DNA of 64,000 nt from positions 71,461 through 135,460 of the forward strand of contig JBAZNR010000001.1 of the NCBI GenBank assembly GCA_041649175.1, read 5' to 3'. The notes under the pieces were generated by a model. That model worked only from the letters and a program-made list of their open reading frames with translations. It searched no databases and had not been told where the DNA came from. This stretch comes from Candidatus Omnitrophota bacterium (GTDB lineage Bacteria > Omnitrophota > Gorgyraeia > Zapsychrales > JBAZNR01). Shown one piece after another: positions 1 to 64,000 of the stretch. The number at the start of each line of letters is the position of its first letter. Within the stretch, counting starts at the first letter, position 1. The position numbers and the translations under genes are program-made.

Positions 1-791
1 CAAGAAAACGCTGACTGAACAAATTCTCTTAAGCTGTGCGAAACCCCTGTCGCCACAATATAATCATCGGGCTTTTCTTGCTGAAGCATGAGCCACATCG
101 CCTGAACATATTCGGGAGCATAGCCCCAATCACGCGCAATATCAATATTTCCTAATCGCAATTTCTCTTTTGACCCCAAAGCAATGCGGACAACCGCAGA
201 AAGGATCTTTTTGGTGACAAAATTAGACGGCCGCAACACAGATTCATGATTGAACAATATTCCGCAGCAACAAAATAATTTATATGCCTCTCGGTAATTA
301 ACCGCCAGCCAATGTCCCGTAGCTTTTGAAATAGCATACGGGCTTACGGGATGTAAAACCGTCTCTTCTGTTGCCGGCAAACTTTTGACCGTACCGAACA
401 TCTCGCTTGAAGAAGCTTGATAAAATTTTGTCCTTGGAGATATTGTCCGTATGGTTTCTAAAATATTTAACGCGCTTTGAATATTGATATCTAAAGTACT
501 CATCGGCTCTTTAAATGAAAGCCCCACAGAACTTTGAGCTGCTAAATTATAGATTTCATCGGGACGAATTTGATCAATTGTTCTTTTAACTTTGGATAAG
601 CTCAGCAAATCAACTTTAACAAAGTCAATGTCGCGCGCGACATCTAAATATTTTAAATTCTTGATTTTCTCCGGTGACAAACTGCGCACAACACCGTAAA
701 CCTTATATCCTTTTTCTAACAAGATCCTGGAAAGATACGCGCCGTCTTGGCCGGTGATCCCCGTAATAAAAGCAATTTTATTTTTCTTCAT
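1..791 (-). CDS. gmd: GDP-mannose 4,6-dehydratase, truncated at its 3' end by the window edge (ATG at 789-791)
   Basis: Hand translation from 791 downwards gives MKKNKIAFITGITGQDGAYLSRILLEKGYKVYGV...YQASSSEMFG...SPYAISK...NHES, matching the Gmd short-chain dehydrogenase motifs (GxTGQDG, YxxxK). It is not in the ORF track because it runs off the window. Confidence 0.9.
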   Translation of the reverse strand, partial: MKKNKIAFITGITGQDGAYLSRILLEKGYKVYGVVRSLSPEKIKNLKYLDVARDIDFVKVDLLSLSKVKRTIDQIRPDEIYNLAAQSSVGLSFKEPMSTLDINIQSALNILETIRTISPRTKFYQASSSEMFGTVKSLPATEETVLHPVSPYAISKATGHWLAVNYREAYKLFCCCGILFNHESVLRPSNFVTKKILSAVVRIALGSKEKLRLGNIDIARDWGYAPEYVQAMWLMLQQEKPDDYIVATGVSHSLREFVQSAFS

Positions 792-799
792 AATTCAAC

Positions 800-1939
800 C
801 TAACTTTTGCTGTGTAGCAATTTTTTGTAAATATCCAAAGTTTTTTGGGCGGTCATATCCCAAGAAAAAAGCTTCGCCCGATCAAATCCATCCTGAATAC
901 GGCTGCTCTTACGGCTTTCTGATACAGCTTTGCCCAGCGATCTTATTAATTCGTCCTCATCATTGGGTGAAAAAAATATCGGGATATCTCCCGCTATTTC
1001 TATATTAGAAGGAATTGAAGATGCCACGATAGGACATCCACACGCCATAGCTTCAAGCAAAGGAATGCCAAATCCCTCGTACAAAGACGGATAAACGAGC
1101 GCAACCGCGCGATTATAGATCTGGCAAAGTTTCGCATCATCAATTCCGGATAACAGCTCGACCTTATCAAGAATCCCCATTTTTTTGTGCTGCATCTTTT
1201 CATCTTCGCTTAATGCCGGGCCGACCAATAAAAGATCGATATCATTTCGTAAAGACCATCGGGCATACGTCTTGATGAAAGTATCAAAATTCTTGTAATG
1301 CACCCGTGAGCCTATATAAAGCAGGAATGGTTTTTTTGTTTTCAATTCCGCGGAAATCACTTCAGAATTCAAAGGCTTGAAAATTTCACTACCAGCGAGC
1401 GGAACAACAAACGTCAATTCCTTTTTAACGTTGCAAAGCTTAATAACATCTTGCCGTGTTGTTTCGGAAATGCAAATAACCGCATCCGCCCGCTCCATAC
1501 ATAAACGTTTACGCCGGCAAAACTGTTCATTCATATGCCCTTTAAATAGTCCCGGAAAAAGCTCGTGGATCATATCAGCAGCGGTTACGGCCACCGGCCC
1601 CCGCCAAGAATGCGGCAACGTATAATAAGTAGAGTGCCAGATTTTATTTTTCGTATCGCTGATCCCCTTGGCTTTTAATAATCCATCCGCAATTATCCCC
1701 GCCATTGGCACAAGCGGTTTCCATAATCTCTGAGAGCGCAATAAACGAAATGCTTTAGTAATTTGACAATATTCGATACGTTCATGGATCAGCAATGGAG
1801 AGACTTTTTCGCTTAATAAAATTTGGATCATTAGGCGAGGATCCAACGAACACATGCGCGCCAGTGTTTCATGAAAAATACGCGAAATCCCTCCCTTGGC
1901 CTGTAGCTCGAATATCAATCCGTCGACCAGAACATTCAT
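800..1939 (-). CDS. GT4-family glycosyltransferase
   Basis: 379 aa with the EX7E-type motif EGFGIPLLEAMACGCPIV and a GT-B C-terminal domain. Confidence 0.8.
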   Translation of the reverse strand: MNVLVDGLIFELQAKGGISRIFHETLARMCSLDPRLMIQILLSEKVSPLLIHERIEYCQITKAFRLLRSQRLWKPLVPMAGIIADGLLKAKGISDTKNKIWHSTYYTLPHSWRGPVAVTAADMIHELFPGLFKGHMNEQFCRRKRLCMERADAVICISETTRQDVIKLCNVKKELTFVVPLAGSEIFKPLNSEVISAELKTKKPFLLYIGSRVHYKNFDTFIKTYARWSLRNDIDLLLVGPALSEDEKMQHKKMGILDKVELLSGIDDAKLCQIYNRAVALVYPSLYEGFGIPLLEAMACGCPIVASSIPSNIEIAGDIPIFFSPNDEDELIRSLGKAVSESRKSSRIQDGFDRAKLFSWDMTAQKTLDIYKKLLHSKS

Positions 1940-3168
1940 TGTTGGGATCCCTTTGCCGTTTTTAAAAGCGAATTTTCAATATTCTCGATCGCCTGTTTTA
2001 AATTGAGCTTCTTTTCAACGGTTTGCCGCGCATTAAGACGGATGTTTTCAAACAATTCCTGGTCGTGGAGCAGTCTTGATATTTGCCTCACACAATCACG
2101 CGCATTTTCTTTTGAGAAACACAAAGCATTTATTTCATCCGTTAATATTTCCGGAATTCCTCCGGTTTGCGTAGACACAATGCCTAAACCGCACGACATC
2201 GCCTCCAGTAAGGTAATGCCGAACGGCTCTTCCCAAATAGACGGAAAAACCAAAATATCATTTTGATGATAAATTCCGGGCAATTCCTCTTGCGCCACCG
2301 GGCCCAAAAAAGAAACGCGCTGGCTCAAGTTTAAATCAATAACCATCTGCCGCATTTGACGCTCGTATTCGGGCTGTGTAGAGCCGCCGACAACCTGAAG
2401 ATGAATAGCATCAGATGGATTTTCCCTTAAGAGCACGCCAAAGGCTTCTATGAGAGTGTGCAGGCCTTTGTGGCGCACGATCTGTCCGACATAAAGAATG
2501 CGCCGAGGCACTCGCTTAATAGCGTTATAGGAGAATTTTTCCTGGTCAATGCCCCAATAAATAACTTCAGCTCCTTCGGCTCCCATTTTGTGCGTTATGG
2601 CATTTCGTTTAAGATAATTGCTGGCAAATTGCACATAACGCAAATCCGGTGATTTTACACTCGTCTCTAAACTTAAGAGTCGAGCTATTGGACAAAGTAA
2701 GATTTTTGCTAATGCGACCATAAAGTTATTTTCAGTGTTCGCCCAGAAAGTGTTCCAGGGATTTTGTTGCCAATTTGCCAGCCAATCATCAAAGACGTAG
2801 TAGCAAATTGCCTTTTTCATGCGTTGAGCTACTGAGATCAGCGAAATGGAGATGTTCCCCATGTTCCAAAAATAAACAATATCAGGATCGAATTCGCCGC
2901 AAAGGCGCGAAAAAACGCTTTGATTATTTTTCTCCATACAAAACAACTTAAACAATTTCCCTATTTTACTCATTTCAAAAGGCGGCCGAAGATGTAACCG
3001 CCTTAAAACCTCATCTTGAAAAACCTGCCCGGAAACTCCGTAAGTGCTGGTTAAAACTTTAATGTGATGTCCGCGTTTTTTTAGCTGCTGAACAACATTA
3101 AAGCATCCTAATTCATATCCGCCAATGTGGTATGGCGGATAAAAATTTGAAACAACAAGTATTTTCAA
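1936..3168 (-). CDS. GT4-family glycosyltransferase (probable TTG start; the ORF extends to 3273)
   Basis: Motif EEPFGITLLEAMSCGLGIV. TTG-AAA-ATA-CTT (LKILVVSNF) starts right at the stop of the upstream methyltransferase and is preceded by GGGGA, which avoids a 109-nt overlap. Confidence 0.7.
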   Translation of the reverse strand: MKILVVSNFYPPYHIGGYELGCFNVVQQLKKRGHHIKVLTSTYGVSGQVFQDEVLRRLHLRPPFEMSKIGKLFKLFCMEKNNQSVFSRLCGEFDPDIVYFWNMGNISISLISVAQRMKKAICYYVFDDWLANWQQNPWNTFWANTENNFMVALAKILLCPIARLLSLETSVKSPDLRYVQFASNYLKRNAITHKMGAEGAEVIYWGIDQEKFSYNAIKRVPRRILYVGQIVRHKGLHTLIEAFGVLLRENPSDAIHLQVVGGSTQPEYERQMRQMVIDLNLSQRVSFLGPVAQEELPGIYHQNDILVFPSIWEEPFGITLLEAMSCGLGIVSTQTGGIPEILTDEINALCFSKENARDCVRQISRLLHDQELFENIRLNARQTVEKKLNLKQAIENIENSLLKTAKGSQQ

Positions 3169-3914
3169 GTGTTTTTCCCCGCGTCGATATAAACAGCTAG
3201 CCTCGTTCCCTGAATACGATAAATTTTCTTTTCGGATAATTTTTGATGTAAATAATCGGCAACCCCAGAGCACTCGGCGTGATCTGCCATCCAGATATAG
3301 TCATCCCAAATAATAACTCCGCCGGGACGGATCAACTTAAACGCATGTTCGGAATCAGATTTAACAAACTTGTACGTATGATCGGCATCCACAAAAACGA
3401 GATCCACCGTGCCATAGTAAGAAGAAAAATTAAATGTTCGGGAATCACCGAATAACTGCGTAATTTTTGGGGCAAACGGTGTTTTTAAAAAGAAATCTCC
3501 CGCCATATAGTCGGAAAATCCGCCAACACCTGTTCCGTGCTGATGTGTCGCTCGTGCTTCGGGAGCGATGTCTAATGTGAAGATCTTTGCCTGCGCGGAA
3601 ATATTCATCGCCATAATGAGCGTTGATGTTCCCCGGTAAGTTCCCATTTCAAAAATTTTATTCGGTGACAAGCGACGACAAACCGCGGCTAACGTTAATT
3701 GTCCGGCTAAAGACAAAACCATAGAATCCCCAGATAGAACTTGCGAAGCCGGAAGCTGAAGCGAGGAATCATTGATTCCTGGGAACAAATTCTCTATTGA
3801 TGCCGAAGACAGTAAAAAGCGTCTGTCGCCTTTTAAGTAATCGATCAACTTGCCGTAACGCAATAACTTTTTAACTCTTCGCAATGGCTTTTTTAATGAT
3901 GAGGCAATATTCAT
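3165..3914 (-). CDS. class I SAM-dependent methyltransferase (TylF/MycF-like sugar O-methyltransferase fold)
   Basis: LDIAPEA...VDLVFVDADH...GGVIIWDDY is typical of macrocin-O-MT-like enzymes. Start taken at the internal ATG (MNIASS...), 4 nt after the upstream stop. Confidence 0.6.
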   Translation of the reverse strand: MNIASSLKKPLRRVKKLLRYGKLIDYLKGDRRFLLSSASIENLFPGINDSSLQLPASQVLSGDSMVLSLAGQLTLAAVCRRLSPNKIFEMGTYRGTSTLIMAMNISAQAKIFTLDIAPEARATHQHGTGVGGFSDYMAGDFFLKTPFAPKITQLFGDSRTFNFSSYYGTVDLVFVDADHTYKFVKSDSEHAFKLIRPGGVIIWDDYIWMADHAECSGVADYLHQKLSEKKIYRIQGTRLAVYIDAGKNT

Positions 3915-3918
3915 TGAA

Positions 3919-4623
3919 TTATTCCTTTTGAAGCAATAAACATGCCAGGTGGTGTTTTTCATCCTTTAAAACTTTCTTAACCGGAAAAATGCGTTCTCCT
4001 GCTGACCAAAAGTCGCCCGAAAAGCATTGCCAATATTCCTGATCGATGATCTTCAATCCGCAATTTTTAACCCATCCTAAAACATTGTTCCTGGAAAACG
4101 ATTGCGTGATATACGTTCGGTTTGAACCTGCTGTTGATTCGGGTAGTTTGTAAACATTATCAATGTAGCGATTTTCCGTGTACGGACAGGTTAAAACTAA
4201 GAAACCTTTGGGTTCAAGCAGGTTAGCCATGTTTTTCATCGCGGAATTAAAATCACGGATATGCTCTAAAGTGCTGATACAGGTGATCAGATCAAATTTA
4301 TTTGCAAGTTTCGTATTAGCGATATCATCATTTATTACATAAAAGTGTTTATTGAACATGCCATATTTCGACCAGTATTCATAAATATTGTCAATGGCGG
4401 TAACTTTAAGCCCGCAAACCGACATGAGTTGCGGCAAAGATGATTTTCCAACTCCCACGTCCAAAACTGTTTTTGGGCAAACCTTCGCGATCGCATCAAA
4501 CACGAAACGATACTCAATACTGCGCTCATTGGGTTCAAATTGCTGCGCCTCATATTCTTTCTTGAGCATTTGACGGTAATAAGCTTTGCCGATTTTCTGG
4601 ATCCATGTTTTGAATATATTCAT
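3919..4623 (-). CDS. class I SAM-dependent methyltransferase (Methyltransf_11/12-like)
   Basis: LDVGVGKSSL...DLITCISTLEHI. Start chosen at MNIFKTW because an AGGAT sits 6 nt upstream; the longer ORF runs to 4674. Confidence 0.65.
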   Translation of the reverse strand: MNIFKTWIQKIGKAYYRQMLKKEYEAQQFEPNERSIEYRFVFDAIAKVCPKTVLDVGVGKSSLPQLMSVCGLKVTAIDNIYEYWSKYGMFNKHFYVINDDIANTKLANKFDLITCISTLEHIRDFNSAMKNMANLLEPKGFLVLTCPYTENRYIDNVYKLPESTAGSNRTYITQSFSRNNVLGWVKNCGLKIIDQEYWQCFSGDFWSAGERIFPVKKVLKDEKHHLACLLLQKE

Positions 4624-4636
4624 AACGTATCCTAAC

Positions 4637-5692
4637 TTATAAGTAGTTAACAATGCGTTGAGCAGCTTTTCCATCCCACAACGGCGGAATTCTTCCCTTT
4701 TTTACTTTTCCCGCAAGAATATTATCAACTTCGCGCTGTAATCGTTCGTAGGCAAATCCTATCAATTGATTTGTTCCCATATCAACCGTTACGGGGCGTT
4801 CGGTATTTTCTCTTAAGGTCAAACACGGCACATTAAGAAAAGTTGTTTCTTCCTGAATTCCTCCGGAATCCGTCACGACAACGGTAGCGCCTTTTTGTAG
4901 CTTTAGAAATTCTAAATATCCCAAGGGCTCAACGATCTGCAAAGCCGGATTGTTGGATAATAACTTTTCCATTCTTTGCCTGGTACGCGGATGAACGGGA
5001 AAAATGACCGGAATTTTCTGGCTGACAGCGGCCAGTGTTTTTATGATCTGCGAGAATATCTTTTCATCGTCGACATTGGAGGGGCGATGCAATGTCACTA
5101 AAGCATATTTTTGAGGAACTTTAAAATCTAAATCTTTTTTATCCGCTAATGGCAAAAGCTTAACTAAAGTATCGATCATGACATTGCCCACCAAATGTAT
5201 TTTACTTGCGCTGATTCCCTCTTTTTTTAAGTTTTCATCGGCATCGCTTGACGGCGTAAAAAGCAGGTCGGAAATTCGGTCGGTTACGATCCGATTCACT
5301 TCCTCGGGCATCGTTCGATCAAAAGATCTTAAGCCGGCTTCAACGTGTGCTACGGGAATTAATAACTTGGCGCACACTAAAGCCGCGGCAACGGTTGAGT
5401 TAACGTCACCGTAAACCAAAACCATATCCGGCTTTCTTTCTAAGGCAACTTTTTCAAAGCGCGTCATGATCTCAGCGGTTTGCGCGGCATGACTATTGGA
5501 GCCAACTTCCAGATTAATATCGGGTTTAGGCAGCCCTAACTGCTCGAAAAAGACTTCGGACATTTGCGCATCATAATGCTGACCGGTGTGCACTAAAAAC
5601 TGCTTAAAACCTTTTTGAGCACAAGCCTCGATGACCGGAGCTGCTTTCATAAAATTCGGCCTGGCGCCAACAACGTGTATGATATTTTTCAT
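4637..5692 (-). CDS. wecB: UDP-N-acetylglucosamine 2-epimerase (non-hydrolysing, WecB/MnaA family)
   Basis: MKNIIHVVGARPNFMKAAPV...HTGQHYD...PDINLEVGS...VHVEAGLRSFD...VHPRTR. Confidence 0.8.
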   Translation of the reverse strand: MKNIIHVVGARPNFMKAAPVIEACAQKGFKQFLVHTGQHYDAQMSEVFFEQLGLPKPDINLEVGSNSHAAQTAEIMTRFEKVALERKPDMVLVYGDVNSTVAAALVCAKLLIPVAHVEAGLRSFDRTMPEEVNRIVTDRISDLLFTPSSDADENLKKEGISASKIHLVGNVMIDTLVKLLPLADKKDLDFKVPQKYALVTLHRPSNVDDEKIFSQIIKTLAAVSQKIPVIFPVHPRTRQRMEKLLSNNPALQIVEPLGYLEFLKLQKGATVVVTDSGGIQEETTFLNVPCLTLRENTERPVTVDMGTNQLIGFAYERLQREVDNILAGKVKKGRIPPLWDGKAAQRIVNYL

Positions 5693-5693
5693 A

Positions 5694-6893
5694 TTATTTC
5701 TTTAGGGCGCGTTCAAAATCTTCGATATATCCTTGAGCAACCTTTTGCCAGGAGAATTTTTCCCGCATATTACGCACACCAACTTCTCCCATTTTACGTC
5801 GCACGTCTGCTTGCTGTAATTGCAACAACTTGCTGATCAAATCATCTAAATTATTTTCTTCGTAAAGCAAACCATTGCCGTTTACGCGCTCTACGACTTT
5901 GACACGATCGCTTAAAATTAAAGGCAAACCGCAAGAAGCCGCATCCAGCTGACTGGTTGATTCTTGCTTGGGCCACACCGCGATATCAGCAGCCTGATAA
6001 CACTGAGGAAGCTCATCGATCGTAACAAACGGGACAAAAACACATCCCTGATGTTTTTTTAATTGCTCACGATATTCCTCGGGTCCATCTCCAACAAAAA
6101 TAGCGCGATAAGGTTTCCCTTTTTTTACAAGTTGATCAATGGCCCGCGCTAAAATAAGCGGATCTTTACCTTCATGCAACCTTCCGGTATAAATACAAAC
6201 AATATGGTCGTCTTGAAAACCTAAACTGCGTCGAAAATTTAAACGCGCCTTCTGATCACATTCATACCAGGGTTTGAACATTTGCGTATCCGTTCCCAAA
6301 GAATGAACAACCGTTTTTTTATGGGAAAGCCCAAAATAATCCATAGCGATCTGAGCGGCATCAGTGCTGATCGCGATACAAAGTTCGCAAGTAGCATTTA
6401 ATAATTTTCCGCATAATAATTTATAAACCCGCCAATACAGCCAACGCTTAAGCGAACGTACCTTAACAAGCATCGGCGGAAATACCGACGCGTGAATATG
6501 GCATTCGGCAAATAATTTATATTTGAAAAATGGTTTGGCCAAAGCAAGCTCATAAGTCGGTTCAACCATAAGTCCAAAGCTATGAACAATATCAGGATTA
6601 ATTTCCTTGATCTTTCCGATAAGCCCGCGAATTCCTAAAGCCCGGCGTGGCCCCATGCGATACGGCAGGCGATGGAGCGTAAATCCCTTGTAAGGACGTA
6701 CACAACATTCCACAACCCCGGGACCAATGAACCGCTCAAAAATATCTTTGTAGTCCGGACTACCAAAATAAACTTGTGTATTGGATGTCACCAGATGAAC
6801 CTCATGGCCTAATTCCGCTAAAGCCTTCGGAAGAAAGCTAATGGAATAACCCATTTTTTCTGATAAGGACGCGGAAACAATAACGATCTTCAT
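5694..6893 (-). CDS. GT4-family glycosyltransferase
   Basis: 399 aa with GT-B architecture; C-terminal motifs AIFVGDGPEEY...ADIAVWPKQESTSQLDAASCGLPLI. Confidence 0.7.
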   Translation of the reverse strand: MKIVIVSASLSEKMGYSISFLPKALAELGHEVHLVTSNTQVYFGSPDYKDIFERFIGPGVVECCVRPYKGFTLHRLPYRMGPRRALGIRGLIGKIKEINPDIVHSFGLMVEPTYELALAKPFFKYKLFAECHIHASVFPPMLVKVRSLKRWLYWRVYKLLCGKLLNATCELCIAISTDAAQIAMDYFGLSHKKTVVHSLGTDTQMFKPWYECDQKARLNFRRSLGFQDDHIVCIYTGRLHEGKDPLILARAIDQLVKKGKPYRAIFVGDGPEEYREQLKKHQGCVFVPFVTIDELPQCYQAADIAVWPKQESTSQLDAASCGLPLILSDRVKVVERVNGNGLLYEENNLDDLISKLLQLQQADVRRKMGEVGVRNMREKFSWQKVAQGYIEDFERALKK

Positions 6894-6909
6894 TTAAACC
6901 CTTTATCTT

Positions 6910-7641
6910 TTACTTCTTAACCAGTAAAACATCTCGGCGCGTCAGAGAAAATGGCTGACGGATATCTTGGCGACACACTTTTCCTTCACAGCCCAATTTC
7001 ACTGCCTCACAAACGATATATTCGCAATCTAAAGCTAAATTATTATCCGCCGGTAGCTTTTTAACAAATTCCCTAAAGAGCCGGTCATATTCGCCGCGAT
7101 TCGCCTGAAATTGCTTTAGAATCTTTTCTTCCTCAGGTGTTTTTTTCTTTTGCTCAAATTCTTGACGGGCGCGGACATCGGGGATTTCCGCGATCAAAAC
7201 CCGTCCGCCGGGCTTACACACGCGGATCAATTCACTAACACATTGACTGATCTGTTTTTCATTTTCCAGATAATGGATAACCGCATACATAAGAACATGG
7301 TGAAAAGAATTATCTTCAAACGGCAATTGCAAAGCACTTCCCAAATGATATTCAATATTATTGATCTTCTCTAGGCGACAACGCTCTTTTGCCGCTTCGA
7401 TCACTTTTTGGGCCGCATCCAACGCGTGAATAAATTTACAGTGTTCGGAAAGCGGAATGGTCACAACTCCCGTGCCGCAACCGACGTCTAAAACAACATC
7501 ATTTTTCGTTACCGGTAATTTTGAACAAATATCGTCAATGATGATCTTTGATTCCACCGTAACCGGGCGTCCCGAATCATAATAAGCGCCCATCGCGACC
7601 ATTTGATTGAACATTTCAACCGCATCTCTATTGTCGTACAT
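6910..7641 (-). CDS. class I SAM-dependent methyltransferase
   Basis: VLDVGCGTGVVTIPL motif I, plus CKPGGRVLIAEIPD. Confidence 0.7.
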   Translation of the reverse strand: MYDNRDAVEMFNQMVAMGAYYDSGRPVTVESKIIIDDICSKLPVTKNDVVLDVGCGTGVVTIPLSEHCKFIHALDAAQKVIEAAKERCRLEKINNIEYHLGSALQLPFEDNSFHHVLMYAVIHYLENEKQISQCVSELIRVCKPGGRVLIAEIPDVRARQEFEQKKKTPEEEKILKQFQANRGEYDRLFREFVKKLPADNNLALDCEYIVCEAVKLGCEGKVCRQDIRQPFSLTRRDVLLVKK

Positions 7642-8690
7642 TAATACCTTCCTTTAAAATCCCGGATAAAATCATCAAAGATATGATCCGGCAAAGAAGC
7701 ATAAAGCGGAACGGGAACGCACTTTCTGTAATCAGGCTCAAACATATTGCGATTAACGTCAAAATGATAGATGCCGGTAAAGATATTTCGGGCCGACAAC
7801 CATCTTTGAACTTCTTTTAAGAATACCTCGTCTGAAGATAGGATCGGAAAGCACATCGGCGCCATCGTTTCTTCTTCGTCTAGCGGCAGGATGAAAAAAC
7901 GATGGCGCGCATTCTTTAACAGCGTTAAGAAATGTTTATTCTGCCTTTGAAAAACTTGTTGAATTTCTTGTGCACTGCGCGGCAGCCGGCCCCTGACAGT
8001 TGCCAGCGGAAAACTGACCAAAAGTGTTGCGTACCATTTTAATAGATCGATTTGCATGTCCTGATGTTCGCGATCTTTTAAAGGCGTATTGTAATAATTC
8101 AGATATTCCCACTCACCTAATAATGATTCACAACATTCTTTGACTGACGGTGCTCGGCTCAGCTCCTTCTCAATTACGCCAAGCAAAGAAACATCATTCA
8201 CCTTTAAAGCCCCGGCATAAGTCATCTCAAAGATCTTGGATAAAGAAAATATCGCGGTATCGCCGAAAGACCCCAGGGCTCTTCCCTGAGATTTTCCCCA
8301 TAAACCATGCGCGCAGTCTTCAATAATACGGATTTTCTTAGGGCGTAGAATATTTTCGGCTTTTGAATAGTTCTGTGGATAACCCCAGTGATGATAAAAT
8401 AAAACGGCTTTTGTGCGTTCTGTTAAATTTAACGACGGGCTAGCGATCTGATTCACAGAATCTAAGACGCACGTACTCATAAATCGCGGGACCAAAACTT
8501 CATCTTCTCGCCGAAGGCCAAAAGCTTTTAATGATAAAATAATTCCCGCGCGCCCTGCATTTGTTAGGAAAATGTTCTGGGATTGAAAATCATCCTTTAG
8601 CGCTTTAAGAAAGCGACCTTTATCCTGCCTAAAGAAATTTTTCCAATAAGTTACCCAATCAAGCGTCTCATAATAAAGATGTTGTTTCAT
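7641..8690 (-). CDS. DegT/DnrJ/EryC1-like PLP-dependent enzyme (divergent)
   Basis: FLTNAGRAGIILSLKAFGLRREDEVLVPRFMSTCV resembles the DegT N-terminus; FSLSKIF is a candidate PLP-lysine motif. Short (349 aa) and divergent. Confidence 0.45.
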   Translation of the reverse strand: MKQHLYYETLDWVTYWKNFFRQDKGRFLKALKDDFQSQNIFLTNAGRAGIILSLKAFGLRREDEVLVPRFMSTCVLDSVNQIASPSLNLTERTKAVLFYHHWGYPQNYSKAENILRPKKIRIIEDCAHGLWGKSQGRALGSFGDTAIFSLSKIFEMTYAGALKVNDVSLLGVIEKELSRAPSVKECCESLLGEWEYLNYYNTPLKDREHQDMQIDLLKWYATLLVSFPLATVRGRLPRSAQEIQQVFQRQNKHFLTLLKNARHRFFILPLDEEETMAPMCFPILSSDEVFLKEVQRWLSARNIFTGIYHFDVNRNMFEPDYRKCVPVPLYASLPDHIFDDFIRDFKGRY

Positions 8691-9634
8691 ATTTTTGGTC
8701 CTATTTTTTTGACTTGGAAATACGGAACAATACGCCCGCCATAACTTAATTTATAGGCAGCGCGTAGCGGACTATTGACACCAACCAGATCCAATTCTTT
8801 GCATCCCAACTGCTGGTTCAAGAAAACACAACTATCATGAAAATTCTTTGTCCCAACACCAAGCTCTCTAAATTTTAAATCCGTTCCCATGATCAAATGA
8901 TAGGCGCGATGACGATCATAAGCAAAAAAGCTTATCACCGCCGGCTCTTCATTGACGTAAGTGGCCAACAATTTCCCCGCTTTTACTTTTAGAAAATTCT
9001 CACAAGTTGAAATGAGGCTTTTGGCCTCCTCAGGTGAACGCTCAATCCCTTGGCGCTTAAAATTCATTTCGTGCAGATGATCCAACAATGGGATATCATT
9101 CGTTTCCTTTGTCGAAAATTGATACCCTTCATCTGTGCCTTTACGTAATTCGCGAATACGCAATCGTGCATAACCGTCCGTATTTTGAGGCTGCGAAATA
9201 TCTAACAAACTGGTATAACGGGTGGTGATCTGAAAGTATCCTTTTTCCCGTGTATGATAATTCACCCAGTCAAAGGGGCGCATATCAACAATATCCCAGT
9301 GATTAGGAAAATTAACTTCCTTGTAATGCTCAAAAAGATGATTCGCAAACGCCTCCAAAGCCAGGAAAACTGTTTCATTAAGACGGTACGGCGTATGTTC
9401 ACGTAGGTCTTTAAAGATAATTCCGCTCCAAACACCAAAAGGAGCTAATTTGATCCCTTCGTGGCTGTAAGCAAAACCAAACCCGGCAATAGCCTCCTCG
9501 CCTTTGTAGCAAATAAGATAATCCGTCGGAAGGCCGTCGCTGGACAAAGCAAAACTTTTGTTGAATACCGTGCCCTGCGGCGAGGCATCAACAAAGGCAT
9601 CCCAAAATTCTTGCGTGCATTTCTTAATTTCCAT
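8687..9634 (-). CDS. hypothetical; FemAB/GNAT-like acyltransferase fold suspected
   Basis: 315 aa with no strong motif. The two-lobed composition and its position in the glycan cluster suggest an Acetyltransf_6 (FemAB-like) type. Low confidence. Confidence 0.3.
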   Translation of the reverse strand: MEIKKCTQEFWDAFVDASPQGTVFNKSFALSSDGLPTDYLICYKGEEAIAGFGFAYSHEGIKLAPFGVWSGIIFKDLREHTPYRLNETVFLALEAFANHLFEHYKEVNFPNHWDIVDMRPFDWVNYHTREKGYFQITTRYTSLLDISQPQNTDGYARLRIRELRKGTDEGYQFSTKETNDIPLLDHLHEMNFKRQGIERSPEEAKSLISTCENFLKVKAGKLLATYVNEEPAVISFFAYDRHRAYHLIMGTDLKFRELGVGTKNFHDSCVFLNQQLGCKELDLVGVNSPLRAAYKLSYGGRIVPYFQVKKIGPKI

Positions 9635-9654
9635 AACTGAACCTTTTTTTGATA

Positions 9655-11268
9655 TTAATATTCCGCGCCCTTGCTCAAATAATATGTTTTTCCTGATTCA
9701 ATATATTTGGAGAACTTGGCGCATATGTCTTGATGCTTTTCTTCGCTCCAAGTCTCTAGAAAATATTTAAATATGCTGGTATCCGGATATCCGCTTTTCT
9801 TCATTTCTTCGATATATTGGCGATACGACTTTAAAAAAAGGCTGTCATCGCCCGTGTAATAATAATGCATAAAATAAAATTCGAGGACGCTTTCACGATT
9901 AATGTCTTTTTTAAGCCGCGGCAAGCTTTTAAGAAGATTTTCATATTCCATAACATCTTTCGGATGCCAATTAAAATCATAGGCATAATGAGGATTATAG
10001 CTGGCATTGATAACCTGAACGCCCAAAGCCGCTAACTCGTGGCCCACCGAACCATAAGCCGTTAAAACGAAATTGATCCCTTCTTTGATCAATTGAATAT
10101 GAGATGTTGCCGCCGGGATCATGGTGATCTTTGGATACTGAGCAATGATCTCTTGAATAATTTCTTCTGTTCCCGGCAAAGGATCCGGATGCATTTTAAT
10201 GTACCAGTCATAATCCGTTTGCTCCGATATCTTTCCTAAGAAATGCAGCCATTCGTAAAAATCCACAAAGAACATCTCTCCGTAGGCTTGAGGATTATCA
10301 TAAAAACAATGATTACAGACTAAAACCTTGATCTTGTCGCTTTGGCGCAAAACCGCTGTGTTATTTTCCGAAGATTGAAACGCCGATTTCGTTGAATACG
10401 GCATATCAACGCCAACTTCTCCTTTAAAACGACGTTCTAACTGCCTTCGGGCGATCTCTAAGCCCTGAACTTGTTCGGCCACCGATAGCTTTCTGAATTT
10501 TTTGGGATAATCTCTAAAAAGCGGGTCATAGATGGTATACGGTTTTTTAGCCAGACAAATGCTTTTGATATTAGGCAAATAAACGGGAATATTTTTCTGA
10601 TAGCTAAGCTTGCAGAGAATGTTTTCATAGATATAAGCATCATGTGTTGCGATGACCGCTTTGACATTGTTCTCTTTTAAATAATCCTGCCAAAAGATAA
10701 GGATCTCAACCGCTCTTTCGATCGTTTCAAAAAGTTTTGGATCTTTAAGATCAACGGTTGGCTTATTGAAAGCGCGCAGATATGTTTCATAAATATCAAC
10801 GCCCATCCAAATTCCGTCTACACGAATATCGTAAACATCTTTTTTTGTTTTTATACTCCCTAGAATGCCTTCTAAAATTTCTTTCTTGCGCAATGCTTGC
10901 GAACGATCGAGCGTTGTGACAATGAACTTTCGGATATTGAACGAACGGTAGATCTGATCCCTGGCCCAATAAAAAAGACTGCCCGGAAAACTCTTTCGGG
11001 TGGAAGAAAAAGAAACGATTGCGGCATTATGTTTTTTAGCAAGAATATTAACAAAATAACTTTGACTGATCCACACCGACGGCATTCCGCTGGAATAATA
11101 AAGCAAAATGGTCCCTTGAGGGTCTTCCCTATTCCAGTTTGCCCATACTTTACGGTTATGCTTAAGAAATTCCTGGCAATATTCATCCGGAAAAGCATTT
11201 TTAAGCACGCGATGAACTTTTGCTTTAAATAAGGCCAACTGTTGATTGAGATTCTTTAAAACAACCAT
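9655..11268 (-). CDS. hypothetical GT-B protein with HP motif (Capsule_synth/KpsS-like); candidate CMP-nonulosonate transferase
   Basis: 537 aa. VLVCNHCFYDNPQ...WYIKMHPD resembles the HP motif of KpsC/KpsS/TagF/sialyltransferase enzymes. Confidence 0.35.
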   Translation of the reverse strand: MVVLKNLNQQLALFKAKVHRVLKNAFPDEYCQEFLKHNRKVWANWNREDPQGTILLYYSSGMPSVWISQSYFVNILAKKHNAAIVSFSSTRKSFPGSLFYWARDQIYRSFNIRKFIVTTLDRSQALRKKEILEGILGSIKTKKDVYDIRVDGIWMGVDIYETYLRAFNKPTVDLKDPKLFETIERAVEILIFWQDYLKENNVKAVIATHDAYIYENILCKLSYQKNIPVYLPNIKSICLAKKPYTIYDPLFRDYPKKFRKLSVAEQVQGLEIARRQLERRFKGEVGVDMPYSTKSAFQSSENNTAVLRQSDKIKVLVCNHCFYDNPQAYGEMFFVDFYEWLHFLGKISEQTDYDWYIKMHPDPLPGTEEIIQEIIAQYPKITMIPAATSHIQLIKEGINFVLTAYGSVGHELAALGVQVINASYNPHYAYDFNWHPKDVMEYENLLKSLPRLKKDINRESVLEFYFMHYYYTGDDSLFLKSYRQYIEEMKKSGYPDTSIFKYFLETWSEEKHQDICAKFSKYIESGKTYYLSKGAEY

Positions 11269-11270
11269 TT

Positions 11271-12605
11271 TTATCCTTTAACGTTCTTTGCCCGATAACG
11301 CTTTGAAAGACTTTTTCTGCAATCCCATACTTTTTCAAACGCAGTAGCCACATCGCTTAGGTCTTTGCGACTCATCGGCGAGCGCATCAATTCATGAATA
11401 AAAAGTTCCGAATTGTGCACGCGCTCAGCCGTCGGACAAATCCCTTGTCTATAACTCACTTTTTTTGCTGATGCGGATGAGTTAAAAGGAAAACCTTTCT
11501 TTCCAAAAGCAATTCTTTTCTGATACATCGGCTGAAGATAAAGCGGTTTGACATAGCCGCAGCTTATCAAAACCCCTTCTTGTTCGCGCAACTGAGTGCA
11601 GGCAAGTTCCGCTTTCACTGCTTCGATAAAAATATCGCGGCCAAAACCGGCGATCTCTTCTTTAAATTTAAAAGGATGGACATAATACGCATGCGTACAT
11701 CCCGGCCTCATTTTTGGCGCAACGATACAGGGAATTTGAGAAAGCCTGTGCTCCAAATAACGGCAATTTTCTTGCCTCTCCTTAAGCAACTTTTTTAGCT
11801 TCTTTAATTGGCAACGCGTGATAGCCGCCTCAATTTCCGTCATACGAAAATTAAATCCCACCATATTGGAAATATCTTTGACTTTTTTATCAGCTACAAC
11901 CGCTTCCGCGTGATTACGGATAAGCTGCGTTCTTTCTGCCAGCTGAGCATTATTAGTAACAACAATCCCGCCTTCTCCGCAATGAATATGCTTATGATAA
12001 TTGAGCGAATAAACACCGATATCGGCTAAGGTTCCGGCGTACTTTTTCTTATATAAAGCGCCGGGTGCTTGCGCGCAATCCTCAATAACAAGCAAATGAT
12101 GTTTACGTGCGATTTTATTGATCGCCTCGGCATCGTAAGGCAAGCCAAACAGATCAACAACGATGATCGCCTTTGTTCTTGGTGTAATTTTTTGTTCAAC
12201 CGATTTTGGATCCAGACAAAAATAATCTTCTTCGATATCCGCAAAAACAGGTATTGCGCCATAGACAAGAGCCGCTGTTGCCGAAGCGCTCATGGTAAAT
12301 GGCGACACGATCACTTCATCGCCCGGACCAATACCCGCTGCTCCAACCGCCGCATACAATCCTGATGTGCAGGAATTAACTGCTACGGCATATCGAGCGC
12401 CGAAATAATTCGCCCACTCTTTTTCTAAAGCTTGGATTTGCGGCCCGCCGTAAAAATCTTTGTGCCAACACCCTAAAAACCGCGAAAGAATTCCGGAATC
12501 CAAAACATGGGCTACCGCACGTTTTTCTTCTGAGCCGATAACGCGATAAGCCGGAAAAGGTTTTTTGCGGACAGGTTTACCGCCGAAGATGGCTAATGTT
12601 TCCAT
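11271..12605 (-). CDS. DegT/DnrJ/EryC1/StrS-family sugar aminotransferase
   Basis: 444 aa; ...VNSCTSGLYAAVGAAGIGPGDEVIV...SLNYHKHI (PLP Lys region). Confidence 0.8.
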   Translation of the reverse strand: METLAIFGGKPVRKKPFPAYRVIGSEEKRAVAHVLDSGILSRFLGCWHKDFYGGPQIQALEKEWANYFGARYAVAVNSCTSGLYAAVGAAGIGPGDEVIVSPFTMSASATAALVYGAIPVFADIEEDYFCLDPKSVEQKITPRTKAIIVVDLFGLPYDAEAINKIARKHHLLVIEDCAQAPGALYKKKYAGTLADIGVYSLNYHKHIHCGEGGIVVTNNAQLAERTQLIRNHAEAVVADKKVKDISNMVGFNFRMTEIEAAITRCQLKKLKKLLKERQENCRYLEHRLSQIPCIVAPKMRPGCTHAYYVHPFKFKEEIAGFGRDIFIEAVKAELACTQLREQEGVLISCGYVKPLYLQPMYQKRIAFGKKGFPFNSSASAKKVSYRQGICPTAERVHNSELFIHELMRSPMSRKDLSDVATAFEKVWDCRKSLSKRYRAKNVKG

Positions 12606-13740
12606 GACGTTCTCCTATAAGCTTTTTAATAACCTGTTCAATATTTTGGACAGCATTCTCTAAGAAAGAAAAATCAACTTTATCAAACTGACCTTCACTA
12701 AAAAATGCGGATAAGCGCATTTTGAGATCATCAGCTGAAAGAACTCTTTTGACCTTATCCATTCTGCTTAAAATAAAGGGATCTTGCTGTTTTTGACCGA
12801 TCTGAACGCTTAGAAAAGGCTTTTGAGCAATGGCTGCCTCCAAAAGCAACATGGATGAAGCTCCGAGCAGAATATCCGCTCCACAAATTAGCTCTTCCGA
12901 GGAAGACCCGCGCTCTTTGACCACCTTAATAAAATCATTTTTCATGCCCGCGATCATGTCATCCAAAATATTTTCGTTGTCTTTAGGATGAAGACGGAAA
13001 ACAAGGCAAAAATTTTCTTGAGGAAATTCTTTGTGGATAGCGCATAAGGCATCAAAAGTGTTTTTCAGCAATGAAGCTTCGTCATATCCCCAGTGAGCTC
13101 GGCCTTTATCCCCATACATCGTTCGAACAGCCTCTGAAACAACAACCACAACGTGACAGCCCGAAGCTATGCCAAGTTTCTTCCGGTAATTTTTGTCATC
13201 TGTACTTACACGGGTTAGCCTTTGCCGCACTTCAGATAAATGCGGTTGGCCCGTGATCTCTAAAACATCCGAAGAAAATCCCTCTTTGATCATTTCTTTT
13301 TTCGCAAAATCATCCATGATACAAATTTTATCGGGAAGGCATTTCTTTACGCCGTCTTTTGCATCAACAGTGTCTGCGGCAGAAGAAAATCGTAAGCAAT
13401 AACTATTCCAATAATCGAGAATAGCAACGGAAGGAATTCCGGCCTCAGAGGCTGCCTTCCATAAATATTTCTCCGCTAGATCATCCTCACTTGTTCCCGT
13501 AACAATGCAGACAGGATTAATGCTGTGAACAAACTCGCGAATATGTTCATAGCTGATATTTTCTTTCAGCAAATCCTTAATATCCTTAAAATCTATTCCG
13601 GCTTGGGCGTAACGTTGGCACGCTTTATCTTTTCCAAATAGCAAAATACCATATTCTTTCTTCGCGATCATATGATGCGCGAGGGGAATAATGCAGTTAG
13701 CCCCGCCGGGGTCTCTTGAGAAAAATAATATCTTATCCAT
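12577..13740 (-). CDS. hypothetical GT-B fold protein with HP motif
   Basis: 387 aa; FRLHPKD motif plus a Rossmann-like N-terminus MDKILFFSRDPGGANCIIPL. Function not assignable from sequence alone. Confidence 0.3.
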   Translation of the reverse strand: MDKILFFSRDPGGANCIIPLAHHMIAKKEYGILLFGKDKACQRYAQAGIDFKDIKDLLKENISYEHIREFVHSINPVCIVTGTSEDDLAEKYLWKAASEAGIPSVAILDYWNSYCLRFSSAADTVDAKDGVKKCLPDKICIMDDFAKKEMIKEGFSSDVLEITGQPHLSEVRQRLTRVSTDDKNYRKKLGIASGCHVVVVVSEAVRTMYGDKGRAHWGYDEASLLKNTFDALCAIHKEFPQENFCLVFRLHPKDNENILDDMIAGMKNDFIKVVKERGSSSEELICGADILLGASSMLLLEAAIAQKPFLSVQIGQKQQDPFILSRMDKVKRVLSADDLKMRLSAFFSEGQFDKVDFSFLENAVQNIEQVIKKLIGERHGNISHLRR

Positions 13741-14710
13741 GATTAGCCTCTTGATACATTTTCAAAGCTTGCGCGCATAAACGCTGACTATGGACCCCTT
13801 CTGACAAAGAGCACAAAGAAACTGCCCGCGCCTCGGCCAGATCAGCAACGTGATCAAGAACAAATCCAAAGGCGGCGCCAAAGTTGATCTTTGTTTTCTT
13901 CTGACGCGCCCACTCTTGTTTGCCTTTCCATAATAAGCTTGGCTTCAAAGCAAACTCTTCAATGGACATCTTGATTTCGCTAATGCGAATTAATCTTTTC
14001 TCGAATAAAAGTTCTATTTCAAAAATCGAGCCGAATTTCTGATCAGCTTCCAGTAAATTAAAAACTCCGGACGGTTTAAATCCGACCGCAAACGTCAGCG
14101 TCGGATCTTCTTTAGAAAAATCAACACGTCCTGACGAAACCGAGATAACATGCCCTTCCCCTAAGAAAAACCGCACCAGGTCAACGGCATGCGAACCGTT
14201 ATTCAAAACTCCTTTTGAGTAATAACAATGCCCGGATATAAATGCTCCAAATTCTCCCTTAGAGATCTTTTCCTTGAGGCTTCTAAATTCCGGCATAAAG
14301 CGACGCGTGTAATGAATCAATATCCGATCATCCCAATTCTTGAACTGATCGGCTAATTTTTGTGATTCCTTTAAGTCGTTTGTCACGGGTTTTTCCAAAA
14401 GAATAACTTTAGGACTTTTCTCGATCACTTGCCTTAAGACTGCGGCATGTTCTTTTGTGGAAACACAAATAGAAACAACATCATACGTGAGGTCTCTCAT
14501 GGCATCATTAACCGAAGAAAAAACAGGAACCTTCCACTTCTTCGCCGCTGCCGCCGATTTGAGCGGATCAACATCAACAACTCCGCCAAGTGTAAAATTC
14601 GGGTGAGAAACATAGGCTTGCGCATGGCTAAGAATAGATTTCGTACCTGGTTTTCCGAAAACCGATCCAATGTTGCCGCAACCGACCACTAAGGCCTTAT
14701 ATTTTTTCAT
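13733..14710 (-). CDS. Gfo/Idh/MocA-family NAD(P)-dependent oxidoreductase
   Basis: MKKYKALVVGCGNIGSVFG Rossmann N-terminus and an EKP motif (VILLEKPV). Confidence 0.75.
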   Translation of the reverse strand: MKKYKALVVGCGNIGSVFGKPGTKSILSHAQAYVSHPNFTLGGVVDVDPLKSAAAAKKWKVPVFSSVNDAMRDLTYDVVSICVSTKEHAAVLRQVIEKSPKVILLEKPVTNDLKESQKLADQFKNWDDRILIHYTRRFMPEFRSLKEKISKGEFGAFISGHCYYSKGVLNNGSHAVDLVRFFLGEGHVISVSSGRVDFSKEDPTLTFAVGFKPSGVFNLLEADQKFGSIFEIELLFEKRLIRISEIKMSIEEFALKPSLLWKGKQEWARQKKTKINFGAAFGFVLDHVADLAEARAVSLCSLSEGVHSQRLCAQALKMYQEANHG

Positions 14711-15486
14711 CGTATGGATTTTTGTTGAACATGATTGTTTATTTGCGCTAATTCCGGAGATTTTGAGAATAATTCCAGAATATCTTCGAGACTAAAATTA
14801 GGATCTTTCGAATAAAGGCGGCGTACAACCTCATTTAAAAGACGCCAGTCATCCGCGGTATCTAAGGTTAATCGGATATTTTTTTCAGATTCTTTAAGGC
14901 CGCTTTCGATATTTTTAATGTTAAAGCGGCCTGGTTTTTCATAAAAATAAAGACTGACATGCTCGCGGTCTTTAGGATCAGACGTTTTTTGTTCAATTTC
15001 CCGCAACTTTCTCGCTGGAAAAACCTGAACGTCCATTCCTAAAGGATATGACTGCTGCACGCAATTAGAAACATAATCGTATTCGCCTTGCAGATAAACT
15101 TCAATTGTCTTATCAACAATACGATGATCGATTAGCGGGCAATCTCCGGTAACTTCCACAATAATATCAACATTATTTTTCTCGGCTGCCTCAACAACTC
15201 GCAATAAAACATCATCCTCGCTGCCGCGATAACATTTAACTCCGATTTTTTTAGCCAGTAATTCTATAGGATCGTCGGTTTTGTTTATAGTCGCGGCAAT
15301 AATAATTCCATTTAGATATTTCGAATATTTTAAACGCTCAACTAATAATTCTAAAGCAGGCTTATCCCCCAGCAACTTTAATACCTTGCCCGGTAATCGG
15401 CTTGATGTCATACGCGCTTCAATGACCGCGAAAATATTTTTCTTTATGGGTTGTTTCATGTTTTTTATCGATTCACCATCATCCAC
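14707..15486 (-). CDS. acylneuraminate cytidylyltransferase-family protein (CMP-nonulosonate synthetase / SpsF-like)
   Basis: IFAVIEARMTSSRLPGKVLK..LGDKPALELLVERL. Second cytidylyltransferase in the locus. Confidence 0.75.
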   Translation of the reverse strand: MDDGESIKNMKQPIKKNIFAVIEARMTSSRLPGKVLKLLGDKPALELLVERLKYSKYLNGIIIAATINKTDDPIELLAKKIGVKCYRGSEDDVLLRVVEAAEKNNVDIIVEVTGDCPLIDHRIVDKTIEVYLQGEYDYVSNCVQQSYPLGMDVQVFPARKLREIEQKTSDPKDREHVSLYFYEKPGRFNIKNIESGLKESEKNIRLTLDTADDWRLLNEVVRRLYSKDPNFSLEDILELFSKSPELAQINNHVQQKSIR

Positions 15487-16493
15487 TGAAGCGGCGTACC
15501 CGCTGCTATATCACACGTGGCTTTACGTCCTAAAACTTGCTTTAAGTGTTTTGGCGCAAGTCCATGCGAAGGACGTATCGAGCGGACATTTTCTTCAGAG
15601 AATTTTTCGTTTCTTTTGACATCTTTAACCACGAATAAAGAGCGCCTAAAAGTAACACTACTTTTTTCATCCGGCGTTAATCCATAATGAACTTCTCCTA
15701 TCGAAGATTCGGCCAGGCGAACATCTTCAACAAGTTTCTTAAGTTCCGCGGGTTCGATAGAGAAAAAACTATCCGGCGTTGACAATGTCCTGGAAAGCGT
15801 AAAATGTTTTTCAATGAAACACGCGCCTAAAGCGACCGCAGCCACGGGAACTTGCGTGCCCAGCGTATGGTCAGATAAACCTACCGGGCAATGGAATTTT
15901 CTCGACAAATCATAAATTGTTTTTAAATTCATCTCCTTCGGGCGAGCCGGATAACTACTCACACATTTCAGTAAGAGAATATCTTTGGTTCCGGATTTTC
16001 TTGCCGTGTCAACCGCATCACGGATCTCGCCAACAGTTGCCATTCCCGTTGATAGAATGAGCAGCTTTTTTGTTTTGGCCGCATATTCAATAAGCGGCAG
16101 ATCAACCAACTCAAAGGAAGCGATCTTATGGAAAGGAACTCGAAGGCCCTGTAAAAGGTCCACACCGGGCTTATCAAAAGCTGTAGCAAAGAAAATAATT
16201 CCCTCTTCATCCGCAACTTTCTTTAACTGTTTAAACCACGCAAAAGGCGTGTGCGCTTGTTTATAAAGCGAATAGAGCGTTTGTCCGCCCCATTTAGGAT
16301 GACGAATTTGGAAATATTTATTTTCACAATCAATGGTTAAAGAATCAGCCGAATACAATTGAAATTTAACGGCATCCGCCCCGCAGGCTTTAGCTTTTCT
16401 GATAAGATCGATAGCGCGTTTCAAACTGCCACCATGATTCGCGGAAATTTCCGCCGCAATAAAAACTTTTTTTGCCCATAAAAGTGTTTTCAT
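15465..16493 (-). CDS. pseI: NeuB-family nonulosonate synthase (pseudaminic acid synthase)
   Basis: SANHGGSLKRAIDLIRKAKACGADAVKFQ TIM-barrel motif plus a C-terminal SAF domain. Confidence 0.85.
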   Translation of the reverse strand: MKTLLWAKKVFIAAEISANHGGSLKRAIDLIRKAKACGADAVKFQLYSADSLTIDCENKYFQIRHPKWGGQTLYSLYKQAHTPFAWFKQLKKVADEEGIIFFATAFDKPGVDLLQGLRVPFHKIASFELVDLPLIEYAAKTKKLLILSTGMATVGEIRDAVDTARKSGTKDILLLKCVSSYPARPKEMNLKTIYDLSRKFHCPVGLSDHTLGTQVPVAAVALGACFIEKHFTLSRTLSTPDSFFSIEPAELKKLVEDVRLAESSIGEVHYGLTPDEKSSVTFRRSLFVVKDVKRNEKFSEENVRSIRPSHGLAPKHLKQVLGRKATCDIAAGTPLQWMMVNR

Positions 16494-16506
16494 TAAACAC
16501 CTGTCC

Positions 16507-17949
16507 TTATTTTTTGAGAGTAAATTGCATGCAAATCTTTTTCTTCAGATCTTCTCGGGATTTGATCCTCTCAAACCCAAGACTTTTAAAAAATTCTTGT
16601 GACGATGTATTGTCGCTTTTAATATAAGCAATGATCTTATCGATACGCTTTTGGTATAAAAAGCGAATGCCATCTTCAAAGATCTTTTTGCCGATGCCAC
16701 ACTGCTGGAATAAAGGATCTACACTAATACTGACAACGGCTTTTTTCTTTTGAATGCAAAATCGAATTTGCCCCAATAAGTCATCCTTCGCATAAGCAAC
16801 TAAAAAAAGTGTTTTTGGATCTGACAAGGTCTTTGCGAACCATTTTTGATGTTCCGGCCAGGTGATCTTGCGAGGTGCAAAAGAACCTTGACGGATCATA
16901 GGCTGATTTGACAGCTCGAAAATAGATTTGATATCTTTTTCTTCTACATGCCGAATTTTAATATGTTGTTCGACATAAGATTTCACGCATGCCGCTACGA
17001 TCCTTTTCGCTCCTTGCCCGTCAACCGTTTGTGGCCCTCTTTGCGCGGCTAAGCGGCGAAATGTAAGTGAAGATACTTTATTTAAGCCCAGATCTATCTG
17101 GCTTAAAAAATTCTTATCGTTCGCTTTCCCGACATAAAAAAAGCACTTTGTTTTCGCCCATGCCTTTGCATGTCGTTCTTGATTGTCCGCCACAACAACG
17201 ATAACAGCCGCACAACCACAGCGCGCCAATTCATTAAGGGTTTGTCCTCCGGCGGAAACAGCAAAATCCACATCCTGCATAATTCTTGACATTTGTTTGG
17301 CATTGGACTCAAAAACAAATTTAATATTTTTACTCTTTTGTTTTAAAATGTCTTTTTTGTGAATGAAGTTCTTGCCAATAATCACAATTTTCTGCAATAA
17401 AGGGTATTTTCTGTCAAAAATCCCTAATATCTTCGACGTCATATTTGCCTCATCCGTACCGCCAAACGTAATTAGGATTTTCTTTGCCTTTGCCCGTACT
17501 TTTTTTTCAGGAACATCCCAAAACTCCCGGCGCAAAGAAACATACTGAGGGCCTAACAAAGACTCGAAATGCTTAAATCCTCCATAATTCAATTGATCGG
17601 CATTGATCGCACCGTTAATAATAATTCCCTTGGGATATTTAATCCTGTTGTTATCGTCAAAATATAAAGACACAGCACTATTATTTTGTATTTTCTGAAA
17701 AATCTTTTTAGAAGCTAAGTACGAATCAACGATCGCAATATCGCACCTTGGTTGTTGTCTTTGAAAGGACATCCAGTTTTTATAATCGCCACCGTATACA
17801 TCAAGTTGGCGGGAAATATTCCGGTCGCCATAAACTAACAGTTGGCATTGAACGCCTCTTTCGCGAAAGGCTTGCGCCAAACCGGCACAACGAGACAAAT
17901 GCCCCATACCAATACCTCGCCCTGCCTCTGTAAAAATCGTGATTTTCAT
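16507..17949 (-). CDS. pseG/pseH: fused PseG (UDP-2,4-diacetamido-2,4,6-trideoxy-beta-L-altropyranose hydrolase) and PseH (GNAT N-acetyltransferase)
   Basis: The N-terminus MKITIFTEAGRGIGMGHLSRC is PseG/GT28-like. The C-terminal roughly 150 aa is GNAT-like (VAYAKDDLLGQIRF...QQCGIGKKIF). Start at MKITIF, which abuts the upstream stop; the ORF track extends to 17979. Confidence 0.7.
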   Translation of the reverse strand: MKITIFTEAGRGIGMGHLSRCAGLAQAFRERGVQCQLLVYGDRNISRQLDVYGGDYKNWMSFQRQQPRCDIAIVDSYLASKKIFQKIQNNSAVSLYFDDNNRIKYPKGIIINGAINADQLNYGGFKHFESLLGPQYVSLRREFWDVPEKKVRAKAKKILITFGGTDEANMTSKILGIFDRKYPLLQKIVIIGKNFIHKKDILKQKSKNIKFVFESNAKQMSRIMQDVDFAVSAGGQTLNELARCGCAAVIVVVADNQERHAKAWAKTKCFFYVGKANDKNFLSQIDLGLNKVSSLTFRRLAAQRGPQTVDGQGAKRIVAACVKSYVEQHIKIRHVEEKDIKSIFELSNQPMIRQGSFAPRKITWPEHQKWFAKTLSDPKTLFLVAYAKDDLLGQIRFCIQKKKAVVSISVDPLFQQCGIGKKIFEDGIRFLYQKRIDKIIAYIKSDNTSSQEFFKSLGFERIKSREDLKKKICMQFTLKK

Positions 17950-17950
17950 A

Positions 17951-18685
17951 TCAAATTGCCTTTTGCCGAACCGCTTCATTAATCTTGATCAGATCAGGGT
18001 TATCTTTAAGCAACGCAACAATATCGTTTAGAAAAAACTGTTCCTGGCCCCGTTTGAGCATCATTTGATAAATCTCTCTTACGAAACGCAAGTCATCCAC
18101 CTCATCAACAGTCCAGCGAAAATGAGATAGATCCTCATTGTTTTTCACGCTTTGCATTTTAAATAATTTGGGATGCTCATAAACAAAACTGGTCACATGT
18201 TCCCGATGATGCGGTTTTTGGGATTCTTTCCAGGATTTTTCTAAAGCATCCATCGAGATAACTTCCGTATCTAGGCCTCGGGGATAACTCCTCTCGATAA
18301 CATTGCTCGCGCCGGATGCATGAGAAACGTTTTTTTGATACGCGGCAATAACTTTGTCCACCACCTGTGGGTCAATGAGCGGACAATCCGAAGTGATTCG
18401 AACAACCGTCTGCGCCTTATATCGTAAAGCCGCTTGGTAATATCGGCCTAAAACATCCATTTCACTTCCCCGAAAACAAAGCGTATTTTGATTTTGGCAA
18501 AATTGTTCAATAAGATCATCTTCTGTTCTTTCCGTCGTTGCGACAACAATGTCTTCTATTAAAGAACATAATTTTAAGCGCGAAATAACTCTTCCTAACA
18601 TCGGCATTCCCAAAATATCCATCATGGCTTTACCGGGAAGCCTGGTTGAACCCATTCGAGCTTGAATGATAGCAATTGTTCTCAA
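17951..18685 (-). CDS. pseF: CMP-pseudaminic acid synthetase-like cytidylyltransferase
   Basis: MRTIAIIQARMGSTRLPGKAMMDILGMPML. Confidence 0.75.
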   Translation of the reverse strand: MRTIAIIQARMGSTRLPGKAMMDILGMPMLGRVISRLKLCSLIEDIVVATTERTEDDLIEQFCQNQNTLCFRGSEMDVLGRYYQAALRYKAQTVVRITSDCPLIDPQVVDKVIAAYQKNVSHASGASNVIERSYPRGLDTEVISMDALEKSWKESQKPHHREHVTSFVYEHPKLFKMQSVKNNEDLSHFRWTVDEVDDLRFVREIYQMMLKRGQEQFFLNDIVALLKDNPDLIKINEAVRQKAI

Positions 18686-19440
18686 ATCCGCACCTTGATC
18701 TCGTGATCAGTTAAATATTTTTTCACTTCCAACGGCGTTGTTTGCGTAAAGTGATACATGCTTGCCGCAGCCGCAGCCGAAGCTTTGCCTTCCTTAAGAA
18801 CATCAAAAACATGTTCCGGACTTCCTGCTCCTCCGGAGGCAATGACCGGAATAGAGACAGCATCGCTCACTTTTCGAGTCAATTCAACATCATAACCAAG
18901 CATAGTGCCGTCGCGATCAACAGATGTTAATAAGATCTCCCCCGCGCCTAAGTCTTGCATTTTCTTGGAAAATTCCACCGGGTCAAGCCCTGTTGTTTTA
19001 TTTCCTGACAATACAGCCGTTTCATATGTTCCCTTTGATGTTTTTTTGACATCAACGGAAACAATGATACACTGCGAGCCAAATTCTCTTGCGGATTCTT
19101 TAATAAGATCCGGCGTTAGAAATGCCGCCGTATTAATGGCTACTTTGTCAGCTCCGCAAGCCAAGAGGCGGCGCACATCTTCGACCGATCTTATTCCGCC
19201 GCCAACAGTCAAAGGCATAAAACATTCATCGGCAATATCATCAATGAGATGAAAATCAGGCATGCGATTTTGCTGCGACGCCGTAATATCTAAAAAGATG
19301 AGCTCGTCAACTTCCCTCACACAATACACCTTTACCGACTGCAGAACGTAACCCACGCAACGCCAGCTGTCAAAGCTCACACCTTTCACTAAAACAGTAT
19401 CTCGATATAAAAGTGTTGGAATAATTCTTGTTTTGATCAT
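18682..19440 (-). CDS. imidazole glycerol phosphate synthase cyclase-subunit homologue (HisF/WbuZ-like)
   Basis: IPTLLYRD...VGGGIRS... (beta/alpha)8 HisF motifs. Confidence 0.8.
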   Translation of the reverse strand: MIKTRIIPTLLYRDTVLVKGVSFDSWRCVGYVLQSVKVYCVREVDELIFLDITASQQNRMPDFHLIDDIADECFMPLTVGGGIRSVEDVRRLLACGADKVAINTAAFLTPDLIKESAREFGSQCIIVSVDVKKTSKGTYETAVLSGNKTTGLDPVEFSKKMQDLGAGEILLTSVDRDGTMLGYDVELTRKVSDAVSIPVIASGGAGSPEHVFDVLKEGKASAAAAASMYHFTQTTPLEVKKYLTDHEIKVRI

Positions 19441-19461
19441 TTGTTTTAGCTCCTGAAGCGG

Positions 19462-20085
19462 CTAACACATGGCAATAAAATTGCGTATTAAATTAAGCCC
19501 GACGGATAAACTTTTTTCCGGATGAAATTGCACGCCGAACACATTATCTTTTTGAACAGCAGAGACAAAATCATTTCCGTAACTCGTCGTTGCTAAAACA
19601 TCATCCCTTTCCCGGCAAACAACATGAAAGCTGTGGACAAAATAAAAATCTTTTCCGCTGGCAATGCCATTCCACAAAGAAGATGCCTTCGCGTGATGAA
19701 CTTCATTCCAACCCACATGAGGGATCTTTAGTGATTTTGACGAGAGCTCAAAGCGTTTTACATCCGCATTGATCCATCCAAGCCCTTTTGTCCGCCCGCC
19801 TTCTAAACCCAATGTCGCGATCAACTGCATCCCTAAACAAATCCCCAAAAATGGTATTTTATTATTTAAAACCTGCTCGTTTAAGATTTGATCGAGCCCT
19901 TTGGCGCGCAAATTATTCATTCCCGAAACAAAAGACCCCACCCCCGGCAAAACGATTCCCTGGCAAGTCGTAAAGTCTTCCGGCTTTGCCGTTATTTGCG
20001 GCTTGGCTCCGCCTTCTTCGATGGCGCGCGCAACCGAATCAATATTGCCCATTCCATAATCAACAATAACAATTCTTTTCATCAA
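19462..20085 (-). CDS. glutamine amidotransferase HisH/WbuY-like
   Basis: IVIVDYGMGN...GICLGMQ (catalytic Cys)...HPE (His/Glu). Confidence 0.8.
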   Translation of the reverse strand: MMKRIVIVDYGMGNIDSVARAIEEGGAKPQITAKPEDFTTCQGIVLPGVGSFVSGMNNLRAKGLDQILNEQVLNNKIPFLGICLGMQLIATLGLEGGRTKGLGWINADVKRFELSSKSLKIPHVGWNEVHHAKASSLWNGIASGKDFYFVHSFHVVCRERDDVLATTSYGNDFVSAVQKDNVFGVQFHPEKSLSVGLNLIRNFIAMC

Positions 20086-21240
20086 TTAGCTGGGATTATC
20101 ATAGTTGATCTTAGTTAAATTACCGTGGCGATCTTTGACCAAATGACCGCGCGCATCGCAAACAAACAATTTCTTGTTGGTAAAACGATCGCAAATACTT
20201 GTAAATTCTTCGACCGTCATATCCAATGGTTCTAGGATCGCTTCCAAAGAATACCCCAGATAAGATTTTGGAAATCTTCCGTCGTGACGGCGCACGAGCA
20301 TCATAGCCTCTTCACGCGTCAAACGTCCTCGACGCAAATGAAGGCAGGCCAGATCCGTCGCGCGGCCAAATCCGAACTTAAGGAACTTAAAATAATCGTG
20401 AATGCCCATCTGGCAATTATCCAAGTTTTCATAATTGACTAAAGCGCCTTCAATCGCCGAATGATAGGTTTGCATTCCATGGGCTTGCGCGATCAAAACA
20501 TTTGTATATCCGTCCCACGGCACGTAATATCCTAAAAATAAACCCGTCACGCCCACGCGTTTAAGCTCCTCGTCCGTCGGATAGGTATACTGGATAAGAT
20601 GCTTAGGTTCAATACCTTCCTGCCCGGTAAGATCGGTAACGCGTAAGCCCAGTAACCCTCCAAATTCCTCCAGCCATCTTCGGTCTAAAATATTATGCTC
20701 GGCTGCGGCCGCCGGCCCGCCATATTCGTTCTGAGAATTTTCTCCCCAGATCAAAAGCGGAATATTCATTTGCACGGCCACACGCACCGGAATCGTAAAA
20801 ATAGTTAAGTGTTCCGGCCAAGAAATATCTCCGATCTGTTTAAGCGCAAAACGGTTTATCCGGCGGCGGACAACCGGATTGGTCGTCACTTCGATATAGT
20901 CAACGCCGAGTTTCTTCATATTCTCGATATTTTTTCGCCCGATATCGGATAAATGATCGGTTGTTGCGGTCACGCACAAAGGATTCATTCCAAGTTCCAG
21001 CATTTTAATGACTTGGAAATGACTGTCTTTGCCGCCGGAAACCGGAACCAAACAATCGTAATTATTGCCGTTACGCGAGCGATAGCGCTCTAAAACATTC
21101 AAAAGTTCTTTTTTTCTTACGTTCCAGTCTACCTCTTTGCGTTTTTCAAATGAACGACAAGCATTGCAAATTCCCTGTTCATCGATTTTCAGGTCCGGGC
21201 GGGTTTCCGGCATAACACAGCGACGACAATAGCGCAACAT
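20086..21240 (-). CDS. N-acetyl sugar amidotransferase (WbuX/WbpG/PseA-like, PP-loop ATPase)
   Basis: MLRYCRRCVMPETRPDLKIDEQGICNACR zinc ribbon plus the PP-loop VPVSGGKDS. Confidence 0.75.
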   Translation of the reverse strand: MLRYCRRCVMPETRPDLKIDEQGICNACRSFEKRKEVDWNVRKKELLNVLERYRSRNGNNYDCLVPVSGGKDSHFQVIKMLELGMNPLCVTATTDHLSDIGRKNIENMKKLGVDYIEVTTNPVVRRRINRFALKQIGDISWPEHLTIFTIPVRVAVQMNIPLLIWGENSQNEYGGPAAAAEHNILDRRWLEEFGGLLGLRVTDLTGQEGIEPKHLIQYTYPTDEELKRVGVTGLFLGYYVPWDGYTNVLIAQAHGMQTYHSAIEGALVNYENLDNCQMGIHDYFKFLKFGFGRATDLACLHLRRGRLTREEAMMLVRRHDGRFPKSYLGYSLEAILEPLDMTVEEFTSICDRFTNKKLFVCDARGHLVKDRHGNLTKINYDNPS

Positions 21241-21244
21241 AGCG

Positions 21245-22402
21245 TTACCTCCGTATGTATTTTTTAAGAATGGAAAGAATGTTTAAAACTTTTCTTTTTT
21301 GGGATAAAGTCATGGACGCAAAAAGCGGAATGCTGAGTTCGCGCGCGTAAAAGTCTTCCGCCATAGGACACAATCCCTTTTGATAGCCCAGTTGTTGATA
21401 AAAGGGTTGCAGATAAACCGGAATATAGTGAACCTGAACACCTAAACCATTTTTACGCAGCAGATTAAAGATTTCCTTTTTCATCGTAATATCTTTGTTC
21501 TTAAAACGGATGGAATACAAATGCCAAGAAGAATGCGCGTCATTTTTTTCAACGGGTAAATCAAAGAATGGATTATTCCTAAATACTTGTGAATACTGTC
21601 TGGCTAAATTTCTACGCTTCTGGATAAAAGTATTAAGTTTTTTTAGTTGTGATATTCCTAAGGCGCATTGCAAGTCGGTTAATCGATAATTATATCCCAG
21701 TGTTTGCATTTCGTAATACCACGGCACATTAGACATGCCTTTTGTTTTGTAAAGTTTTCCATTACGTGTGACACCGTGGTGGCGGAACATGAGAAGCTTT
21801 TCATAATATTTCTTCTCATTTGTTAAAACCGCGCCGCCTTCCCCGGTTGTGATCGATTTGACGGGGTGAAAACTTAAAACAGTCATGTCCGAATAGCGGC
21901 AACAGCCGATCTTTTTGCCTTTATATTGCGCGCCCAAAGCGTGGGCGGCATCTTCGATCACAATAAGTTTATTTTTACGCGCAATGCGCGAGATCTTTTC
22001 CATATCACAGGAATGCCCCGCAAAGTGAACAGGAACAATACCTTTGGTTTTCTTCGAAATATTTTCTTGGATCAAATCGGCATTGATGTTCCCTGTTTCT
22101 TTTTCCACGTCGACAAAAACAGGTTTTGCACCGCAATAAAGCGCCGCATTGGTTGTTGCCAAAAATGTGATTGGTGACGTTATGACCTCGTCATCTTTTG
22201 AAAATCCGGCCGCCGTATAAGCCGCATGAAGCGCCGCTGTTCCGCTGGAAAGAACAACCGCATAACGCGACCCTGCATAGCGGCAAAGCGCCTTTTCAAG
22301 TTTTTGAACAGCAGGCCCCTGGGTTATTAGGTCAGATCTCAAAACCCGGGCAACCTGCGCAATATCTTTCTTGTCGATAGATTGACGGCTATAGGGAATC
22401 AC
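21245..22402 (-). CDS. pseC: UDP-4-amino-4,6-dideoxy-N-acetyl-beta-L-altrosamine transaminase
   Basis: MIPYSRQSIDKKDIAQVARVLRSDLITQGPAVQKLEKAL...SFHPVKSIT (PLP Lys). Confidence 0.85.
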   Translation of the reverse strand: MIPYSRQSIDKKDIAQVARVLRSDLITQGPAVQKLEKALCRYAGSRYAVVLSSGTAALHAAYTAAGFSKDDEVITSPITFLATTNAALYCGAKPVFVDVEKETGNINADLIQENISKKTKGIVPVHFAGHSCDMEKISRIARKNKLIVIEDAAHALGAQYKGKKIGCCRYSDMTVLSFHPVKSITTGEGGAVLTNEKKYYEKLLMFRHHGVTRNGKLYKTKGMSNVPWYYEMQTLGYNYRLTDLQCALGISQLKKLNTFIQKRRNLARQYSQVFRNNPFFDLPVEKNDAHSSWHLYSIRFKNKDITMKKEIFNLLRKNGLGVQVHYIPVYLQPFYQQLGYQKGLCPMAEDFYARELSIPLFASMTLSQKRKVLNILSILKKYIRR

Positions 22403-23375
22403 TTTTGATCACCTTTTGCAGATCTTTAATGGTTAGCCACTTTTCGTTTTTGTCGCTGCAATACACAAAGTTTTCCGGAACAAAAGGAAATTTATCGTAA
22501 ACTTTGTGGACATCTTCATTCTCGTAAAATTGCGGCATGATCACATAAGAGCCTTTAAAAATCTTTGTTTTTCTCGCCTCATCTTCCGAGACAAGCGTTT
22601 CGTGGATCTTTTCTCCGGGGCGGATACCGATTTTCTTGAACGTACATTTTGGCTCAATAGCCAAAGCCAGATCCGTGACCTTCATCGACGGGATCATCGG
22701 GACAAAGGTCTCACCGCCAACCGTATTTTCTAAAGCCTTCAAAACCAGATCAACGCCTTCTTCTAAGGTGATCCAGAACCGCGTCATTTTTTCATCCGTA
22801 ATAGGAAATTCTTTAATACCCTGCTTTTTAAAATTCAAAAATAGCGGGATGACACTTCCGCGCGAACCGACAACATTGCCATAACGGACAACGGAAAACT
22901 TCACCCGCCCGCCCGCATAGGCGTTAGCCGCAACAAAGGTTTTCTCGGCAACTAATTTCGTCGCGCCATAAAGATTGACCGGATTAACAGCCTTATCGGT
23001 CGAAAGCGCGATGACTTTTTTTACACCGACATCAATGGAAGCTTCCACGATATTGTCAGCACCCAAGATATTTGTTTTAACGGCTTCCATCGGATTATAT
23101 TCAAGTGCCGGCACTTGCTTTAAAGCCGCGGCATGAATTACATAATCCACACCTTCAAAGGCGCGAAATAAACGGCTTCGGTCTCGAATATCTCCGAGAA
23201 AATAACGAATGGGGTATTTTTTCTCCGGAAATTCTTTCGACATTTCACTTTGCTTAAATTCATCCCGGCTAAAAACAATAAGCTTCTTTGGTTTAAACTT
23301 CTTAAATATAACCTGCGTAAATTTCCGGCCGAATGACCCTGTCCCACCGGTTACTAAGATCGTCTTATCGTTCAT
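22389..23375 (-). CDS. pseB: UDP-N-acetylglucosamine 4,6-dehydratase (inverting)
   Basis: MNDKTILVTGGTGSFGRKF...LGDIRD...YGATKLVAEK. Confidence 0.85.
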   Translation of the reverse strand: MNDKTILVTGGTGSFGRKFTQVIFKKFKPKKLIVFSRDEFKQSEMSKEFPEKKYPIRYFLGDIRDRSRLFRAFEGVDYVIHAAALKQVPALEYNPMEAVKTNILGADNIVEASIDVGVKKVIALSTDKAVNPVNLYGATKLVAEKTFVAANAYAGGRVKFSVVRYGNVVGSRGSVIPLFLNFKKQGIKEFPITDEKMTRFWITLEEGVDLVLKALENTVGGETFVPMIPSMKVTDLALAIEPKCTFKKIGIRPGEKIHETLVSEDEARKTKIFKGSYVIMPQFYENEDVHKVYDKFPFVPENFVYCSDKNEKWLTIKDLQKVIKSDSL

Positions 23376-23406
23376 CGCTTACGCTCCTTTATTATTTCCT
23401 AAGAAA

Positions 23407-25251
23407 TTATTGTAAAGAATCTAGGTAATGGAATTTTCCCTTGCGCTCTAATAATTGCTGATAGCTTCCGGATTCGCACACCTTTCCATCGTCAATGACA
23501 TAGATCATATCAGCCAGCTTTACGGTTGATAGACGGTGCGCGACCATAATGATCGTTAATTCCTTTTTCAATTCACTGATAGTTGACTGAATCATCGCTT
23601 CCGATTCTAAGTCTAATTCGCTGGTCGCCTCATCAAGAATTAGTATCTTTGGCTTCATAAATAAAGACCGTCCTAAAACCAACCGTTGGCGCTGGCCGCC
23701 GGAAAGCTTAATGCCGTTTTCACCGATCAACGTGTTAAGCCCTTGCGGTAGTTGGTCAACAAATTGATCAATACGCACTTTACGGCAAACATCGAGGATC
23801 ACTTCATCAGTTACAGAAGATGCGCCGATCGTCAGATTTTCTTTGATCGTTCCGTCCAAAAGCGACGGCTGTTGATTGACGTAAGCAACGCCATTTCGAA
23901 ACAAATTCTTATCTAGCTCATCATGCCGGATATCCCCATAATAAATAGCGCCTTGGTTGGGTTGGATCAATCCTAAAAGCAGATCGAGCATCGTTGATTT
24001 TCCGACACCGGAACTTCCCACAAAAGCCACGGTTGTTTTAGGCTTAATCGAAAAATTAAGCCCTGTTAAAACCTGCTGTCCGGACGGGTAAGCAAAATGA
24101 ACATCTTGAAACACAATAGGCTGATCACAGAAGAATTTCTTAGAACCGCTTTTTTCTTTATGCTCATCGAGGTCACGCAAATGCTTTTGAAGAGATTTGT
24201 GCATCGGAATATTGCTATCGAGCGCGGCATAGATATCAGAGAGGGCAACAAATTGCGGCGCGATCCGCAAGAAAACAAATAAGATCAAAAGCAGTGTTGC
24301 ATAATTGAGCGAAAGTTGTTGATGGAAAAATAAAAGCCCTATTAAAAATAGCGACGTGCCTAAAACGCTCCAAGAACGCTGGATCTCGATCAAAACGCTT
24401 TGACGCTTGATCTGGCGGCATAGATTTCCGACGATCAAAGAAATCGCATCGGTTAATTTTCCGCTTAAAACGGAAGCCTTAAAGAATTTCTTATTCTGTT
24501 GAAATCCGATAATATCGTTGGAAAGTTTTTTATAATTCTCATTGTAGCTTTCTGCGACCTTTAAAACACGGTTTGAAATTAAAGCGCTCACCAGCAATAA
24601 AAAGGCATAAACAACTGTTGCGGTCATCGTAACAATAAAGGATAACTTCATGGCAATACCAAGAAACGTAATAACTTGAACGAAGTTGATGAAAACCCTT
24701 TGGGCATTGAGATTACATTCGCTGGCAAACTGCGCTTCCCGGATAATGGCATAATACATTCCGCCTGAGTGTTTATCGGTAAGCCACAACCAATCGGCGT
24801 CGGCATAAGCCTTAATGACCTTTTCTCGATACTTTAGCAATAATTCCTCTTTAGCAAAGGTGGCAATAAGCGAAGAAAGAAATACCAAAGCCTGCCCTAT
24901 CAAAATAAGGACGCCTGCTGTCAATAAAACCGAATGGAATGTTAGGTCAATACCTAGAAATTTTAAAGGCACGGCAATGACTTTTAGATAGCTTGTACTG
25001 TCCGCCGCAAAACTTTTTTCCTGCATAAATTCTAAAACCGGGATAAGGATTGGCAGCCCGATAAAACTGGCCAAACTACTGACGATCTGAAAGAAGATCA
25101 CCCAGCGGTAGTTAGGCGACGTCACAATAAGATAGGCGATATACTTAAGCTTAGCCGCCGTTATTTGGCACCCCTTTCGCAACAAAGCAAATAAGCTAAA
25201 AAATATATTAAAAGGTTTTTGAATGGCTTCCATATCGTTATGAGTCTTCAT
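23407..25251 (-). CDS. ABC exporter, fused transmembrane domain and ATPase (MsbA-like type I exporter)
   Basis: 614 aa; six-TM N-terminal half; Walker A GSSGVGKST; signature LSGGQRQRL; Walker B ILILDEAT. Confidence 0.8.
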   Translation of the reverse strand: MKTHNDMEAIQKPFNIFFSLFALLRKGCQITAAKLKYIAYLIVTSPNYRWVIFFQIVSSLASFIGLPILIPVLEFMQEKSFAADSTSYLKVIAVPLKFLGIDLTFHSVLLTAGVLILIGQALVFLSSLIATFAKEELLLKYREKVIKAYADADWLWLTDKHSGGMYYAIIREAQFASECNLNAQRVFINFVQVITFLGIAMKLSFIVTMTATVVYAFLLLVSALISNRVLKVAESYNENYKKLSNDIIGFQQNKKFFKASVLSGKLTDAISLIVGNLCRQIKRQSVLIEIQRSWSVLGTSLFLIGLLFFHQQLSLNYATLLLILFVFLRIAPQFVALSDIYAALDSNIPMHKSLQKHLRDLDEHKEKSGSKKFFCDQPIVFQDVHFAYPSGQQVLTGLNFSIKPKTTVAFVGSSGVGKSTMLDLLLGLIQPNQGAIYYGDIRHDELDKNLFRNGVAYVNQQPSLLDGTIKENLTIGASSVTDEVILDVCRKVRIDQFVDQLPQGLNTLIGENGIKLSGGQRQRLVLGRSLFMKPKILILDEATSELDLESEAMIQSTISELKKELTIIMVAHRLSTVKLADMIYVIDDGKVCESGSYQQLLERKGKFHYLDSLQ

Positions 25252-25804
25252 ATATCAGCTTCGATTTGTCTTTTACTAGGTTTTCAATGATATTAACTTG
25301 ATTGCGGCCAGAATATTTTCCGTTTTTTATGCCCTCTTTACAAATAAGAATGGTACCGATAACTTCTTGTTGAGGAAATTCTGCCAAGTGTTGTATCGTA
25401 TAGTCATGGATCTGCTTTTCTTTAAAAACCATTTCAATCAACAAGGTCAGATCGGATTCGCCGACAACAAAAAAATTCCGCTCTCCTTTTTCATAAAGCG
25501 GAATAACGATTCTTTTGATGGCTTCCTTGATAAGGCCGATAGACCTTAACGTTTTCATCGTGTAGTTCATGGATTTTTGCATCTTTTCGGAGAGCCCTTT
25601 AGAGGTAAGGATGTACTTGACTTTCTTTTGATTTAATTGCTTGATGCGGATAAAACCTTTGGCGATAAGCCGGCGCACCAGCATATTGACCATCCCTAAA
25701 GAAACCTTCATCTGAAGAGACAGATCACGCTGATTCGAAGCCAGATCGGCTCCGATGATATTGACAAGCTCAAATTCCCGTTCGTTGAGTGTGGGTTTAG
25801 GCAT
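25238..25804 (-). CDS. putative winged-helix transcriptional regulator
   Basis: 188 aa; the N-terminal roughly 70 aa are HTH-like (SLQMKVSLGMVNMLVRRLIAKGFI); the C-terminal domain is unknown. It sits directly downstream of a consensus promoter with a palindromic operator. Confidence 0.45.
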   Translation of the reverse strand: MPKPTLNEREFELVNIIGADLASNQRDLSLQMKVSLGMVNMLVRRLIAKGFIRIKQLNQKKVKYILTSKGLSEKMQKSMNYTMKTLRSIGLIKEAIKRIVIPLYEKGERNFFVVGESDLTLLIEMVFKEKQIHDYTIQHLAEFPQQEVIGTILICKEGIKNGKYSGRNQVNIIENLVKDKSKLIYEDS

Positions 25805-25808
25805 GGGT

Positions 25809-25857
25809 TATGTTCAATGAGTGAACATAATTATACAAAGGTCCTAATTTTTGTCAA
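25809..25857 (-). promoter_or_regulatory. sigma70-type promoter (TTGACA-16 nt-TATAAT) with an overlapping perfect 9-bp inverted repeat (TTATGTTCA-N5-TGAACATAA) operator
   Basis: The minus-strand read is ccTTGACAaaaattaggacctttgTATAATTATGTTCActcatTGAACATAAcccATG. The hexamers match consensus; the palindrome spans +1 and ends 5 nt before the regulator's start codon. Confidence 0.5.
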
Positions 25858-25923
25858 GGATAAAAGATGTTGCGGGGAAACGAGTTGCGGAAGCCTTTGA
25901 AGCTTAGATAAAGACAAGAACAA

Positions 25924-27069
25924 TCATTTTGTTTTAATTTTCTTGTAAAAAGTCTGCGCGGACACATCCCAACACCAGCCCAAAAAGAAAGCAAAAAGCG
26001 GCATTGTCCAGCCAAATTGTCGCTGAAGGAACCAATATTTATTAATCAAATCTATGGCAATAACACATCCTATTCCAAAAACAATAAAAACGGCGAAAAA
26101 AACGATCTGTGGCCATTTATCTTTATGCGGAATCAACAAGGAAGCCAACATGCCTAAAAGCAGGAAATATAAAGCCTTATTGCCTATCAAATTACCTAAA
26201 ATACCTTTTAGAAAGCCGACAAGATTAGTTACCGGGCTTGGGATAAATTCAAACGTCGGTACAGCGCCAAAGAAAATCCTTTTCTCTTGGGAAAACCCAA
26301 GATTAATAGACGCATACCACAGCCATATTGCAATGGCGAAAACAAAAAACACTCCGAAGAATTTAATGATCGGATAGATTATTTCTTTAGAAAGGTTGCC
26401 TTTATGCCAATTTAGAAATAATGCATAAATAACCGATAGGCCTATAAACAAAATCCCATAAACATGGAAAATGACGACAAAAATCAGAAAAGCACTGATC
26501 CAAAGCTTTCTCGACAAGCTCATTTCCTTATATTTTTCCATCAAAAGTTCAGTAAAATACAGCGTTCCTACGGCGAGTGCTGGCAAAACAGCATAAGATC
26601 TAAATTCAAAAGCCTGAAATATCAATGTCTGATTTAAACAAACAATGCTAAACGCAACCAAATATCCCCAGATTGTCCGATAATACCTATTGCAGAGCAA
26701 ATACAAGAAGTAAAACAGTAAAATGGCCGACAAGACATGTGGGATCGCTAAAAACCATTTGTTCGCCTCGGCAACACGCTCTGCGAGAGCATAATCACGG
26801 ATCAAGGCATCACCAGCAATTCCCTGTTGAGCAAAAATCTTGATAAAAGGATAGGTTAGGATATAGTCGCCGGGAAAACTCGAAAAATCACCATAATGAT
26901 GCCGCAACCAAAAAGGCTTAAACGGCCCTGCAGAAGATTGGAATTGATACATCTCATCATTGGACAGTGTCCGGGAATTCAATTCGTGAGCCCGTAGCCC
27001 CAAAGCCCCAATAAAAAGAAGCGCGCAGATCAGGATCTTTTTATATCGATCATTCCATTTCATAGCCAA
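25924..27069 (-). CDS. polytopic inner-membrane protein; GT-C-like glycosyltransferase or polymerase/ligase suspected
   Basis: 381 aa with at least 10 predicted TM segments; N-terminal periplasmic-loop acidic motif (NDEMYQ). Family not certain. Confidence 0.35.
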   Translation of the reverse strand: MAMKWNDRYKKILICALLFIGALGLRAHELNSRTLSNDEMYQFQSSAGPFKPFWLRHHYGDFSSFPGDYILTYPFIKIFAQQGIAGDALIRDYALAERVAEANKWFLAIPHVLSAILLFYFLYLLCNRYYRTIWGYLVAFSIVCLNQTLIFQAFEFRSYAVLPALAVGTLYFTELLMEKYKEMSLSRKLWISAFLIFVVIFHVYGILFIGLSVIYALFLNWHKGNLSKEIIYPIIKFFGVFFVFAIAIWLWYASINLGFSQEKRIFFGAVPTFEFIPSPVTNLVGFLKGILGNLIGNKALYFLLLGMLASLLIPHKDKWPQIVFFAVFIVFGIGCVIAIDLINKYWFLQRQFGWTMPLFAFFLGWCWDVSAQTFYKKIKTK

Positions 27070-27121
27070 TGCCTTCCTTGAAACTTTTTAGATAGATAAA
27101 GATTTTTACAAAGCTCTTTTC

Positions 27122-27149
27122 TTGCAGAAATGCGTCTTGTGTTATAATA
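27122..27149 (+). promoter_or_regulatory. sigma70-type promoter for metF (TTGCAG-16 nt-TATAAT)
   Basis: cTTGCAGaaatgcgtcttgtgtTATAATacaaccaatcATG. The -10 element ends about 9 nt before the ATG, so the mRNA is near-leaderless with no SD. Confidence 0.4.
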
Positions 27150-27158
27150 CAACCAATC

Positions 27159-28031
27159 ATGCGTAAACTAACAGATATTTTTAAAGAAAAACAGCAGACA
27201 TTCTCTTTTGAACTTTTTCCACCCAAGACGGAAGAAGGCTATCAGAAATTGCTTTCAACGATAAAGCAGCTTTCGGAACTTAAGCCGGATTTTATTTCTG
27301 TCACCTGCGGCGCCGGAGGCGGAACTCGCGCCCGGACTAAAGACATTGTTGACCACATTCAAGAAACCTACCAGATAACCGGCGTTGAGCATTTAACCTG
27401 CATCGGAAATACCAAGGCCGAGATCAAGAAATCACTAGATGATACACAAGCGCGCGGTATTTACAATATCCTAGCTCTTCGCGGCGATCCTCCTCCCAAT
27501 AGCCCGGCTGTTAAACTTGGGAAGGATAATTTTAAATACAGTTATCAGCTTTGTAAATTTATCCGAGCGACTTATGCGGATGATTTTTCAATAGGCGTTG
27601 CCGGCTTTCCGGAAGGACATGTTCTATGCCCGGACCGAGAGCTTGATGCCGATTACTTAAAGATCAAAATGGATGCCGGAGCTGATTATGTCATTACCCA
27701 GCTTTTCTTTAATAACAAAGATTACTTTGATTACGTTAAGCGTTTACGCCGACGAGGAATTTTTGCCCGCGTCATTCCCGGAATTATCCCCATCACGGAT
27801 TATCTCGGCATTTTAAGATTCTGCCAAAAATGTGGAACAAGCGTACCCAAAGAAGTTCAAGAAGTTTTTGCGCCGATCCAAACTGACCCGCAAGCTGTAA
27901 GCGAGGCCGGAATAAAATTTGCTATTCGTCAATGCCGTGAATTATTGGAAAATGGCGCTCCGGGTTTGCATTTTTACACGCTCAATAAGGCTTCACCGGT
28001 AGACATTATCTTAAAAGAAGTAAGAAAATAA
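27159..28031 (+). CDS. metF: 5,10-methylenetetrahydrofolate reductase
   Basis: MRKLTDIFKEKQQTFSFELFPPKTEEGYQKL...SVTCGAGGGTRA. Only plus-strand gene in the window. Confidence 0.9.
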   Translation: MRKLTDIFKEKQQTFSFELFPPKTEEGYQKLLSTIKQLSELKPDFISVTCGAGGGTRARTKDIVDHIQETYQITGVEHLTCIGNTKAEIKKSLDDTQARGIYNILALRGDPPPNSPAVKLGKDNFKYSYQLCKFIRATYADDFSIGVAGFPEGHVLCPDRELDADYLKIKMDAGADYVITQLFFNNKDYFDYVKRLRRRGIFARVIPGIIPITDYLGILRFCQKCGTSVPKEVQEVFAPIQTDPQAVSEAGIKFAIRQCRELLENGAPGLHFYTLNKASPVDIILKEVRK

Positions 28032-28041
28032 TTCTGAAAAC

Positions 28042-28082
28042 AAAAAAAGGCGCCCCGACATTTTGTCGGGGCGCCTTTTTCA
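28042..28082. terminator. bidirectional Rho-independent terminator (shared by metF and gap)
   Basis: aaaaaaaGGCGCCCCGACattttGTCGGGGCGCCttttt: an 11-bp GC-rich stem with an A-tract on one side and a T-tract on the other. Confidence 0.7.
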
Positions 28083-28094
28083 TTATTCCTTTTC

Positions 28095-29114
<1,020 letters not shown>

Positions 29115-29119
29115 TTACT

Positions 29120-30133
29120 TTAACTTTTGGTTTCTAAATTAACTTCCCGTAAATATTTTGCCGCCAAATCAGGCGATGTCGGTACCAGATAAAATCCCGT
29201 TCCCCATTCAAATCCGGCCACGCGTGTTAATTTCGGAATAATTTCAATATGCCAATGATAACTTTCGTTATTTTCATAACCGACCGGTGCCGTATGCAAA
29301 AAGAAATTATACGACGGATTATTTAACGCTACCTTCATCCGGCGCAGCACCTCGCCTAAACTGCAAGACAGATGATACTGCTCCTCTTCGGTAATGCTGT
29401 TAAACGGTGCGCTGTGTTTCTTGGGGATGATCCAGGTTTCAAAGGGATATCGCGGAACGTAGGGGCAGAAACAAATAAAATCCTTATTCTCGGCAACGAT
29501 CCTTTCTTTATCCTGATACTCCTGATTGATCATATCGCAGAAAATGCACCTCCCGCGATATTCATAATAATACTTCGAACCTTCCAATTCTTCAAGAACA
29601 TATTTGGGGACCATCGGAAGAGCGATGAGTTGTGTATGCCCATGCTCCAAGGAAGCACCGGCAGAATCGCCAAAATTCTTGAAAATAAGGATATATTTAA
29701 AACGTTTATCTTCGGCTAAGCTTTTAGACCGGCTTTGATATTTCTTAACAACCGATAAAATCTCTTCATTGGTAAGATCCGCCAAGCTTTTACGATGATT
29801 CGGTGTTTCAATGATGATCTCATGAGCCCCGATGCCGTTCATCGTATCAAAGATCCCAAGACCAGAACGTTTCAATTCCCCTTCGATCCTTAAAACCGGA
29901 AATTTATTAGGGATCACCCGAACCATCCAGCCTTGCGTATCCGCTTTTGTATTGTGCGGACGAACGGCTTCGATTTCCGACGGAGTTTGATGTTCCCGGC
30001 CATAGCAAAATTGACAGATCGCTTCCTGCTTATAGTGATGTTCTTCTTTGTCGAAGTCTTGCGGGCCCCAAGAATCTTTTGTGTTAACAACCACCCAGCG
30101 GCCGACAATGGGATCTTTGCGTAATTCCGCCAT
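29120..30133 (-). CDS. galT: galactose-1-phosphate uridylyltransferase-family HIT enzyme (paralogue A, catalytic motifs intact)
   Basis: CQFCYG zinc motif; FKNFGDSAGASLEHGHTQ aligns with E. coli FENKGAAMGCSNPHPHGQ (HxH nucleophile present). Confidence 0.8.
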   Translation of the reverse strand: MAELRKDPIVGRWVVVNTKDSWGPQDFDKEEHHYKQEAICQFCYGREHQTPSEIEAVRPHNTKADTQGWMVRVIPNKFPVLRIEGELKRSGLGIFDTMNGIGAHEIIIETPNHRKSLADLTNEEILSVVKKYQSRSKSLAEDKRFKYILIFKNFGDSAGASLEHGHTQLIALPMVPKYVLEELEGSKYYYEYRGRCIFCDMINQEYQDKERIVAENKDFICFCPYVPRYPFETWIIPKKHSAPFNSITEEEQYHLSCSLGEVLRRMKVALNNPSYNFFLHTAPVGYENNESYHWHIEIIPKLTRVAGFEWGTGFYLVPTSPDLAAKYLREVNLETKS

Positions 30134-31162
30134 TTAGATCTCTACCCTTCTTAGGAATTCCGCCGTCTTTTCCGGCGGAATTGAACAAATATAAAATCCG
30201 GTACCTTTTTCAAATCCGGCTACATGCGTTAAGCGAGGCATCACTTCAATGTGCCAATGATAATCTCCTTCAATGGTGTTCCACTCGGTGCTTTTTGATT
30301 TTCCTCGTCGAAACGGTGCTGAATGGATCACGTAATTGTAGGCCGGGTCATTTAATCCTATTTTTAATTTCTGTAAGACTTTTTTCATCATTTCGGCTAA
30401 ATCATATTCAAATCCAATGATCCCTTTGGAAAAATCACAACTATGTTTCTTGGGTAAGATCCATAGCTCGAACGGAAATCTGGCGGCAAAAGGCGAAATA
30501 GCCAAAAAATGGTCGGATTCTAAAACCACTCTGGCTTTAGACTCAAGTTCCTGCTTAATGAGATCGCAATAAACGCATCGTTCGTGGTAAGAGAAATACC
30601 GTCGAGCTCCGACCAATTCTTCTTTAACGCGCATCGGATTAACGGGAGTGGCGATGATCTGAGAACGCGTGTGGCGGATATTTCCTCCGCCGGCTGACCA
30701 TCCGTAATTTTTAAACGGCAGGACATATTTAAAACGCGGATCCTTTTCCAGATCGTTGATGCGCACAACATATGTTTCAAAAACAAGCTTGATCTGCGCG
30801 GCATCTAGATCAGCCATATTGGCAATGTGTTCGGGGGTTTCAATGATAACCTCATGTGCCCCGACATTATCCATCACATCATAAAGCCCATGGCCGCGGC
30901 GCTGAAGATTGCCTTCGATCTTTAAAGCCGGAGCTATGTTAGGGACAACACGGACTTTCCAGTGAGGACTGTTGGGCGCAAAATGGCTTCTGACCGCGTA
31001 AATCTCGGGGGGAGTTTTTGACTCTTTATGTTCGCAAAATGGGCATTCACCTTCATCGATGGTTTTATGATTAGAATCGATGAAGGTTCCCGGCCGACGG
31101 GCTCGTTCCGTGGAAACAATGATCCATCGTCCGATTATAGGGTCTTTGCGTAGTTCTGGCAT
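30134..31162 (-). CDS. GalT-family HIT protein (paralogue B, nucleophile motif altered)
   Basis: CPFCEH zinc motif; FKNYGWSAGGGNIRHTRSQ has only one His where HxH is expected. Directly abuts paralogue A. Confidence 0.75.
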   Translation of the reverse strand: MPELRKDPIIGRWIIVSTERARRPGTFIDSNHKTIDEGECPFCEHKESKTPPEIYAVRSHFAPNSPHWKVRVVPNIAPALKIEGNLQRRGHGLYDVMDNVGAHEVIIETPEHIANMADLDAAQIKLVFETYVVRINDLEKDPRFKYVLPFKNYGWSAGGGNIRHTRSQIIATPVNPMRVKEELVGARRYFSYHERCVYCDLIKQELESKARVVLESDHFLAISPFAARFPFELWILPKKHSCDFSKGIIGFEYDLAEMMKKVLQKLKIGLNDPAYNYVIHSAPFRRGKSKSTEWNTIEGDYHWHIEVMPRLTHVAGFEKGTGFYICSIPPEKTAEFLRRVEI

Positions 31163-31191
31163 AAATTTAGATGAAATGAATAATGTGATGG

Positions 31192-31219
31192 ATTATATCA
31201 CAAAGGGAGGGTGGTGCAA
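31192..31219 (-). promoter_or_regulatory. sigma70-type promoter upstream of the galT pair (TTGCAC-16 nt-TATAAT)
   Basis: The minus-strand read is gatTTGCACcaccctccctttgtgaTATAATccatcacattattcatttcatctaaatttATG. Confidence 0.4.
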
Positions 31220-31225
31220 ATCAAT

Positions 31226-32161
31226 TTATCCAAGTTTGAAGCCCTCTTTGATCCGCGACCCCATCAAAAAGCTTTGCGTACTCATCGGTTTTGCGGATTC
31301 AAGATGAACTTGGCGGACTAACAAAACCCCTTTTCCTGTCGCCACCGCAAAGTTTTCCTTTGCGATTGAGATAATTTTCCCGCAGTCAGCTTTTGAAAAA
31401 CTTCCCTCCCCGCAATCCGCCTCCAAAATCTTGAGGACTTTCCCGCTACAATGCGTAAATGCCGCCGGCCAAGGCAAAAGCCCGCGAACCAAACGATGAA
31501 TAGCCGCGGCATCCTTATTCCAATCAATCATCCCATGTTCTTTAGTTAATTTTGGCGCTAATGTCACTAATTTTTCATTTTGGGCAACACATTGATGAGC
31601 ATTATCCCTGATCTTTTCTATTATTTCACACAGAAGTTTAGAACCGAGAGAGACCATTTTAGCTCGAAGCGTTATGGATGTGTCTTTTGAGTCGATAGGA
31701 AGTTCTTTTTGCGCAATAATGTCACCGCCGTCCATTATTTCATTCATTTTTATAATGGAAATACCCGTTATCTCATCTCCGTTAACGATCGCCCAATTGA
31801 TAGGAGCCGCTCCGCGGTATTTAGGAAGAAGTGACCCGTGAACATTAACGCAGAATAATTTTGGCAGGACAAGAATTTCTCTAGGCAAGATCTTTCCATA
31901 AGCGACGACAACAAATAAGTCAGCTTCAAGATCTTTTAATTTCTTTTGAAAATGAATTTCCTTTAAATCGACAGGCTGGAGAACCGGAATATGATATTTT
32001 AAAGCGCATTCTTTCGTTGCCGGCGCCGCCACCTGAAGTCCTCTGCCCTTTGGTTTATCGGGCTGAGCAATGCAGGCAGCAACTTCATATCCGCGTTCGA
32101 CAAGCTCTTTTAAGTGAGCAACCGCAAAATCATCGCTTCCAAAAAAAATAATTCGCATCAA
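31226..32161 (-). CDS. fmt: methionyl-tRNA formyltransferase
   Basis: MMRIIFFGSDDFAVAHLKELV...NVHGSLLPKYRGAAPINWAIVNGD. Confidence 0.9.
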   Translation of the reverse strand: MMRIIFFGSDDFAVAHLKELVERGYEVAACIAQPDKPKGRGLQVAAPATKECALKYHIPVLQPVDLKEIHFQKKLKDLEADLFVVVAYGKILPREILVLPKLFCVNVHGSLLPKYRGAAPINWAIVNGDEITGISIIKMNEIMDGGDIIAQKELPIDSKDTSITLRAKMVSLGSKLLCEIIEKIRDNAHQCVAQNEKLVTLAPKLTKEHGMIDWNKDAAAIHRLVRGLLPWPAAFTHCSGKVLKILEADCGEGSFSKADCGKIISIAKENFAVATGKGVLLVRQVHLESAKPMSTQSFLMGSRIKEGFKLG

Positions 32162-32170
32162 TCATCACCT

Positions 32171-34024
32171 TTATGAATCTACATTAATACTGATATTAAC
32201 ATCTTTTTTTCGTTTAAATGATTTTAACGCTTTTTGAAGCACAAGCCGCATTTTTTTATGGGATTTTGATTTCAAAAGGATCGTAAACCGGTATTTGCCG
32301 CGCAACCTCGGAATAAAATCCGGTTGCGGATCCAAGATCTCAACTTGTTTTCCTTTATTGTGTTCATTCAACAACTCATGGAAAATTTGGATCTGTTCAC
32401 GGGCTATTTCTTCTTTAACCGCGCGCAACCCAACGGAAACAAAACAAAATAGCGGCGGAAACTTCAGTTCCTTACGAAATTTGATCTCTTCTTTGTAAAA
32501 TTTATCAAAATCTGACTTTAAAGCCGCCTGTAGGCAATAGTTATCCGGAACATGCGTTTGAACGATCAGCTTTTCTTTTGCCATGTGCCGAAAATCCATC
32601 AGCAAGGCAAATGTTTTTTGGCCAGAGCGAAAATCCGCACGGTTTAATTCCGCATCAAGCTGCATAATGCCGATCAAATCAACCGATAATGCGTCATGCA
32701 TTTTTAAAACCGCTTGAGTCGCGATAAGAATATCAAAATCTTGTGGAAATATCGCTGATTCCTTGTCAAAATGCGCCACCTTAGAGCCCGGAAAAAGACG
32801 GGCGATCTCGCTTTCCAACTTCTCAATTCCCATCCCGCTATAACGCAAATAAGAAGTATTACAGCTCGGACAAATGGTCGGCGCGGCGGCTGTAAACTGG
32901 CAATAACGGCAAATCATTTTCTTTTCTTCGAAAAGATAAGTTAAATGCGTATCGCACCTTCGGCATTTCATGGTATATCCACACTTGGTGCAACGGATAA
33001 GCGTGCTAAAACCTTTGCGATTCATAAAAAGAACGGTCTTGCCTTTTTTGCTTAAGATTTTCTCAATAGCCGCTCGCAGAGGAAAAGAGATCAGAGAAGT
33101 TTTTCGCGGATTAAACGCCGACATATCAACAACTTGTACCGGCGTCAAAGGTAAATTCTGAGCGGAAAGATCGACAAATCTTATCTTCTCTTTTGATGCT
33201 TGATAAAGCATTTCTACCGATGGGACCCGGCTTACGAAAAGAATATCCGCGTTCTCAATATCTGAGCGCATAAAAGCGATTTGGCTTACATGATAAAACG
33301 GCGATTGATCCTGCTTATAGGCCGCATTATTTTCATCCATAATGACAATAAGCCCTAAATTGACAACAGGAGCAAAAATGGTGGAACGCACACCAACGGC
33401 AACTTTAACTTTTCCTTCTTTGATCTTGGTCCACTTTTCCAGCTCTGCTTTGGGCGTTGAAGCGCGGTCTAAAACAACGATTTCTTCGGTCAAATTCTCT
33501 TTTAATACCCTCACCGCATCATCTAAAAGCCAATTTTCTGGAACGAGAAGAATAATGCCTTTTTTATTAAGTAATGTTTTTTGAATATTTTCCAAGACAA
33601 AGGCCCAGGTTTTGTTTTGATCCTGGCCGCGCAAAAGAATAATTTCTTTTTCTTTTGAAACAACCGGAGGATTTTCACCGCCGATCATTTCCGTCGGTTT
33701 AGGTTTTCGCAAAGCAACCGGAAGGCTTAATTCGATCGCTTCGCCCCAAGAACAAAAATAATATTCGGCCATCTGTTTTGCCAAAAGAAGGTGCGAAGGG
33801 CCCAGAAGTGGGGTTACATCCAGCAGAGAAAGGATTGGCTTTAAGAATTTAAATTTACTTTTTTGGGATAATCCGACAATGAATCCAACCCGCTTTGTCT
33901 TTCCGAAAGAAACGACAACACGTTTTCCGACGGAAATTCCCTGAGAAAGAGATTCGGGAATTGAATAGTCAAACGGGCCTTCCACCGGAAGGCCGACTGT
34001 AACCTGGGCTACCGCATACTTCAT
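32171..34024 (-). CDS. priA: primosomal protein N' homologue (PriA) with degenerate helicase motifs
   Basis: N-terminal 3'-DNA-binding domain; Cys4-Cys4 zinc region (CTKCG...CRRC...CRYC...CPSC). Walker A is replaced by LLRGQDQNKTW, DExH by IMDENNAAY, motif III by FVSRVPS, and the motif VI arginines are absent. Confidence 0.85.
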   Translation of the reverse strand: MKYAVAQVTVGLPVEGPFDYSIPESLSQGISVGKRVVVSFGKTKRVGFIVGLSQKSKFKFLKPILSLLDVTPLLGPSHLLLAKQMAEYYFCSWGEAIELSLPVALRKPKPTEMIGGENPPVVSKEKEIILLRGQDQNKTWAFVLENIQKTLLNKKGIILLVPENWLLDDAVRVLKENLTEEIVVLDRASTPKAELEKWTKIKEGKVKVAVGVRSTIFAPVVNLGLIVIMDENNAAYKQDQSPFYHVSQIAFMRSDIENADILFVSRVPSVEMLYQASKEKIRFVDLSAQNLPLTPVQVVDMSAFNPRKTSLISFPLRAAIEKILSKKGKTVLFMNRKGFSTLIRCTKCGYTMKCRRCDTHLTYLFEEKKMICRYCQFTAAAPTICPSCNTSYLRYSGMGIEKLESEIARLFPGSKVAHFDKESAIFPQDFDILIATQAVLKMHDALSVDLIGIMQLDAELNRADFRSGQKTFALLMDFRHMAKEKLIVQTHVPDNYCLQAALKSDFDKFYKEEIKFRKELKFPPLFCFVSVGLRAVKEEIAREQIQIFHELLNEHNKGKQVEILDPQPDFIPRLRGKYRFTILLKSKSHKKMRLVLQKALKSFKRKKDVNISINVDS

Positions 34025-35109
34025 ATGATGAGTTTAATAATATCGCTGGTCGCAAAGGGACGCGCCAGACTTTTGGTTCGCCCTTTCGCAGAGAGAAGAT
34101 ATTCCGGATTAGAGCTGAGTTTTTTTAATTCGGCGATAACATCCTTTAGCTGAGTACTGCTGCTGCCGATCCCATAACTGCGCAAGACCAAAACATTGTT
34201 CATTTCCTGCCCCGGAATAGGGCAAATTAAAATAAGAGGAAGTTTGCTAACTAACGCCTCGCAAATGGATAAGCCGCCGGGCTTTGTCACCATAACATCG
34301 GCAACTGCCATTAATTCATTCATATTATTGACCAGGCCGAATACTTTAACGCCCGGAAGATTTTTTTTGCTCAAGCGTTCAAATAATTCCTGATTTCGCC
34401 CGCATACCACAAGCACCTGGTAATCACAAAGCGCTTGCGCGATCTCTTCTAAGGGGCCCATCCCAAAAGAGCCCGTCGCTAATAAAACGGTAAAAACACC
34501 TTTTTTGATCTGTAGTTTATCTTTAAGTGCCTCGCGGTCAGGATGATTTGAGAATTTATCATCCGTCGGGATCCCCGTCACAAAGATCTTTTCTCGCTCA
34601 ACGCCTAATTCCAAAAGTTTGTTTTGAGTATATTCGCAGGCTACCGCGTACTTGTCAACTCCATCAGCTAACCAAATTCTGTGCGCGTCAAAATCCGTCA
34701 CCACGCAGATGATCTTTGATTTGATCAAGCCTTGTTTTTTTAAAGAGCTTGCAACTTCATGAGGGAAAAAATGAGTTGATACGATGTAATCAAATTGCTC
34801 CGCAATGAGAAAGCGGTTCAACTTCTTGGCATTGATCTCATTAAAGATCCGTCGTGACGCTCTTACAAAGGATTGCATGCACGGCAGGTCCGTTAACCAA
34901 AAAACAAATCCCCAGGCCCAAGGAAATTTGGTAACAAGAATAGTGTATGTTTTCTGATAAGAGTTCTTATAAAATTGGCTGGTATAATCCAAGGCATCGG
35001 CAAAAACAACTTGCGGACCACCGGGTGAGGCTTTAAGAAGATTGGCGACAGCTTCAGCAGCTTTAGTGTGCCCTGCTCCCGCAGCAGCATGAATGGCAAG
35101 TATTTTCAT
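34021..35109 (-). CDS. GT28-family glycosyltransferase (MGDG synthase/UgtP/MurG-like)
   Basis: MKILAIHAAAGAGHTKAAEAVANLL N-terminus plus a C-terminal GT-B domain. Confidence 0.65.
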   Translation of the reverse strand: MKILAIHAAAGAGHTKAAEAVANLLKASPGGPQVVFADALDYTSQFYKNSYQKTYTILVTKFPWAWGFVFWLTDLPCMQSFVRASRRIFNEINAKKLNRFLIAEQFDYIVSTHFFPHEVASSLKKQGLIKSKIICVVTDFDAHRIWLADGVDKYAVACEYTQNKLLELGVEREKIFVTGIPTDDKFSNHPDREALKDKLQIKKGVFTVLLATGSFGMGPLEEIAQALCDYQVLVVCGRNQELFERLSKKNLPGVKVFGLVNNMNELMAVADVMVTKPGGLSICEALVSKLPLILICPIPGQEMNNVLVLRSYGIGSSSTQLKDVIAELKKLSSNPEYLLSAKGRTKSLARPFATSDIIKLII

Positions 35110-35653
35110 TGAGAATAATCCTGGTTGCTTCCAAAAGGTTTTTAACCGTGTAATCGGGCTTGACGCCTAGTTTTTTCATTTCTCGTCGGTGGTCAATACC
35201 CGATAAAACAAGGATCGTTTTTAATCCCGCGTTGCGCCCGGCTTGCATATCAAAGTGAGCATCCCCGACAAAGAAACTTTTGTCGGCACTGCGGATATCC
35301 TTGTTGATCATTCCAAATGCACGTTTAATGGAGCCGATCTTGGGCTTACGGCAATCGCAATTTTGTTCGGAGGTATGCGTACAATAAAATATCTTTTTAA
35401 TTCGGCCGCCTGTTTTCTTAATTTCTTTAAGCATATGTGCGGTGATCTGATCAAGCTTAGCCTTTGTATAGACGCCACGGGCAACGCCGGCTTGATTAGA
35501 AACAATAAAGATCATATATCCGGCATCAGTTAAATCTTTGATAGCCTTTAAAGCCCCTGGAATAAAATGGAAATCCTTCACCTTCGTCACATATTTTCCA
35601 AGCCCGGGAAATTTATTAATAACGCCATCTCTATCTAAAAAAATGATTTTCAT
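35063..35653 (-). CDS. gmhB: D-glycero-D-manno-heptose 1,7-bisphosphate phosphatase (HAD-IIIA)
   Basis: MKIIFLDRDGVIN...SNQAGVARG...GDAHFDMQAG...CDCRKPK zinc site. Confidence 0.75.
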   Translation of the reverse strand: MKIIFLDRDGVINKFPGLGKYVTKVKDFHFIPGALKAIKDLTDAGYMIFIVSNQAGVARGVYTKAKLDQITAHMLKEIKKTGGRIKKIFYCTHTSEQNCDCRKPKIGSIKRAFGMINKDIRSADKSFFVGDAHFDMQAGRNAGLKTILVLSGIDHRREMKKLGVKPDYTVKNLLEATRIILNENTCHSCCCGSRAH

Positions 35654-35656
35654 CGC

Positions 35657-36418
35657 CTATTGTTTAATTCCCTTTTTGATTTCCCAATATTTCGCGTAGC
35701 TCATAATTTGATAAAGGGAAGCAAAAAACGCGATCATAAAACCAATAAAGCCGTCCTTGTATCCTTTTTTACCAAAGAAACTTCTGGGAAAACGGTCGAT
35801 GGTGCGCCAAACGGCTTTTCCTAAAGACATTTCGCGCCCTGTTTCAATCCATTTCTTCGCTTCCAAAGTTGTTTGCCGGTTTAAACTTGCCAGAAAATGT
35901 TCAAAATCAGGATAACCTTTATGAATAATATCTTTGGTCAAATGGCCTGTCTGTCCGTCCAGGAAAACTTTCGGATGGACACCAACTTCTTCATACTTGA
36001 ACCGGCTTTTCATAAAAAGCCGCAATTTTCCCGCCGGATACCAGCCGCCATGCTTCACCCAATAATTTCCGATGTAATTACGTAGAGGAATGGAAAACGC
36101 GTGAAACGTTGTTGCCGGTAAAATAGCCGAAATCTCACTCTTTAGCTCGCTGCTGGCAATTTCGTCGGCATCTAGGCTTAAAACCCATTCGTTTTTTGCT
36201 TGGAGATACGCCCAATTACGATGCGAGCCTTCATTATCCATTTTACGATGAAAGATTTTTCCGGCATAAGACTTGGCTAATTCAACCGTGCGGTCCTTAC
36301 TTTCATCGTCGACAACAATGATCTCATCCGCCCAGCCATAAACACTTCCTAGGCAGTCTTTGATATTATTTTCTTCGTTTTTCGTGATAACGACAACGGA
36401 TAGCGCGAGTTTACTCAT
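35657..36418 (-). CDS. GT2-family glycosyltransferase (WaaE/KdtX-like)
   Basis: LSVVVITKNEENNIKDCLGSV...IIVVDDESKD...SLDADE. Confidence 0.75.
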   Translation of the reverse strand: MSKLALSVVVITKNEENNIKDCLGSVYGWADEIIVVDDESKDRTVELAKSYAGKIFHRKMDNEGSHRNWAYLQAKNEWVLSLDADEIASSELKSEISAILPATTFHAFSIPLRNYIGNYWVKHGGWYPAGKLRLFMKSRFKYEEVGVHPKVFLDGQTGHLTKDIIHKGYPDFEHFLASLNRQTTLEAKKWIETGREMSLGKAVWRTIDRFPRSFFGKKGYKDGFIGFMIAFFASLYQIMSYAKYWEIKKGIKQ

Positions 36419-36426
36419 AGGTAAAA

Positions 36427-37539
36427 TTATTTTGCTTTCACAAGTTCTTTGATGGAGCTTGCAACCGCTTCGATCTGTTCTTTTTTCATATGTGGGAACA
36501 TCGGTAACGATAAAATTTCATCCGCCACTTGTTCGGATACGGGAAAATCACCTTTTTTATGTTTCAACTCTTGATAGGCTTCCTGTAAATGTAACGGGAT
36601 CGGATAATGGATAAGGACGCCAATTCCTTTTTTGCGCAGCTCATCATGAATTTGGTTACGGTTTTCCTTGATGCGGATAGCGAATGTTTGATAGACATGC
36701 GTACGCCCCTCTTTGGTAATTGGAGTCACAATGCCATCAACATCTTTAAGAAGTTTGCCGTAATATTCAGCGTGCTGGGCGCGCATTTTATTCCATTTAT
36801 CCAAGCGCTTCAATTTGGCGCTTAAAACAACCGCTTGAAGCGTATCAAGTCGGGAGTTATAACCTTTAATTTTGTGATTGTATCGCCCGACCCGTCCGTA
36901 ATCGCGCAACATCAGGCATTTTTCATAAAGGTCTTTATTGGCGGTGACGATCATCCCTCCATCGCCAAAAGCCCCTAAGCCTTTGGTCGGATAAAAACTA
37001 AAACAAGCGATATCCCCCAGAGAGCCTATTCTTTTGCCGTTATACGCCGCGCCGTGTGCCTGTGCCGCGTCTTCGATCACTTTAAGGTTGTGTTTTTTGG
37101 CAATCTGATTGATCTCATCCATATTGGCGGCTTGTCCATAAATATGGACCGGGATAATGGCTTTTGTTTTCTTAGTGATGGCTTTTTCGATCTTTTTAGG
37201 GTCAAGATTGTAAGTGTCTTTTTCAATGTCGACAAAAACAGGTGTGGCACCGGTGTAAGAAATGCACAGGGCTGTGGCGATAAATGTGAACGTCGGAATA
37301 ATAACTTCGTCGCCTACACCGATATCGAGAGAATCTACGGCTAAATATAAGGCATCCGTGCCGGAGTTAACACCAACGCCATATTTAGATTCACAAAACT
37401 TAGAGAATTCTACCTCAAACTCTTCTTCTTCTTTGCCTAGAACAAAATCTCCGTGCTTGAAAACTGTTTTAAATCCAACGTCGATCTCGTTTTTAATTTC
37501 TTCATATTGCTCGCTAAAATCAAGAAACGGAACCTTCAT
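36427..37539 (-). CDS. DegT/DnrJ/EryC1/StrS-family sugar aminotransferase
   Basis: VNSGTDALYLAVDSLDIGVGDEVIIPTFTFIATA...FSFYPTKGLGAFGDGG. Confidence 0.85.
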   Translation of the reverse strand: MKVPFLDFSEQYEEIKNEIDVGFKTVFKHGDFVLGKEEEEFEVEFSKFCESKYGVGVNSGTDALYLAVDSLDIGVGDEVIIPTFTFIATALCISYTGATPVFVDIEKDTYNLDPKKIEKAITKKTKAIIPVHIYGQAANMDEINQIAKKHNLKVIEDAAQAHGAAYNGKRIGSLGDIACFSFYPTKGLGAFGDGGMIVTANKDLYEKCLMLRDYGRVGRYNHKIKGYNSRLDTLQAVVLSAKLKRLDKWNKMRAQHAEYYGKLLKDVDGIVTPITKEGRTHVYQTFAIRIKENRNQIHDELRKKGIGVLIHYPIPLHLQEAYQELKHKKGDFPVSEQVADEILSLPMFPHMKKEQIEAVASSIKELVKAK

Positions 37540-38630
37540 AAAATGCTCTCCACCTTTCTTAAAACTTCATCAACGGTAATAAGATTTAAGCAGCTGTGAT
37601 GTTCGCAGCGTGCCATTCTAAACTGCCGGTAACATGGCCGACAAACTAAATCCTTTGTTACGATCTCATGGCCTTGCGCCGGATACGGCCCATAAACTTT
37701 TTCATCTACAGGTCCAAAAATAGAAACTGTTTTAGCCCTGACGGCAACGGCCACATGTAAAGGTCCGCCGTCGTTGGCAACAACTAAGGAGCTTCGCGCC
37801 AAAAGAGCCGCGCATTGAGTTATGGTTATTTCATTGCAAATTGCGGCTGGGGCATTTTTCATGGTTTGCGCGATATGATCGCACAAACTTTTTTCTTTTA
37901 AGTCACCCAACAGTATAACGGCCGCAGAAAATTTTTCAATCATTTTGTCGGCTAAAATAGCGAAGTTTTCTGATGTCCAGCGTTTAAAAGAAGCATCCTT
38001 GCCCCAGCTGGCCCCACCACCCGGGATAATCACGATCAAAGGTTTTTTAGGGCTTATGTTAGCTTTGCTAAGAAACTCCTCCGCCCATATTTTATCCGAA
38101 TCCGACAAAACAAGCTCGAATTCCTTATACGGCGTTGGAATTCCAAGCTCTTTAAGCAGATCTAAATAATATTCAGCGACGTGGCGGCCTTCATATCCAT
38201 TTCTTAAAAAAATTTTCCTTGTTAAAAACCAGCTTCGGTTACGATAGTTAAAACCAACCCGTTTTTTGATTCCGGCGGCCCACAATAAAAAAGAGGTCGA
38301 GTTATTAAACGACAAGTTGATGGCTAGATCAAAATTCTCTTTTTTGATCTCGCGCAAAAATGAGATCATTTTCTTCAAAAAAGCTATTTTTGATCGGCGA
38401 TACACAGCCTGAAATTCATCCCGCTCATAAATAAATAATTTATCAATTCTAGTATTCTCGCTTAATAGAGGTGCCGTCCTTTTATTGCACACATAACCGA
38501 CAAAAGAATCAGGATCGTGGCTCTTAATATTTTTTAGTAGTGGCGTAGTGAATAAAATATCGCCGATGCCAAAAATATTAATGATAAGGATTTTATTTTT
38601 TGAAGGATTGTTTTGCGCAGTTGCCATCAT
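37536..38630 (-). CDS. GT9-family ADP-heptose:LPS heptosyltransferase
   Basis: KILIINIFGIGDILFTTPLLKNIK...GGGASWGKDASFKRW...GPLHVAVAV. Confidence 0.8.
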   Translation of the reverse strand: MMATAQNNPSKNKILIINIFGIGDILFTTPLLKNIKSHDPDSFVGYVCNKRTAPLLSENTRIDKLFIYERDEFQAVYRRSKIAFLKKMISFLREIKKENFDLAINLSFNNSTSFLLWAAGIKKRVGFNYRNRSWFLTRKIFLRNGYEGRHVAEYYLDLLKELGIPTPYKEFELVLSDSDKIWAEEFLSKANISPKKPLIVIIPGGGASWGKDASFKRWTSENFAILADKMIEKFSAAVILLGDLKEKSLCDHIAQTMKNAPAAICNEITITQCAALLARSSLVVANDGGPLHVAVAVRAKTVSIFGPVDEKVYGPYPAQGHEIVTKDLVCRPCYRQFRMARCEHHSCLNLITVDEVLRKVESIL

Positions 38631-38635
38631 GGATT

Positions 38636-39478
38636 TTATATGATCTTTTCTTTCACACGGCGAAATGTTTTCGCCCGGACCTTAAGGATGCGAAACGGAT
38701 GCCACCAATATTTTCCTCGAATACTGTCAAGGTCTTTACGACTTAGCTCATGGCTTGAAACTCTTTTGTTCATAACACACGGATGTGATCCAAAGTAAAC
38801 CGGAAAGCGATTTAAATCGCCGTACGAGTAGCTCGCTTGGCGCTCTTGATCTGTCAATGAGGCAAAGCCGATCTGTTCGGCATTTTTCCGGCGCTGACTC
38901 ATGACTTCCTGCGGATGGACCCAGCCGTAATGATATAGTAATTTCCCTGTGTTGATCCTTCGCATAGGTGCGAGGTCTTTGCGCCGAAATCCATAGGCAT
39001 CATCGTAGGATTCCATCTGACGATTATTTTTAATGATCCTATCTTGTTTTTGGAACCATCCGCTATCAATGCGATAGCGATAATAGCTTCCATAAAAATG
39101 CATCCAGGCAAAGCGTAGCGCATCAACTTTCTCGCTATGCTGATATTTCTGCATGTATTTTCTTAAGGGCCCTAGATCTTTTTCATGGATCACTTCATCT
39201 GCTTGCAGATAAAAAGCCCAATCTCCTTTACATTCTTTCAAAGCTAAATTCGTTTCTGCGGATAAAACAGACTTACCTTGAGAAAAATCCCATTTGCGCT
39301 GGATGATCTTTATTTTGGGATCACGCAGCGATCTGATCATGCTTAGCGTCTCATCTTCCCCTTCTCCAACATTAACAATAAATTCATCACAGATCGGTAA
39401 AATCGATTTGATCGATTCAAGGGCTGGATAATTGAATTTGACGGCATTGCGGACAATGGTAAAGCCACTGACTTTCAT
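38636..39478 (-). CDS. putative GT-A-fold glycosyltransferase
   Basis: MKVSGFTIVRNAVKFNYPALESIKSILPICDEFIVNVG...YLQADEV (DxD-like). Weak assignment. Confidence 0.4.
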   Translation of the reverse strand: MKVSGFTIVRNAVKFNYPALESIKSILPICDEFIVNVGEGEDETLSMIRSLRDPKIKIIQRKWDFSQGKSVLSAETNLALKECKGDWAFYLQADEVIHEKDLGPLRKYMQKYQHSEKVDALRFAWMHFYGSYYRYRIDSGWFQKQDRIIKNNRQMESYDDAYGFRRKDLAPMRRINTGKLLYHYGWVHPQEVMSQRRKNAEQIGFASLTDQERQASYSYGDLNRFPVYFGSHPCVMNKRVSSHELSRKDLDSIRGKYWWHPFRILKVRAKTFRRVKEKII

Positions 39479-39487
39479 TAAATTACG

Positions 39488-40606
39488 CTAACCTTTCGAA
39501 TGATAAACTTCACCATAAACTTTTAATGTCTCTTCGGCTGTTTTCAAAAAAGAAAAATCTTTTGCCCGCACCCTTGCTTTTTGCTGAAGGTTTTCTTTTA
39601 AGCGTTGATCACCGATAGTCTGGGCCATCGCATCCGCGATGGCCCGAGGATCCATAGGATCTACGGTTAAAGCAGCACCGCCAGCAATTTCCGGGCAAGA
39701 AGACACATTAGACGTAATAACCGCCGCGCCGCAACTAAACGCTTCCACAATAGGAAATCCAAAACCTTCATAGAGAGATGGAAAAACAAATACTTCCGCT
39801 AAATTATAAAGATATCTAAGTTCTTCGTCGGTCAAATAGCCCAAAAAGACTACATCATTTTTTAGTTTCAGATGATCAACGAAATAATAAATACTTTCAT
39901 TCATCCAGCCTGACATTCCGGCAATCACCAGCTTTCCGTTAAATTGTTTCTTTTCCTTAAGAAAGAAAAAAGCGCGAATAAGATTGTTAAGATTTTTTCT
40001 AGGTTCAATGGTCCCGACAAAAAATATGAACGGATCGCTGATCCCCTTTTCTTCGATCACCTTTTTTGCTTTTTGCCTTTGTTCGCTATCAAGAGGGTAA
40101 AAAATATTCTTATCAACACCTTGATGGACCATGCAAATCTTACTTTTATCAACAGAAAAATAACGCTCTAGATCATCCATGGTGCTTTGCGAGCAACAGA
40201 TGATCTTTGAGGCCTTTAAAACAGCTTCGTGAATATGGCGATCTGTTATTTCAATGGTGCTCTGCGTATGACTTTGTGGAAAGGCCTTATAAATAAGATC
40301 ATGGACGGTAACAACAATTTTGGCTTTCTCGATCGGAAGACTGTCGGGGCTGGGTGAATGATAAATATCAATGGCGCCTAAAGTCTCTTGAAGGCCACGA
40401 TTGAACCGGTCGATCTTAACAGAGAAATTCTTTTGGGTAAAAACGGGGGTCTTTCTTTTTGTGTCGAAGAGTTTCTTTTGAACGTAAAGCAGATATTCGT
40501 TTTGAGGATCGATCTGGCTTAAAGTATTCACCAGATTGTGCGCATAGCGGCCGATGCCGGTATATTTCTTATTTAAAAAGGAGCGGCAGTTGATCGCCAC
40601 GCGCAT
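39488..40606 (-). CDS. GT4-family glycosyltransferase
   Basis: EGFGFPIVEAFSCGAAVITSNVSSCPEIAG. Confidence 0.8.
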   Translation of the reverse strand: MRVAINCRSFLNKKYTGIGRYAHNLVNTLSQIDPQNEYLLYVQKKLFDTKRKTPVFTQKNFSVKIDRFNRGLQETLGAIDIYHSPSPDSLPIEKAKIVVTVHDLIYKAFPQSHTQSTIEITDRHIHEAVLKASKIICCSQSTMDDLERYFSVDKSKICMVHQGVDKNIFYPLDSEQRQKAKKVIEEKGISDPFIFFVGTIEPRKNLNNLIRAFFFLKEKKQFNGKLVIAGMSGWMNESIYYFVDHLKLKNDVVFLGYLTDEELRYLYNLAEVFVFPSLYEGFGFPIVEAFSCGAAVITSNVSSCPEIAGGAALTVDPMDPRAIADAMAQTIGDQRLKENLQQKARVRAKDFSFLKTAEETLKVYGEVYHSKG

Positions 40607-40610
40607 ACGG

Positions 40611-41753
40611 CTATTTTCCTTTTGATTTTAGGAATTTTTTAATTACTTCGATGACATATTTAAGATTTTCAATGCCTAAATCTTGGTGAACACCGATATG
40701 AAAACCATAATTGCCGAAATATTCAGCCTGAGGAAAATCACCCAATTTATAGCCTAAGAATTTATACCCCGGACATTGGGTCGGCATGGAATAAAAAAGA
40801 TTGCGGGAATCAATTCCGGCTTTATCAATATACGCGACAATTTCATCTCTGGTAAATGGCGCTTCTTCCGTTAAAGTCACCGGAAAAGCATGCGGCCCAA
40901 GCTTCTCATAGGGCTCTTCTTGAATAGAAAAAAGATAACGGTCAAATTGCTTGAAATTCTCGATAAGAAATTTCATATTCCGACGGCGCTTAGCGAGGAT
41001 CTTCGAAAATATCTTTATATTGCCCAGCCCAACAGCCGCTTCGATCTCATTCATTTTCGAAGAAAATCCCACGCGCTTAAAAACAAATTTATGTTCCATG
41101 CCGTGATTGCGCAGTGACCTTAAAATTCCCGCCAAACGGCTGTCATTGGTTGTGATGATCCCGCCTTCAATGGTCGTAACAATGTGCGCCGCATAAAGGC
41201 TAAACGCCGCCATATCCCCAATTGAGCCTATCAATTGGCCGCGATACTCGGCTCCATGAGCCTCCGCGGCATCTTCGATAACGAAAAGTTTATATTTCTT
41301 AGCGAGCGCCATGATCTTGCCCATGTCAGCGGGTTTTCCCATCAAATGAACCGGCATAATAGCTCTTGTCTTGGGCGTGATCGCGGCTTCGATTTTTTCG
41401 GGATTAATATTAAGTGTTTTTCGCTCAACATCCACAAAAACCGGATTAAATCCCGCGTTTAAAACAGCATTGCCGGTGGCTATAAAAGATAGCGCCGGAA
41501 TAATGACCTCATCTCCTCGTTTGGCTCCAAAATCATAAAGTGTCGCCAAAGCTAAAGTATCGGCGTCGGTTCCACTACTGACCGCAACGGCTTCTTTGAC
41601 GCCGAAAAGTTTCGCGAATTTTTCTTCAAAAGAGCGAACGTATTGCCCTTGCGTCACCCACTTTGTTTTTAAAGCTTTGTCGATAAGTTTACGTGCATCA
41701 CTGGTGACCGAAACAGTTCCGAAAGGAACTCGATAATTTGTTTTATGCGCCAT
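40611..41753 (-). CDS. DegT/DnrJ/EryC1/StrS-family sugar aminotransferase
   Basis: VSSGTDADTLALATLYDFGAKRGDEVIIPALSFIATGNAV...AAFSLYAAHIVTTIEGG. Confidence 0.8.
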   Translation of the reverse strand: MAHKTNYRVPFGTVSVTSDARKLIDKALKTKWVTQGQYVRSFEEKFAKLFGVKEAVAVSSGTDADTLALATLYDFGAKRGDEVIIPALSFIATGNAVLNAGFNPVFVDVERKTLNINPEKIEAAITPKTRAIMPVHLMGKPADMGKIMALAKKYKLFVIEDAAEAHGAEYRGQLIGSIGDMAAFSLYAAHIVTTIEGGIITTNDSRLAGILRSLRNHGMEHKFVFKRVGFSSKMNEIEAAVGLGNIKIFSKILAKRRRNMKFLIENFKQFDRYLFSIQEEPYEKLGPHAFPVTLTEEAPFTRDEIVAYIDKAGIDSRNLFYSMPTQCPGYKFLGYKLGDFPQAEYFGNYGFHIGVHQDLGIENLKYVIEVIKKFLKSKGK

Positions 41754-42468
41754 GGATACCTGCTTTTCTTAGGAATTGTTGTACTTGGTTATAACGTTCG
41801 GGGGTCCCAATATCGATAAATTCCCCTTTGGCCATATAGGCGAAAAATTCTTCACCGATCAGCTTCGGGAAAAAATCATATTCAATGGAAAATTGTTCGC
41901 TTGTTTTCACAGAAGAGAAGATGTTCTTGTTCAAACAATACGTCCCGGTGTTTACGTAAGCGGATTTACCGGAGGCTATTTTTTCCTTAAAAGCTAAGAT
42001 CCGATTGTTGTGATCAAATTCAATGGTCCCAAAATCACCGCTTTCCAGAACCTTATTAACGGCAATCGTTGCTACAGCTTTATGGCTTTCATGAAACTTG
42101 GCCAGATCCTTGTACTCTAAAGTGCAAAAACAATCCCCGTTCATGGCGATAAAATGTTCGCTTTGAACAAGCGATGCTCCCTTTTTGATAGCACCGCCTG
42201 TCCCCAGGGGGCTTTCTTCTCGAGAAAAAACAATATCTAAATGTTGAAATGTTTTTTTAAAATACGCTTCAATGACATCAGCGCCGTATCCGGTGCATAA
42301 AATAAACCGCTTCCCGCCTTGCGCGGCAATATAGTCGATCAGGACATTTAAAAATGGTTTTCCGTTAACCTCGGCAAGAACCTTGGGCGCATCGCCTGTC
42401 ACAGAGCGCAGGCGCTTTCCCAGTCCACCGCAAAGAATAACAAAATCTATTTTTGATAAATTGTTCAC
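41743..42468 (-). CDS. hddC: sugar-1-phosphate nucleotidyltransferase (HddC-like, D-glycero-D-manno-heptose-1-P guanylyltransferase suspected)
   Basis: IDFVILCGGLGKRLRSVTGDAPKVLAEVNGKPFL. It lies next to the GHMP heptose kinase and gmhB. Confidence 0.65.
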   Translation of the reverse strand: MNNLSKIDFVILCGGLGKRLRSVTGDAPKVLAEVNGKPFLNVLIDYIAAQGGKRFILCTGYGADVIEAYFKKTFQHLDIVFSREESPLGTGGAIKKGASLVQSEHFIAMNGDCFCTLEYKDLAKFHESHKAVATIAVNKVLESGDFGTIEFDHNNRILAFKEKIASGKSAYVNTGTYCLNKNIFSSVKTSEQFSIEYDFFPKLIGEEFFAYMAKGEFIDIGTPERYNQVQQFLRKAGIHGA

Positions 42469-42479
42469 AGGAAAGTTTT

Positions 42480-43484
42480 TTAGCGAACCTTGCCGCTATC
42501 GGGCTGATAGAAGATGATCTGACTTCCTAAGCTTTCAAAGCGAAAAGGAATTTCTAAATATTTCTTTAGCTTTTCTCGGATCTTTTTTTGTTTTTCAGGC
42601 TGTGCGAACAGAAGAACGAAGCCGCCGCCGCCAGCGCCTAATAATTTTCCACCCAAAGCCCCTGCCCGGCGAGCTGTATTGTATAATTCATCAATTTGAG
42701 GAGTGGTGATCTTATCGGAAAGGCTGCGCTTCAATTTCCAGCTTTCATGAAGAAGTTTTCCGAAACGCGAAAGATCTTTTCCCTCCACAATATCAAACGC
42801 CTCTTTGACCATCTCTTGCATGGCCCCCAGCTCTTTTCTTTTACTAGGGATATTTTTTATTTGATGTTCGGCGATCTCGGAGGCCATCCGCGAAAATCCC
42901 GTAAAAAACATCATCAAATGATCTTGCAAAGACTGCAGCCGTTCTTGCGGAATAGTGATCTTTCGGACAGACAAGTGACTGCTTCCGCCAAATTCAATAT
43001 AGTTAAATCCGCCATAAGCCGCTAATGTTTGATCTTGGCATCCGACATTTTCTTTGCATTTTTTCTGCTCGATATAGATCGCCTCTTTGGCTAAACGCTC
43101 TTTGGTCGGCATGGTTCCTTTAAGAGCATACAAGGCATTCAGAAGCCCAACGGTAAACGATGAGCTGGAACCGAGTCCAGTGCGCGCCGGTAAATCACCG
43201 TCGTGATGGATTTCGATCCCTTCTTTGATCTTTAAGAATTTTAAAACTTCACGAACCGCCGGATGGCGAATATCTTCAGTTTCCTGAATATGTTCAATCA
43301 CAGAATAAATAATGCGGGATTTGTGCTCAAAAAATGGCGGTAAATGGCGGCATGTAATATAACAATATTTATCAATGGTGGTCGCTAAAACAGCGCCTTT
43401 ATTTTCCTTGAACCAATCAGGATAATCGGTGCCGCCGCCAAAAAAAGAAACACGAAAAGGTGTCCGGCTAATGATCATACACAA
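42480..43484 (-). CDS. hddA: GHMP-family sugar kinase (HddA-like, D-glycero-D-manno-heptose-7-P kinase)
   Basis: ISRTPFRVSFFGGGTDYPDW...PARTGLGSSSSF (GHMP motif II). Confidence 0.7.
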   Translation of the reverse strand: MCMIISRTPFRVSFFGGGTDYPDWFKENKGAVLATTIDKYCYITCRHLPPFFEHKSRIIYSVIEHIQETEDIRHPAVREVLKFLKIKEGIEIHHDGDLPARTGLGSSSSFTVGLLNALYALKGTMPTKERLAKEAIYIEQKKCKENVGCQDQTLAAYGGFNYIEFGGSSHLSVRKITIPQERLQSLQDHLMMFFTGFSRMASEIAEHQIKNIPSKRKELGAMQEMVKEAFDIVEGKDLSRFGKLLHESWKLKRSLSDKITTPQIDELYNTARRAGALGGKLLGAGGGGFVLLFAQPEKQKKIREKLKKYLEIPFRFESLGSQIIFYQPDSGKVR

Positions 43485-44986
43485 ACCCTTTCTTCAAGAA
43501 TTTTACGGCGTAATTTTATTTTGGTTGATTTTAACGTTTCGTCGACGGCTGTTTGTCCAAATTTGTCTTTGAGTAAAGCGAGAAATTTTGGGTTGGTATG
43601 GTAAGTATGCCACGCTTTATCACGAAATTCCAAAACCTGTTCGGCGCTTAAATATTTTGTCGGCAAAGGCTGGCACGCATAAGAATGTTGGGAAAATCCC
43701 GCGTATGTATCAGGCAATTTCCACCCTTCTTTCTTGGCAATTCCATATAAAGGGCTGCCCGGATAAGCCATGGCAGAGTAAAAGTTCGCCATTTCCGTAT
43801 TAAGCTCAAGGGCTAGGTCAAGTGTCGCTTGCATGGTTTCAAGATTATCCTCGGGAAGTCCAAAAATATAATTCGCGGCAACATTGATGCCGTGATCGCG
43901 GATCTTTTTGACAATACCTCGGATATCAACATCTTCGAACCGCCCCTTAGTGACATCTTTTCTTACCTTAGTATTGCCGCTTTCAATGCCGAGTGCCAGA
44001 TAATTAATGCCGGCTTTTTTAAGAGTTTCCAAATACTGTTCTTTGACCGTATCAATACGCGAATAACACCAAATATTAAACTGATAATCACGCTCAATAA
44101 GCAGTTCACATAAACGCATAAAATGATTCGTGTTTAAAACAAAAAGTTCGTCAGCGATCTTAATATTTCGAATGCCAAGTGTTTGCAGTTTATCAAATTC
44201 CTTAACAATGAATTCCGGATCCCAATACCTAAAAACCGCGCTTCCATCGGAATATTCATTTTCCTGCCGATTGATGATGTTGATCATGCAAAAAGAACAT
44301 TTCATCGGGCAACCCAAGCTCGTATAGATCGCCCCGAAAGGTTCCCGGTCGGCGCTATTAGGAAGCGAGTGCCAAAGCGCCGTGCGATATCTGGACATAG
44401 ATAATTTATCCCAGGCAACGCCGGGCAATTCAGTTGCCAGATCTTCCTTGGACACGATCGGCGACGGGCTATTAAGAACGATTTTCCCATCTTGACGATA
44501 CCCTAGCCCAAGAACTTGGTCCAACTTATCTTCCAAATTAGTTTTAAGAAGATTGGAAATAGTGTAGACGCCTTCATTCTGGCAAACCATATCAATATAG
44601 GGATGTTTTTCAAGGACTTCGCGCGATAAAGCGCTGACATGCCCGCCGACAAAAAGTATTTTGATTTCCGGAGAATTTTTCTTGAGCTCTTCCGCTAAAG
44701 AAACAGCCCCATCCATATTTTGCGAACTGGCGCTGGGTTGTTGCCCGTAAACAACAAAACAGGCAACCTTGGGGTTAAAACCTTTGATCATCATCGCCGC
44801 GTGAAAATCATCCAGGCGCAAGGCTTCACAGTCTAAAATCTCGGCGCTAAACCCTTTTTTAAGGCAATGATTGGCTAACATCCCCGCCCAAATAGGCGGC
44901 TCAATGGCGGAATAATATTTGCTAAGCCCCTGATAAATTTTCTCGGAGGCATTAGGCTGGATAAAAAGAATATCGAGTTGCTTCAT
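43475..44986 (-). CDS. B12-binding radical SAM enzyme (class B; methyltransferase-like)
   Basis: N-terminal Rossmann-like B12-binding domain (ILFIQPNA...EILDCEA); TSLGCPMKCSFCMI CxxxCxxC; 503 aa. Confidence 0.8.
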   Translation of the reverse strand: MKQLDILFIQPNASEKIYQGLSKYYSAIEPPIWAGMLANHCLKKGFSAEILDCEALRLDDFHAAMMIKGFNPKVACFVVYGQQPSASSQNMDGAVSLAEELKKNSPEIKILFVGGHVSALSREVLEKHPYIDMVCQNEGVYTISNLLKTNLEDKLDQVLGLGYRQDGKIVLNSPSPIVSKEDLATELPGVAWDKLSMSRYRTALWHSLPNSADREPFGAIYTSLGCPMKCSFCMINIINRQENEYSDGSAVFRYWDPEFIVKEFDKLQTLGIRNIKIADELFVLNTNHFMRLCELLIERDYQFNIWCYSRIDTVKEQYLETLKKAGINYLALGIESGNTKVRKDVTKGRFEDVDIRGIVKKIRDHGINVAANYIFGLPEDNLETMQATLDLALELNTEMANFYSAMAYPGSPLYGIAKKEGWKLPDTYAGFSQHSYACQPLPTKYLSAEQVLEFRDKAWHTYHTNPKFLALLKDKFGQTAVDETLKSTKIKLRRKILEERVCV

Positions 44987-44998
44987 GAATTAAAAACC

Positions 44999-45931
44999 TT
45001 ATATATTGGCGTATTGGTTACGTTTGATGACCTGATAACCCTTAATAAGCTCTTGAATACCTTTAGAGATCGAAACATCCGGTTTAAAACCGGTTTTTTC
45101 GATCTTTTCGTTACTGACGATGTAATCACGTTTATCGGGATCTTCGCCTATTTTAGATTCAACAAAATAGAATTCCTTAACATGTTTCTTGATCTCTTCG
45201 CAAAGTTCTAATTTACTTAAATTCGCATCACTTAAGCCAACATTGTAAGGCTCATTTTTCATCTTGTCAAAATTGTTAAGTGAATGGATAAAGGCTTTAG
45301 TGATATCGCGCACATGAATATAGTTACGCTTAAAATGGGCTTCGAATAAAACGACAAAACGGTCAAAAACCGCGCGATAAACAAAATCATTCACCAGTAA
45401 ATCCAAGCGCATGCGCGGACTAACGCCAAAGGCCGTTGCTAAACGCAATGTAATTCCATGGCCGGAATTAAGGATCGTTTCTTCTGCCTGAACTTTAAGC
45501 TTTCCATATAAAGAAACAGGACGAAGCGGAGTTTGCTCGGTGCAAAACTTTCCTTTTTCTCCGATGCCATAACCGCTATTGGTCGTCGGAAAAATAAGGA
45601 TTTGATTTTTACTTGTCATGTCGACGATCGTTTTAACGGCATCCGCTAAAATAGTTTGCGCACCAACGGGGTCTTTGGCGCATAACGGCGCGCCTGTCAA
45701 GCAGGCCAAGGGGAAAATAGCGTCAGATTGCTTAACCAATTTCTCCATTAAATTCTTATCGCGCGTATCACCGCGAATGATCGTTAAATTGTCGCTATGA
45801 CAACAATCTAAAAGCGACGGTTGATTATACATAAAATTATCCAAGGCAATGACTTGATGATTTTCCTTGAGCAAGGCCGGTGTTAAAACCGAGCCGATGT
45901 ACCCCGCTGCGCCTGTTACCAAGATTTTCAT
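44999..45931 (-). CDS. NAD-dependent nucleotide-sugar epimerase/dehydratase (SDR)
   Basis: MKILVTGAAGYIGSVL...YGKLKVQAE (YxxxK). Start at MKILVTG, making an ATGA overlap with the fcl stop; the longer ORF runs to 45967. Confidence 0.75.
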   Translation of the reverse strand: MKILVTGAAGYIGSVLTPALLKENHQVIALDNFMYNQPSLLDCCHSDNLTIIRGDTRDKNLMEKLVKQSDAIFPLACLTGAPLCAKDPVGAQTILADAVKTIVDMTSKNQILIFPTTNSGYGIGEKGKFCTEQTPLRPVSLYGKLKVQAEETILNSGHGITLRLATAFGVSPRMRLDLLVNDFVYRAVFDRFVVLFEAHFKRNYIHVRDITKAFIHSLNNFDKMKNEPYNVGLSDANLSKLELCEEIKKHVKEFYFVESKIGEDPDKRDYIVSNEKIEKTGFKPDVSISKGIQELIKGYQVIKRNQYANI

Positions 45932-46872
45932 TTTTTTAACTCCGCTGTTTTTTGTTTTAAATACCAATCGTATGTTTTTGTGATGCCTTCTTTTAAATCG
46001 ACCTTTGGTTTCCAGCCTAATTTTTCAATCTTTTGATTATCCAACAATTTACGCATCGTTCCATCGGGCTTCGTCTTGTCAAAAATAATCTCCCCTTTAA
46101 ACCCGGATATATCCGCGATCAACGAAGCTAGCTCTTTGATGGAAACATCTCTCCCGCAACCAATATTGATCGGCTCCTCATCTTTGTATTTTTCCATTAA
46201 AAATAAACAGCTTTCAACAAAATCATCCGCGTAAATAAATTCCCGTTGTGGTTTTCCCGTCCCCCAGACTACAACGCTTTTTTCATTACGCAATTTGGCT
46301 TCGGTAAATTTCCCGATGAGCGCCCCAATAACATGCGCTGTTTCTTGATTGGCATCACTTCCGGGGCCGTAAATCGTCGCTGGAATTGCAACGATCGCGT
46401 CAAATTTGTATTGCCGCTGATAAGCTTGACAAAGCTTTATTCCGGCGATCTTGGCCACCGAATAGGCTTCACTCGTTTCTTCCAGGGGTCCTGTTAACAA
46501 ATATTTTTCTTTGATGGGCTGTAAACTTTCTTTAGGGTAAACGCAAGAGCCAGCCAAAAACAAAAGCTTTTTAACTCCAAAAGTATACGCCGCATGAACG
46601 ATATTGTTCTGAGCTTCTAGATTTTCGTAAATAAATTCGGCGGAAAATTTTTGATTAGCGGCAATTCCACCGGAACGCACCGAGCCCAAGAAAACATATT
46701 CCGGCCTTTTTTCTTCAAAGAACTTTTTTACGTTTGCCTGATTTAAAACATCCCACCCGATCATCCCGGATAAAAAAACATGATCAAATCCCTGTCGGGC
46801 AAAATACGACCCTAAGGAGTTTTCAATAACGTCTTGATGGCCGATAACTAGGATTTTACTACTTTTTTGCAT
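45928..46872 (-). CDS. fcl: GDP-L-fucose synthase (GDP-4-keto-6-deoxy-D-mannose 3,5-epimerase/4-reductase)
   Basis: KILVIGHQDVIENSLGSY...LFLAGSCVYPK...YSVAKIAG is the typical Fcl/WcaG signature. Confidence 0.8.
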   Translation of the reverse strand: MQKSSKILVIGHQDVIENSLGSYFARQGFDHVFLSGMIGWDVLNQANVKKFFEEKRPEYVFLGSVRSGGIAANQKFSAEFIYENLEAQNNIVHAAYTFGVKKLLFLAGSCVYPKESLQPIKEKYLLTGPLEETSEAYSVAKIAGIKLCQAYQRQYKFDAIVAIPATIYGPGSDANQETAHVIGALIGKFTEAKLRNEKSVVVWGTGKPQREFIYADDFVESCLFLMEKYKDEEPINIGCGRDVSIKELASLIADISGFKGEIIFDKTKPDGTMRKLLDNQKIEKLGWKPKVDLKEGITKTYDWYLKQKTAELKK

Positions 46873-46875
46873 GAA

Positions 46876-47412
46876 CTACTTTTGATTATAGAAGTTTCCG
46901 TGTTCTATCAGAAGAGTGGATTTATTATCTTTGCGCTCAAAGGCATGTTTGTAGGCCGGAAAAATATCTTCCGGTTCATTGAGCTCAACAACATCAATGG
47001 TGGTAAACATTTTTCTAAAGGCATCCGCGTAGTTTCCGACGTGCTGATGGCCGGGATGCACGGGGCTATCGGGTCCGGTTGCCACCCGAATTAAGACTTT
47101 AGGAATCAACTGATTAGCGCTGATCGCCGGTATTTTATCCAGCATATTGACCATATCTGAAACCGCAATGAGCAGAAAATTTTGCCGCGGATAAACCGAG
47201 ATAGGAATATACCCCGCTAGGGATAATCCGATCGTAAATTGCATTTGAAAACTTTCATTGATCGGCATTTCTAAAGTCCGCTCGGGCGATACATCGCGAA
47301 GCGTTTGGAACATAAAAGTCCCTGGCCCGGCAACAGTTTGCCCGACAAAAATAGACTTAGGCTGCTGGGCCAACCATTCCATCGTGCGTTTTAATTCGTC
47401 AAAATATTTCAT
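46876..47412 (-). CDS. thiamine-diphosphate enzyme, pyrimidine-binding subunit (E1-beta / transketolase C-section-like, minimal)
   Basis: 178 aa; Pyr-domain-like; lacks the C-terminal TK_C domain of canonical E1-beta. Confidence 0.6.
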   Translation of the reverse strand: MKYFDELKRTMEWLAQQPKSIFVGQTVAGPGTFMFQTLRDVSPERTLEMPINESFQMQFTIGLSLAGYIPISVYPRQNFLLIAVSDMVNMLDKIPAISANQLIPKVLIRVATGPDSPVHPGHQHVGNYADAFRKMFTTIDVVELNEPEDIFPAYKHAFERKDNKSTLLIEHGNFYNQK

Positions 47413-47413
47413 A

Positions 47414-48025
47414 TTAAAATTTAATGAGTTTTCCTAGCCCAGAATGCGGATAACCGTTTAGATATTTAAAATAGATGATCTTGGATTCAAATTTTGTATC
47501 TTTAAACCACGGCTCAGCGCAATTCCAGACTTCTCTGGTTTTTGTCATAACGCTAAGCCCATTATCGCAAACAATGAATTTAACCGGCAGGTCAAAGTGG
47601 ACGGCGTATTTCACCGATTCGTGAAAAATCCCCGTTTCAGCTGACATATCACCGCAAAAAATGTAGGCTTTTCCTTTTTTTCCTTGGCGTTTTAAAGCCC
47701 ATGCAACGCCGACCGCTGTTCCTAAAAGGCTTCCGACAATACCTGAACAGAGAATTTTCTGCCCCGGAAAACACAAAGAAATGCTTTTGCCTTCCTGAAT
47801 AGCCTTCTTAAGCTCTTCGCGCCCAACCCCTTTTAGAAGAGCCAGTTCGTGAGAATCCCAGAAGCCGAAGACATAGTCATCCGAGCCAATGGCATTTTCC
47901 TTAAAAATCCGGATGAGCTCGTCTTCCCGCCCGGCACGTAAATGGACAGGAGCCCGAATACTGCCAGTGGCAAAAATGTCGGCTATTTCCTTCTCAAAGC
48001 TGATGATTTCTTCTTTGGTAACCAT
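47414..48025 (-). CDS. thiamine-diphosphate enzyme, PP-binding subunit (E1-alpha-like, minimal)
   Basis: CGDMSAETGIFHESVKYAVHFDLPVKFIVCDNGLSV matches the GDG-X25-30-NN TPP motif and aligns with E1-alpha GDGA...FVCENNQYAM. The printed sequence has an extra C at 48000/48001 relative to the ORF track. Confidence 0.65.
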   Translation of the reverse strand: MVTKEEIISFEKEIADIFATGSIRAPVHLRAGREDELIRIFKENAIGSDDYVFGFWDSHELALLKGVGREELKKAIQEGKSISLCFPGQKILCSGIVGSLLGTAVGVAWALKRQGKKGKAYIFCGDMSAETGIFHESVKYAVHFDLPVKFIVCDNGLSVMTKTREVWNCAEPWFKDTKFESKIIYFKYLNGYPHSGLGKLIKF

Positions 48026-48058
48026 AGCAATTTAGACGTTTTAATGAAACGATAGTGT

Positions 48059-48087
48059 AGTATAGCGAAAACTTATCCTAAACTCAA
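48059..48087 (-). promoter_or_regulatory. candidate internal sigma70-type promoter (TTGAGT-17 nt-TATACT) upstream of the E1-alpha-like gene
   Basis: The minus-strand read is TTGAGTttaggataagttttcgcTATACTacactatcg..., 27 nt upstream of the ATG. It lies in the only large gap (about 270 bp) of the glycan operon. Confidence 0.3.
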
Positions 48088-48111
48088 ATAATAATATTTG
48101 GATTTTAGGGC

Positions 48112-48270
48112 CTAAAATAAGGCGTAGATAAACGGAGCTACGGCCGAACTTTGGGCCAAGATCATTAGCGATCCTAGCAGAATAAGGACTACAACGATCG
48201 GCATCAGCCAATACTTCTTTCTCACGCTTAAAAATTCCCATAATTCTTTCAGAATAGACAACTTCGACAT
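48112..48270 (-). CDS. small membrane protein, DUF5989/SxtK-like (52 aa; below the ORF-track length cut-off)
   Basis: Hand-translated as MSKLSILKELWEFLSVRKKYWLMPIVVVLILLGSLMILAQSSAVAPFIYALF*. AGGAGA sits 7 nt upstream of the ATG. There is one TM helix and a C-terminal APFIY(T/A)LF-type motif recalled from DUF5989 proteins. Coordinates are within 1 nt. Confidence 0.55.
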   Translation of the reverse strand: MSKLSILKELWEFLSVRKKYWLMPIVVVLILLGSLMILAQSSAVAPFIYALF

Positions 48271-48293
48271 GAATAGCTCTCCTTTTTTATTTC

Positions 48294-49925
48294 CTACTGG
48301 GCTAGTTTTTCTAAAATAACATCCGCCAACCGATCAGCGATCAGCTGATTACCCTTACGCGTACAATGCCCAAAATCTCCGGCAAATTGATCCACAAAAT
48401 ACTCATCATAACGCCCTGTTTTTAAGGCTTTCTCAAATACTTCTTTATTTTCAACAAAGATTATATTACGTTTCTGACCTAACATTTCCTTCAACGGCAG
48501 GATATCGCGCAAAGGATACTGCATACAGATCAGTTTCACCCTACTGCGTAAAATGCGGTCGACAATGTCGAGATAATGTTTGACGGTGAATGAATTATAC
48601 GTCCGAGAAGATGTCACTTTGCTTTTTTCGGCATATTCTTTGGCTAAATCGGATTTTCCTTGTCTTTCGTAACATCGAATCAAATATTCATAAAGACGCA
48701 CATCTTTGGGATTCAGCGCGATCGCTTTTAAATAAAGGCTTTCTGCTTTCGCATATTGCTGTTCCTCCTCGTAAAGAGAACCGAGCTGTTGATAGACCCA
48801 GTGATTTTGCGGATTGATCTCAAGAGACCTCAAGAAAGCTTCTTTAGCTTGGGCGTTTTGCCCCTGAATCTTTAGCCATTGGCCCATTTCGCCGTACGCC
48901 CAAAAGTTATTTGGATCTATTTTTAGTAAATCGCGATAAACCACAATGGCCTTTTCATGATTTCCCACTTCGTTATTGCATCGGCCTAATTCAAGGCGAG
49001 CCCAAAATAATTCCGGATCAAGCGCGATCGCTTTTTCAAAGACCGTTATTGCTTGATCAAATTTTCTTTGAACCTTATAACAACGGCCCAAGCCCGCATA
49101 GGCAACCGCATCTTGCGGGCTGATCTCGATCGCTTTTTGATAAGCACTTTCAGACTGGAGGAATTCTTCACGCTCCCGATGCCAGCGCCCTAACTCTGAA
49201 TAAAGATCTCCCAGGGCAAGATTAAGCTTCTGCTCTTGTTCTTGCGCTTTCTCAACACCTGCCAAATTTCCGCGTTTTTCATAAGCCTTTTTGATCTCTT
49301 GAATTAATTGATGGTTCTTTGTTATCTGCGTTATTTGGAAACGAATGACCGCGATCTCTTTAACTGGCACAACATCTTCCGGAATGTCGGAATATTGCTT
49401 TGGCCTCGTCTTAAATCCAAATCTAATTTTATGAGATACGTGCAATGCGAGAAGCTTGGCAAGTTTATAAACACGCAGGTCTCCCGCAAGAGAACGAATT
49501 GGTGCTTTTCTGTCCTGGCCGGCAAGGCCGTCATATTTGTCATCATTGATCCCCATCATCACAATGACTGCCTGCGGTTTGTACTTGGCCAAATTGGCTT
49601 CGAGCTGCGCGGCGATATCGCCCGAGTCTTTAGCCGGAAGTCCCTTATTGATAATTTTAAATTTAATTTTTCTGCTTCTTTCATTGAGAGTTTCTTCAAG
49701 CAAAAAAGGATAGGCATATTCTCCGCCTAAGGCTGTTGTTGATTCTCCTAAGCATAAAATACGATATTCGCTGTCACCTTGAAGAGAAATCTTATTTGAC
49801 CGCTCCTGCAGATAAAAGAATGCCGCGCCGCTTAAGCGCAATCCTGACTCCAAAAGAATAACGGATAAAGCTAGGCCTAAAAAAATGAGGGATATTTTCT
49901 GGATCAATGTTGTTTTCATGATCAT
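48294..49925 (-). CDS. membrane-anchored SGNH/GDSL-family hydrolase interrupted by a TPR-repeat domain (paralogue 1)
   Basis: N-terminal TM anchor; block I ILCLGESTT (Ser nucleophile); block III MMGINDD; about 280 aa of TPR repeats (AYAGLGRCY, WARLELGRC, WAYGEMGQW, WVYQQLGSLY...); C-terminal block V DFGHCT (DxxH). Confidence 0.7.
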   Translation of the reverse strand: MIMKTTLIQKISLIFLGLALSVILLESGLRLSGAAFFYLQERSNKISLQGDSEYRILCLGESTTALGGEYAYPFLLEETLNERSRKIKFKIINKGLPAKDSGDIAAQLEANLAKYKPQAVIVMMGINDDKYDGLAGQDRKAPIRSLAGDLRVYKLAKLLALHVSHKIRFGFKTRPKQYSDIPEDVVPVKEIAVIRFQITQITKNHQLIQEIKKAYEKRGNLAGVEKAQEQEQKLNLALGDLYSELGRWHREREEFLQSESAYQKAIEISPQDAVAYAGLGRCYKVQRKFDQAITVFEKAIALDPELFWARLELGRCNNEVGNHEKAIVVYRDLLKIDPNNFWAYGEMGQWLKIQGQNAQAKEAFLRSLEINPQNHWVYQQLGSLYEEEQQYAKAESLYLKAIALNPKDVRLYEYLIRCYERQGKSDLAKEYAEKSKVTSSRTYNSFTVKHYLDIVDRILRSRVKLICMQYPLRDILPLKEMLGQKRNIIFVENKEVFEKALKTGRYDEYFVDQFAGDFGHCTRKGNQLIADRLADVILEKLAQ

Positions 49926-49939
49926 AAAAGCGCTTTAAC

Positions 49940-51559
49940 TTATTTAATATTTTTTAGTATGGCTTTAGAAATATTTTCAGCCAATAATTTATTTCCCTGG
50001 GCCGTGCAATGGCCAAAATCACCGGCAAAACGATCGTAGAAATACTGGTCATATCCGTTTTTGTTAACAGCGTCCTGAAAAACTGCCCGATTATCAACAA
50101 AAATAATTCCCGTGGAAGATAGATCTTTTCTCAATAGCGCAATATCGCGCAAAGGATACTGAGCGCAGATAAGCTTTATTCCTTTTTTAAGGACAATTTC
50201 TTTTAATTGTTGGTAGTTGGACATCGTTGGAGAATCATGTTTGACCAGCCTTTTCTGCCGTAAATTGATCAATTGGTTTGCCAAATCTTTCTTTCCCTGA
50301 GACTCATAATAGGAAGCCAGCCGCGCATAGATATCGGCCGACGAACCGGAAAACTGCCCGGACGTTAACCTCAAAAAAAGATCCTGAAAAACTTTTTGCG
50401 CTTCTTCCGGTTTATTATTTTCCTGCAAAATAAAACCTAGTTCCAAAATCCAGACCGGAACCTGTACAGATTCGGGATTAGCATCAATGGCTTTTTTAAA
50501 TAAATCCTCCAGGAGATCTTCTTTGGCGTTTTTCCGATAACAATAGGCTATCTTGCCGTAAACCCAAACATTTTCAGGATTAGTTTCCAGTTGTTTTTGG
50601 TACATCAGTTCTGCTTCATGATATCTTTGCTGTTCTAAATAAACATCGGCCAAATTACCGTAAATCTCTAAATTATCCGGAACAACAGCCAAGATCCGCT
50701 TATAAAGATTTTCGGCTTGAGAATATTTCGCCTGCATTTTATAGCAGTTTGCTAATTGATACGTTGCCACGAACTGATGTTCATCCGAGAGCTTTCCCAA
50801 TTCGATGACTTTTTTAAACGCGTCTTCACCTTTTTTGTAATCCGCCCATTCACGATAATAAAGGCCTAAATAAAAGTAGGCTTGCGCATTATTGCCATCC
50901 AGCTCGATTGCTCTTAAATAAGCTTCTTTCTCCTTGTCGAACTTTTGGACCATTTTATACATACGCCCTAATTCCATGTATTTTTCTGATGATGGAGACA
51001 GAGAGATCTTTTTTTCAAAATCTTTGACTTTTCTCTCCAATGTTTCCATAATCAATTCCTCTTTTTTGTGCTCCGCATGAGACCAGATCAACCTAGCCAA
51101 CTTATAAACCTTCAATCCATCCAAGAAAGACCTCTGCAGATTTTTCTCTTGAGCTTTAAATCGCAAGGTATCCGAAGAGTCATTAATGCCCATCATCGTA
51201 ACGATCATCTTTGGATGATATTCGTCGATCCAGGTTTCCAAATACGAAACGATATCGTATGTATTCATCGCCGGGACACCTTTATTGATAACGGAAAAAC
51301 GAACGGAAGGATTTTTGGCATTGAGGATTTCTTCTAATTGCCGAGGATACGCGTGCGCGCCGCCCAAAGCCGTGGTAGATTCTCCCAGACAAAGGATCCG
51401 GTATTCTCCGTTGCCGCAGGCAGAAGCACGGTTAAGGCTTTCCTGAAAGAACAGAAAAGCAAATCCGCCGATCCTTAAAGCTATTTCAAGGAAAGCAATA
51501 GCTAAGAAAAGGCCGAAACATATAAGGAATAACTTTTGTCTTAAAGTAGTTTGAGGCAT
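49940..51559 (-). CDS. membrane-anchored SGNH/GDSL-family hydrolase interrupted by a TPR-repeat domain (paralogue 2)
   Basis: Same architecture: YRILCLGESTTALGG, MMGINDS, central TPR repeats, FAGDFGHCTAQGN. The catalytic segments are about 55% identical to paralogue 1. Confidence 0.7.
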   Translation of the reverse strand: MPQTTLRQKLFLICFGLFLAIAFLEIALRIGGFAFLFFQESLNRASACGNGEYRILCLGESTTALGGAHAYPRQLEEILNAKNPSVRFSVINKGVPAMNTYDIVSYLETWIDEYHPKMIVTMMGINDSSDTLRFKAQEKNLQRSFLDGLKVYKLARLIWSHAEHKKEELIMETLERKVKDFEKKISLSPSSEKYMELGRMYKMVQKFDKEKEAYLRAIELDGNNAQAYFYLGLYYREWADYKKGEDAFKKVIELGKLSDEHQFVATYQLANCYKMQAKYSQAENLYKRILAVVPDNLEIYGNLADVYLEQQRYHEAELMYQKQLETNPENVWVYGKIAYCYRKNAKEDLLEDLFKKAIDANPESVQVPVWILELGFILQENNKPEEAQKVFQDLFLRLTSGQFSGSSADIYARLASYYESQGKKDLANQLINLRQKRLVKHDSPTMSNYQQLKEIVLKKGIKLICAQYPLRDIALLRKDLSSTGIIFVDNRAVFQDAVNKNGYDQYFYDRFAGDFGHCTAQGNKLLAENISKAILKNIK

Positions 51560-51579
51560 TTAAACTGTGGGATGCTTTT

Positions 51580-52536
51580 CTAAGCTAACGGCCGGCTGTG
51601 ATCTTTAAACCACTGTACCGTTTCTTTTATTCCGTCTTCCAGACCGATCTTGGGTTGCCAACCAAGTTTTGTTTTCGCCAGGGCAATGTCCGGCCGACGC
51701 TGCTTGGGATCATCGATAGGAAGCGGTTTATAAACGATCTTGGCTTTAGCCTTAGAAAACTTTACTATCAGTTTGGCAAATTCTAAAATAGTAAACTCGT
51801 TAGGATTACCGATATTAACTGGGCCGGGAAGTTTAGAAAACAAAAGCCGAGTGATCCCTTCAACCAAGTCAGAGACATAACAAAACGACCTGGTTTGCTT
51901 ACCATTGCCATAAACAGTTAGCGGCTTGTTGTGCAACATTTGGTATATAAAATTCGGGACAACACGTCCGTCAAGCATACGCATGCGAGGGCCATAGGTA
52001 TTAAAGATCCGGACGATCTTAGTATCGATTTTGTGAACGCGCCGATATGCCATGGTAATGGCTTCGGCAAACCGCTTGGCTTCATCATAAACTCCGCGCG
52101 GGCCGATGGGATTAACGTGTCCCCAGTAAGTCTCTTTTTGCGGATGAACCAGCGGATCGCCATAAACCTCTGACGTCGACGCTAAAAGGAACTTTGCTTT
52201 CTTCGCTTTTGCCAGCCCTAATGCATTATGTGTCCCTAACGCGCCAACCTTAAGTGTTGGGATAGGAAAATTGAGATAGTCAACCGGGCTTGCCGGTGAC
52301 GCAAAATGCAGGACATAATGAACAGCTCCCTCGATATGAAGAGGCTTTGAAACATCATGATGAACAAATTCAAAGCTCTTGTTATCCAACAGATGTTTAA
52401 TATTGTCCTTGGAACCGGTGATCAAATTATCAACGCACAAGACCTTAAATCCGGATGAAATAAAACGGTCGCATAAATGACTTCCTAAAAATCCCGCCCC
52501 GCCGGTGATCAATATCGTTTTTTTCTGTTTTGACAT
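51580..52536 (-). CDS. UDP-glucuronate decarboxylase (UDP-xylose synthase, UXS/ArnA-C-like)
   Basis: [20 protein letters not shown]...[16 protein letters not shown]...YDEAKRFAE is the UXS signature. Confidence 0.85.
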
Positions 52537-52553
52537 TTATTTTCGCCTTTTGA

Positions 52554-53855
52554 TTAAAATTTAATGATTTTAGAACTTTTTTCTTTTTGATAAATATTTC
52601 GGATATCAAAGATATTCTTGGAACACTTTAAGATCAAAGAGTAATCAACGCCATCATGATCAACGGCAATAACAACACAATCAAATTGAGATAAGGTATC
52701 TTTGTTCAAAATGACCGATCTCAGGTCGATCGTCCCAATTTTTAAATACGGAACAATGGGGTCAAAATATTTCACGTTGCACTTTGCCTTCTGCAGAAGT
52801 TCAATGAGGGTCAGCGGCGGAGATTTCCGCAAGTCTTTTACGTTCTTTTTATAAGTAGCGCCCACAACCAAAACCTTAGATTTATTTAAAGCTTTCCCCT
52901 GCTTTCGAAGGATATCCTCAATTCGATGCAAAGCAAAAAGCGGCATATGGGAATTAATGTCAGCGGCAAGTTTTATGAATTTAGATGAAAATCCATGCAG
53001 TTTAGCTTTCCAATACAAATAGATCGGATCATCGGGAATACAGTGCCCTCCGACGCCCAAACCCGGATAAAACGGCATAAAACCAAACGGCTTTGTTTTC
53101 GCCGCATCAATCACTTCCCAAATATCAATACCAAGCTTATGGCACATCATAGCGATCTCATTGATCCAGCCGACATTAACAATGCGAAAAGAATTTTCCA
53201 AAAGCTTGGTCATTTCTGCCGCGCGTGCCGATGAGACTGAATGCACATTTCTAATAATTTGGCGGTATAACGCTTGCGCCAGTTCGCCGGAGACACTGCT
53301 TAAGCCCCCAACGATCTTCGGAATGCGCGTTACCGGATATTTCTTATTGCCGGGATCAATGCGCTCCGGAGAAAACGCCAAAAAGAAATCCCGCTCGGCC
53401 TTGAGCCCGCTTTTTTCTAATTCAGGACAGATAAGCTCTTCGGTCGTTCCGGGATAGGTTGTACTTTCCAGAACGATCAGCATATCTTTTCTTAAAAACT
53501 GCCGAATAGTGCGCACGGCTTTTAAAATGAAAGAAATATCCGGCGTATATTTACGCTTTAACGGCGTGGGAACACAAATAATGATAACATCCGAAGATGC
53601 CAAAAGACGAAAATCATTAGAGGGTTTAAATCGATTTTTTGCGATCAACTTTGATACAAGCGTCGACGGAATATCTAAGATATAGCTCTTTTTTTCTTGA
53701 AGCCTTTTGACACGGTCATGATCGCTGTCTAAGCCAAAAACTTTAAAACCGGCTTTGGCAAAATTAACCGCCAAAGGGAGCCCCACATAACCTAATCCCA
53801 CAATCGCGATATTAGCTTTTTTATGCTGAATTTTTTCGAGCAAGATTTTACTCAT
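52554..53855 (-). CDS. nucleotide-sugar dehydrogenase (UDP-glucose/GDP-mannose dehydrogenase family; WbpA/TuaD-like)
   Basis: IAIVGLGYVGLPLAVNFAKAGFKV Rossmann N-terminus; central catalytic Cys region GGHCIPDDP. Confidence 0.8.
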   Translation of the reverse strand: MSKILLEKIQHKKANIAIVGLGYVGLPLAVNFAKAGFKVFGLDSDHDRVKRLQEKKSYILDIPSTLVSKLIAKNRFKPSNDFRLLASSDVIIICVPTPLKRKYTPDISFILKAVRTIRQFLRKDMLIVLESTTYPGTTEELICPELEKSGLKAERDFFLAFSPERIDPGNKKYPVTRIPKIVGGLSSVSGELAQALYRQIIRNVHSVSSARAAEMTKLLENSFRIVNVGWINEIAMMCHKLGIDIWEVIDAAKTKPFGFMPFYPGLGVGGHCIPDDPIYLYWKAKLHGFSSKFIKLAADINSHMPLFALHRIEDILRKQGKALNKSKVLVVGATYKKNVKDLRKSPPLTLIELLQKAKCNVKYFDPIVPYLKIGTIDLRSVILNKDTLSQFDCVVIAVDHDGVDYSLILKCSKNIFDIRNIYQKEKSSKIIKF

Positions 53856-53870
53856 ATCATTTCCTCAGAT

Positions 53871-54830
53871 TTAGCGACTGTTTCTTTTCTTCCACCACGA
53901 TTGATTTTCACCATACCACGAAATTGTTCGGCCTAAACCCTCAACAAAAGAAATCTTTGGGCTAAATCCAAGTTTACGGATCTTGGCGCAATTGATCGCG
54001 TAACGAAAATCATGCCCCGGTCGATCTTGAACATGCTGGATCATAGATATAGGCTTTTTCATGGCCCGTAAAATAGCCTTGGTCAGAAAAGCATTCGTTA
54101 AATAATTTTCTGCGGCAATATTGTAAATTTCGCCGATTGTTCCCTTGCGCAAGGCTAAGTCGATCGCCCGGCAATTATCTTCCACATAGATCCAATCACG
54201 GATATTTGATCCATCCGCATAAAGAGGAACTTTCTTCCCTTTTAATAAACGGGTAATAAAAAGCGGAATTACTTTTTCCGGATATTGATTAGGCCCAAAA
54301 TTATTGGAACTGCGCGTAATAATAACCGGCAAGCCATACGTTGTAAAATATGACTTAACGAGGAGGTCGGCTGAGGCTTTGCTGGCTGAATAAGGACTGC
54401 TGGGAGAAAGCGAATCTTCTTCTTTGAAAAACCCTTTTCGCCTGCTGCCGTAAACCTCATCGGTACTCACATGTACAAAACGCTTGATCTTTTCCTTCCG
54501 GGCCGCTTCTAAAAGAACATGTGTTCCCAAAATATTTGTCTCGATAAAATTGTTCGCATTTTTTATAGACCGGTCGACATGCGTCTCGGCGGCAAAATGG
54601 ACAACACTGTCACATCCGGCCATTGCCTTTTTAACTTGCTGGGCGTTTCTGACATCTCCTTTGATAAAACGATAATTCTTTAACGATGAAACTTCTTTGA
54701 GATTATCTCGTCCGCCAGCATACGTCAACAGGTCAAAGTTAATAACCTTGCCATTGGGATGAGCCTTAACAAGAAGCTTGATGAAATGAGAGCCAATAAA
54801 CCCTGCGCCGCCGGTAACAAAAATCTTCAT
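53871..54830 (-). CDS. rfbB: dTDP-glucose 4,6-dehydratase
   Basis: MKIFVTGGAGFIGSHFIKLL...VSTDEVYG...YSASKASAD. Confidence 0.85.
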   Translation of the reverse strand: MKIFVTGGAGFIGSHFIKLLVKAHPNGKVINFDLLTYAGGRDNLKEVSSLKNYRFIKGDVRNAQQVKKAMAGCDSVVHFAAETHVDRSIKNANNFIETNILGTHVLLEAARKEKIKRFVHVSTDEVYGSRRKGFFKEEDSLSPSSPYSASKASADLLVKSYFTTYGLPVIITRSSNNFGPNQYPEKVIPLFITRLLKGKKVPLYADGSNIRDWIYVEDNCRAIDLALRKGTIGEIYNIAAENYLTNAFLTKAILRAMKKPISMIQHVQDRPGHDFRYAINCAKIRKLGFSPKISFVEGLGRTISWYGENQSWWKKRNSR

Positions 54831-54837
54831 AGGTAAA

Positions 54838-55572
54838 TCACAGATTGGGATTTTGGGGAAATTTCTTCGCCATCAGGCGATTGGCGCGATAAAGTGATGC
54901 AAACGTGCCGCAATCCGTCCAATTGCCCTCTAAGATATTAAACCGAAGCTCATTTTTCTTAAGATACATATTATTGACATCTGTGATTTCTAATTCACCG
55001 CGCTTAGAAGGCTTCAATTTTCGAATAAAATTAAAAACTAAGCTGTCATACATATAAATACCGGTCACGATATAATCCGAGGGAGGATTTTTCGGCTTTT
55101 CGACAATGGCGGTAATTTTATCGCCGTTGAAGCGCACAACACCAAAACGCTTAGGATCAGGAACCTTTTTAACTAAGATCCGAGCACCTGTTTTTTGCTT
55201 AGAAAATTCTTTCACGTAAGGCCGAATGGAAACATCAATAACATTATCTCCTAGCATAACAACAAACCGGTCTTTGCCGATGAAGTTCTCCGCCAAGCGA
55301 AGCGCATCGGCAATGCCGCCTTCACCTTGTTGATAGGCATAATGAATGTCATGAATACCGAATTCTTCTCCGTTACCTAAAAGCTTTAAGAAATCCCCCG
55401 CATTATTGCCGCCGGTAACGATCAAAATCTTTGTGATCCCGGCGTCAACAAGTGTTCGAATGGGATAATAGATCATCGGTTGATTATAAACAGGCAAAAG
55501 ATGCTTGTTAGTAACTCGCGTGAGCGGTTCCAACCGCGTTCCCAAGCCACCGGCTAAAATAACACCTTTCAT
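54838..55572 (-). CDS. rfbA: glucose-1-phosphate thymidylyltransferase-like nucleotidyltransferase (short form)
   Basis: MKGVILAGGLGTRLEPLTRVTNKHLLPVYNQPMIYYPI. Confidence 0.75.
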   Translation of the reverse strand: MKGVILAGGLGTRLEPLTRVTNKHLLPVYNQPMIYYPIRTLVDAGITKILIVTGGNNAGDFLKLLGNGEEFGIHDIHYAYQQGEGGIADALRLAENFIGKDRFVVMLGDNVIDVSIRPYVKEFSKQKTGARILVKKVPDPKRFGVVRFNGDKITAIVEKPKNPPSDYIVTGIYMYDSLVFNFIRKLKPSKRGELEITDVNNMYLKKNELRFNILEGNWTDCGTFASLYRANRLMAKKFPQNPNL

Positions 55573-55575
55573 AAA

Positions 55576-56025
55576 TTAGTCCTTATTCCAATCATAAGAA
55601 ATATTCGCATCAAAGGCATCAGCTCTAAATTCGTCGGGATTTTGATGATCATACGCTTTAGTAACGGTATTAATGACCATGGCTTCAGTCTTGCTGACAC
55701 ATTTAAATCCATGGTAAACCATTTTAGGGATGTGAACTAACTTGGGCTCGTCCAAGCTCAAGTAAAACTCATTTACTTCACCCTTGGTAGGAGAATTTTC
55801 TCGCGGGTCATAAAGGGCAACTTTGACTTTTCCCAGAATACAAACAAAGTTGTCGTCTTGGTAGCGATGATAGTGCCAAGCCTTGATAACGCCCGGAAAA
55901 GCCGTGGTAAAATAAACCTGGCCGAAAGATTCTAGAAGATTATCGTCGCAACGAAGCATTTCCATTAATCGACCGCGTTGATCAGCAATGATCTTGAGCG
56001 ATTTAATGCTGACACCTTTGATCAT
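55576..56025 (-). CDS. cupin-fold dTDP-4-keto-6-deoxyhexose epimerase/isomerase (RmlC/FdtA-like)
   Basis: 149 aa; FGQVYFTTAFPGVIKAWHYHRYQDDNFVCILGKVKVALYD. Shorter than canonical RmlC, and no RmlD is present in the window. Confidence 0.6.
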   Translation of the reverse strand: MIKGVSIKSLKIIADQRGRLMEMLRCDDNLLESFGQVYFTTAFPGVIKAWHYHRYQDDNFVCILGKVKVALYDPRENSPTKGEVNEFYLSLDEPKLVHIPKMVYHGFKCVSKTEAMVINTVTKAYDHQNPDEFRADAFDANISYDWNKD

Positions 56026-57329
56026 ACTCCCCCTCGCCCTACGCCAAAATATTCAAATCCCGCTTTTTGAGCCGCTTCTTTATTTAAGAAATTCCTTCCG
56101 TCAAAAATAACAGGCTGTTTGACAGCCCTTTTCAATTTTCCATAATCTATTCTTTTAAATTCACTCCATTCGGTCAAAAGCAAAAGACAATCACAACCAT
56201 CGGCTGTTTTGTAAACATCCTTGCAGAAAGAAACGCCTTTTAAAACTTCTTTTGCTTTTTCGACCGCTTGAGGGTCATAAGCTTTTATCTTCGCCCCTTC
56301 TGCCTGCAAAACCTCAATGATCTCCACCGAAGAGGCATTGCGCATATCATCTGTTTCCGGCTTAAAAGCTAACCCTAAAACGCCGATGGTCTTTCCTTTT
56401 AAGATCCATAATTTGTCTTCGATCAATTTAAGAAAAGATCTCTTTTGCTCAGCATTGACTTCGCGGACAGCCTTTAGGATCGTAAAATCATAGCCGCTTT
56501 TTTCGCTTAGACGGATAAAGGCGTCCACATCTTTAGGAAAACAGCTTCCACCAAAACCGATACCGGCATTTAGAAATTCCCGGCCGATCCTTTTATCATA
56601 GCCCATGCCTTCAGCTACTTTTAAAACATCCGCTCCAACCCGGTCGCAAATTTGCCCTACCGCGTTAATAAAAGAAATCTTTGTCGCCAGGAAAGAATTT
56701 GAGGCGTGTTTGATCATTTCCGCCGAATTGATATCCGTGACGATAACATGAGCGCTTTTAAGGGGTTTGTAAATATCTCGCAAAATTGATTCTGCTCTTT
56801 GAGATTCAACGCCGATAACGATCCGATCAGGGTTCATAAAATCATGGACCGCGGATCCTTCGCGCAAGAATTCGGGATTGGAAGCGACGTCAAATCCGTA
56901 AATATTTTTTTTAGGCATATTGAGGCGAATGGTGCGCTCAATGCGCTTTCCGGTGGCCGCCGGAACAGTGGATTTCTCAACGACAAGCTTATAACTATCC
57001 ATACTACGCGCGATTTCCCGAGCGACATTTTCGACATAGGTTAAGTCGGCATCGCCATTTTCCTTGGAAGGAGTCCCCACCGCAATAAAAATAACCGTGG
57101 AACGCTTGGCGGCCTCGGCAATTGATGAATTAAAACTTAAGCGCTTACGTTCAACATTACGTTTTAAAAGCTCTTCTAATCCTGGCTCAAAAATCGGCAT
57201 TTTAAGCTTTTTGAGCGAAGCAATCTTTTCGCGGTCATTATCCACGCAAATAACTTTATGCCCTATCTCCGCCAAGCAAACTCCGGTCACCAGGCCAACA
57301 TATCCTGAACCAACAATAGCAATATTCAC
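56022..57329 (-). CDS. ugd: UDP-glucose 6-dehydrogenase (GTG start)
   Basis: GTG-AAT-ATT-GCT (VNIAIVGSGYVGLV) preceded by AGGAGA at 7 nt. The ATG-initiated ORF to 57389 would overlap lptD. Confidence 0.85.
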   Translation of the reverse strand: MNIAIVGSGYVGLVTGVCLAEIGHKVICVDNDREKIASLKKLKMPIFEPGLEELLKRNVERKRLSFNSSIAEAAKRSTVIFIAVGTPSKENGDADLTYVENVAREIARSMDSYKLVVEKSTVPAATGKRIERTIRLNMPKKNIYGFDVASNPEFLREGSAVHDFMNPDRIVIGVESQRAESILRDIYKPLKSAHVIVTDINSAEMIKHASNSFLATKISFINAVGQICDRVGADVLKVAEGMGYDKRIGREFLNAGIGFGGSCFPKDVDAFIRLSEKSGYDFTILKAVREVNAEQKRSFLKLIEDKLWILKGKTIGVLGLAFKPETDDMRNASSVEIIEVLQAEGAKIKAYDPQAVEKAKEVLKGVSFCKDVYKTADGCDCLLLLTEWSEFKRIDYGKLKRAVKQPVIFDGRNFLNKEAAQKAGFEYFGVGRGGV

Positions 57330-57333
57330 GTTT

Positions 57334-59478
57334 TTATTCTCCTGCTTGCGATCCGGCTTTTCTTTTATTAAAACCATTTCCAAAATCAATAGATAAATCC
57401 GGAAAAGCTTTTAAGCGAAAGACAAACCAAATTTCGCTACCCGAACCGCGCGTTTCGTTAAAATTAATATCCATTTCCCAACAATGCAAATCCCGCGTCA
57501 CCCTAAACTCTTGTTCTTTTAATGAACCGCTATTAATGTCATGCCGCTCATAAATACTGAATTTCCATTTTGGGTTGATCACATAGTTAAACCCTGTTGT
57601 GATCTGGTCATCAACATCTAAGGCATAACGCTTCCCAAAATCAAGAGACCATTTGTGGCCGGTAAGATAAATGTCAAAATTAGCCGAGATCAATTTATCT
57701 TTCGTAGTATCAAAATTGGCATCGGAATTAAATGTCAGCCAATCGTTGGGCTTAAATTCAATATCGGAAGCAATGCTACCAAACCCGCCGGTCCCGCTAT
57801 GCTCCTTAAGAAAGAAATCTGTGCTGGTAAGAACCCGCAACAAATCTACGGCAATGCCTTTGCGTTTTGTTTGTAGTTTATTTTCCAGAGAAAAATGAAT
57901 CTTGTGATCATTGGTAATAGCGTCAATATCGTCAAAATAATCTAATGAAGACGCCGGGATCGTCGGGTCATGCCGATACTCATAAGCAACACTTGGCGTA
58001 ACAACATGTCTGAGGCGATTAATATCCATCCCCCAATAATGCCCTTGGACATCGAACATCCGGAAAAATCTAGTACTAAGATCCGCGCCTGTCCTGAAAA
58101 TTCCCCGCATAACGCTATACTGAGAAGCATTCATCGTTTTTGTATAATAAGTCTCCCGGCCGCCGACAAAAGGTTTAAATTCTAAAAAGCTGATCTTCAT
58201 CGGGTAAGAGATCTCATTATTCGTGTCAAAACGTTTGGTTTCTTTTCTTACCTCAGTCGGCGACGGGTCTTTCTTCGAGAAATTATCAAATCCGTTTTCA
58301 CTTTTTAGATAAAATCCGCTGTTACCAATCTCTTGGCTGGTAACGTCGTAACGGATCCCCGGAAGCCGCTCAACAGTCGAAGTAAAACGATTCACCCGAA
58401 CATCACTGCGAAAGCTGAACGTTCCATTAGATAAATTTCTAGTTAAAAGGAAATAACTGGTAGGATCTTGGTCCTTCTGGTATTCCCGCTTAAGATAATC
58501 TTTAACGACGCCCGCATCACTCAACTTATAAAATTGCCAAATGGCCTCTGTCTTGTTATCAATGCTCCATTTATGACGCCACTGAGCTCTAAACCGTTCC
58601 CGTTCGATCGTCGGGCTTGGCCTCTCTTGCCAAGCATATTTTGACGTAATATTGCGTTCGTTCATATAATAGGTTCGGATAGAACCGCCGCCCATATTTT
58701 TCGTGTTATAGTTTAAATCAACACCGGAAGCAAAATCTTTTCGTTCGCGATAATCTAAATGAATGATACCTTTAAAATCCTCGCTAAAATAATATCGCCA
58801 TGATTGAAGTAAAAACGCGCCCCATTCCCTGTCGAAACCGGGCGTATAAGTAACACGAGGCTTATCATTAAGGATCTGAGAATATTTAGGAATATACATA
58901 ACCGGTACTTTACCAAAACGCATAGTGACATTGCGCGCAACAGCCTTTTTCCCGGGATAAATATCAAGCTTCTTCGATGCTAATTTGAAATGCGGTTTTT
59001 CAAGATCGCAGGTCGTTAAATAACCTTTTTTCATTTGGATTTGATTCTCAGCAACCTTGGAAACAGATTCTCCAGCGCCGTAATACGGGTGAGACGCGAT
59101 TGTCGCCCCGTGAAAATCCCCCGTCATCGTTTCGAAATTATAAACCAGTTGGTCTCCGGAAATACTTCCCTGTGGCGTTCTTAAAACGACATGCCCCTGG
59201 GCGGTGGCAAGATTCGTATCGCGGGAAAATTCAACCCGGTCACAGGTTAGTTTTGTATCATTCTGAAGAATAGAAACATTTCCGGTGGCAATGACCATAT
59301 TTTTTTCCACAATGAACTCGACCTGGTCGCCGTTAATTTCAACCGGAGTTTTGGACTCTTGCGCAAAAGCCTGAGTTGAAACCAAAAACAAGAAACAGGC
59401 TACCCAGCAACCCTTGCCAAGAAATTGATGCAGAAGATTAGACATAAAATTAGAAATCTTACTTTGCCGAAACAGCAT
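57334..59478 (-). CDS. lptD: LPS-assembly outer-membrane protein LptD (OstA family)
   Basis: Signal peptide; OstA N-terminal domain (VEINGDQVEF...ATGNVSI...LTCDRVEF...AQGHVVL...GDQLVYNF); about 550-aa beta-barrel. Confidence 0.8.
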   Translation of the reverse strand: MLFRQSKISNFMSNLLHQFLGKGCWVACFLFLVSTQAFAQESKTPVEINGDQVEFIVEKNMVIATGNVSILQNDTKLTCDRVEFSRDTNLATAQGHVVLRTPQGSISGDQLVYNFETMTGDFHGATIASHPYYGAGESVSKVAENQIQMKKGYLTTCDLEKPHFKLASKKLDIYPGKKAVARNVTMRFGKVPVMYIPKYSQILNDKPRVTYTPGFDREWGAFLLQSWRYYFSEDFKGIIHLDYRERKDFASGVDLNYNTKNMGGGSIRTYYMNERNITSKYAWQERPSPTIERERFRAQWRHKWSIDNKTEAIWQFYKLSDAGVVKDYLKREYQKDQDPTSYFLLTRNLSNGTFSFRSDVRVNRFTSTVERLPGIRYDVTSQEIGNSGFYLKSENGFDNFSKKDPSPTEVRKETKRFDTNNEISYPMKISFLEFKPFVGGRETYYTKTMNASQYSVMRGIFRTGADLSTRFFRMFDVQGHYWGMDINRLRHVVTPSVAYEYRHDPTIPASSLDYFDDIDAITNDHKIHFSLENKLQTKRKGIAVDLLRVLTSTDFFLKEHSGTGGFGSIASDIEFKPNDWLTFNSDANFDTTKDKLISANFDIYLTGHKWSLDFGKRYALDVDDQITTGFNYVINPKWKFSIYERHDINSGSLKEQEFRVTRDLHCWEMDINFNETRGSGSEIWFVFRLKAFPDLSIDFGNGFNKRKAGSQAGE

Positions 59479-60403
59479 GATTAACTAAAACTTGCGCGCC
59501 GATAATTCCGGCGTCTTCCCCTAATTGAGCTTTTACGATTTTTGCCATCCGCGCCGGGATTTTCATGGCGCGCTGAAGGATCGTTTTTTTGATGGCAGGA
59601 AAAAGATAACGGTGATTATTCGAAACGCCTCCGCCTATCACAATGCGATCCGGATTTAGGATGTTGACCACACCGGTTAACCCGATCCCTAAATGAAAGC
59701 CGACTTCTTCCCAAAATGCAATGGCCTTTCTGTTGCCTTTCGCCGCAAGCCGTGTTATTTCCGGAAAGGAAATTGTTTTGCCACGAAATATTTTTTTCGA
59801 TTTTTCTAATAGATATTTGTTGCCAACATAACGCTCTAGACACCCCGTTCCGCCGCAATTACAACGCGGGCCATTTTCATTGATCGGGGTATGCCCAATT
59901 TCTCCGGCCGAAAATCCTTCCCCGCGATAAAGAGCATTATTGATAATAAGGCCGCCGCCAACACCTGTTCCAAGCGTAATACATACAACATTTTTTACAC
60001 CGCGTCCCGCGCCAAATTTCCATTCGCCTAAGGCCATAAGATTGACATCATTGTCAACAAATGTAGGAATTCCAATTTCTTGTTGAATGATCTTTTTTAC
60101 AAAAACATTTTTCCATCCGGGAATGTTCACCAAGCAATGCACCATCCCTTTTGGGAAATCAACTAACCCGGGAAAACCAATACCGATCCCTAGAATATCT
60201 TTCTTGCCAATGTCGTTTTGGGTTATTGTTTTTTGAGCGCAAGACACCAAGGCCTTGATCAAAGCGCTTTTGCTTTGCGCAAAACTCTTTGTAGGGAAAG
60301 CAGTTCGAAGAGATATCTTGCCGGAAGGATCAACCAACCCGCATTTGATATTCGTTCCGCCAACATCAATTCCTAAAACAAATCGGCTCATAAACGGGTT
60401 CAT
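59459..60403 (-). CDS. ROK-family sugar kinase (glucokinase/GlcNAc kinase-like)
   Basis: LGIDVGGTNIKCGLVD...zinc motif CNCGGTGCLE. Confidence 0.8.
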   Translation of the reverse strand: MNPFMSRFVLGIDVGGTNIKCGLVDPSGKISLRTAFPTKSFAQSKSALIKALVSCAQKTITQNDIGKKDILGIGIGFPGLVDFPKGMVHCLVNIPGWKNVFVKKIIQQEIGIPTFVDNDVNLMALGEWKFGAGRGVKNVVCITLGTGVGGGLIINNALYRGEGFSAGEIGHTPINENGPRCNCGGTGCLERYVGNKYLLEKSKKIFRGKTISFPEITRLAAKGNRKAIAFWEEVGFHLGIGLTGVVNILNPDRIVIGGGVSNNHRYLFPAIKKTILQRAMKIPARMAKIVKAQLGEDAGIIGAQVLVNHAVSAK

Positions 60404-60515
60404 TCTACATCAAAACCCCAAGGGATTCAAGAAGTTGTGCGAGTTTTGCTCTTATAAGAAAAGTCATCTGGAGGGTTGTGAAAAAAACGGGAAAATGTCT
60501 TAAAGCGGTTTGATT

Positions 60516-61529
60516 TTAATACAGCCCGAACGTACAAATGCAATTACGCCCTTTTTTCTTAGCCCGGTACAAAGCCCAATCAGCTTTGTCAATAAGCTCC
60601 GCGACTAGCTTCCCATCTGAAGGGAATGTGGAAACACCGATGCTCACGGTCACCTTCACATTCGCATCATAGGCTTTGATGTTCTCCCCCGCTACGGCCG
60701 AACGGATACGTTCTGCCGCAAATTGCGCTCCGTCTTGATCGGTATCGGGCAAAACAACCGTAAGCTCTTCTCCTCCGTAACGGCCTACAATATCGATCTC
60801 TCGAATATTATCCTTCACGATACCGCCAATGGTGCGTAAAATTTGATCACCCACCAAATGCCCGTATTTATCATTAAAACTTTTGAAGTGGTCAACATCG
60901 ATCATAAGAAATGACAGATTTATTTTTCGCGTTATGGAACGCTTCAATTCTTCTTCAAACCGCTCCAAAAAATACCGGCGCGTATGAACTCCTGTCAAAC
61001 TATCTGTGATCGCCGATTCTTCGATCTCTTGATAAAGCTTAACGCGGCGCAATGCCAAGGCAAATTGATGGCCTAGAATAGCCAGCTTATCTTTATCTTT
61101 CGCGGATAAACCCTTAACCACAAGATACCCGAGTTTACGATTTTTCTCCTGGAGAGGAAAAACAAAATGCCTTTCGGATAAAATATGGATCTCATGTTCA
61201 CTGGACAGCGCGTCAATAAACTGACAATCTTCGAAGACGATATTTTCTTTTAATTTTTCTTTAAAGATCTCAAAGGCTTCTTCTTCATTGAGCTTTTTGG
61301 TGATCTCTCTGGTCATTTCATACAAGATGAAGATCTCTCTGGCCGAATGCTCAAGCTGGCTGCGTTCTTGGAGTATTTGGTTTCGCTTTTCTAGCAGATC
61401 TTCATGCCGGTTTATCACCTGAGACGTGGCCTCATCAGCCGCGAACTCTAGGCTGTAAGAAACTTTCTTAAGCCCGTAGATAACGGCTCCGACAAATAGC
61501 GCCAAACAAAATGTCATTCCATAAAACAT
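60516..61529 (-). CDS. membrane-anchored diguanylate cyclase (GGDEF; GGEEL variant)
   Basis: N-terminal TM, coiled coil, GAF-like region, RYGGEELTVVL. Confidence 0.8.
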   Translation of the reverse strand: MFYGMTFCLALFVGAVIYGLKKVSYSLEFAADEATSQVINRHEDLLEKRNQILQERSQLEHSAREIFILYEMTREITKKLNEEEAFEIFKEKLKENIVFEDCQFIDALSSEHEIHILSERHFVFPLQEKNRKLGYLVVKGLSAKDKDKLAILGHQFALALRRVKLYQEIEESAITDSLTGVHTRRYFLERFEEELKRSITRKINLSFLMIDVDHFKSFNDKYGHLVGDQILRTIGGIVKDNIREIDIVGRYGGEELTVVLPDTDQDGAQFAAERIRSAVAGENIKAYDANVKVTVSIGVSTFPSDGKLVAELIDKADWALYRAKKKGRNCICTFGLY

Positions 61530-62818
61530 ACGCGATTTCTTCCCTTGGCTTTTGCCCGGTACATGGCATTATCCGCAACTGCGATCAATTCTTCGCGTAA
61601 ACGAGCATCCGATGGAAATGTCGCCACCCCGATCGAAACAGTAATACGCGTTTTTTGCTTGCGCAGAATGATCTCTTGTTTCTGAATTCGTTTGCGCACT
61701 TCGTCTGCCAGTTCAATGGCTTTTTCCTTCGAACAATCCGGCAAAAGGACGGCAAACTCTTCCCCGCCAAAACGCGATACCAAATCTCCGGGATTTTTGA
61801 ACGTTTCCTGTAAGATCATCGCCACGGTCCTTAGCAAAATATCTCCGGCCATATGCCCATAGTGATCGTTGTAATCTTTGAACTTGTCTAAGTCAACCAT
61901 CAAAAATGACAGCTCTCTTTTACTGCGGAATTCCCGGCTGATCTCTTCGGTCATACGCGCTAAAAGATAACGGCGAAGATATAATCCCGTTAATCCATCT
62001 TTGATAGCCAGTTCTTCAACGCGCTCATAAAGTTGCGCATTTTCAATAGCCACCGCCCCTAAATCACCGATCGTCGATAGAAACCGCAGATCATCCGACT
62101 TAAAACAATTTTCTTGGGGCGTATCAACGCGGAGGATCCCTAAGGCCTTATTGCCGATCATCAAAGGCGTGCTGATCAAAGAACCGATGGCGCGAGCTTC
62201 TTCAGAGACTGCCTTGTCCATATCAAAACGAAAATCGTTTTTTGCGGCTTCGACCAAAAGCGGCTGCAAGGTCTTGACCACCCAGCCGTCAAAGAGATCG
62301 CCTTTCTTAGATTTGATATTGATCCGCATTTGCCCTTTTTGAGAAGATGTTAACCCTAGCTCACCGGTGCGGGAATGAAAAAGATAAAGGATCGTAGTGA
62401 TATCGCCATCGCCAAACAAGCGGTCTGTTTCGGCAGAAAGCGTTTCGGAAGTGTCTTCCAGGGAAAGACAGCGGCTTAATTTCTCCGTCAAGTCCTTAAG
62501 CTTAGAATAGTTGATGATCTTTTCTTGGAAGGCTTTTAAAACGGATGTTTCGGTTTCAATTTCGGCCTCCAGCAGATTATTCTTTTCCAAATAATCTTGG
62601 CGCTTGACCTCAGCTTCCGCCCGCTTCTTTTGAATACGCAAACGAACGGCAAAAAGAAACGCGATCAGAATGATCTGCGCAATGGCAACAAAAAATAAAA
62701 ACCCGGTGTGGGCACGAAGAGAAAAACTAAAGAAAAAGATCTGGAAGAAAATAAAAAAGAAGAAAAAGAGAGGCAAAAGCGCGGAGTTAGATAATTGTTT
62801 TTTCGGTTTCCTTGTCAA
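61514..62818 (-). CDS. membrane-anchored GAF-GGDEF diguanylate cyclase (GGEEF)
   Basis: Poly-Phe TM N-terminus, coiled coil, GAF-like region, SRFGGEEFAVLL, RAKAKGRNR. Confidence 0.8.
   Translation of the reverse strand: MTRKPKKQLSNSALLPLFFFFFIFFQIFFFSFSLRAHTGFLFFVAIAQIILIAFLFAVRLRIQKKRAEAEVKRQDYLEKNNLLEAEIETETSVLKAFQEKIINYSKLKDLTEKLSRCLSLEDTSETLSAETDRLFGDGDITTILYLFHSRTGELGLTSSQKGQMRINIKSKKGDLFDGWVVKTLQPLLVEAAKNDFRFDMDKAVSEEARAIGSLISTPLMIGNKALGILRVDTPQENCFKSDDLRFLSTIGDLGAVAIENAQLYERVEELAIKDGLTGLYLRRYLLARMTEEISREFRSKRELSFLMVDLDKFKDYNDHYGHMAGDILLRTVAMILQETFKNPGDLVSRFGGEEFAVLLPDCSKEKAIELADEVRKRIQKQEIILRKQKTRITVSIGVATFPSDARLREELIAVADNAMYRAKAKGRNRVCFME
62700..62790. repeat. A/G-rich low-complexity tract (encodes the poly-Phe N-terminus of the GGDEF protein on the minus strand)
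   Basis: The plus strand reads aaaaataaaaacccggtgtgggcacgaagagaaaaactaaagaaaaagatctggaagaaaataaaaaagaagaaaaagagaggcaaaag. Confidence 0.4.
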
Positions 62819-63890
62819 AAAAGTGCACCTTGCTCATGTCAAACACAAGATCCATATCACGGTTAACTTCAGGCCTGTCGTGAGCGCCGACGCGGGCAAT
62901 AAAGGTATGCCGGCCGGTATTCAAATAAAGATAAACTTCCGATCCCATCGGCTCTACGACTTCACAAGTTGCCCGGGCTGTATTTTCCGGGGAGGCCTCA
63001 GAGGCAAACAACTTATCATAAATATCCTCGGGCCGAATGCCAAAAGTAACCTCTTTACCTTCAAAAGGAGCGATAGCGTCAAACATCTCCTCTATAAGCT
63101 TAACCTGAAATTTACCTTCGTCAAAGTAGTATTTTCGCTCTTTTTTGATGATTCGGCCGTTTAGAAAATTGATCGGCGGCGACCCGATAAACCCGGCAAC
63201 AAACTTATTGGCCGGATTATCATAAACCGCGATAGGGTCATCACATTGCTGGATCTTGCCGTCTTTCATGACCACAATACGGTCCCCCATGGTCATGGCT
63301 TCGGTTTGATCATGAGTAACGTAAATGAACGTCGTCTGAAGGCGTAAGCGAAGTTTGTGGATTTCGGTGCGCATTTGTACGCGCATTTTAGCGTCTAAAT
63401 TACTCAATGGTTCATCGAATAAAAACACCATTGGCTTACGGATAATGGCGCGTCCAACCGCCACGCGCTGTCGTTCGCCTCCGGACAATTCCCGCGGACG
63501 GCGGCCTAAGAATTTCTTGATCCCTAAGATCTCCGCCGCTTCTTGAACGCGGCGGACAATTTCAGCTTTTGGATAACCGCGCAACTTTAATCCAAAGGCC
63601 ATATTCTCAAAAACGGTCATATGGGGATATAAAGCATAATTCTGAAAAACCATGGCGATATTTCTATCTTTGGCAGGAGTATCATTGACAACGCGATCTC
63701 CAATAGAGATCGTCCCTTGAGTCGCTTCTTCTAATCCGGCGATCATGCGAAGCGTCGTCGATTTACCGCAACCCGACGGGCCAACGAGGACTAAAAACTC
63801 TTTATTTTCAACGCTTAAGTTGACGTTGTCGACGGCCTTAACACCGCCTTTGTAGATCTTGCTGACATTTTTTAAGCTAACTTGGGCCAT
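62787..63890 (-). CDS. ABC transporter ATP-binding protein (MalK/UgpC-type sugar importer ATPase)
   Basis: LVGPSGCGKSTTLRMIAGLEE...LSGGERQRVAVGRAI...VFLFDEPLSNLDA plus a C-terminal TOBE-like domain. Confidence 0.85.
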   Translation of the reverse strand: MAQVSLKNVSKIYKGGVKAVDNVNLSVENKEFLVLVGPSGCGKSTTLRMIAGLEEATQGTISIGDRVVNDTPAKDRNIAMVFQNYALYPHMTVFENMAFGLKLRGYPKAEIVRRVQEAAEILGIKKFLGRRPRELSGGERQRVAVGRAIIRKPMVFLFDEPLSNLDAKMRVQMRTEIHKLRLRLQTTFIYVTHDQTEAMTMGDRIVVMKDGKIQQCDDPIAVYDNPANKFVAGFIGSPPINFLNGRIIKKERKYYFDEGKFQVKLIEEMFDAIAPFEGKEVTFGIRPEDIYDKLFASEASPENTARATCEVVEPMGSEVYLYLNTGRHTFIARVGAHDRPEVNRDMDLVFDMSKVHFFDKETEKTII

Positions 63891-64000
63891 GAGTTTATTT
63901 TTCTTTTCGCGAGAATTCTAAAACGACGGCTTATTATAACAAAACTGACTCTTAGCGTAAAAATAAATTCTCAAAGGCGAACAATTTATGAGGGACGGGT

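What the first reader, a model, noticed from the sequence alone, without database searches (positions are those of the whole stretch)
48112..48270. Unlisted 52-codon DUF5989/SxtK-like membrane ORF with a strong RBS inside the glycan operon
A 159-nt ORF lies in the 270-bp gap between the TPR-SGNH genes and the E1-like TPP enzyme genes. It is below the 60-aa ORF-track cut-off and in a different frame from the listed 66-aa ORF. It has a textbook AGGAGA-N7-ATG start, one hydrophobic helix, and a C-terminal SAVAPFIYALF. It resembles the widespread DUF5989 small proteins (SxtK of saxitoxin clusters), which normally travel with SxtJ-like membrane proteins and carbamoyl/acyl-transferases. Here it sits beside two SGNH hydrolases, which suggests a conserved glycan O-modification (acyl/carbamoyl) module.
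Basis: partly seen in the sequence, partly recalled or inferred. Interest (0 to 1): 0.65.

Follow-up and report, generated by a model that had tools for sequence, protein, structure and literature searches.

The report
SxtK-type membrane microprotein beside SGNH enzymes
The small ORF is a real, already catalogued 52-residue membrane protein of the function-unknown DUF5989/SxtK family, and its invariant C-terminal tyrosine motif and its SGNH-enzyme neighbours suggest, without proving, that it hands a carbamoyl or acyl group to enzymes that decorate a cell-surface sugar.

Summary
The ORF lies on the minus strand, 48112-48270, with AGGAGA-N7-ATG. It hits Pfam DUF5989 over its full length (E 5.7e-25). 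GenBank already names the identical protein "DUF5989 family protein" (MFA5059109.1, Candidatus Omnitrophota).

In 80 loci from many phyla, DUF5989 sits with a NodU-type carbamoyltransferase (72) and SxtJ (73). A membrane-anchored SGNH protein is a frequent fourth partner, adjacent in 27. The window has no carbamoyltransferase, SxtJ, MBOAT or AT3 in 64 kb. However, a syntenic relative carries carbamoyltransferase-SxtJ-DUF5989-TPR-SGNH in exactly this operon slot. Another relative has AsnB-TPR-SGNH and no DUF5989. The slot is therefore a variable modification cassette.

New lead: the invariant C-terminus APFIY[AT][LI]F-COOH matches the FxYxxF "acyl-shuttle" hexapeptide of DltX and bacterial MBOATs (NgPatA FIYANF). 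There the tyrosine carries the acyl group to an SGNH transferase. I propose the same role here, at about 35-40% confidence. The donor in this window is unidentified. The family assignment is near certain, the gene is not new, and the mechanism is a testable hypothesis.

The parts
48112..48270 (-). DUF5989/SxtK-family microprotein gene (52 aa plus stop).
   Evidence: Pfam PF19451 scores E 5.7e-25 over the full length. An identical GenBank protein is named DUF5989 family protein. All 13 invariant family residues are present: E9 W11 F13 R17 K18 W21 L22 P24 A45 P46 F47 Y49 F52.
48278..48283 (-). Shine-Dalgarno AGGAGA, 7 nt before the ATG, inside the 23-nt spacer after the upstream SGNH gene.
   Evidence: Read directly from the sequence.
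48211..48264 (-). N-terminal amphipathic, positively charged helix (residues 3-20), predicted cytoplasmic.
   Evidence: The AF2 model has helix 3-21. There are 5 K/R in residues 1-20 and none after the membrane helix. The topology is inferred from the positive-inside rule.
48151..48210 (-). Single transmembrane helix (residues 21-40, WLMPIVVVLILLGSLMILAQ).
   Evidence: The Kyte-Doolittle peak is 2.67 at residues 21-39. AF2 gives helix 23-51 with a break before P24.
48115..48132 (-). C-terminal hexapeptide FIYALF-COOH (residues 47-52), matching FxYxxF. Tyr49 is the proposed carrier residue and is predicted extracytoplasmic.
   Evidence: The hexapeptide is invariant in the family: 263 of 270 proteins have PF[IV]Y..F, and 244 have it at the exact C-terminus. 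The same motif defines the DltX/MBOAT acyl shuttle (PMC12148441). The MBOAT in L086 and 119 relatives end in PFIYFQF.
48294..49925 (-). TPR-SGNH protein A (543 aa). It has an N-terminal membrane helix and an SGNH domain split by a roughly 270-residue TPR insert.
   Evidence: Pfam finds Lipase_GDSL_2 plus TPR families. Block I is GESTT 60-64, block III is GIND 125-128 and block V is DFGH 517-520. The AF2 model has pLDDT 88.2 with strands 53-59, 88-93 and 119-123, then TPR helices 187-460, then strands 464-468 and 488-491.
49940..51559 (-). TPR-SGNH protein B (539 aa), a paralogue of A (34% identity), 14 nt upstream of A.
   Evidence: Pfam hits. The same catalytic blocks are present: GESTT 59, GIND 124, DFGH 514. 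The GenBank entry is MFA5059111.1. Identity comes from the alignment.
46876..48025 (-). Downstream boundary of the cassette slot: split E1-like thiamine-diphosphate enzyme genes (203 aa and 178 aa).
   Evidence: Pfam finds E1_dh and Transket_pyr. The genes are 75-85% identical to those in the syntenic loci L092 and L098.
51580..52536 (-). Upstream boundary of the cassette slot: NAD-dependent epimerase/dehydratase gene.
   Evidence: Pfam hit. The gene is 74% identical in both L092 and L098, and the variable cassette begins directly after it.

Best explanation
SHOWN. The ORF is a genuine gene for a DUF5989/SxtK-family membrane microprotein. It is the last gene of a three-gene unit (TPR-SGNH B, TPR-SGNH A, DUF5989). 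That unit occupies a variable 'modification cassette' slot in a conserved nucleotide-sugar/glycan operon of an Omnitrophota bacterium. In a syntenic relative the same slot holds carbamoyltransferase-SxtJ-DUF5989-TPR-SGNH. Family-wide, DUF5989 is tied to a NodU-type carbamoyltransferase, SxtJ and, often, a membrane-anchored SGNH enzyme. This is the same quartet as sxtI-sxtJ-sxtK-sxtL.

INFERRED. The protein sits N-terminus-in and C-terminus-out. Its invariant C-terminal FIYALF is a tyrosine 'shuttle' of the kind used by DltX and by the C-termini of bacterial MBOATs. Tyr49 would be loaded on the outer face of the membrane with a small acyl-type group. In complete modules this would be a carbamoyl group made by the cytoplasmic carbamoyltransferase and passed through or along SxtJ. 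The tyrosine would then present the group to the catalytic serine (Ser62 in protein A) of the membrane-anchored SGNH enzymes. Those enzymes would transfer it to the glycan made by this operon, with the TPR insert holding the polymer or the export machinery.

In this window the loading enzymes are missing. Either they are encoded elsewhere on the 1.2-Mb contig and act in trans, or the group and its donor are different here. The family identity is about 0.97 certain. The stated confidence refers to the shuttle mechanism.
For: Gene reality and family.

Cassette: L098/L099 carries carbamoyltransferase-SxtJ-DUF5989-TPR-SGNH between the same epimerase and E1 genes. Its flanks are 60-80% identical to the window and its DUF5989 is 69% identical.

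Partners: the carbamoyltransferase is present in 72 of 80 loci and SxtJ in 73 of 80. The SGNH subfamily lies within 300 bp in 27 of 80 loci and is about 20-fold enriched in the first kb. Pfam confirms that the sampled hits are GDSL/SGNH, and one also hits AlgX.

DUF5989-SGNH pairs without the carbamoyltransferase or SxtJ nearby recur: the window, L096/L097, L070 and L072.

Motif: APFIY[AT][LI]F-COOH is invariant. PMC12148441 defines FXYXXF as the acyl-shuttle motif. Its Tyr receives the acyl group and passes it to the SGNH serine, and the NgPatA peptide is FIYANF. DltX is a roughly 49-residue single-pass protein whose last residues dock in the DltD active site (PMC13653941). MBOATs fetched here end in ..S[AST]x[ILV]xPFIYFQF. 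The profile comparison of DUF5989 with the last 52 MBOAT residues aligns in register (columns 27-49 with 27-49), with score 22.1 and P 2e-4. This is the best of 47 windows along the MBOAT, and the next best scores 16.8.

Chance rate of F.Y..F-COOH: only 2 apparently spurious cases among 8,254 ORFs.

Topology: 5 K/R before the membrane helix and 0 after it.

The SGNH enzymes have intact catalytic blocks and an N-terminal membrane helix, like DltD and PatB.

sxtL, which lies next to sxtK, is a GDSL lipase (PMC2679770 and PMC2885083).
Against: No loading enzyme is in the window: no carbamoyltransferase, SxtJ, MBOAT or AT3 in 64 kb.

The syntenic relative L092/L093 has the TPR-SGNH gene but no DUF5989. 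Five other TPR-SGNH relatives also lack it. The SGNH enzyme therefore does not need an adjacent DUF5989.

Only about a third of the modules have an adjacent SGNH gene.

SxtJ shows no invariant His/Ser/Cys/Asp of a catalytic kind. How a carbamoyl group would cross the membrane is unexplained.

The motif is short. The hhalign probability is only 49%, and the Pfam scan at E<=1 returns DUF5989 alone. No DltX sequence could be compared directly.

The topology is predicted, not measured, and no chemistry was tested.

Saxitoxin carbamoylation, the eponymous case, is assumed to be cytoplasmic.
Confidence: 0.38

Rival explanations
1. DUF5989 is a non-catalytic accessory subunit of the cytoplasmic carbamoyltransferase, acting as a membrane tether or regulator together with SxtJ. 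This is what the saxitoxin literature assumes (an SxtI/SxtJ/SxtK complex). The window copy would then be a leftover of cassette reshuffling. It would serve a carbamoyltransferase-SxtJ pair encoded elsewhere, or have no role in this operon.
For: The strongest and most constant linkage is to the carbamoyltransferase and SxtJ: 72 and 73 of 80 loci. The literature treats SxtI/J/K as one unit (PMC2679770 and PMC12300590). The same slot holds carbamoyltransferase-SxtJ-DUF5989-SGNH in L098 and no DUF5989 in L092, which shows gain and loss. SxtJ has a conserved charged C-terminal tail that could dock a soluble enzyme.
Against: A tether does not explain an invariant hexapeptide at the exact C-terminus on the predicted outer face. 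It also does not explain the hexapeptide's identity with the MBOAT/DltX motif. The window copy keeps every invariant residue and a strong ribosome-binding site. DUF5989-SGNH pairs without the carbamoyltransferase or SxtJ recur in at least three other genomes.
Confidence: 0.3
2. DUF5989 is a structural partner of the membrane-anchored SGNH enzymes. It would act as an assembly, stability or positioning factor in the membrane. Its C-terminus would bind the SGNH active-site cleft as a plug or regulator, without carrying any group.
For: DUF5989 is tightly adjacent and probably co-translated with two SGNH genes here, with spacers of 14 and 23 nt. SGNH adjacency recurs family-wide. The DltX C-terminal peptide is known to bind the active sites of both DltD and DltE (PMC13653941), so binding without transfer is conceivable.
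Against: It does not explain the near-obligate linkage to an ATP-dependent carbamoyltransferase. Most modules have no adjacent SGNH gene. TPR-SGNH relatives commonly occur without DUF5989.
Confidence: 0.2
3. The 52-codon ORF is not a gene. It would be a chance ORF, or the overlapping 66-codon ORF (48041-48241, other frame) would be the real product.
For: The ORF is small, it overlaps an alternative ORF, and small-ORF calls are often unreliable.
Against: Pfam scores E 5.7e-25 over the full length. Thousands of homologues exist across phyla, with 13 invariant residues. A canonical ribosome-binding site is present. The ORF is called independently by NCBI and in Logan assemblies.
Confidence: 0.01

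Closest known systems
DUF5989 (Pfam PF19451), the SxtK family
   Same: The match to the profile is full-length. The protein has the same length of about 50 aa, the same single membrane helix and all the invariant residues. It is 65-79% identical to hundreds of members.
   Different: No carbamoyltransferase or SxtJ lies beside it or anywhere in the 64-kb window. It follows two TPR-SGNH genes instead. The family itself has no established function (PMC2885083), and no paper in the searchable library mentions DUF5989.
The sxtI-sxtJ-sxtK-sxtL block of cyanobacterial saxitoxin clusters
   Same: The cast is the same: O-carbamoyltransferase, SxtJ, SxtK and a GDSL/SGNH protein (PMC2679770 and PMC2885083). 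The syntenic locus L098 carries all four.
   Different: The setting here is a surface-glycan operon, not a toxin cluster. Two of the four genes are absent. The SGNH proteins carry a membrane anchor and a TPR insert. SxtL has been interpreted as a decarbamoylase, not a transferase.
DltX, the acyl-shuttle microprotein of the D-alanylation (Dlt) pathway
   Same: DltX is a single-pass membrane protein of about 50 residues with a C-terminal FxYxxF hexapeptide. It works with a membrane-anchored SGNH-fold transferase, DltD (PMC12148441 and PMC13653941).
   Different: No sequence-level membership was detected: the Pfam scan at E<=1 gives DUF5989 only. No MBOAT partner and no carrier protein are present. 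The linked cytoplasmic enzyme is an ATP-dependent carbamoyltransferase, so the group carried would be a carbamoyl rather than D-alanyl. No biochemical evidence exists.
C-terminal acyl-shuttle hexapeptide of bacterial MBOATs (PatA, AlgI and relatives) with SGNH partners (PatB, AlgJ/AlgX)
   Same: The terminal sequence is nearly identical: DUF5989 ..QSSAVAPFIYALF, the L086 MBOAT ..QSTDIQPFIYFQF and NgPatA FIYANF. In each case it follows a final membrane helix, and the profile alignment is in register. The partner enzyme is an SGNH protein with an N-terminal membrane helix.
   Different: Here the motif is on a free-standing microprotein. There is no MBOAT core and no invariant catalytic histidine anywhere in the module; SxtJ has none.

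Membership tests
DUF5989 / SxtK (PF19451) | The score against the family profile is above the curated cut-off, over the full length. | tested here: met
   The score is 87.6 bits against a cut-off of 27, E 5.7e-25, covering profile positions 2-49 of 49.
DUF5989 / SxtK (PF19451) | The protein has about 50 residues, one membrane helix and the conserved ExWxF..RKK.WL.P and APFIYxxF-COOH signatures. | tested here: met
   All 13 invariant columns of a 38-sequence alignment are present. One hydrophobic segment spans residues 21-39.
DUF5989 / SxtK (PF19451) | The genomic partners are an adjacent SxtJ and a NodU/CmcH-type carbamoyltransferase. | tested here: not met
   Neither is present in the 64-kb window (Pfam; own profiles). 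Both are present in the same operon slot of the syntenic L098 and in 72-73 of 80 other loci. The rest of the 1.2-Mb contig could not be read.
DltX-type tyrosine acyl-shuttle microprotein | The protein carries a C-terminal FxYxxF hexapeptide. | tested here: met
   FIYALF lies at the exact C-terminus. The motif is invariant family-wide. It is defined in PMC12148441.
DltX-type tyrosine acyl-shuttle microprotein | The protein is single-pass with an extracytoplasmic C-terminus. | tested here: inconclusive
   The positive-inside rule favours N-in/C-out, with 5 K/R before the helix and 0 after it. This is a prediction only.
DltX-type tyrosine acyl-shuttle microprotein | A partner SGNH-fold transferase with an N-terminal membrane helix is present. 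| tested here: met
   Two such genes lie directly upstream. SGNH genes are recurrently adjacent in the family. Whether they act as transferases rather than hydrolases was not testable.
DltX-type tyrosine acyl-shuttle microprotein | A partner MBOAT loads the tyrosine. | tested here: not met
   No MBOAT is present in the window. MBOATs seen next to modules in L086 and L025 carry their own motif.
DltX-type tyrosine acyl-shuttle microprotein | The protein shows sequence homology to DltX or to the MBOAT C-terminal helix. | tested here: inconclusive
   hhalign against the last 52 MBOAT residues gives score 22.1, P 2e-4 and probability 49%. The alignment is in register and is the best of 47 windows. 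No DltX family appears in the Pfam scan at E<=1. No PDB chain matches at E<=10.
DltX-type tyrosine acyl-shuttle microprotein | A covalent acyl-tyrosine intermediate forms. | not testable with these tools
   This requires mass spectrometry or radiolabelling.
SGNH/GDSL hydrolase superfamily (the two neighbouring genes) | Conserved blocks I (GxS), II (G), III (GxND) and V (DxxH) are present on an alpha/beta fold. | tested here: met
   The blocks are GESTT 60-64, G95, GIND 125-128 and DFGH 517-520. S62, N127 and H520 are invariant in 55 relatives. Pfam finds Lipase_GDSL_2. The AF2 model has pLDDT 88 with five strands split by the TPR insert.

The most novel reading that the evidence does not exclude
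DUF5989/SxtK would be a third, free-standing form of the tyrosine 'acyl shuttle', after DltX and the MBOAT C-terminus. With SxtJ and a NodU-type carbamoyltransferase it would form a previously unrecognised trans-membrane O-carbamoylation (or acylation) pathway. That pathway would feed periplasmic SGNH transferases. It is present in thousands of bacterial lineages, including SAR11, Trichodesmium, Acidobacteriota, Planctomycetota and candidate phyla. The window would then show a stripped-down version, with the shuttle and two TPR-SGNH transferases inside a glycan operon. This would also reinterpret SxtJ, SxtK and SxtL of the saxitoxin clusters.
Probability: 0.3. Interest if true: 0.85.

Novelty: new member of a known kind. 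Interest (0 to 1): 0.5.

Why it matters
As a gene the ORF is ordinary. It is a textbook member of a large, already catalogued family, and GenBank already names it.

What matters is what it exposes. DUF5989/SxtK and SxtJ have had no function since the sxt cluster was described (PMC2885083; still so in the 2025 review PMC12300590). Yet DUF5989 has at least 5,727 clusters at 50% identity, across very distant phyla and even in streamlined genomes.

Three observations turn 'unknown function' into a sharp, cheap experiment: a Tyr-to-Phe mutant, and a search for a carbamoyl-tyrosine adduct.
- The family's invariant C-terminus is the same hexapeptide that carries acyl groups in the DltX and MBOAT systems.
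- A membrane-anchored SGNH enzyme is a recurrent fourth partner.
- Related genomes swap carbamoyltransferase-SxtJ-DUF5989-SGNH, SGNH-SGNH-DUF5989 and AsnB-SGNH in one operon slot.

If the hypothesis holds, it would add carbamoylation to the known envelope-polymer acylation chemistry. It would also explain how a cytoplasmic carbamoyltransferase can modify a periplasmic glycan.

Tried and rejected
- NCBIfam gave no family for the microprotein. The only line was IcaD at E 0.068 (13 bits against a cut-off of 69), which I dismiss as noise.
- A PDB sequence search with the family profile found nothing at E<=10.
- A PDB search with the SGNH-subfamily profile found generic GDSL esterases first. AlgX and PatB1 were only weaker hits, so it gives no transferase-versus-hydrolase call.
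- The key DltX paper (Schultz et al. 2023) is not held. I relied on PMC12148441 and PMC13653941, and I could not obtain DltX sequences for a direct profile comparison.
- Literature searches for DUF5989, and for SxtJ/SxtK together with MBOAT, SGNH or DltX, found no prior link. The library is incomplete.
- Longer 'fusion' proteins among the representatives are gene-calling artefacts. They are over-extended starts, frameshifts into the carbamoyltransferase, or read-through under other genetic codes. P0184 may be an exception.
- Promoter and terminator scans around the gene were at or near shuffle expectation. There is no convincing terminator in the 86-nt gap after the gene.
- I looked for a hidden loading enzyme in the window. 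The only polytopic proteins are an ABC exporter (23407-25251) and an 8-helix GT-C-like protein (25924-27069). Both lie more than 20 kb away and neither resembles an acyltransferase.
- The metagenome scan with the TPR-SGNH protein gave only three distant loci, none with DUF5989.
- Caveat on my own data: the 80 genome loci were retrieved with peptide patterns that include the C-terminal motif. Motif conservation in that set is therefore partly by construction. The independent sets are those, analysed.
Full report
**1. The observation.** The ORF exists, on the minus strand, at 48112-48270. It has 52 codons plus a stop and encodes MSKLSILKELWEFLSVRKKYWLMPIVVVLILLGSLMILAQSSAVAPFIYALF. It lies in the 268-bp gap between the stop of a 543-aa TPR-SGNH gene (48294-49925) and the start of a 203-aa E1-like gene (47414-48025). 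It is 23 nt after the former and 86 nt before the latter. The minus-strand sequence before the ATG is AAAAAGGAGAGCTATTC, that is AGGAGA-N7-ATG. A 66-codon ORF in another frame of the same strand overlaps it. G+C is 41.5%, like the window at 42.2%.

**2. It is a real gene of a known family.**
- Pfam PF19451 (DUF5989) matches residues 5-52 to profile positions 2-49 of 49, at E 5.7e-25 and 87.6 bits against a cut-off of 27.
- NCBIfam has no model for it.
- The word-indexed search returned 279 relatives at 65-79% identity. The top hit is the identical protein, held by NCBI, JGI, ENA and Logan on a 1,225,647-bp contig. Its accession is MFA5059109.1, 'MAG: DUF5989 family protein [Candidatus Omnitrophota bacterium]'.
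- It is also called in an independent Logan assembly of the same locus.
- An exhaustive HMMER search found 5,727 cluster representatives at E<=0.001.

The ORF is therefore 'unlisted' only with respect to the 60-aa ORF track.

**3. Anatomy of the protein.** A 38-sequence alignment has 13 invariant positions: E9 W11 F13 R17 K18 W21 L22 P24 A45 P46 F47 Y49 F52. The window protein has them all. AF2 with this alignment gives helix 3-21, a break before P24, and helix 23-51, with lower confidence over the last 12 residues. One hydrophobic segment spans residues 21-39. Residues 1-20 carry 5 K/R. The 12 residues after the membrane helix carry no charge. By the positive-inside rule the protein is N-in/C-out; this is an inference.

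The C-terminus is always [AS]PF[IV]Y[ATS][LIV]F. Of 270 family proteins from two independent searches, 263 have PF[IV]Y..F and 244 have it at the exact C-terminus. The 19 'extended' and most of the 7 'missing' cases are read-through or frameshift calls.

**4. Surroundings in the window.** The whole window is one minus-strand array of envelope-glycan genes.
- Upstream of the ORF lie two paralogous proteins (543 and 539 aa, 34% identical). Each has an N-terminal membrane helix and an SGNH domain split by a TPR insert.
- In protein A, block I is GESTT 60-64, block III is GIND 125-128 and block V is DFGH 517-520. S62, N127 and H520 are invariant in 55 relatives.
- AF2 gives pLDDT 88.2, with SGNH strands on both sides of TPR helices 187-460.
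- Further upstream lie an epimerase, UDP-sugar dehydrogenases, a nucleotidyltransferase and LptD.
- Downstream lie a split E1-like thiamine-diphosphate enzyme, two epimerases, a B12-radical-SAM enzyme, a GHMP kinase, a nucleotidyltransferase, aminotransferases and glycosyltransferases.
- Nowhere in the 64 kb is there a carbamoyltransferase, SxtJ, MBOAT or AT3 acyltransferase. This holds for Pfam at E<=1e-5 and for my own carbamoyltransferase and SxtJ profiles.

**5. What the family travels with.** I fetched 80 loci from one genome per species, spanning Omnitrophota, Ignavibacteriota, Pelagibacteraceae, Trichodesmium, Acidobacteriota, Planctomycetota, Gemmatimonadota, candidate phyla and even a DPANN MAG. 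I built profiles by iteration from Pfam-verified seeds.
- 72 of 80 loci have a NodU-type carbamoyltransferase and 73 of 80 have SxtJ next to DUF5989. The gene order is carbamoyltransferase-SxtJ-DUF5989 or SxtJ-DUF5989-carbamoyltransferase.
- A profile seeded with the N-terminal SGNH part of the window proteins hits 36 loci. In 27 the hit lies within 300 bp of the module, and 19 of those are on the same strand.
- The SGNH hit density is 20.5 per 100 kb in the first kb, 5.6 in the second, and at most 2.1 per 100 kb (mostly about 1) in every 1-kb bin beyond 2 kb.
- Pfam confirms the sampled hits as GDSL/SGNH, and one also matches AlgX.
- Examples: L038 carbamoyltransferase-SxtJ-(TPR-SGNH, E 4e-48 to the window protein)-DUF5989; L043 and L061 SxtJ-SGNH-DUF5989-carbamoyltransferase; L046, L066 and L077 DUF5989-SGNH; L071 (Trichodesmium) SxtJ-DUF5989 followed by 4-5 tandem SGNH genes.
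- This is the same quartet as sxtI-sxtJ-sxtK-sxtL, where SxtL is a GDSL lipase (PMC2679770 and PMC2885083).
- Beyond these four genes the neighbourhoods are heterogeneous. The 104 flanking genes hit 116 Pfam families, and only 4 of them are GT2. The module is therefore self-contained and not generally part of glycan clusters.
- Loci with DUF5989 but without the carbamoyltransferase or SxtJ in reach are L013, L026, L027, L070 and L072. L070 and L072 have DUF5989-SGNH, and L027 has DUF5989-carA.

**6. Synteny of this very operon.** Searching with the TPR-SGNH protein found 415 relatives, mostly from Omnitrophota, Patescibacteria and Elusimicrobia. Their contexts show three states of one slot.
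- (a) L098/L099 (GCA_021783915.1): epimerase | carbamoyltransferase-SxtJ-DUF5989-TPR-SGNH | E1a-E1b-epimerase-epimerase-B12 rSAM-GHMP kinase-NTP transferase. The flanks are 60-80% identical to the window, DUF5989 is 69% identical and the SGNH protein is 40% identical.
- (b) The window: epimerase | SGNH_B-SGNH_A-DUF5989 | E1....
- (c) L092/L093 (GCA_900218215.1): epimerase | AsnB-TPR-SGNH | E1.... The flanks are 67-85% identical. There is no DUF5989, carbamoyltransferase or SxtJ in a six-frame profile search, and only 90 bp lie between the SGNH and E1 genes.

In addition, L096/L097 (a 1.29-Mb contig) has DUF5989 16 bp upstream of a TPR-SGNH gene, with neither the carbamoyltransferase nor SxtJ within 6 kb. 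There the small gene is missed by the ENA annotation. Other TPR-SGNH relatives (L089-L091, L094, L095) have no DUF5989.

The ORF is therefore conserved in one of two syntenic relatives. It belongs to a cassette that is gained, lost and rearranged.

**7. The mechanistic lead.** The C-terminal FIYALF fits FxYxxF.
- PMC12148441 describes FXYXXF as the 'acyl shuttle' motif. [quoted passage not shown]
- The invariant tyrosine is acylated by the MBOAT and hands the group to the catalytic serine of the SGNH partner (DltD, PatB). [quoted passage not shown]
- DltX of L. plantarum has 49 residues, and its last residues dock in the DltD pocket (PMC13653941).
- By chance, one fetched locus (L086) carries an AlgI-type MBOAT convergent to a carbamoyltransferase-SxtJ-DUF5989 module. 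It ends in ...VFQVQSTDIQPFIYFQF, compared with DUF5989 ...MILAQSSAVAPFIYALF. All 119 MBOAT homologues retrieved that carry a C-terminal PFIY..F motif (the 22 read in full end in PFIYFQF) show it after a final membrane helix.
- hhalign of the DUF5989 profile against the last 52 residues of these MBOATs aligns columns 27-49 with 27-49, in register from the C-termini. The score is 22.1, P is 2e-4 and the probability is 49%. Among 47 windows tiled along the MBOAT alignment this is the best; the next best scores 16.8 and is another membrane helix.
- Among 8,254 complete ORFs in all fetched loci, F.Y..F-COOH occurs outside DUF5989 only four times. Two are MBOAT-type tails (L086 and L025) and two are apparently chance.

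The resemblance is real but short. It supports 'works like', not membership.

**8. Proposed working (inferred).** In complete modules the cytoplasmic carbamoyltransferase uses ATP and carbamoyl phosphate; this chemistry is established knowledge of the TobZ/NodU family. The SGNH domain and the DUF5989 C-terminus are predicted to be periplasmic. This is the same topological problem that MBOAT-DltX-DltD solves.

I propose that SxtJ is the membrane adaptor. It has about four membrane helices and a conserved charged tail ending ..SYW....Y.RQF. Tyr49 of DUF5989 would be the carrier, and the SGNH enzyme would be the final transferase onto the glycan.

An O-aryl carbamate is a chemically competent carbamoyl donor to a serine hydrolase; this rests on general knowledge of carbamate inhibitors and was not tested here.

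Weak points:
- SxtJ has no invariant catalytic-type residue.
- Only a third of the modules have an adjacent SGNH gene.
- The window lacks the loading enzymes.
- The syntenic L092 lacks DUF5989.
- Nothing was measured.

I put this mechanism at about 0.35-0.4. The 'carbamoyltransferase accessory subunit, orphan here' reading is at about 0.3. A non-covalent SGNH partner is at about 0.2.

**9. Novelty and verdict.** The gene is a typical, already deposited and named member of DUF5989. Only its context is unusual, with DUF5989 uncoupled from the carbamoyltransferase and SxtJ and coupled to duplicated TPR-SGNH genes, and that context recurs in at least one other genome.

No paper in the searchable library mentions DUF5989. 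None links SxtJ or SxtK to DltX, MBOAT or SGNH shuttles. Reviews up to 2025 still list SxtJ and SxtK as uncharacterised. The library is incomplete, so priority cannot be claimed.

The finding is ordinary as a gene call. It is of moderate interest as the entry point to a testable hypothesis for a very widespread family of unknown function.

Noticed in passing
L098 3521-7629, window 48112-51559 and L092 4289-7665: The same slot of a conserved sugar operon holds three different cassettes in related genomes: carbamoyltransferase-SxtJ-DUF5989-TPR-SGNH, TPR-SGNH x2-DUF5989, and AsnB-TPR-SGNH. An AsnB-like gene also follows DUF5989-SGNH in L070. AsnB might be an alternative ATP-dependent activating enzyme for the SGNH step.
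   Followed up: partly
window 42480-48025 (minus strand): An unusual conserved sugar-pathway block comprises a split E1-like thiamine-diphosphate enzyme (203 and 178 aa), two epimerases, a B12-binding radical-SAM enzyme, a GHMP kinase and a nucleotidyltransferase. It is syntenic at 60-85% identity in two other genomes. The sugar it makes is unknown.
   Followed up: partly
window 13733-23375 (minus strand): This is a nonulosonic-acid (pseudaminic/legionaminic-type) gene set. It includes NeuB, two CMP-sugar cytidylyltransferases, a PseG-like protein with a GNAT domain, a HisF/HisH-like pair, a DegT aminotransferase and a PseB-like dehydratase.
   Followed up: no
window 25924-27069 (minus strand): A 381-aa protein with about 8 membrane helices has no Pfam hit at E<=1e-5 and no PDB sequence hit. 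Its N-terminal region looks like a GT-C/PMT-type glycosyltransferase.
   Followed up: partly
L086 5634-7100 (minus strand) and L025 9478-9624: An AlgI-type MBOAT ending in QPFIYFQF lies convergent to a carbamoyltransferase-SxtJ-DUF5989 module. In L025 a 48-codon ORF ending in SPFLYFQF lies just upstream of an SGNH fragment next to another module. Either two tyrosine-motif systems sit side by side, or this is coincidence within envelope-modification regions.
   Followed up: partly
L071 7572-16150 (Trichodesmium erythraeum IMS101): SxtJ-DUF5989 is followed by four to five tandem SGNH paralogues of about 400 aa, with no carbamoyltransferase within 8 kb.
   Followed up: no
window 48294-49925 and alignment A4: In the TPR-SGNH family, two cysteines (C58 and C521) are invariant and sit next to the catalytic Ser62 and His520. 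They may form a disulfide, which would argue for a periplasmic location. E26 and R30 in the N-terminal helix are also invariant, and a similar E-x-x-x-R occurs in 19 of 47 SGNH-subfamily members.
   Followed up: partly
L096 5826-5984: An intact DUF5989 gene 16 bp upstream of a TPR-SGNH gene is absent from the ENA gene calls of a 1.29-Mb contig, but it is called in a Logan assembly (L097). Small genes of this family are still missed by some pipelines.
   Followed up: yes
protein P0184 (390 aa, from the representative library): P0184 consists of a membrane helix, a periplasmic sensor-like domain, a second membrane helix and then a complete DUF5989 at the C-terminus. If it is real, the architecture agrees with an N-in/C-out topology for DUF5989. 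It may instead be a chimeric call.
   Followed up: no
L027 4317-5712, and 2 of 104 flanking genes in A3: The carbamoyl-phosphate synthase small subunit (carA) lies directly after a solitary DUF5989 and recurs among module neighbours. This hints at a link to carbamoyl-phosphate supply.
   Followed up: no
window 48041-48241 (minus strand): A 66-codon ORF overlaps the DUF5989 gene in another frame. Nothing supports it as a gene. I did not test it for homologues.
   Followed up: no

Follow-up and report, generated by a model that had tools for sequence, protein, structure and literature searches.

SGNH enzymes determine how bacterial surface glycans and peptidoglycan are acylated, and their targeting to substrate is usually put down either to separate scaffolds (AlgK-AlgX) or to appended domains (TviD, CBMs). 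TviD is the SGNH O-acetyltransferase of the Vi antigen, and its TPR binds the polymerase TviE and mediates membrane association; 1yzf, 4rw0 and 3rjt served as templates for modelling it (PMC8760489). AlgK, a TPR protein, and AlgX, an SGNH protein, form a complex (PMC9734138). The two proteins described here, A and B, are encoded side by side in a 64,000-nucleotide stretch of Omnitrophota DNA (the window), and among the known proteins closest to them are the canonical SGNH carbohydrate esterases and lipases (CE3 of C. thermocellum, 2VPT; RiCE17, 6HFZ; AlAXEase, 7DDY; E. faecalis 1YZF; TesA). There is strong support for the view that the two catalytic pieces of A and B make up one canonical SGNH domain, with its blocks in the order S-G-N-H. 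Literature searches on SGNH with TPR and on Omnitrophota with TPR found this architecture nowhere described.

Genes A and B and their family

Gene A (48294..49925, minus strand, as are all features given below) is an ORF of 543 aa (NCBI MFA5059110.1), with a second possible start at Met3 that would give 541 aa (P0001), and gene B (49940..51559; MFA5059111.1/P0061) is an ORF of 539 aa, 14 nt away. Both lie where the preliminary description had placed them, and in the public records both are named only 'tetratricopeptide repeat protein'. They can be aligned end to end with 33% identity (E 2e-96), which breaks down into 52% at residues 41–130, 50% at 460–543 and 31% at 176–445, in good agreement with the earlier estimate of catalytic parts about 55% identical and diverged TPR parts. 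Since the 42% identity of A with P0002 and the 45% of B with P0046, both proteins from other genomes, exceed the roughly 34% that A and B share, they are, on the sequence comparison, old paralogues that diverged anciently.

The family to which they belong is large and uncharacterised, and databases label it only as 'TPR protein'. At 50% identity it falls into at least 1,354 clusters, which come mostly from Omnitrophota and Elusimicrobia, and its split layout is found at no fewer than 579 loci of species-representative genomes. Two to six family genes, mostly in tandem, are present at 18 of 76 loci. Family-wide, the catalytic parts average 51% identity and the insert 27%.

The SGNH domain and its TPR insert

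In A, the N-terminal half of the fold (residues 53–130, 49536..49769) contains strands b1–b3 and carries block I (CLGESTT) with the nucleophile Ser62 (49740-49742), block II with Gly95 (49641-49643) and block III (GIND) with Asn127 (49545-49547). An amphipathic helical hairpin right behind block III (residues 141–171, 49413..49505) is kept in insert-free relatives too. The C-terminal half (residues 445–543, 48297..48593) consists of helix 445–460, strands b4 (464–469) and b5 (488–491), a QYPxR motif, block V Asp517-x-x-His520 (DFGH, 48366-48377) and a last, C-terminal helix. The equivalent elements of B are Ser61 (51377-51379), Gly94 (51278-51280), Asn126 (51182-51184) and DFGH (50009-50020), and block V sits about 25 residues before the C-terminus in both proteins. 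The motifs reported earlier are all in place: YRILCLGESTT at A54/B53, NKG at A93/B92, MMGIND at A123/B122 and FAGDFGHCT at A514/B511.

Nested between the two halves of A is an insert (residues 189–444, 48594..49361) made of a long helical hairpin (189–252), five TPRs (253–422) and a capping helix with linker (423–444). The five TPRs follow an exact 34-residue period (nt 48660-49169), after which come a half repeat and the capping helix, and the tandem helix-turn-helix repeats build a solenoid. The insert of B (about residues 172–436, 50252-51046) has about five to seven weaker repeats, so that the TPR array of the preliminary description stands while its count of six to eight repeats was slightly high. 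Inserts are about 270 residues long in A and B and range from 220 to 371 across the family, as judged by the spacing from N127 to Q469. Many Pfam TPR models match between about residues 190 and 440.

The structure prediction that had been proposed as a check was made for A. In the AF2 model (pLDDT 89) strands 53–60, 88–93, 119–124, 464–469 and 488–491, drawn from both terminal segments, form one five-stranded parallel sheet within a single alpha/beta/alpha domain that unites the blocks, with the TPR inserted. Three further lines of evidence support the single-domain reading, namely co-variation across the insert, insert-free relatives that match across the junction and an end-to-end Lipase_GDSL match after excision of the insert. 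In a mean-field DCA of 337 sequences the top pair of all, M124-I454, spans the insert, and it is joined by V120-I458, A113-S461 and R83-D535 in scoring above all six half-shuffled nulls. An insert-free neighbour protein (L072:923-1990) matches the catalytic-only HMM as one domain, colinear over the junction (E 1e-25). With the insert excised, A matches PF00657 (Lipase_GDSL) over positions 1–207 of 208 (score 22.0) and PF13472 with a score of 32.6. Full-length A stays below the gathering thresholds (PF13472, 29.8 vs 32.9; PF00657, 19.6 vs 23.6), and full-length B exceeds that of PF00657 (31.4 vs 23.6). The SGNH and TPR profile searches proposed earlier thus returned GDSL together with many TPR models, the GDSL profiles reaching, on the intact proteins, the N-terminal half of the profile only (PF13472 positions 1–97 of 178). 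The same split layout occurs in all 150 best representatives of the at least 1,354 clusters, which come from independent assemblies.

Some searches see only one part of the proteins. When the full model was run through Foldseek against the PDB, only TPR proteins came back, because a sequential aligner is unable to bridge the split domain, and the full-length sequence, searched against the PDB, also gave TPRs only, those of OGT/SPINDLY being nearest. With the insert excised the sequence search gave marginal GDSL matches only (E 0.007 or worse), TesA and thioesterase I among them, and AF2 on this construct as a single sequence reached a pLDDT of 37, too low for use. The top structural neighbours are 1yzf, 4rw0 and 3rjt, with carbohydrate esterases of families CE3 and CE17 among the best (2vpt, 6hfz, 7ddy). 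None of the curated NCBIfam models reached its cut-off: TPR models stayed below threshold (PrsT, 69.8 vs 312), as did the TesA model NF007819 with the insert-excised protein (19.9 vs 270).

Ser62 is conserved in 63/63 sequences and in 337/337 of a larger set. In this larger set of 338 relatives, 106 of which had been pre-selected by motif, His520 is found in all 338, Gly95 in 333, Asn127 in 332 and Asp128 in 328, while position 517 is Asp in 290, Asn in 31 and Glu in 7. The conservation of all catalytic and oxyanion residues makes it most likely that A and B are active enzymes that hydrolyse acyl esters or transfer acyl groups.

Anchor, genomic setting and proposed function

The membrane anchor noted earlier in both proteins is borne out, as each has one strongly hydrophobic N-terminal segment, with best 19-mer Kyte-Doolittle values of 2.3 (A) and 2.7 (B). 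In A the model helix 7–45 and hydrophobicity define a single hydrophobic anchor helix with a juxtamembrane helix (residues 7–45, 49791..49907), and within it lies the motif LExxLR, in which Glu26 is invariant and Arg30 near-invariant across the family. Lysines and arginines are richer on the N-flank than on the C-flank of the hydrophobic segment in 60/63 sequences. Since the N-terminus is short and Lys/Arg-rich, we infer by the positive-inside rule alone that it stays in the cell and that the catalytic and TPR parts are periplasmic, close to the membrane. A Cys58-Cys521 disulfide was considered as a periplasm marker and dropped, as five sequences have Ala521 yet keep Cys58.

A and B are part of a co-directional run with gaps of 14–23 nt, and within 47300-52700 promoter-like sites are no more numerous than in shuffled sequence, while the terminator-like sites all fall outside the intergenic gaps. 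The locus encodes RmlA/B/C-like proteins, a UDP-sugar dehydrogenase, a UXS-like protein, a GHMP kinase/NTP-transferase, an aminotransferase and GTs, with LptD upstream, and in another genome (L001) the same syntenic slot holds a family gene, likewise inside a sugar-nucleotide/GT operon. Downstream of A by 23 nt is a small DUF5989 membrane protein of 52 aa (48112..48270; Pfam PF19451, E 5.7e-25). The DUF5989 neighbour had been named before and is confirmed, with the ORF corrected to this one from an overlapping ORF of 66 aa. Its presence beside family genes at other loci is recurrent but not obligatory, and a literature search on DUF5989 returned no paper. No fixed neighbour was found across about 75 family loci, the best being a carbamoyltransferase and a radical-SAM protein at 10 loci each. 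Since family neighbourhoods are this heterogeneous, the suggestion of a glycan substrate comes from this window and its syntenic relative and does not extend family-wide. MBOAT proteins, the type to which AlgI, PatA and DltB, the partners in the AlgX/AlgJ, PatB and DltD systems, belong, had no match among the window ORFs scanned (at least 150 aa), Acyl_transf_3 had none in the window, and neither MBOAT nor AT3 was found in the ten multi-TM neighbour representatives scanned, which come from 78 related loci; A and B themselves have a single hydrophobic segment only. That no acyl-donor partner turned up in these scans weakens the transferase version of the function.

We think it fairly probable that A and B are inner-membrane-anchored, periplasm-facing SGNH acyl esterases or transferases whose substrates are envelope glycans or lipid-linked intermediates and whose TPR array serves for docking or specificity. 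The preliminary description had proposed a glycan O-acetyl/acyl esterase or transferase docked through its TPR to export machinery, and this interpretation finds partial support. It is strongly supported that the chain exits the SGNH fold right after block III, passes through the helical hairpin, a disordered linker, the long helical hairpin and a solenoid of five to seven TPRs, and then re-enters to give helix 4, strands 4–5, block V (Asp-x-x-His) and the closing helix. In the periplasm the targets of A and B would be the O-acyl groups of an envelope glycan, or of its lipid-linked intermediate, made by the surrounding nucleotide-sugar/GT locus, which they would remove or transfer. The TPR array could serve for docking or substrate selection, since it probably emerges beside the active-site face, and its fast divergence, together with the tandem paralogue arrays, may mean that partner or substrate differs from copy to copy.

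Could the TPR array instead recruit protein clients to an esterase that modifies lipids or proteins, such as a lysophospholipase or a lipoprotein or protein de-acylase, and not glycans? The weak sequence matches are of the TesA/lysophospholipase L1 type (NF007819; TesA and thioesterase I in the PDB), TPRs are usually peptide binders and the nearest ones are those of OGT/SPINDLY, the heterogeneous neighbourhoods offer no fixed glycan partner, and the amphipathic helices by the active site together with the conserved charged anchor motif suggest work at the membrane surface. However, the gene lies within a sugar-nucleotide/GT operon both in the window and in the syntenic relative, CE3 and CE17 carbohydrate esterases are among the best structural neighbours, and the repeats, their register inspected by eye, lack the Asn ladder of OGT, so we regard this explanation as unlikely. 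A slightly smaller chance is given to a cytoplasm-facing, acetyl-CoA-dependent O-acetyltransferase that would act on the growing glycan in the manner of TviD, its TPR binding one of the glycosyltransferases encoded there. TviD does couple an SGNH-like domain to TPRs that bind TviE, with membrane association (PMC8760489), the genes of A and B sit amid cytoplasmic nucleotide-sugar enzymes and GTs, their top structural neighbours are the very templates used for TviD, and a periplasmic acyl-donor partner was found neither in the window nor in the ten multi-TM neighbour representatives. Against it, the positive-inside count gives N-in/C-out in 60/63 sequences, TviD lacks the N-terminal TM helix and recognisable blocks II and III, has Cys in place of Ser and carries its TPR appended (PMC8760489), and no search detected sequence similarity between TviD and A or B.

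That the proteins are dead TPR scaffolds with SGNH remnants, or products of gene fusion or misassembly, might be thought from the public annotation, which mentions TPR only, and from the GDSL scores of A, which lie under threshold and cover half of the profile. This view is effectively refuted by Ser, Gly, Asn and His, which are invariant or nearly so, by catalytic halves about twice as well conserved as the insert, and by the split layout seen in 150 of 150 best representatives and at the many loci counted above. Beyond the periplasmic glycan esterase/transferase that we favour lies a more ambitious and rather improbable extension, in which the family would be a modular acyl-editing toolkit of Omnitrophota/Elusimicrobia-type envelopes: a conserved periplasmic SGNH engine, with the nested TPR swapped or diversified between tandem paralogues, would recruit clients specific to each copy. 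Candidate clients would be GT-C (PMT_2/YfhO-like) glycosyltransferases, the carbamoyltransferase-SxtJ-DUF5989 module, export machinery and protein substrates, and the TPR might gate the active site, since the chain leaves the fold towards it immediately behind the oxyanion-hole Asn. If true, this would be a new way to program substrate choice in SGNH enzymes.

In this family of more than 1,000 sequence clusters the catalytic fold itself houses a protein-docking solenoid. The family is a natural test case for domain insertion beside an active site. Once recognised, it would set right the annotation of many proteins in Omnitrophota, Elusimicrobia and allied candidate phyla, and the tandem, TPR-divergent paralogues may help to explain envelope tailoring in these little-known, often host-associated bacteria.

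Comparison with known SGNH systems

TviD resembles A and B in that a single chain, encoded in a polysaccharide locus, carries both the SGNH-type catalytic domain and the TPR array (PMC8760489). However, its TPRs lie behind a complete catalytic domain (1–322), while in A and B they are nested, and its centre is Cys-His(-Asp), where A and B have Ser, recognisable blocks II and III and the anchor (PMC8760489). AlgK-AlgX is similar in that a periplasmic SGNH-like acyl-transferase is physically joined to a TPR-type scaffold (PMC9734138), but the two are separate proteins there and one chain here. AlgJ shares the single N-terminal anchoring helix. Circular permutation gives AlgX and AlgJ the order H-S-G-N, and they need the MBOAT AlgI (PMC9487903), in contrast to the canonical order of A and B and the MBOAT not found nearby. 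Block III of AlgX has Tyr and block V of PatB is TDHHW (PMC9487903), against Asn and DFGH in A and B, and PF16822 matched neither protein. Membership of the AlgX/PatB/DltD group, which the preliminary description had named as a check, is therefore rejected on the block order S62-G95-N127-H520. The AT3-SGNH type (OafA/OafB/OatA) is also out, as an Acyltransferase_3 domain is neither fused to A or B nor found in the window.

An accessory domain set inside the SGNH domain is known from the peptidoglycan O-acetylesterase Ape1 (PMC9487903), but there the module is a beta-sandwich CBM35 and the enzyme is soluble in the periplasm (PMC9487903), whereas A and B carry an alpha-solenoid TPR and are anchored. 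Nearer at hand are the insert-free anchored SGNH neighbours (L072:923-1990 and L030:4051-5022), uncharacterised proteins with weak matches to GDSL esterases of the Leptospira LA_2486/LA_2490 type. They share with A and B the E..LR anchor motif, blocks I–III, the helices after block III, helix and strand 4 and block V, and differ in their length of 320–370 aa without a TPR array, in GDS rather than GES and in about 50 extra residues before block I. Compared with the canonical SGNH esterases and lipases, to which their similarity is marginal (PDB E 0.007), A and B have the chain broken after block III by the insert, an N-terminal anchor with an invariant Glu, GESTT rather than GDS(L) in block I and a Cys beside the catalytic His.

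Architecture of the two SGNH proteins

The region 48294–51559 contains exactly two ORFs, encoding the membrane-anchored SGNH proteins A (48294–49925, 543 residues, MFA5059110.1) and B (49940–51559, 539 residues, MFA5059111.1); these, like all other window features located below, are on the minus strand. Both are publicly annotated as 'tetratricopeptide repeat protein [Candidatus Omnitrophota bacterium]' on a 1.2-Mb contig. They are separated by 14 nt within a long co-directional gene run, in which a UXS-like gene lies 20 nt upstream and the gene of a 52-residue membrane protein, DUF5989 (48112–48270), 23 nt downstream. All SGNH motifs quoted in the preliminary description are found at equivalent positions in A and B, and its view of paralogues with conserved catalytic and diverged TPR parts agrees with a whole-length alignment (33% identity, E 2e-96), in which identity is 52% over residues 41–130, 50% over 460–543 and 31% over 176–445 (A numbering throughout). 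Since each protein has closer relatives in other genomes, the pair is not a recent duplication. Pfam scans gave strong TPR matches at about 190–440 in both, while GDSL-family matches were limited to the first half of the profiles (e.g. positions 1–97 of 178 in PF13472), and neither protein reached any curated NCBIfam model.

Protein A starts with one long helix (7–45), comprising the hydrophobic anchor and a juxtamembrane part, where Glu26 (49848–49850) is invariant and Arg30 (49836–49838) nearly so. Residues 53–130 form strands 1–3 with block I (CLGESTT, Ser62), block II (Gly95) and block III (GIND, Asn127), followed by an amphipathic helical hairpin (141–171), a disordered linker, a long helical hairpin (189–252), five TPRs of exact period 34 (253–422) and a capping helix. 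The remainder, 445–543, supplies helix 4, strand 4 ending in the invariant QYP, strand 5, the Asp517-x-x-His520 block and a final helix. B has an identical plan with weaker repeats, about 5–7. Because the chain exits the fold directly after the oxyanion-hole Asn, the insert is predicted, from known SGNH topology, to lie on the same side of the sheet as the active site. The spacing from this Asn to strand 4 is 220–371 residues in 63 aligned members of the family, i.e. SGNH proteins with a TPR array between blocks III and V.

Do the two catalytic pieces build one SGNH domain? Independent lines of evidence agree that they do, as a predicted fold. In mean-field DCA of the catalytic columns of 337 family sequences, M124–I454 was the top-scoring pair overall, and V120–I458, A113–S461 and R83–D535 also exceeded the maximum of six null runs, although shuffling C-terminal halves among sequences also erases shared ancestry, so that this null is liberal. 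More weight goes to the fact that the pairs are geometrically coherent: 454, 458 and 461 share one face of the first post-insert helix, and their partners are on strand 3 and helix 3. Insert-free relatives of 320–370 residues share with the family the anchor motif, blocks I–III, the post-block-III helices and block V, and are encoded beside family genes in several loci of other genomes (L009:8969–9955, L030:4051–5022, L037:2533–3576, L060:4123–6261 and L072:923–1990, coordinates within each locus); the last of these spans the junction of a catalytic-only HMM as a single domain (E 1e-25). When residues 173–443 of A were excised in silico, PF00657 aligned over positions 1–207 of 208, at a slightly sub-threshold E of 2e-4. 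The DCA pairs, the insert-free relatives and this alignment bear out the structure first proposed, an SGNH domain split by a TPR insertion. The alternative that the C-terminal block belongs to an unrelated fold finds no backing in Pfam, where the C-terminal 103 residues alone matched no other family.

The near-invariant Arg473 (QYPxR, after strand 4) also couples with the triad Asp517 in DCA (score 2.45, rank 9) and may position it. The insert-free neighbours have a weak likeness to the Leptospira LA_2486/LA_2490 GDSL esterase families.

Conservation and spread of the family

Ser62, His520, Gly519 and Gly525 never vary in 338 family sequences (106 picked by motif, the other 232 not), and Gly95, Asn127, Asp128, Gln469, Tyr470, Pro471 and Asp512 vary in fewer than 3%. 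At triad position 517, 290 sequences have Asp, 31 Asn and 7 Glu. Cys58 (Ser-4; 49752–49754) is invariant and Cys521 (His+1; 48363–48365) is present in 331/338; like Glu26 and Arg30, both are outside the classical SGNH signature. Averaged over pairs of family members, the catalytic columns are 51% identical, the anchor 43% and the insert 27%. These patterns are consistent with an active enzyme whose accessory module evolves rapidly, and not with a dead scaffold.

With A as query, a word-indexed search returned 601 matches, nearly all with 99% query coverage. In an exhaustive HMMER search with an insert-excised query, the matching representatives of 50%-identity clusters numbered 1,354 at E <= 1e-30 and 2,839 at <= 1e-10. 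The best 150 HMMER matches (367–755 residues) all align in two separated stretches. Species-representative genomes hold at least 579 loci, mostly in Candidatus Omnitrophota but also in Elusimicrobia, Firestonebacteria and MAGs that carry the label Planctomycetales or Patescibacteria. Two to six family genes, mostly in tandem, occur within the flanks in 18 of 76 loci (six in L027:1208–11768; other arrays in L046:6823–13206, L037 and L023), and at least 12 copies are spread over five contigs of MAG fen_1321 (PLLJ01). The architecture is widespread yet unannotated.

Genomic surroundings

The window represents an extensive surface-glycan region, encoding RmlA/B/C-like proteins, two UDP-sugar dehydrogenases, the UXS-like, GDP-fucose-synthase-like and epimerase proteins, aminotransferases, GT2/GT4/GT9 glycosyltransferases and methyltransferases. 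Directly upstream of the sugar operon is the ORF of an LptD-like outer-membrane LPS transport protein (57334–59478), which shares 56 nt with the next ORF and indicates that this genome encodes an LPS-containing diderm envelope. Among the sugar-nucleotide genes is a split TPP-dependent enzyme (46876–48025; E1_dh-like alpha subunit 47414–48025, transketolase/E1-beta-like subunit 46876–47412), conserved in the syntenic locus L001 of another genome, where one family gene alone fills the A/B slot; the TPP-dependent enzyme could catalyse a sugar branch-forming or ketol-transfer step. The consecutive B12-binding radical-SAM (43475–44986), GHMP kinase (42480–43484) and nucleotidyl-transferase (41743–42468) genes, also syntenic with L001, look like a pathway that activates and modifies an unusual, perhaps heptose-like, sugar. 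A nonulosonic-acid/amidino-sugar set (13733–23375) comprises PseB-like (22389–23375) and PseC-like (21245–22402) proteins, the N-acetyl-sugar amidotransferase WbuX (20086–21240; TIGR03573, E 3e-101) with HisH/HisF-like partners (18682–20085), NeuB (15465–16493), two CMP-sugar cytidylyltransferases and a GT28-GNAT fusion. An ORF of 381 residues (25924–27069), with about seven predicted TM helices and no Pfam or NCBIfam match, adjoins an ABC exporter with a TM domain (23407–25251) and could be a Wzy/ligase-like protein. Two further tandem pairs of paralogues are GalT/HIT-like proteins (29120–30133, 30134–31162) and GGDEF diguanylate cyclases (60516–61529, 61514–62818, the second with a GAF domain).

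No fixed partner gene was found across 78 loci. Those that recur most often nearby are a NodU/CmcH-type carbamoyltransferase gene and a radical-SAM gene (10 loci each), and about 12 loci have the order carbamoyltransferase(-SxtJ)-DUF5989-family gene or a variant; the carbamoyltransferase-SxtJ-DUF5989 module directly adjoins family genes in L007, L022, L056, L068, L071, L031 and L034. The window keeps DUF5989 alone from this module, with no carbamoyltransferase or SxtJ, and the literature searched does not mention DUF5989. No MBOAT or AT3 acyl-donor protein was found among the scanned window ORFs or the recurrent multi-TM neighbours; several of these neighbours are instead GT-C type glycosyltransferases with PMT_2 or YfhO matches (L003:5436–7031, L044:7488–8963, L049:11898–14465, L057:14521–16893, L078:9509–11965), which may hint at periplasmic glycosylation partners. 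Some of these have TPR neighbours.

Proposed function and relation to known systems

There is strong support for a canonical Ser-His-Asp/oxyanion SGNH centre that two segments of the chain are predicted to build and that a single N-terminal helix tethers. Lys/Arg are richer in the N-terminal than in the C-terminal flank of the anchor in 60 of 63 sequences, which predicts a cytoplasmic N-terminus and periplasmic catalytic and TPR parts. Because a charged motif is conserved in the anchor and an amphipathic hairpin lies near the active site, catalysis may take place at the membrane surface, with, for example, a lipid-linked or nascent glycan as substrate. By analogy with TviD-TviE (PMC8760489) and AlgK-AlgX (PMC9734138), the TPR array would serve for docking to partner proteins or for choosing substrates. 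The function suggested initially, a glycan O-acetyl/acyl esterase or transferase with TPR-mediated docking, is reasonable but unproven, and since no acyl-donor partner was found we tentatively favour an esterase (de-O-acylase) over a transferase.

Sixteen families are listed in the 2022 SGNH superfamily review, which does not mention TPRs and cites CBM35 of Ape1 as its only nested accessory domain (PMC9487903). AlgX, AlgJ and PatB are circularly permuted, with the order H-S-G-N (PMC9487903), unlike A and B, which excludes A and B from those families. In TviD the TPR is appended, the nucleophile is Cys and blocks II and III are missing (PMC8760489), whereas A and B have a nested TPR, a Ser nucleophile and both blocks. 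AT3-SGNH enzymes require an AT3 domain, which A and B lack. By motif and predicted fold A and B are members of the SGNH superfamily and, from these comparisons, therefore define an undescribed architectural variant of it.
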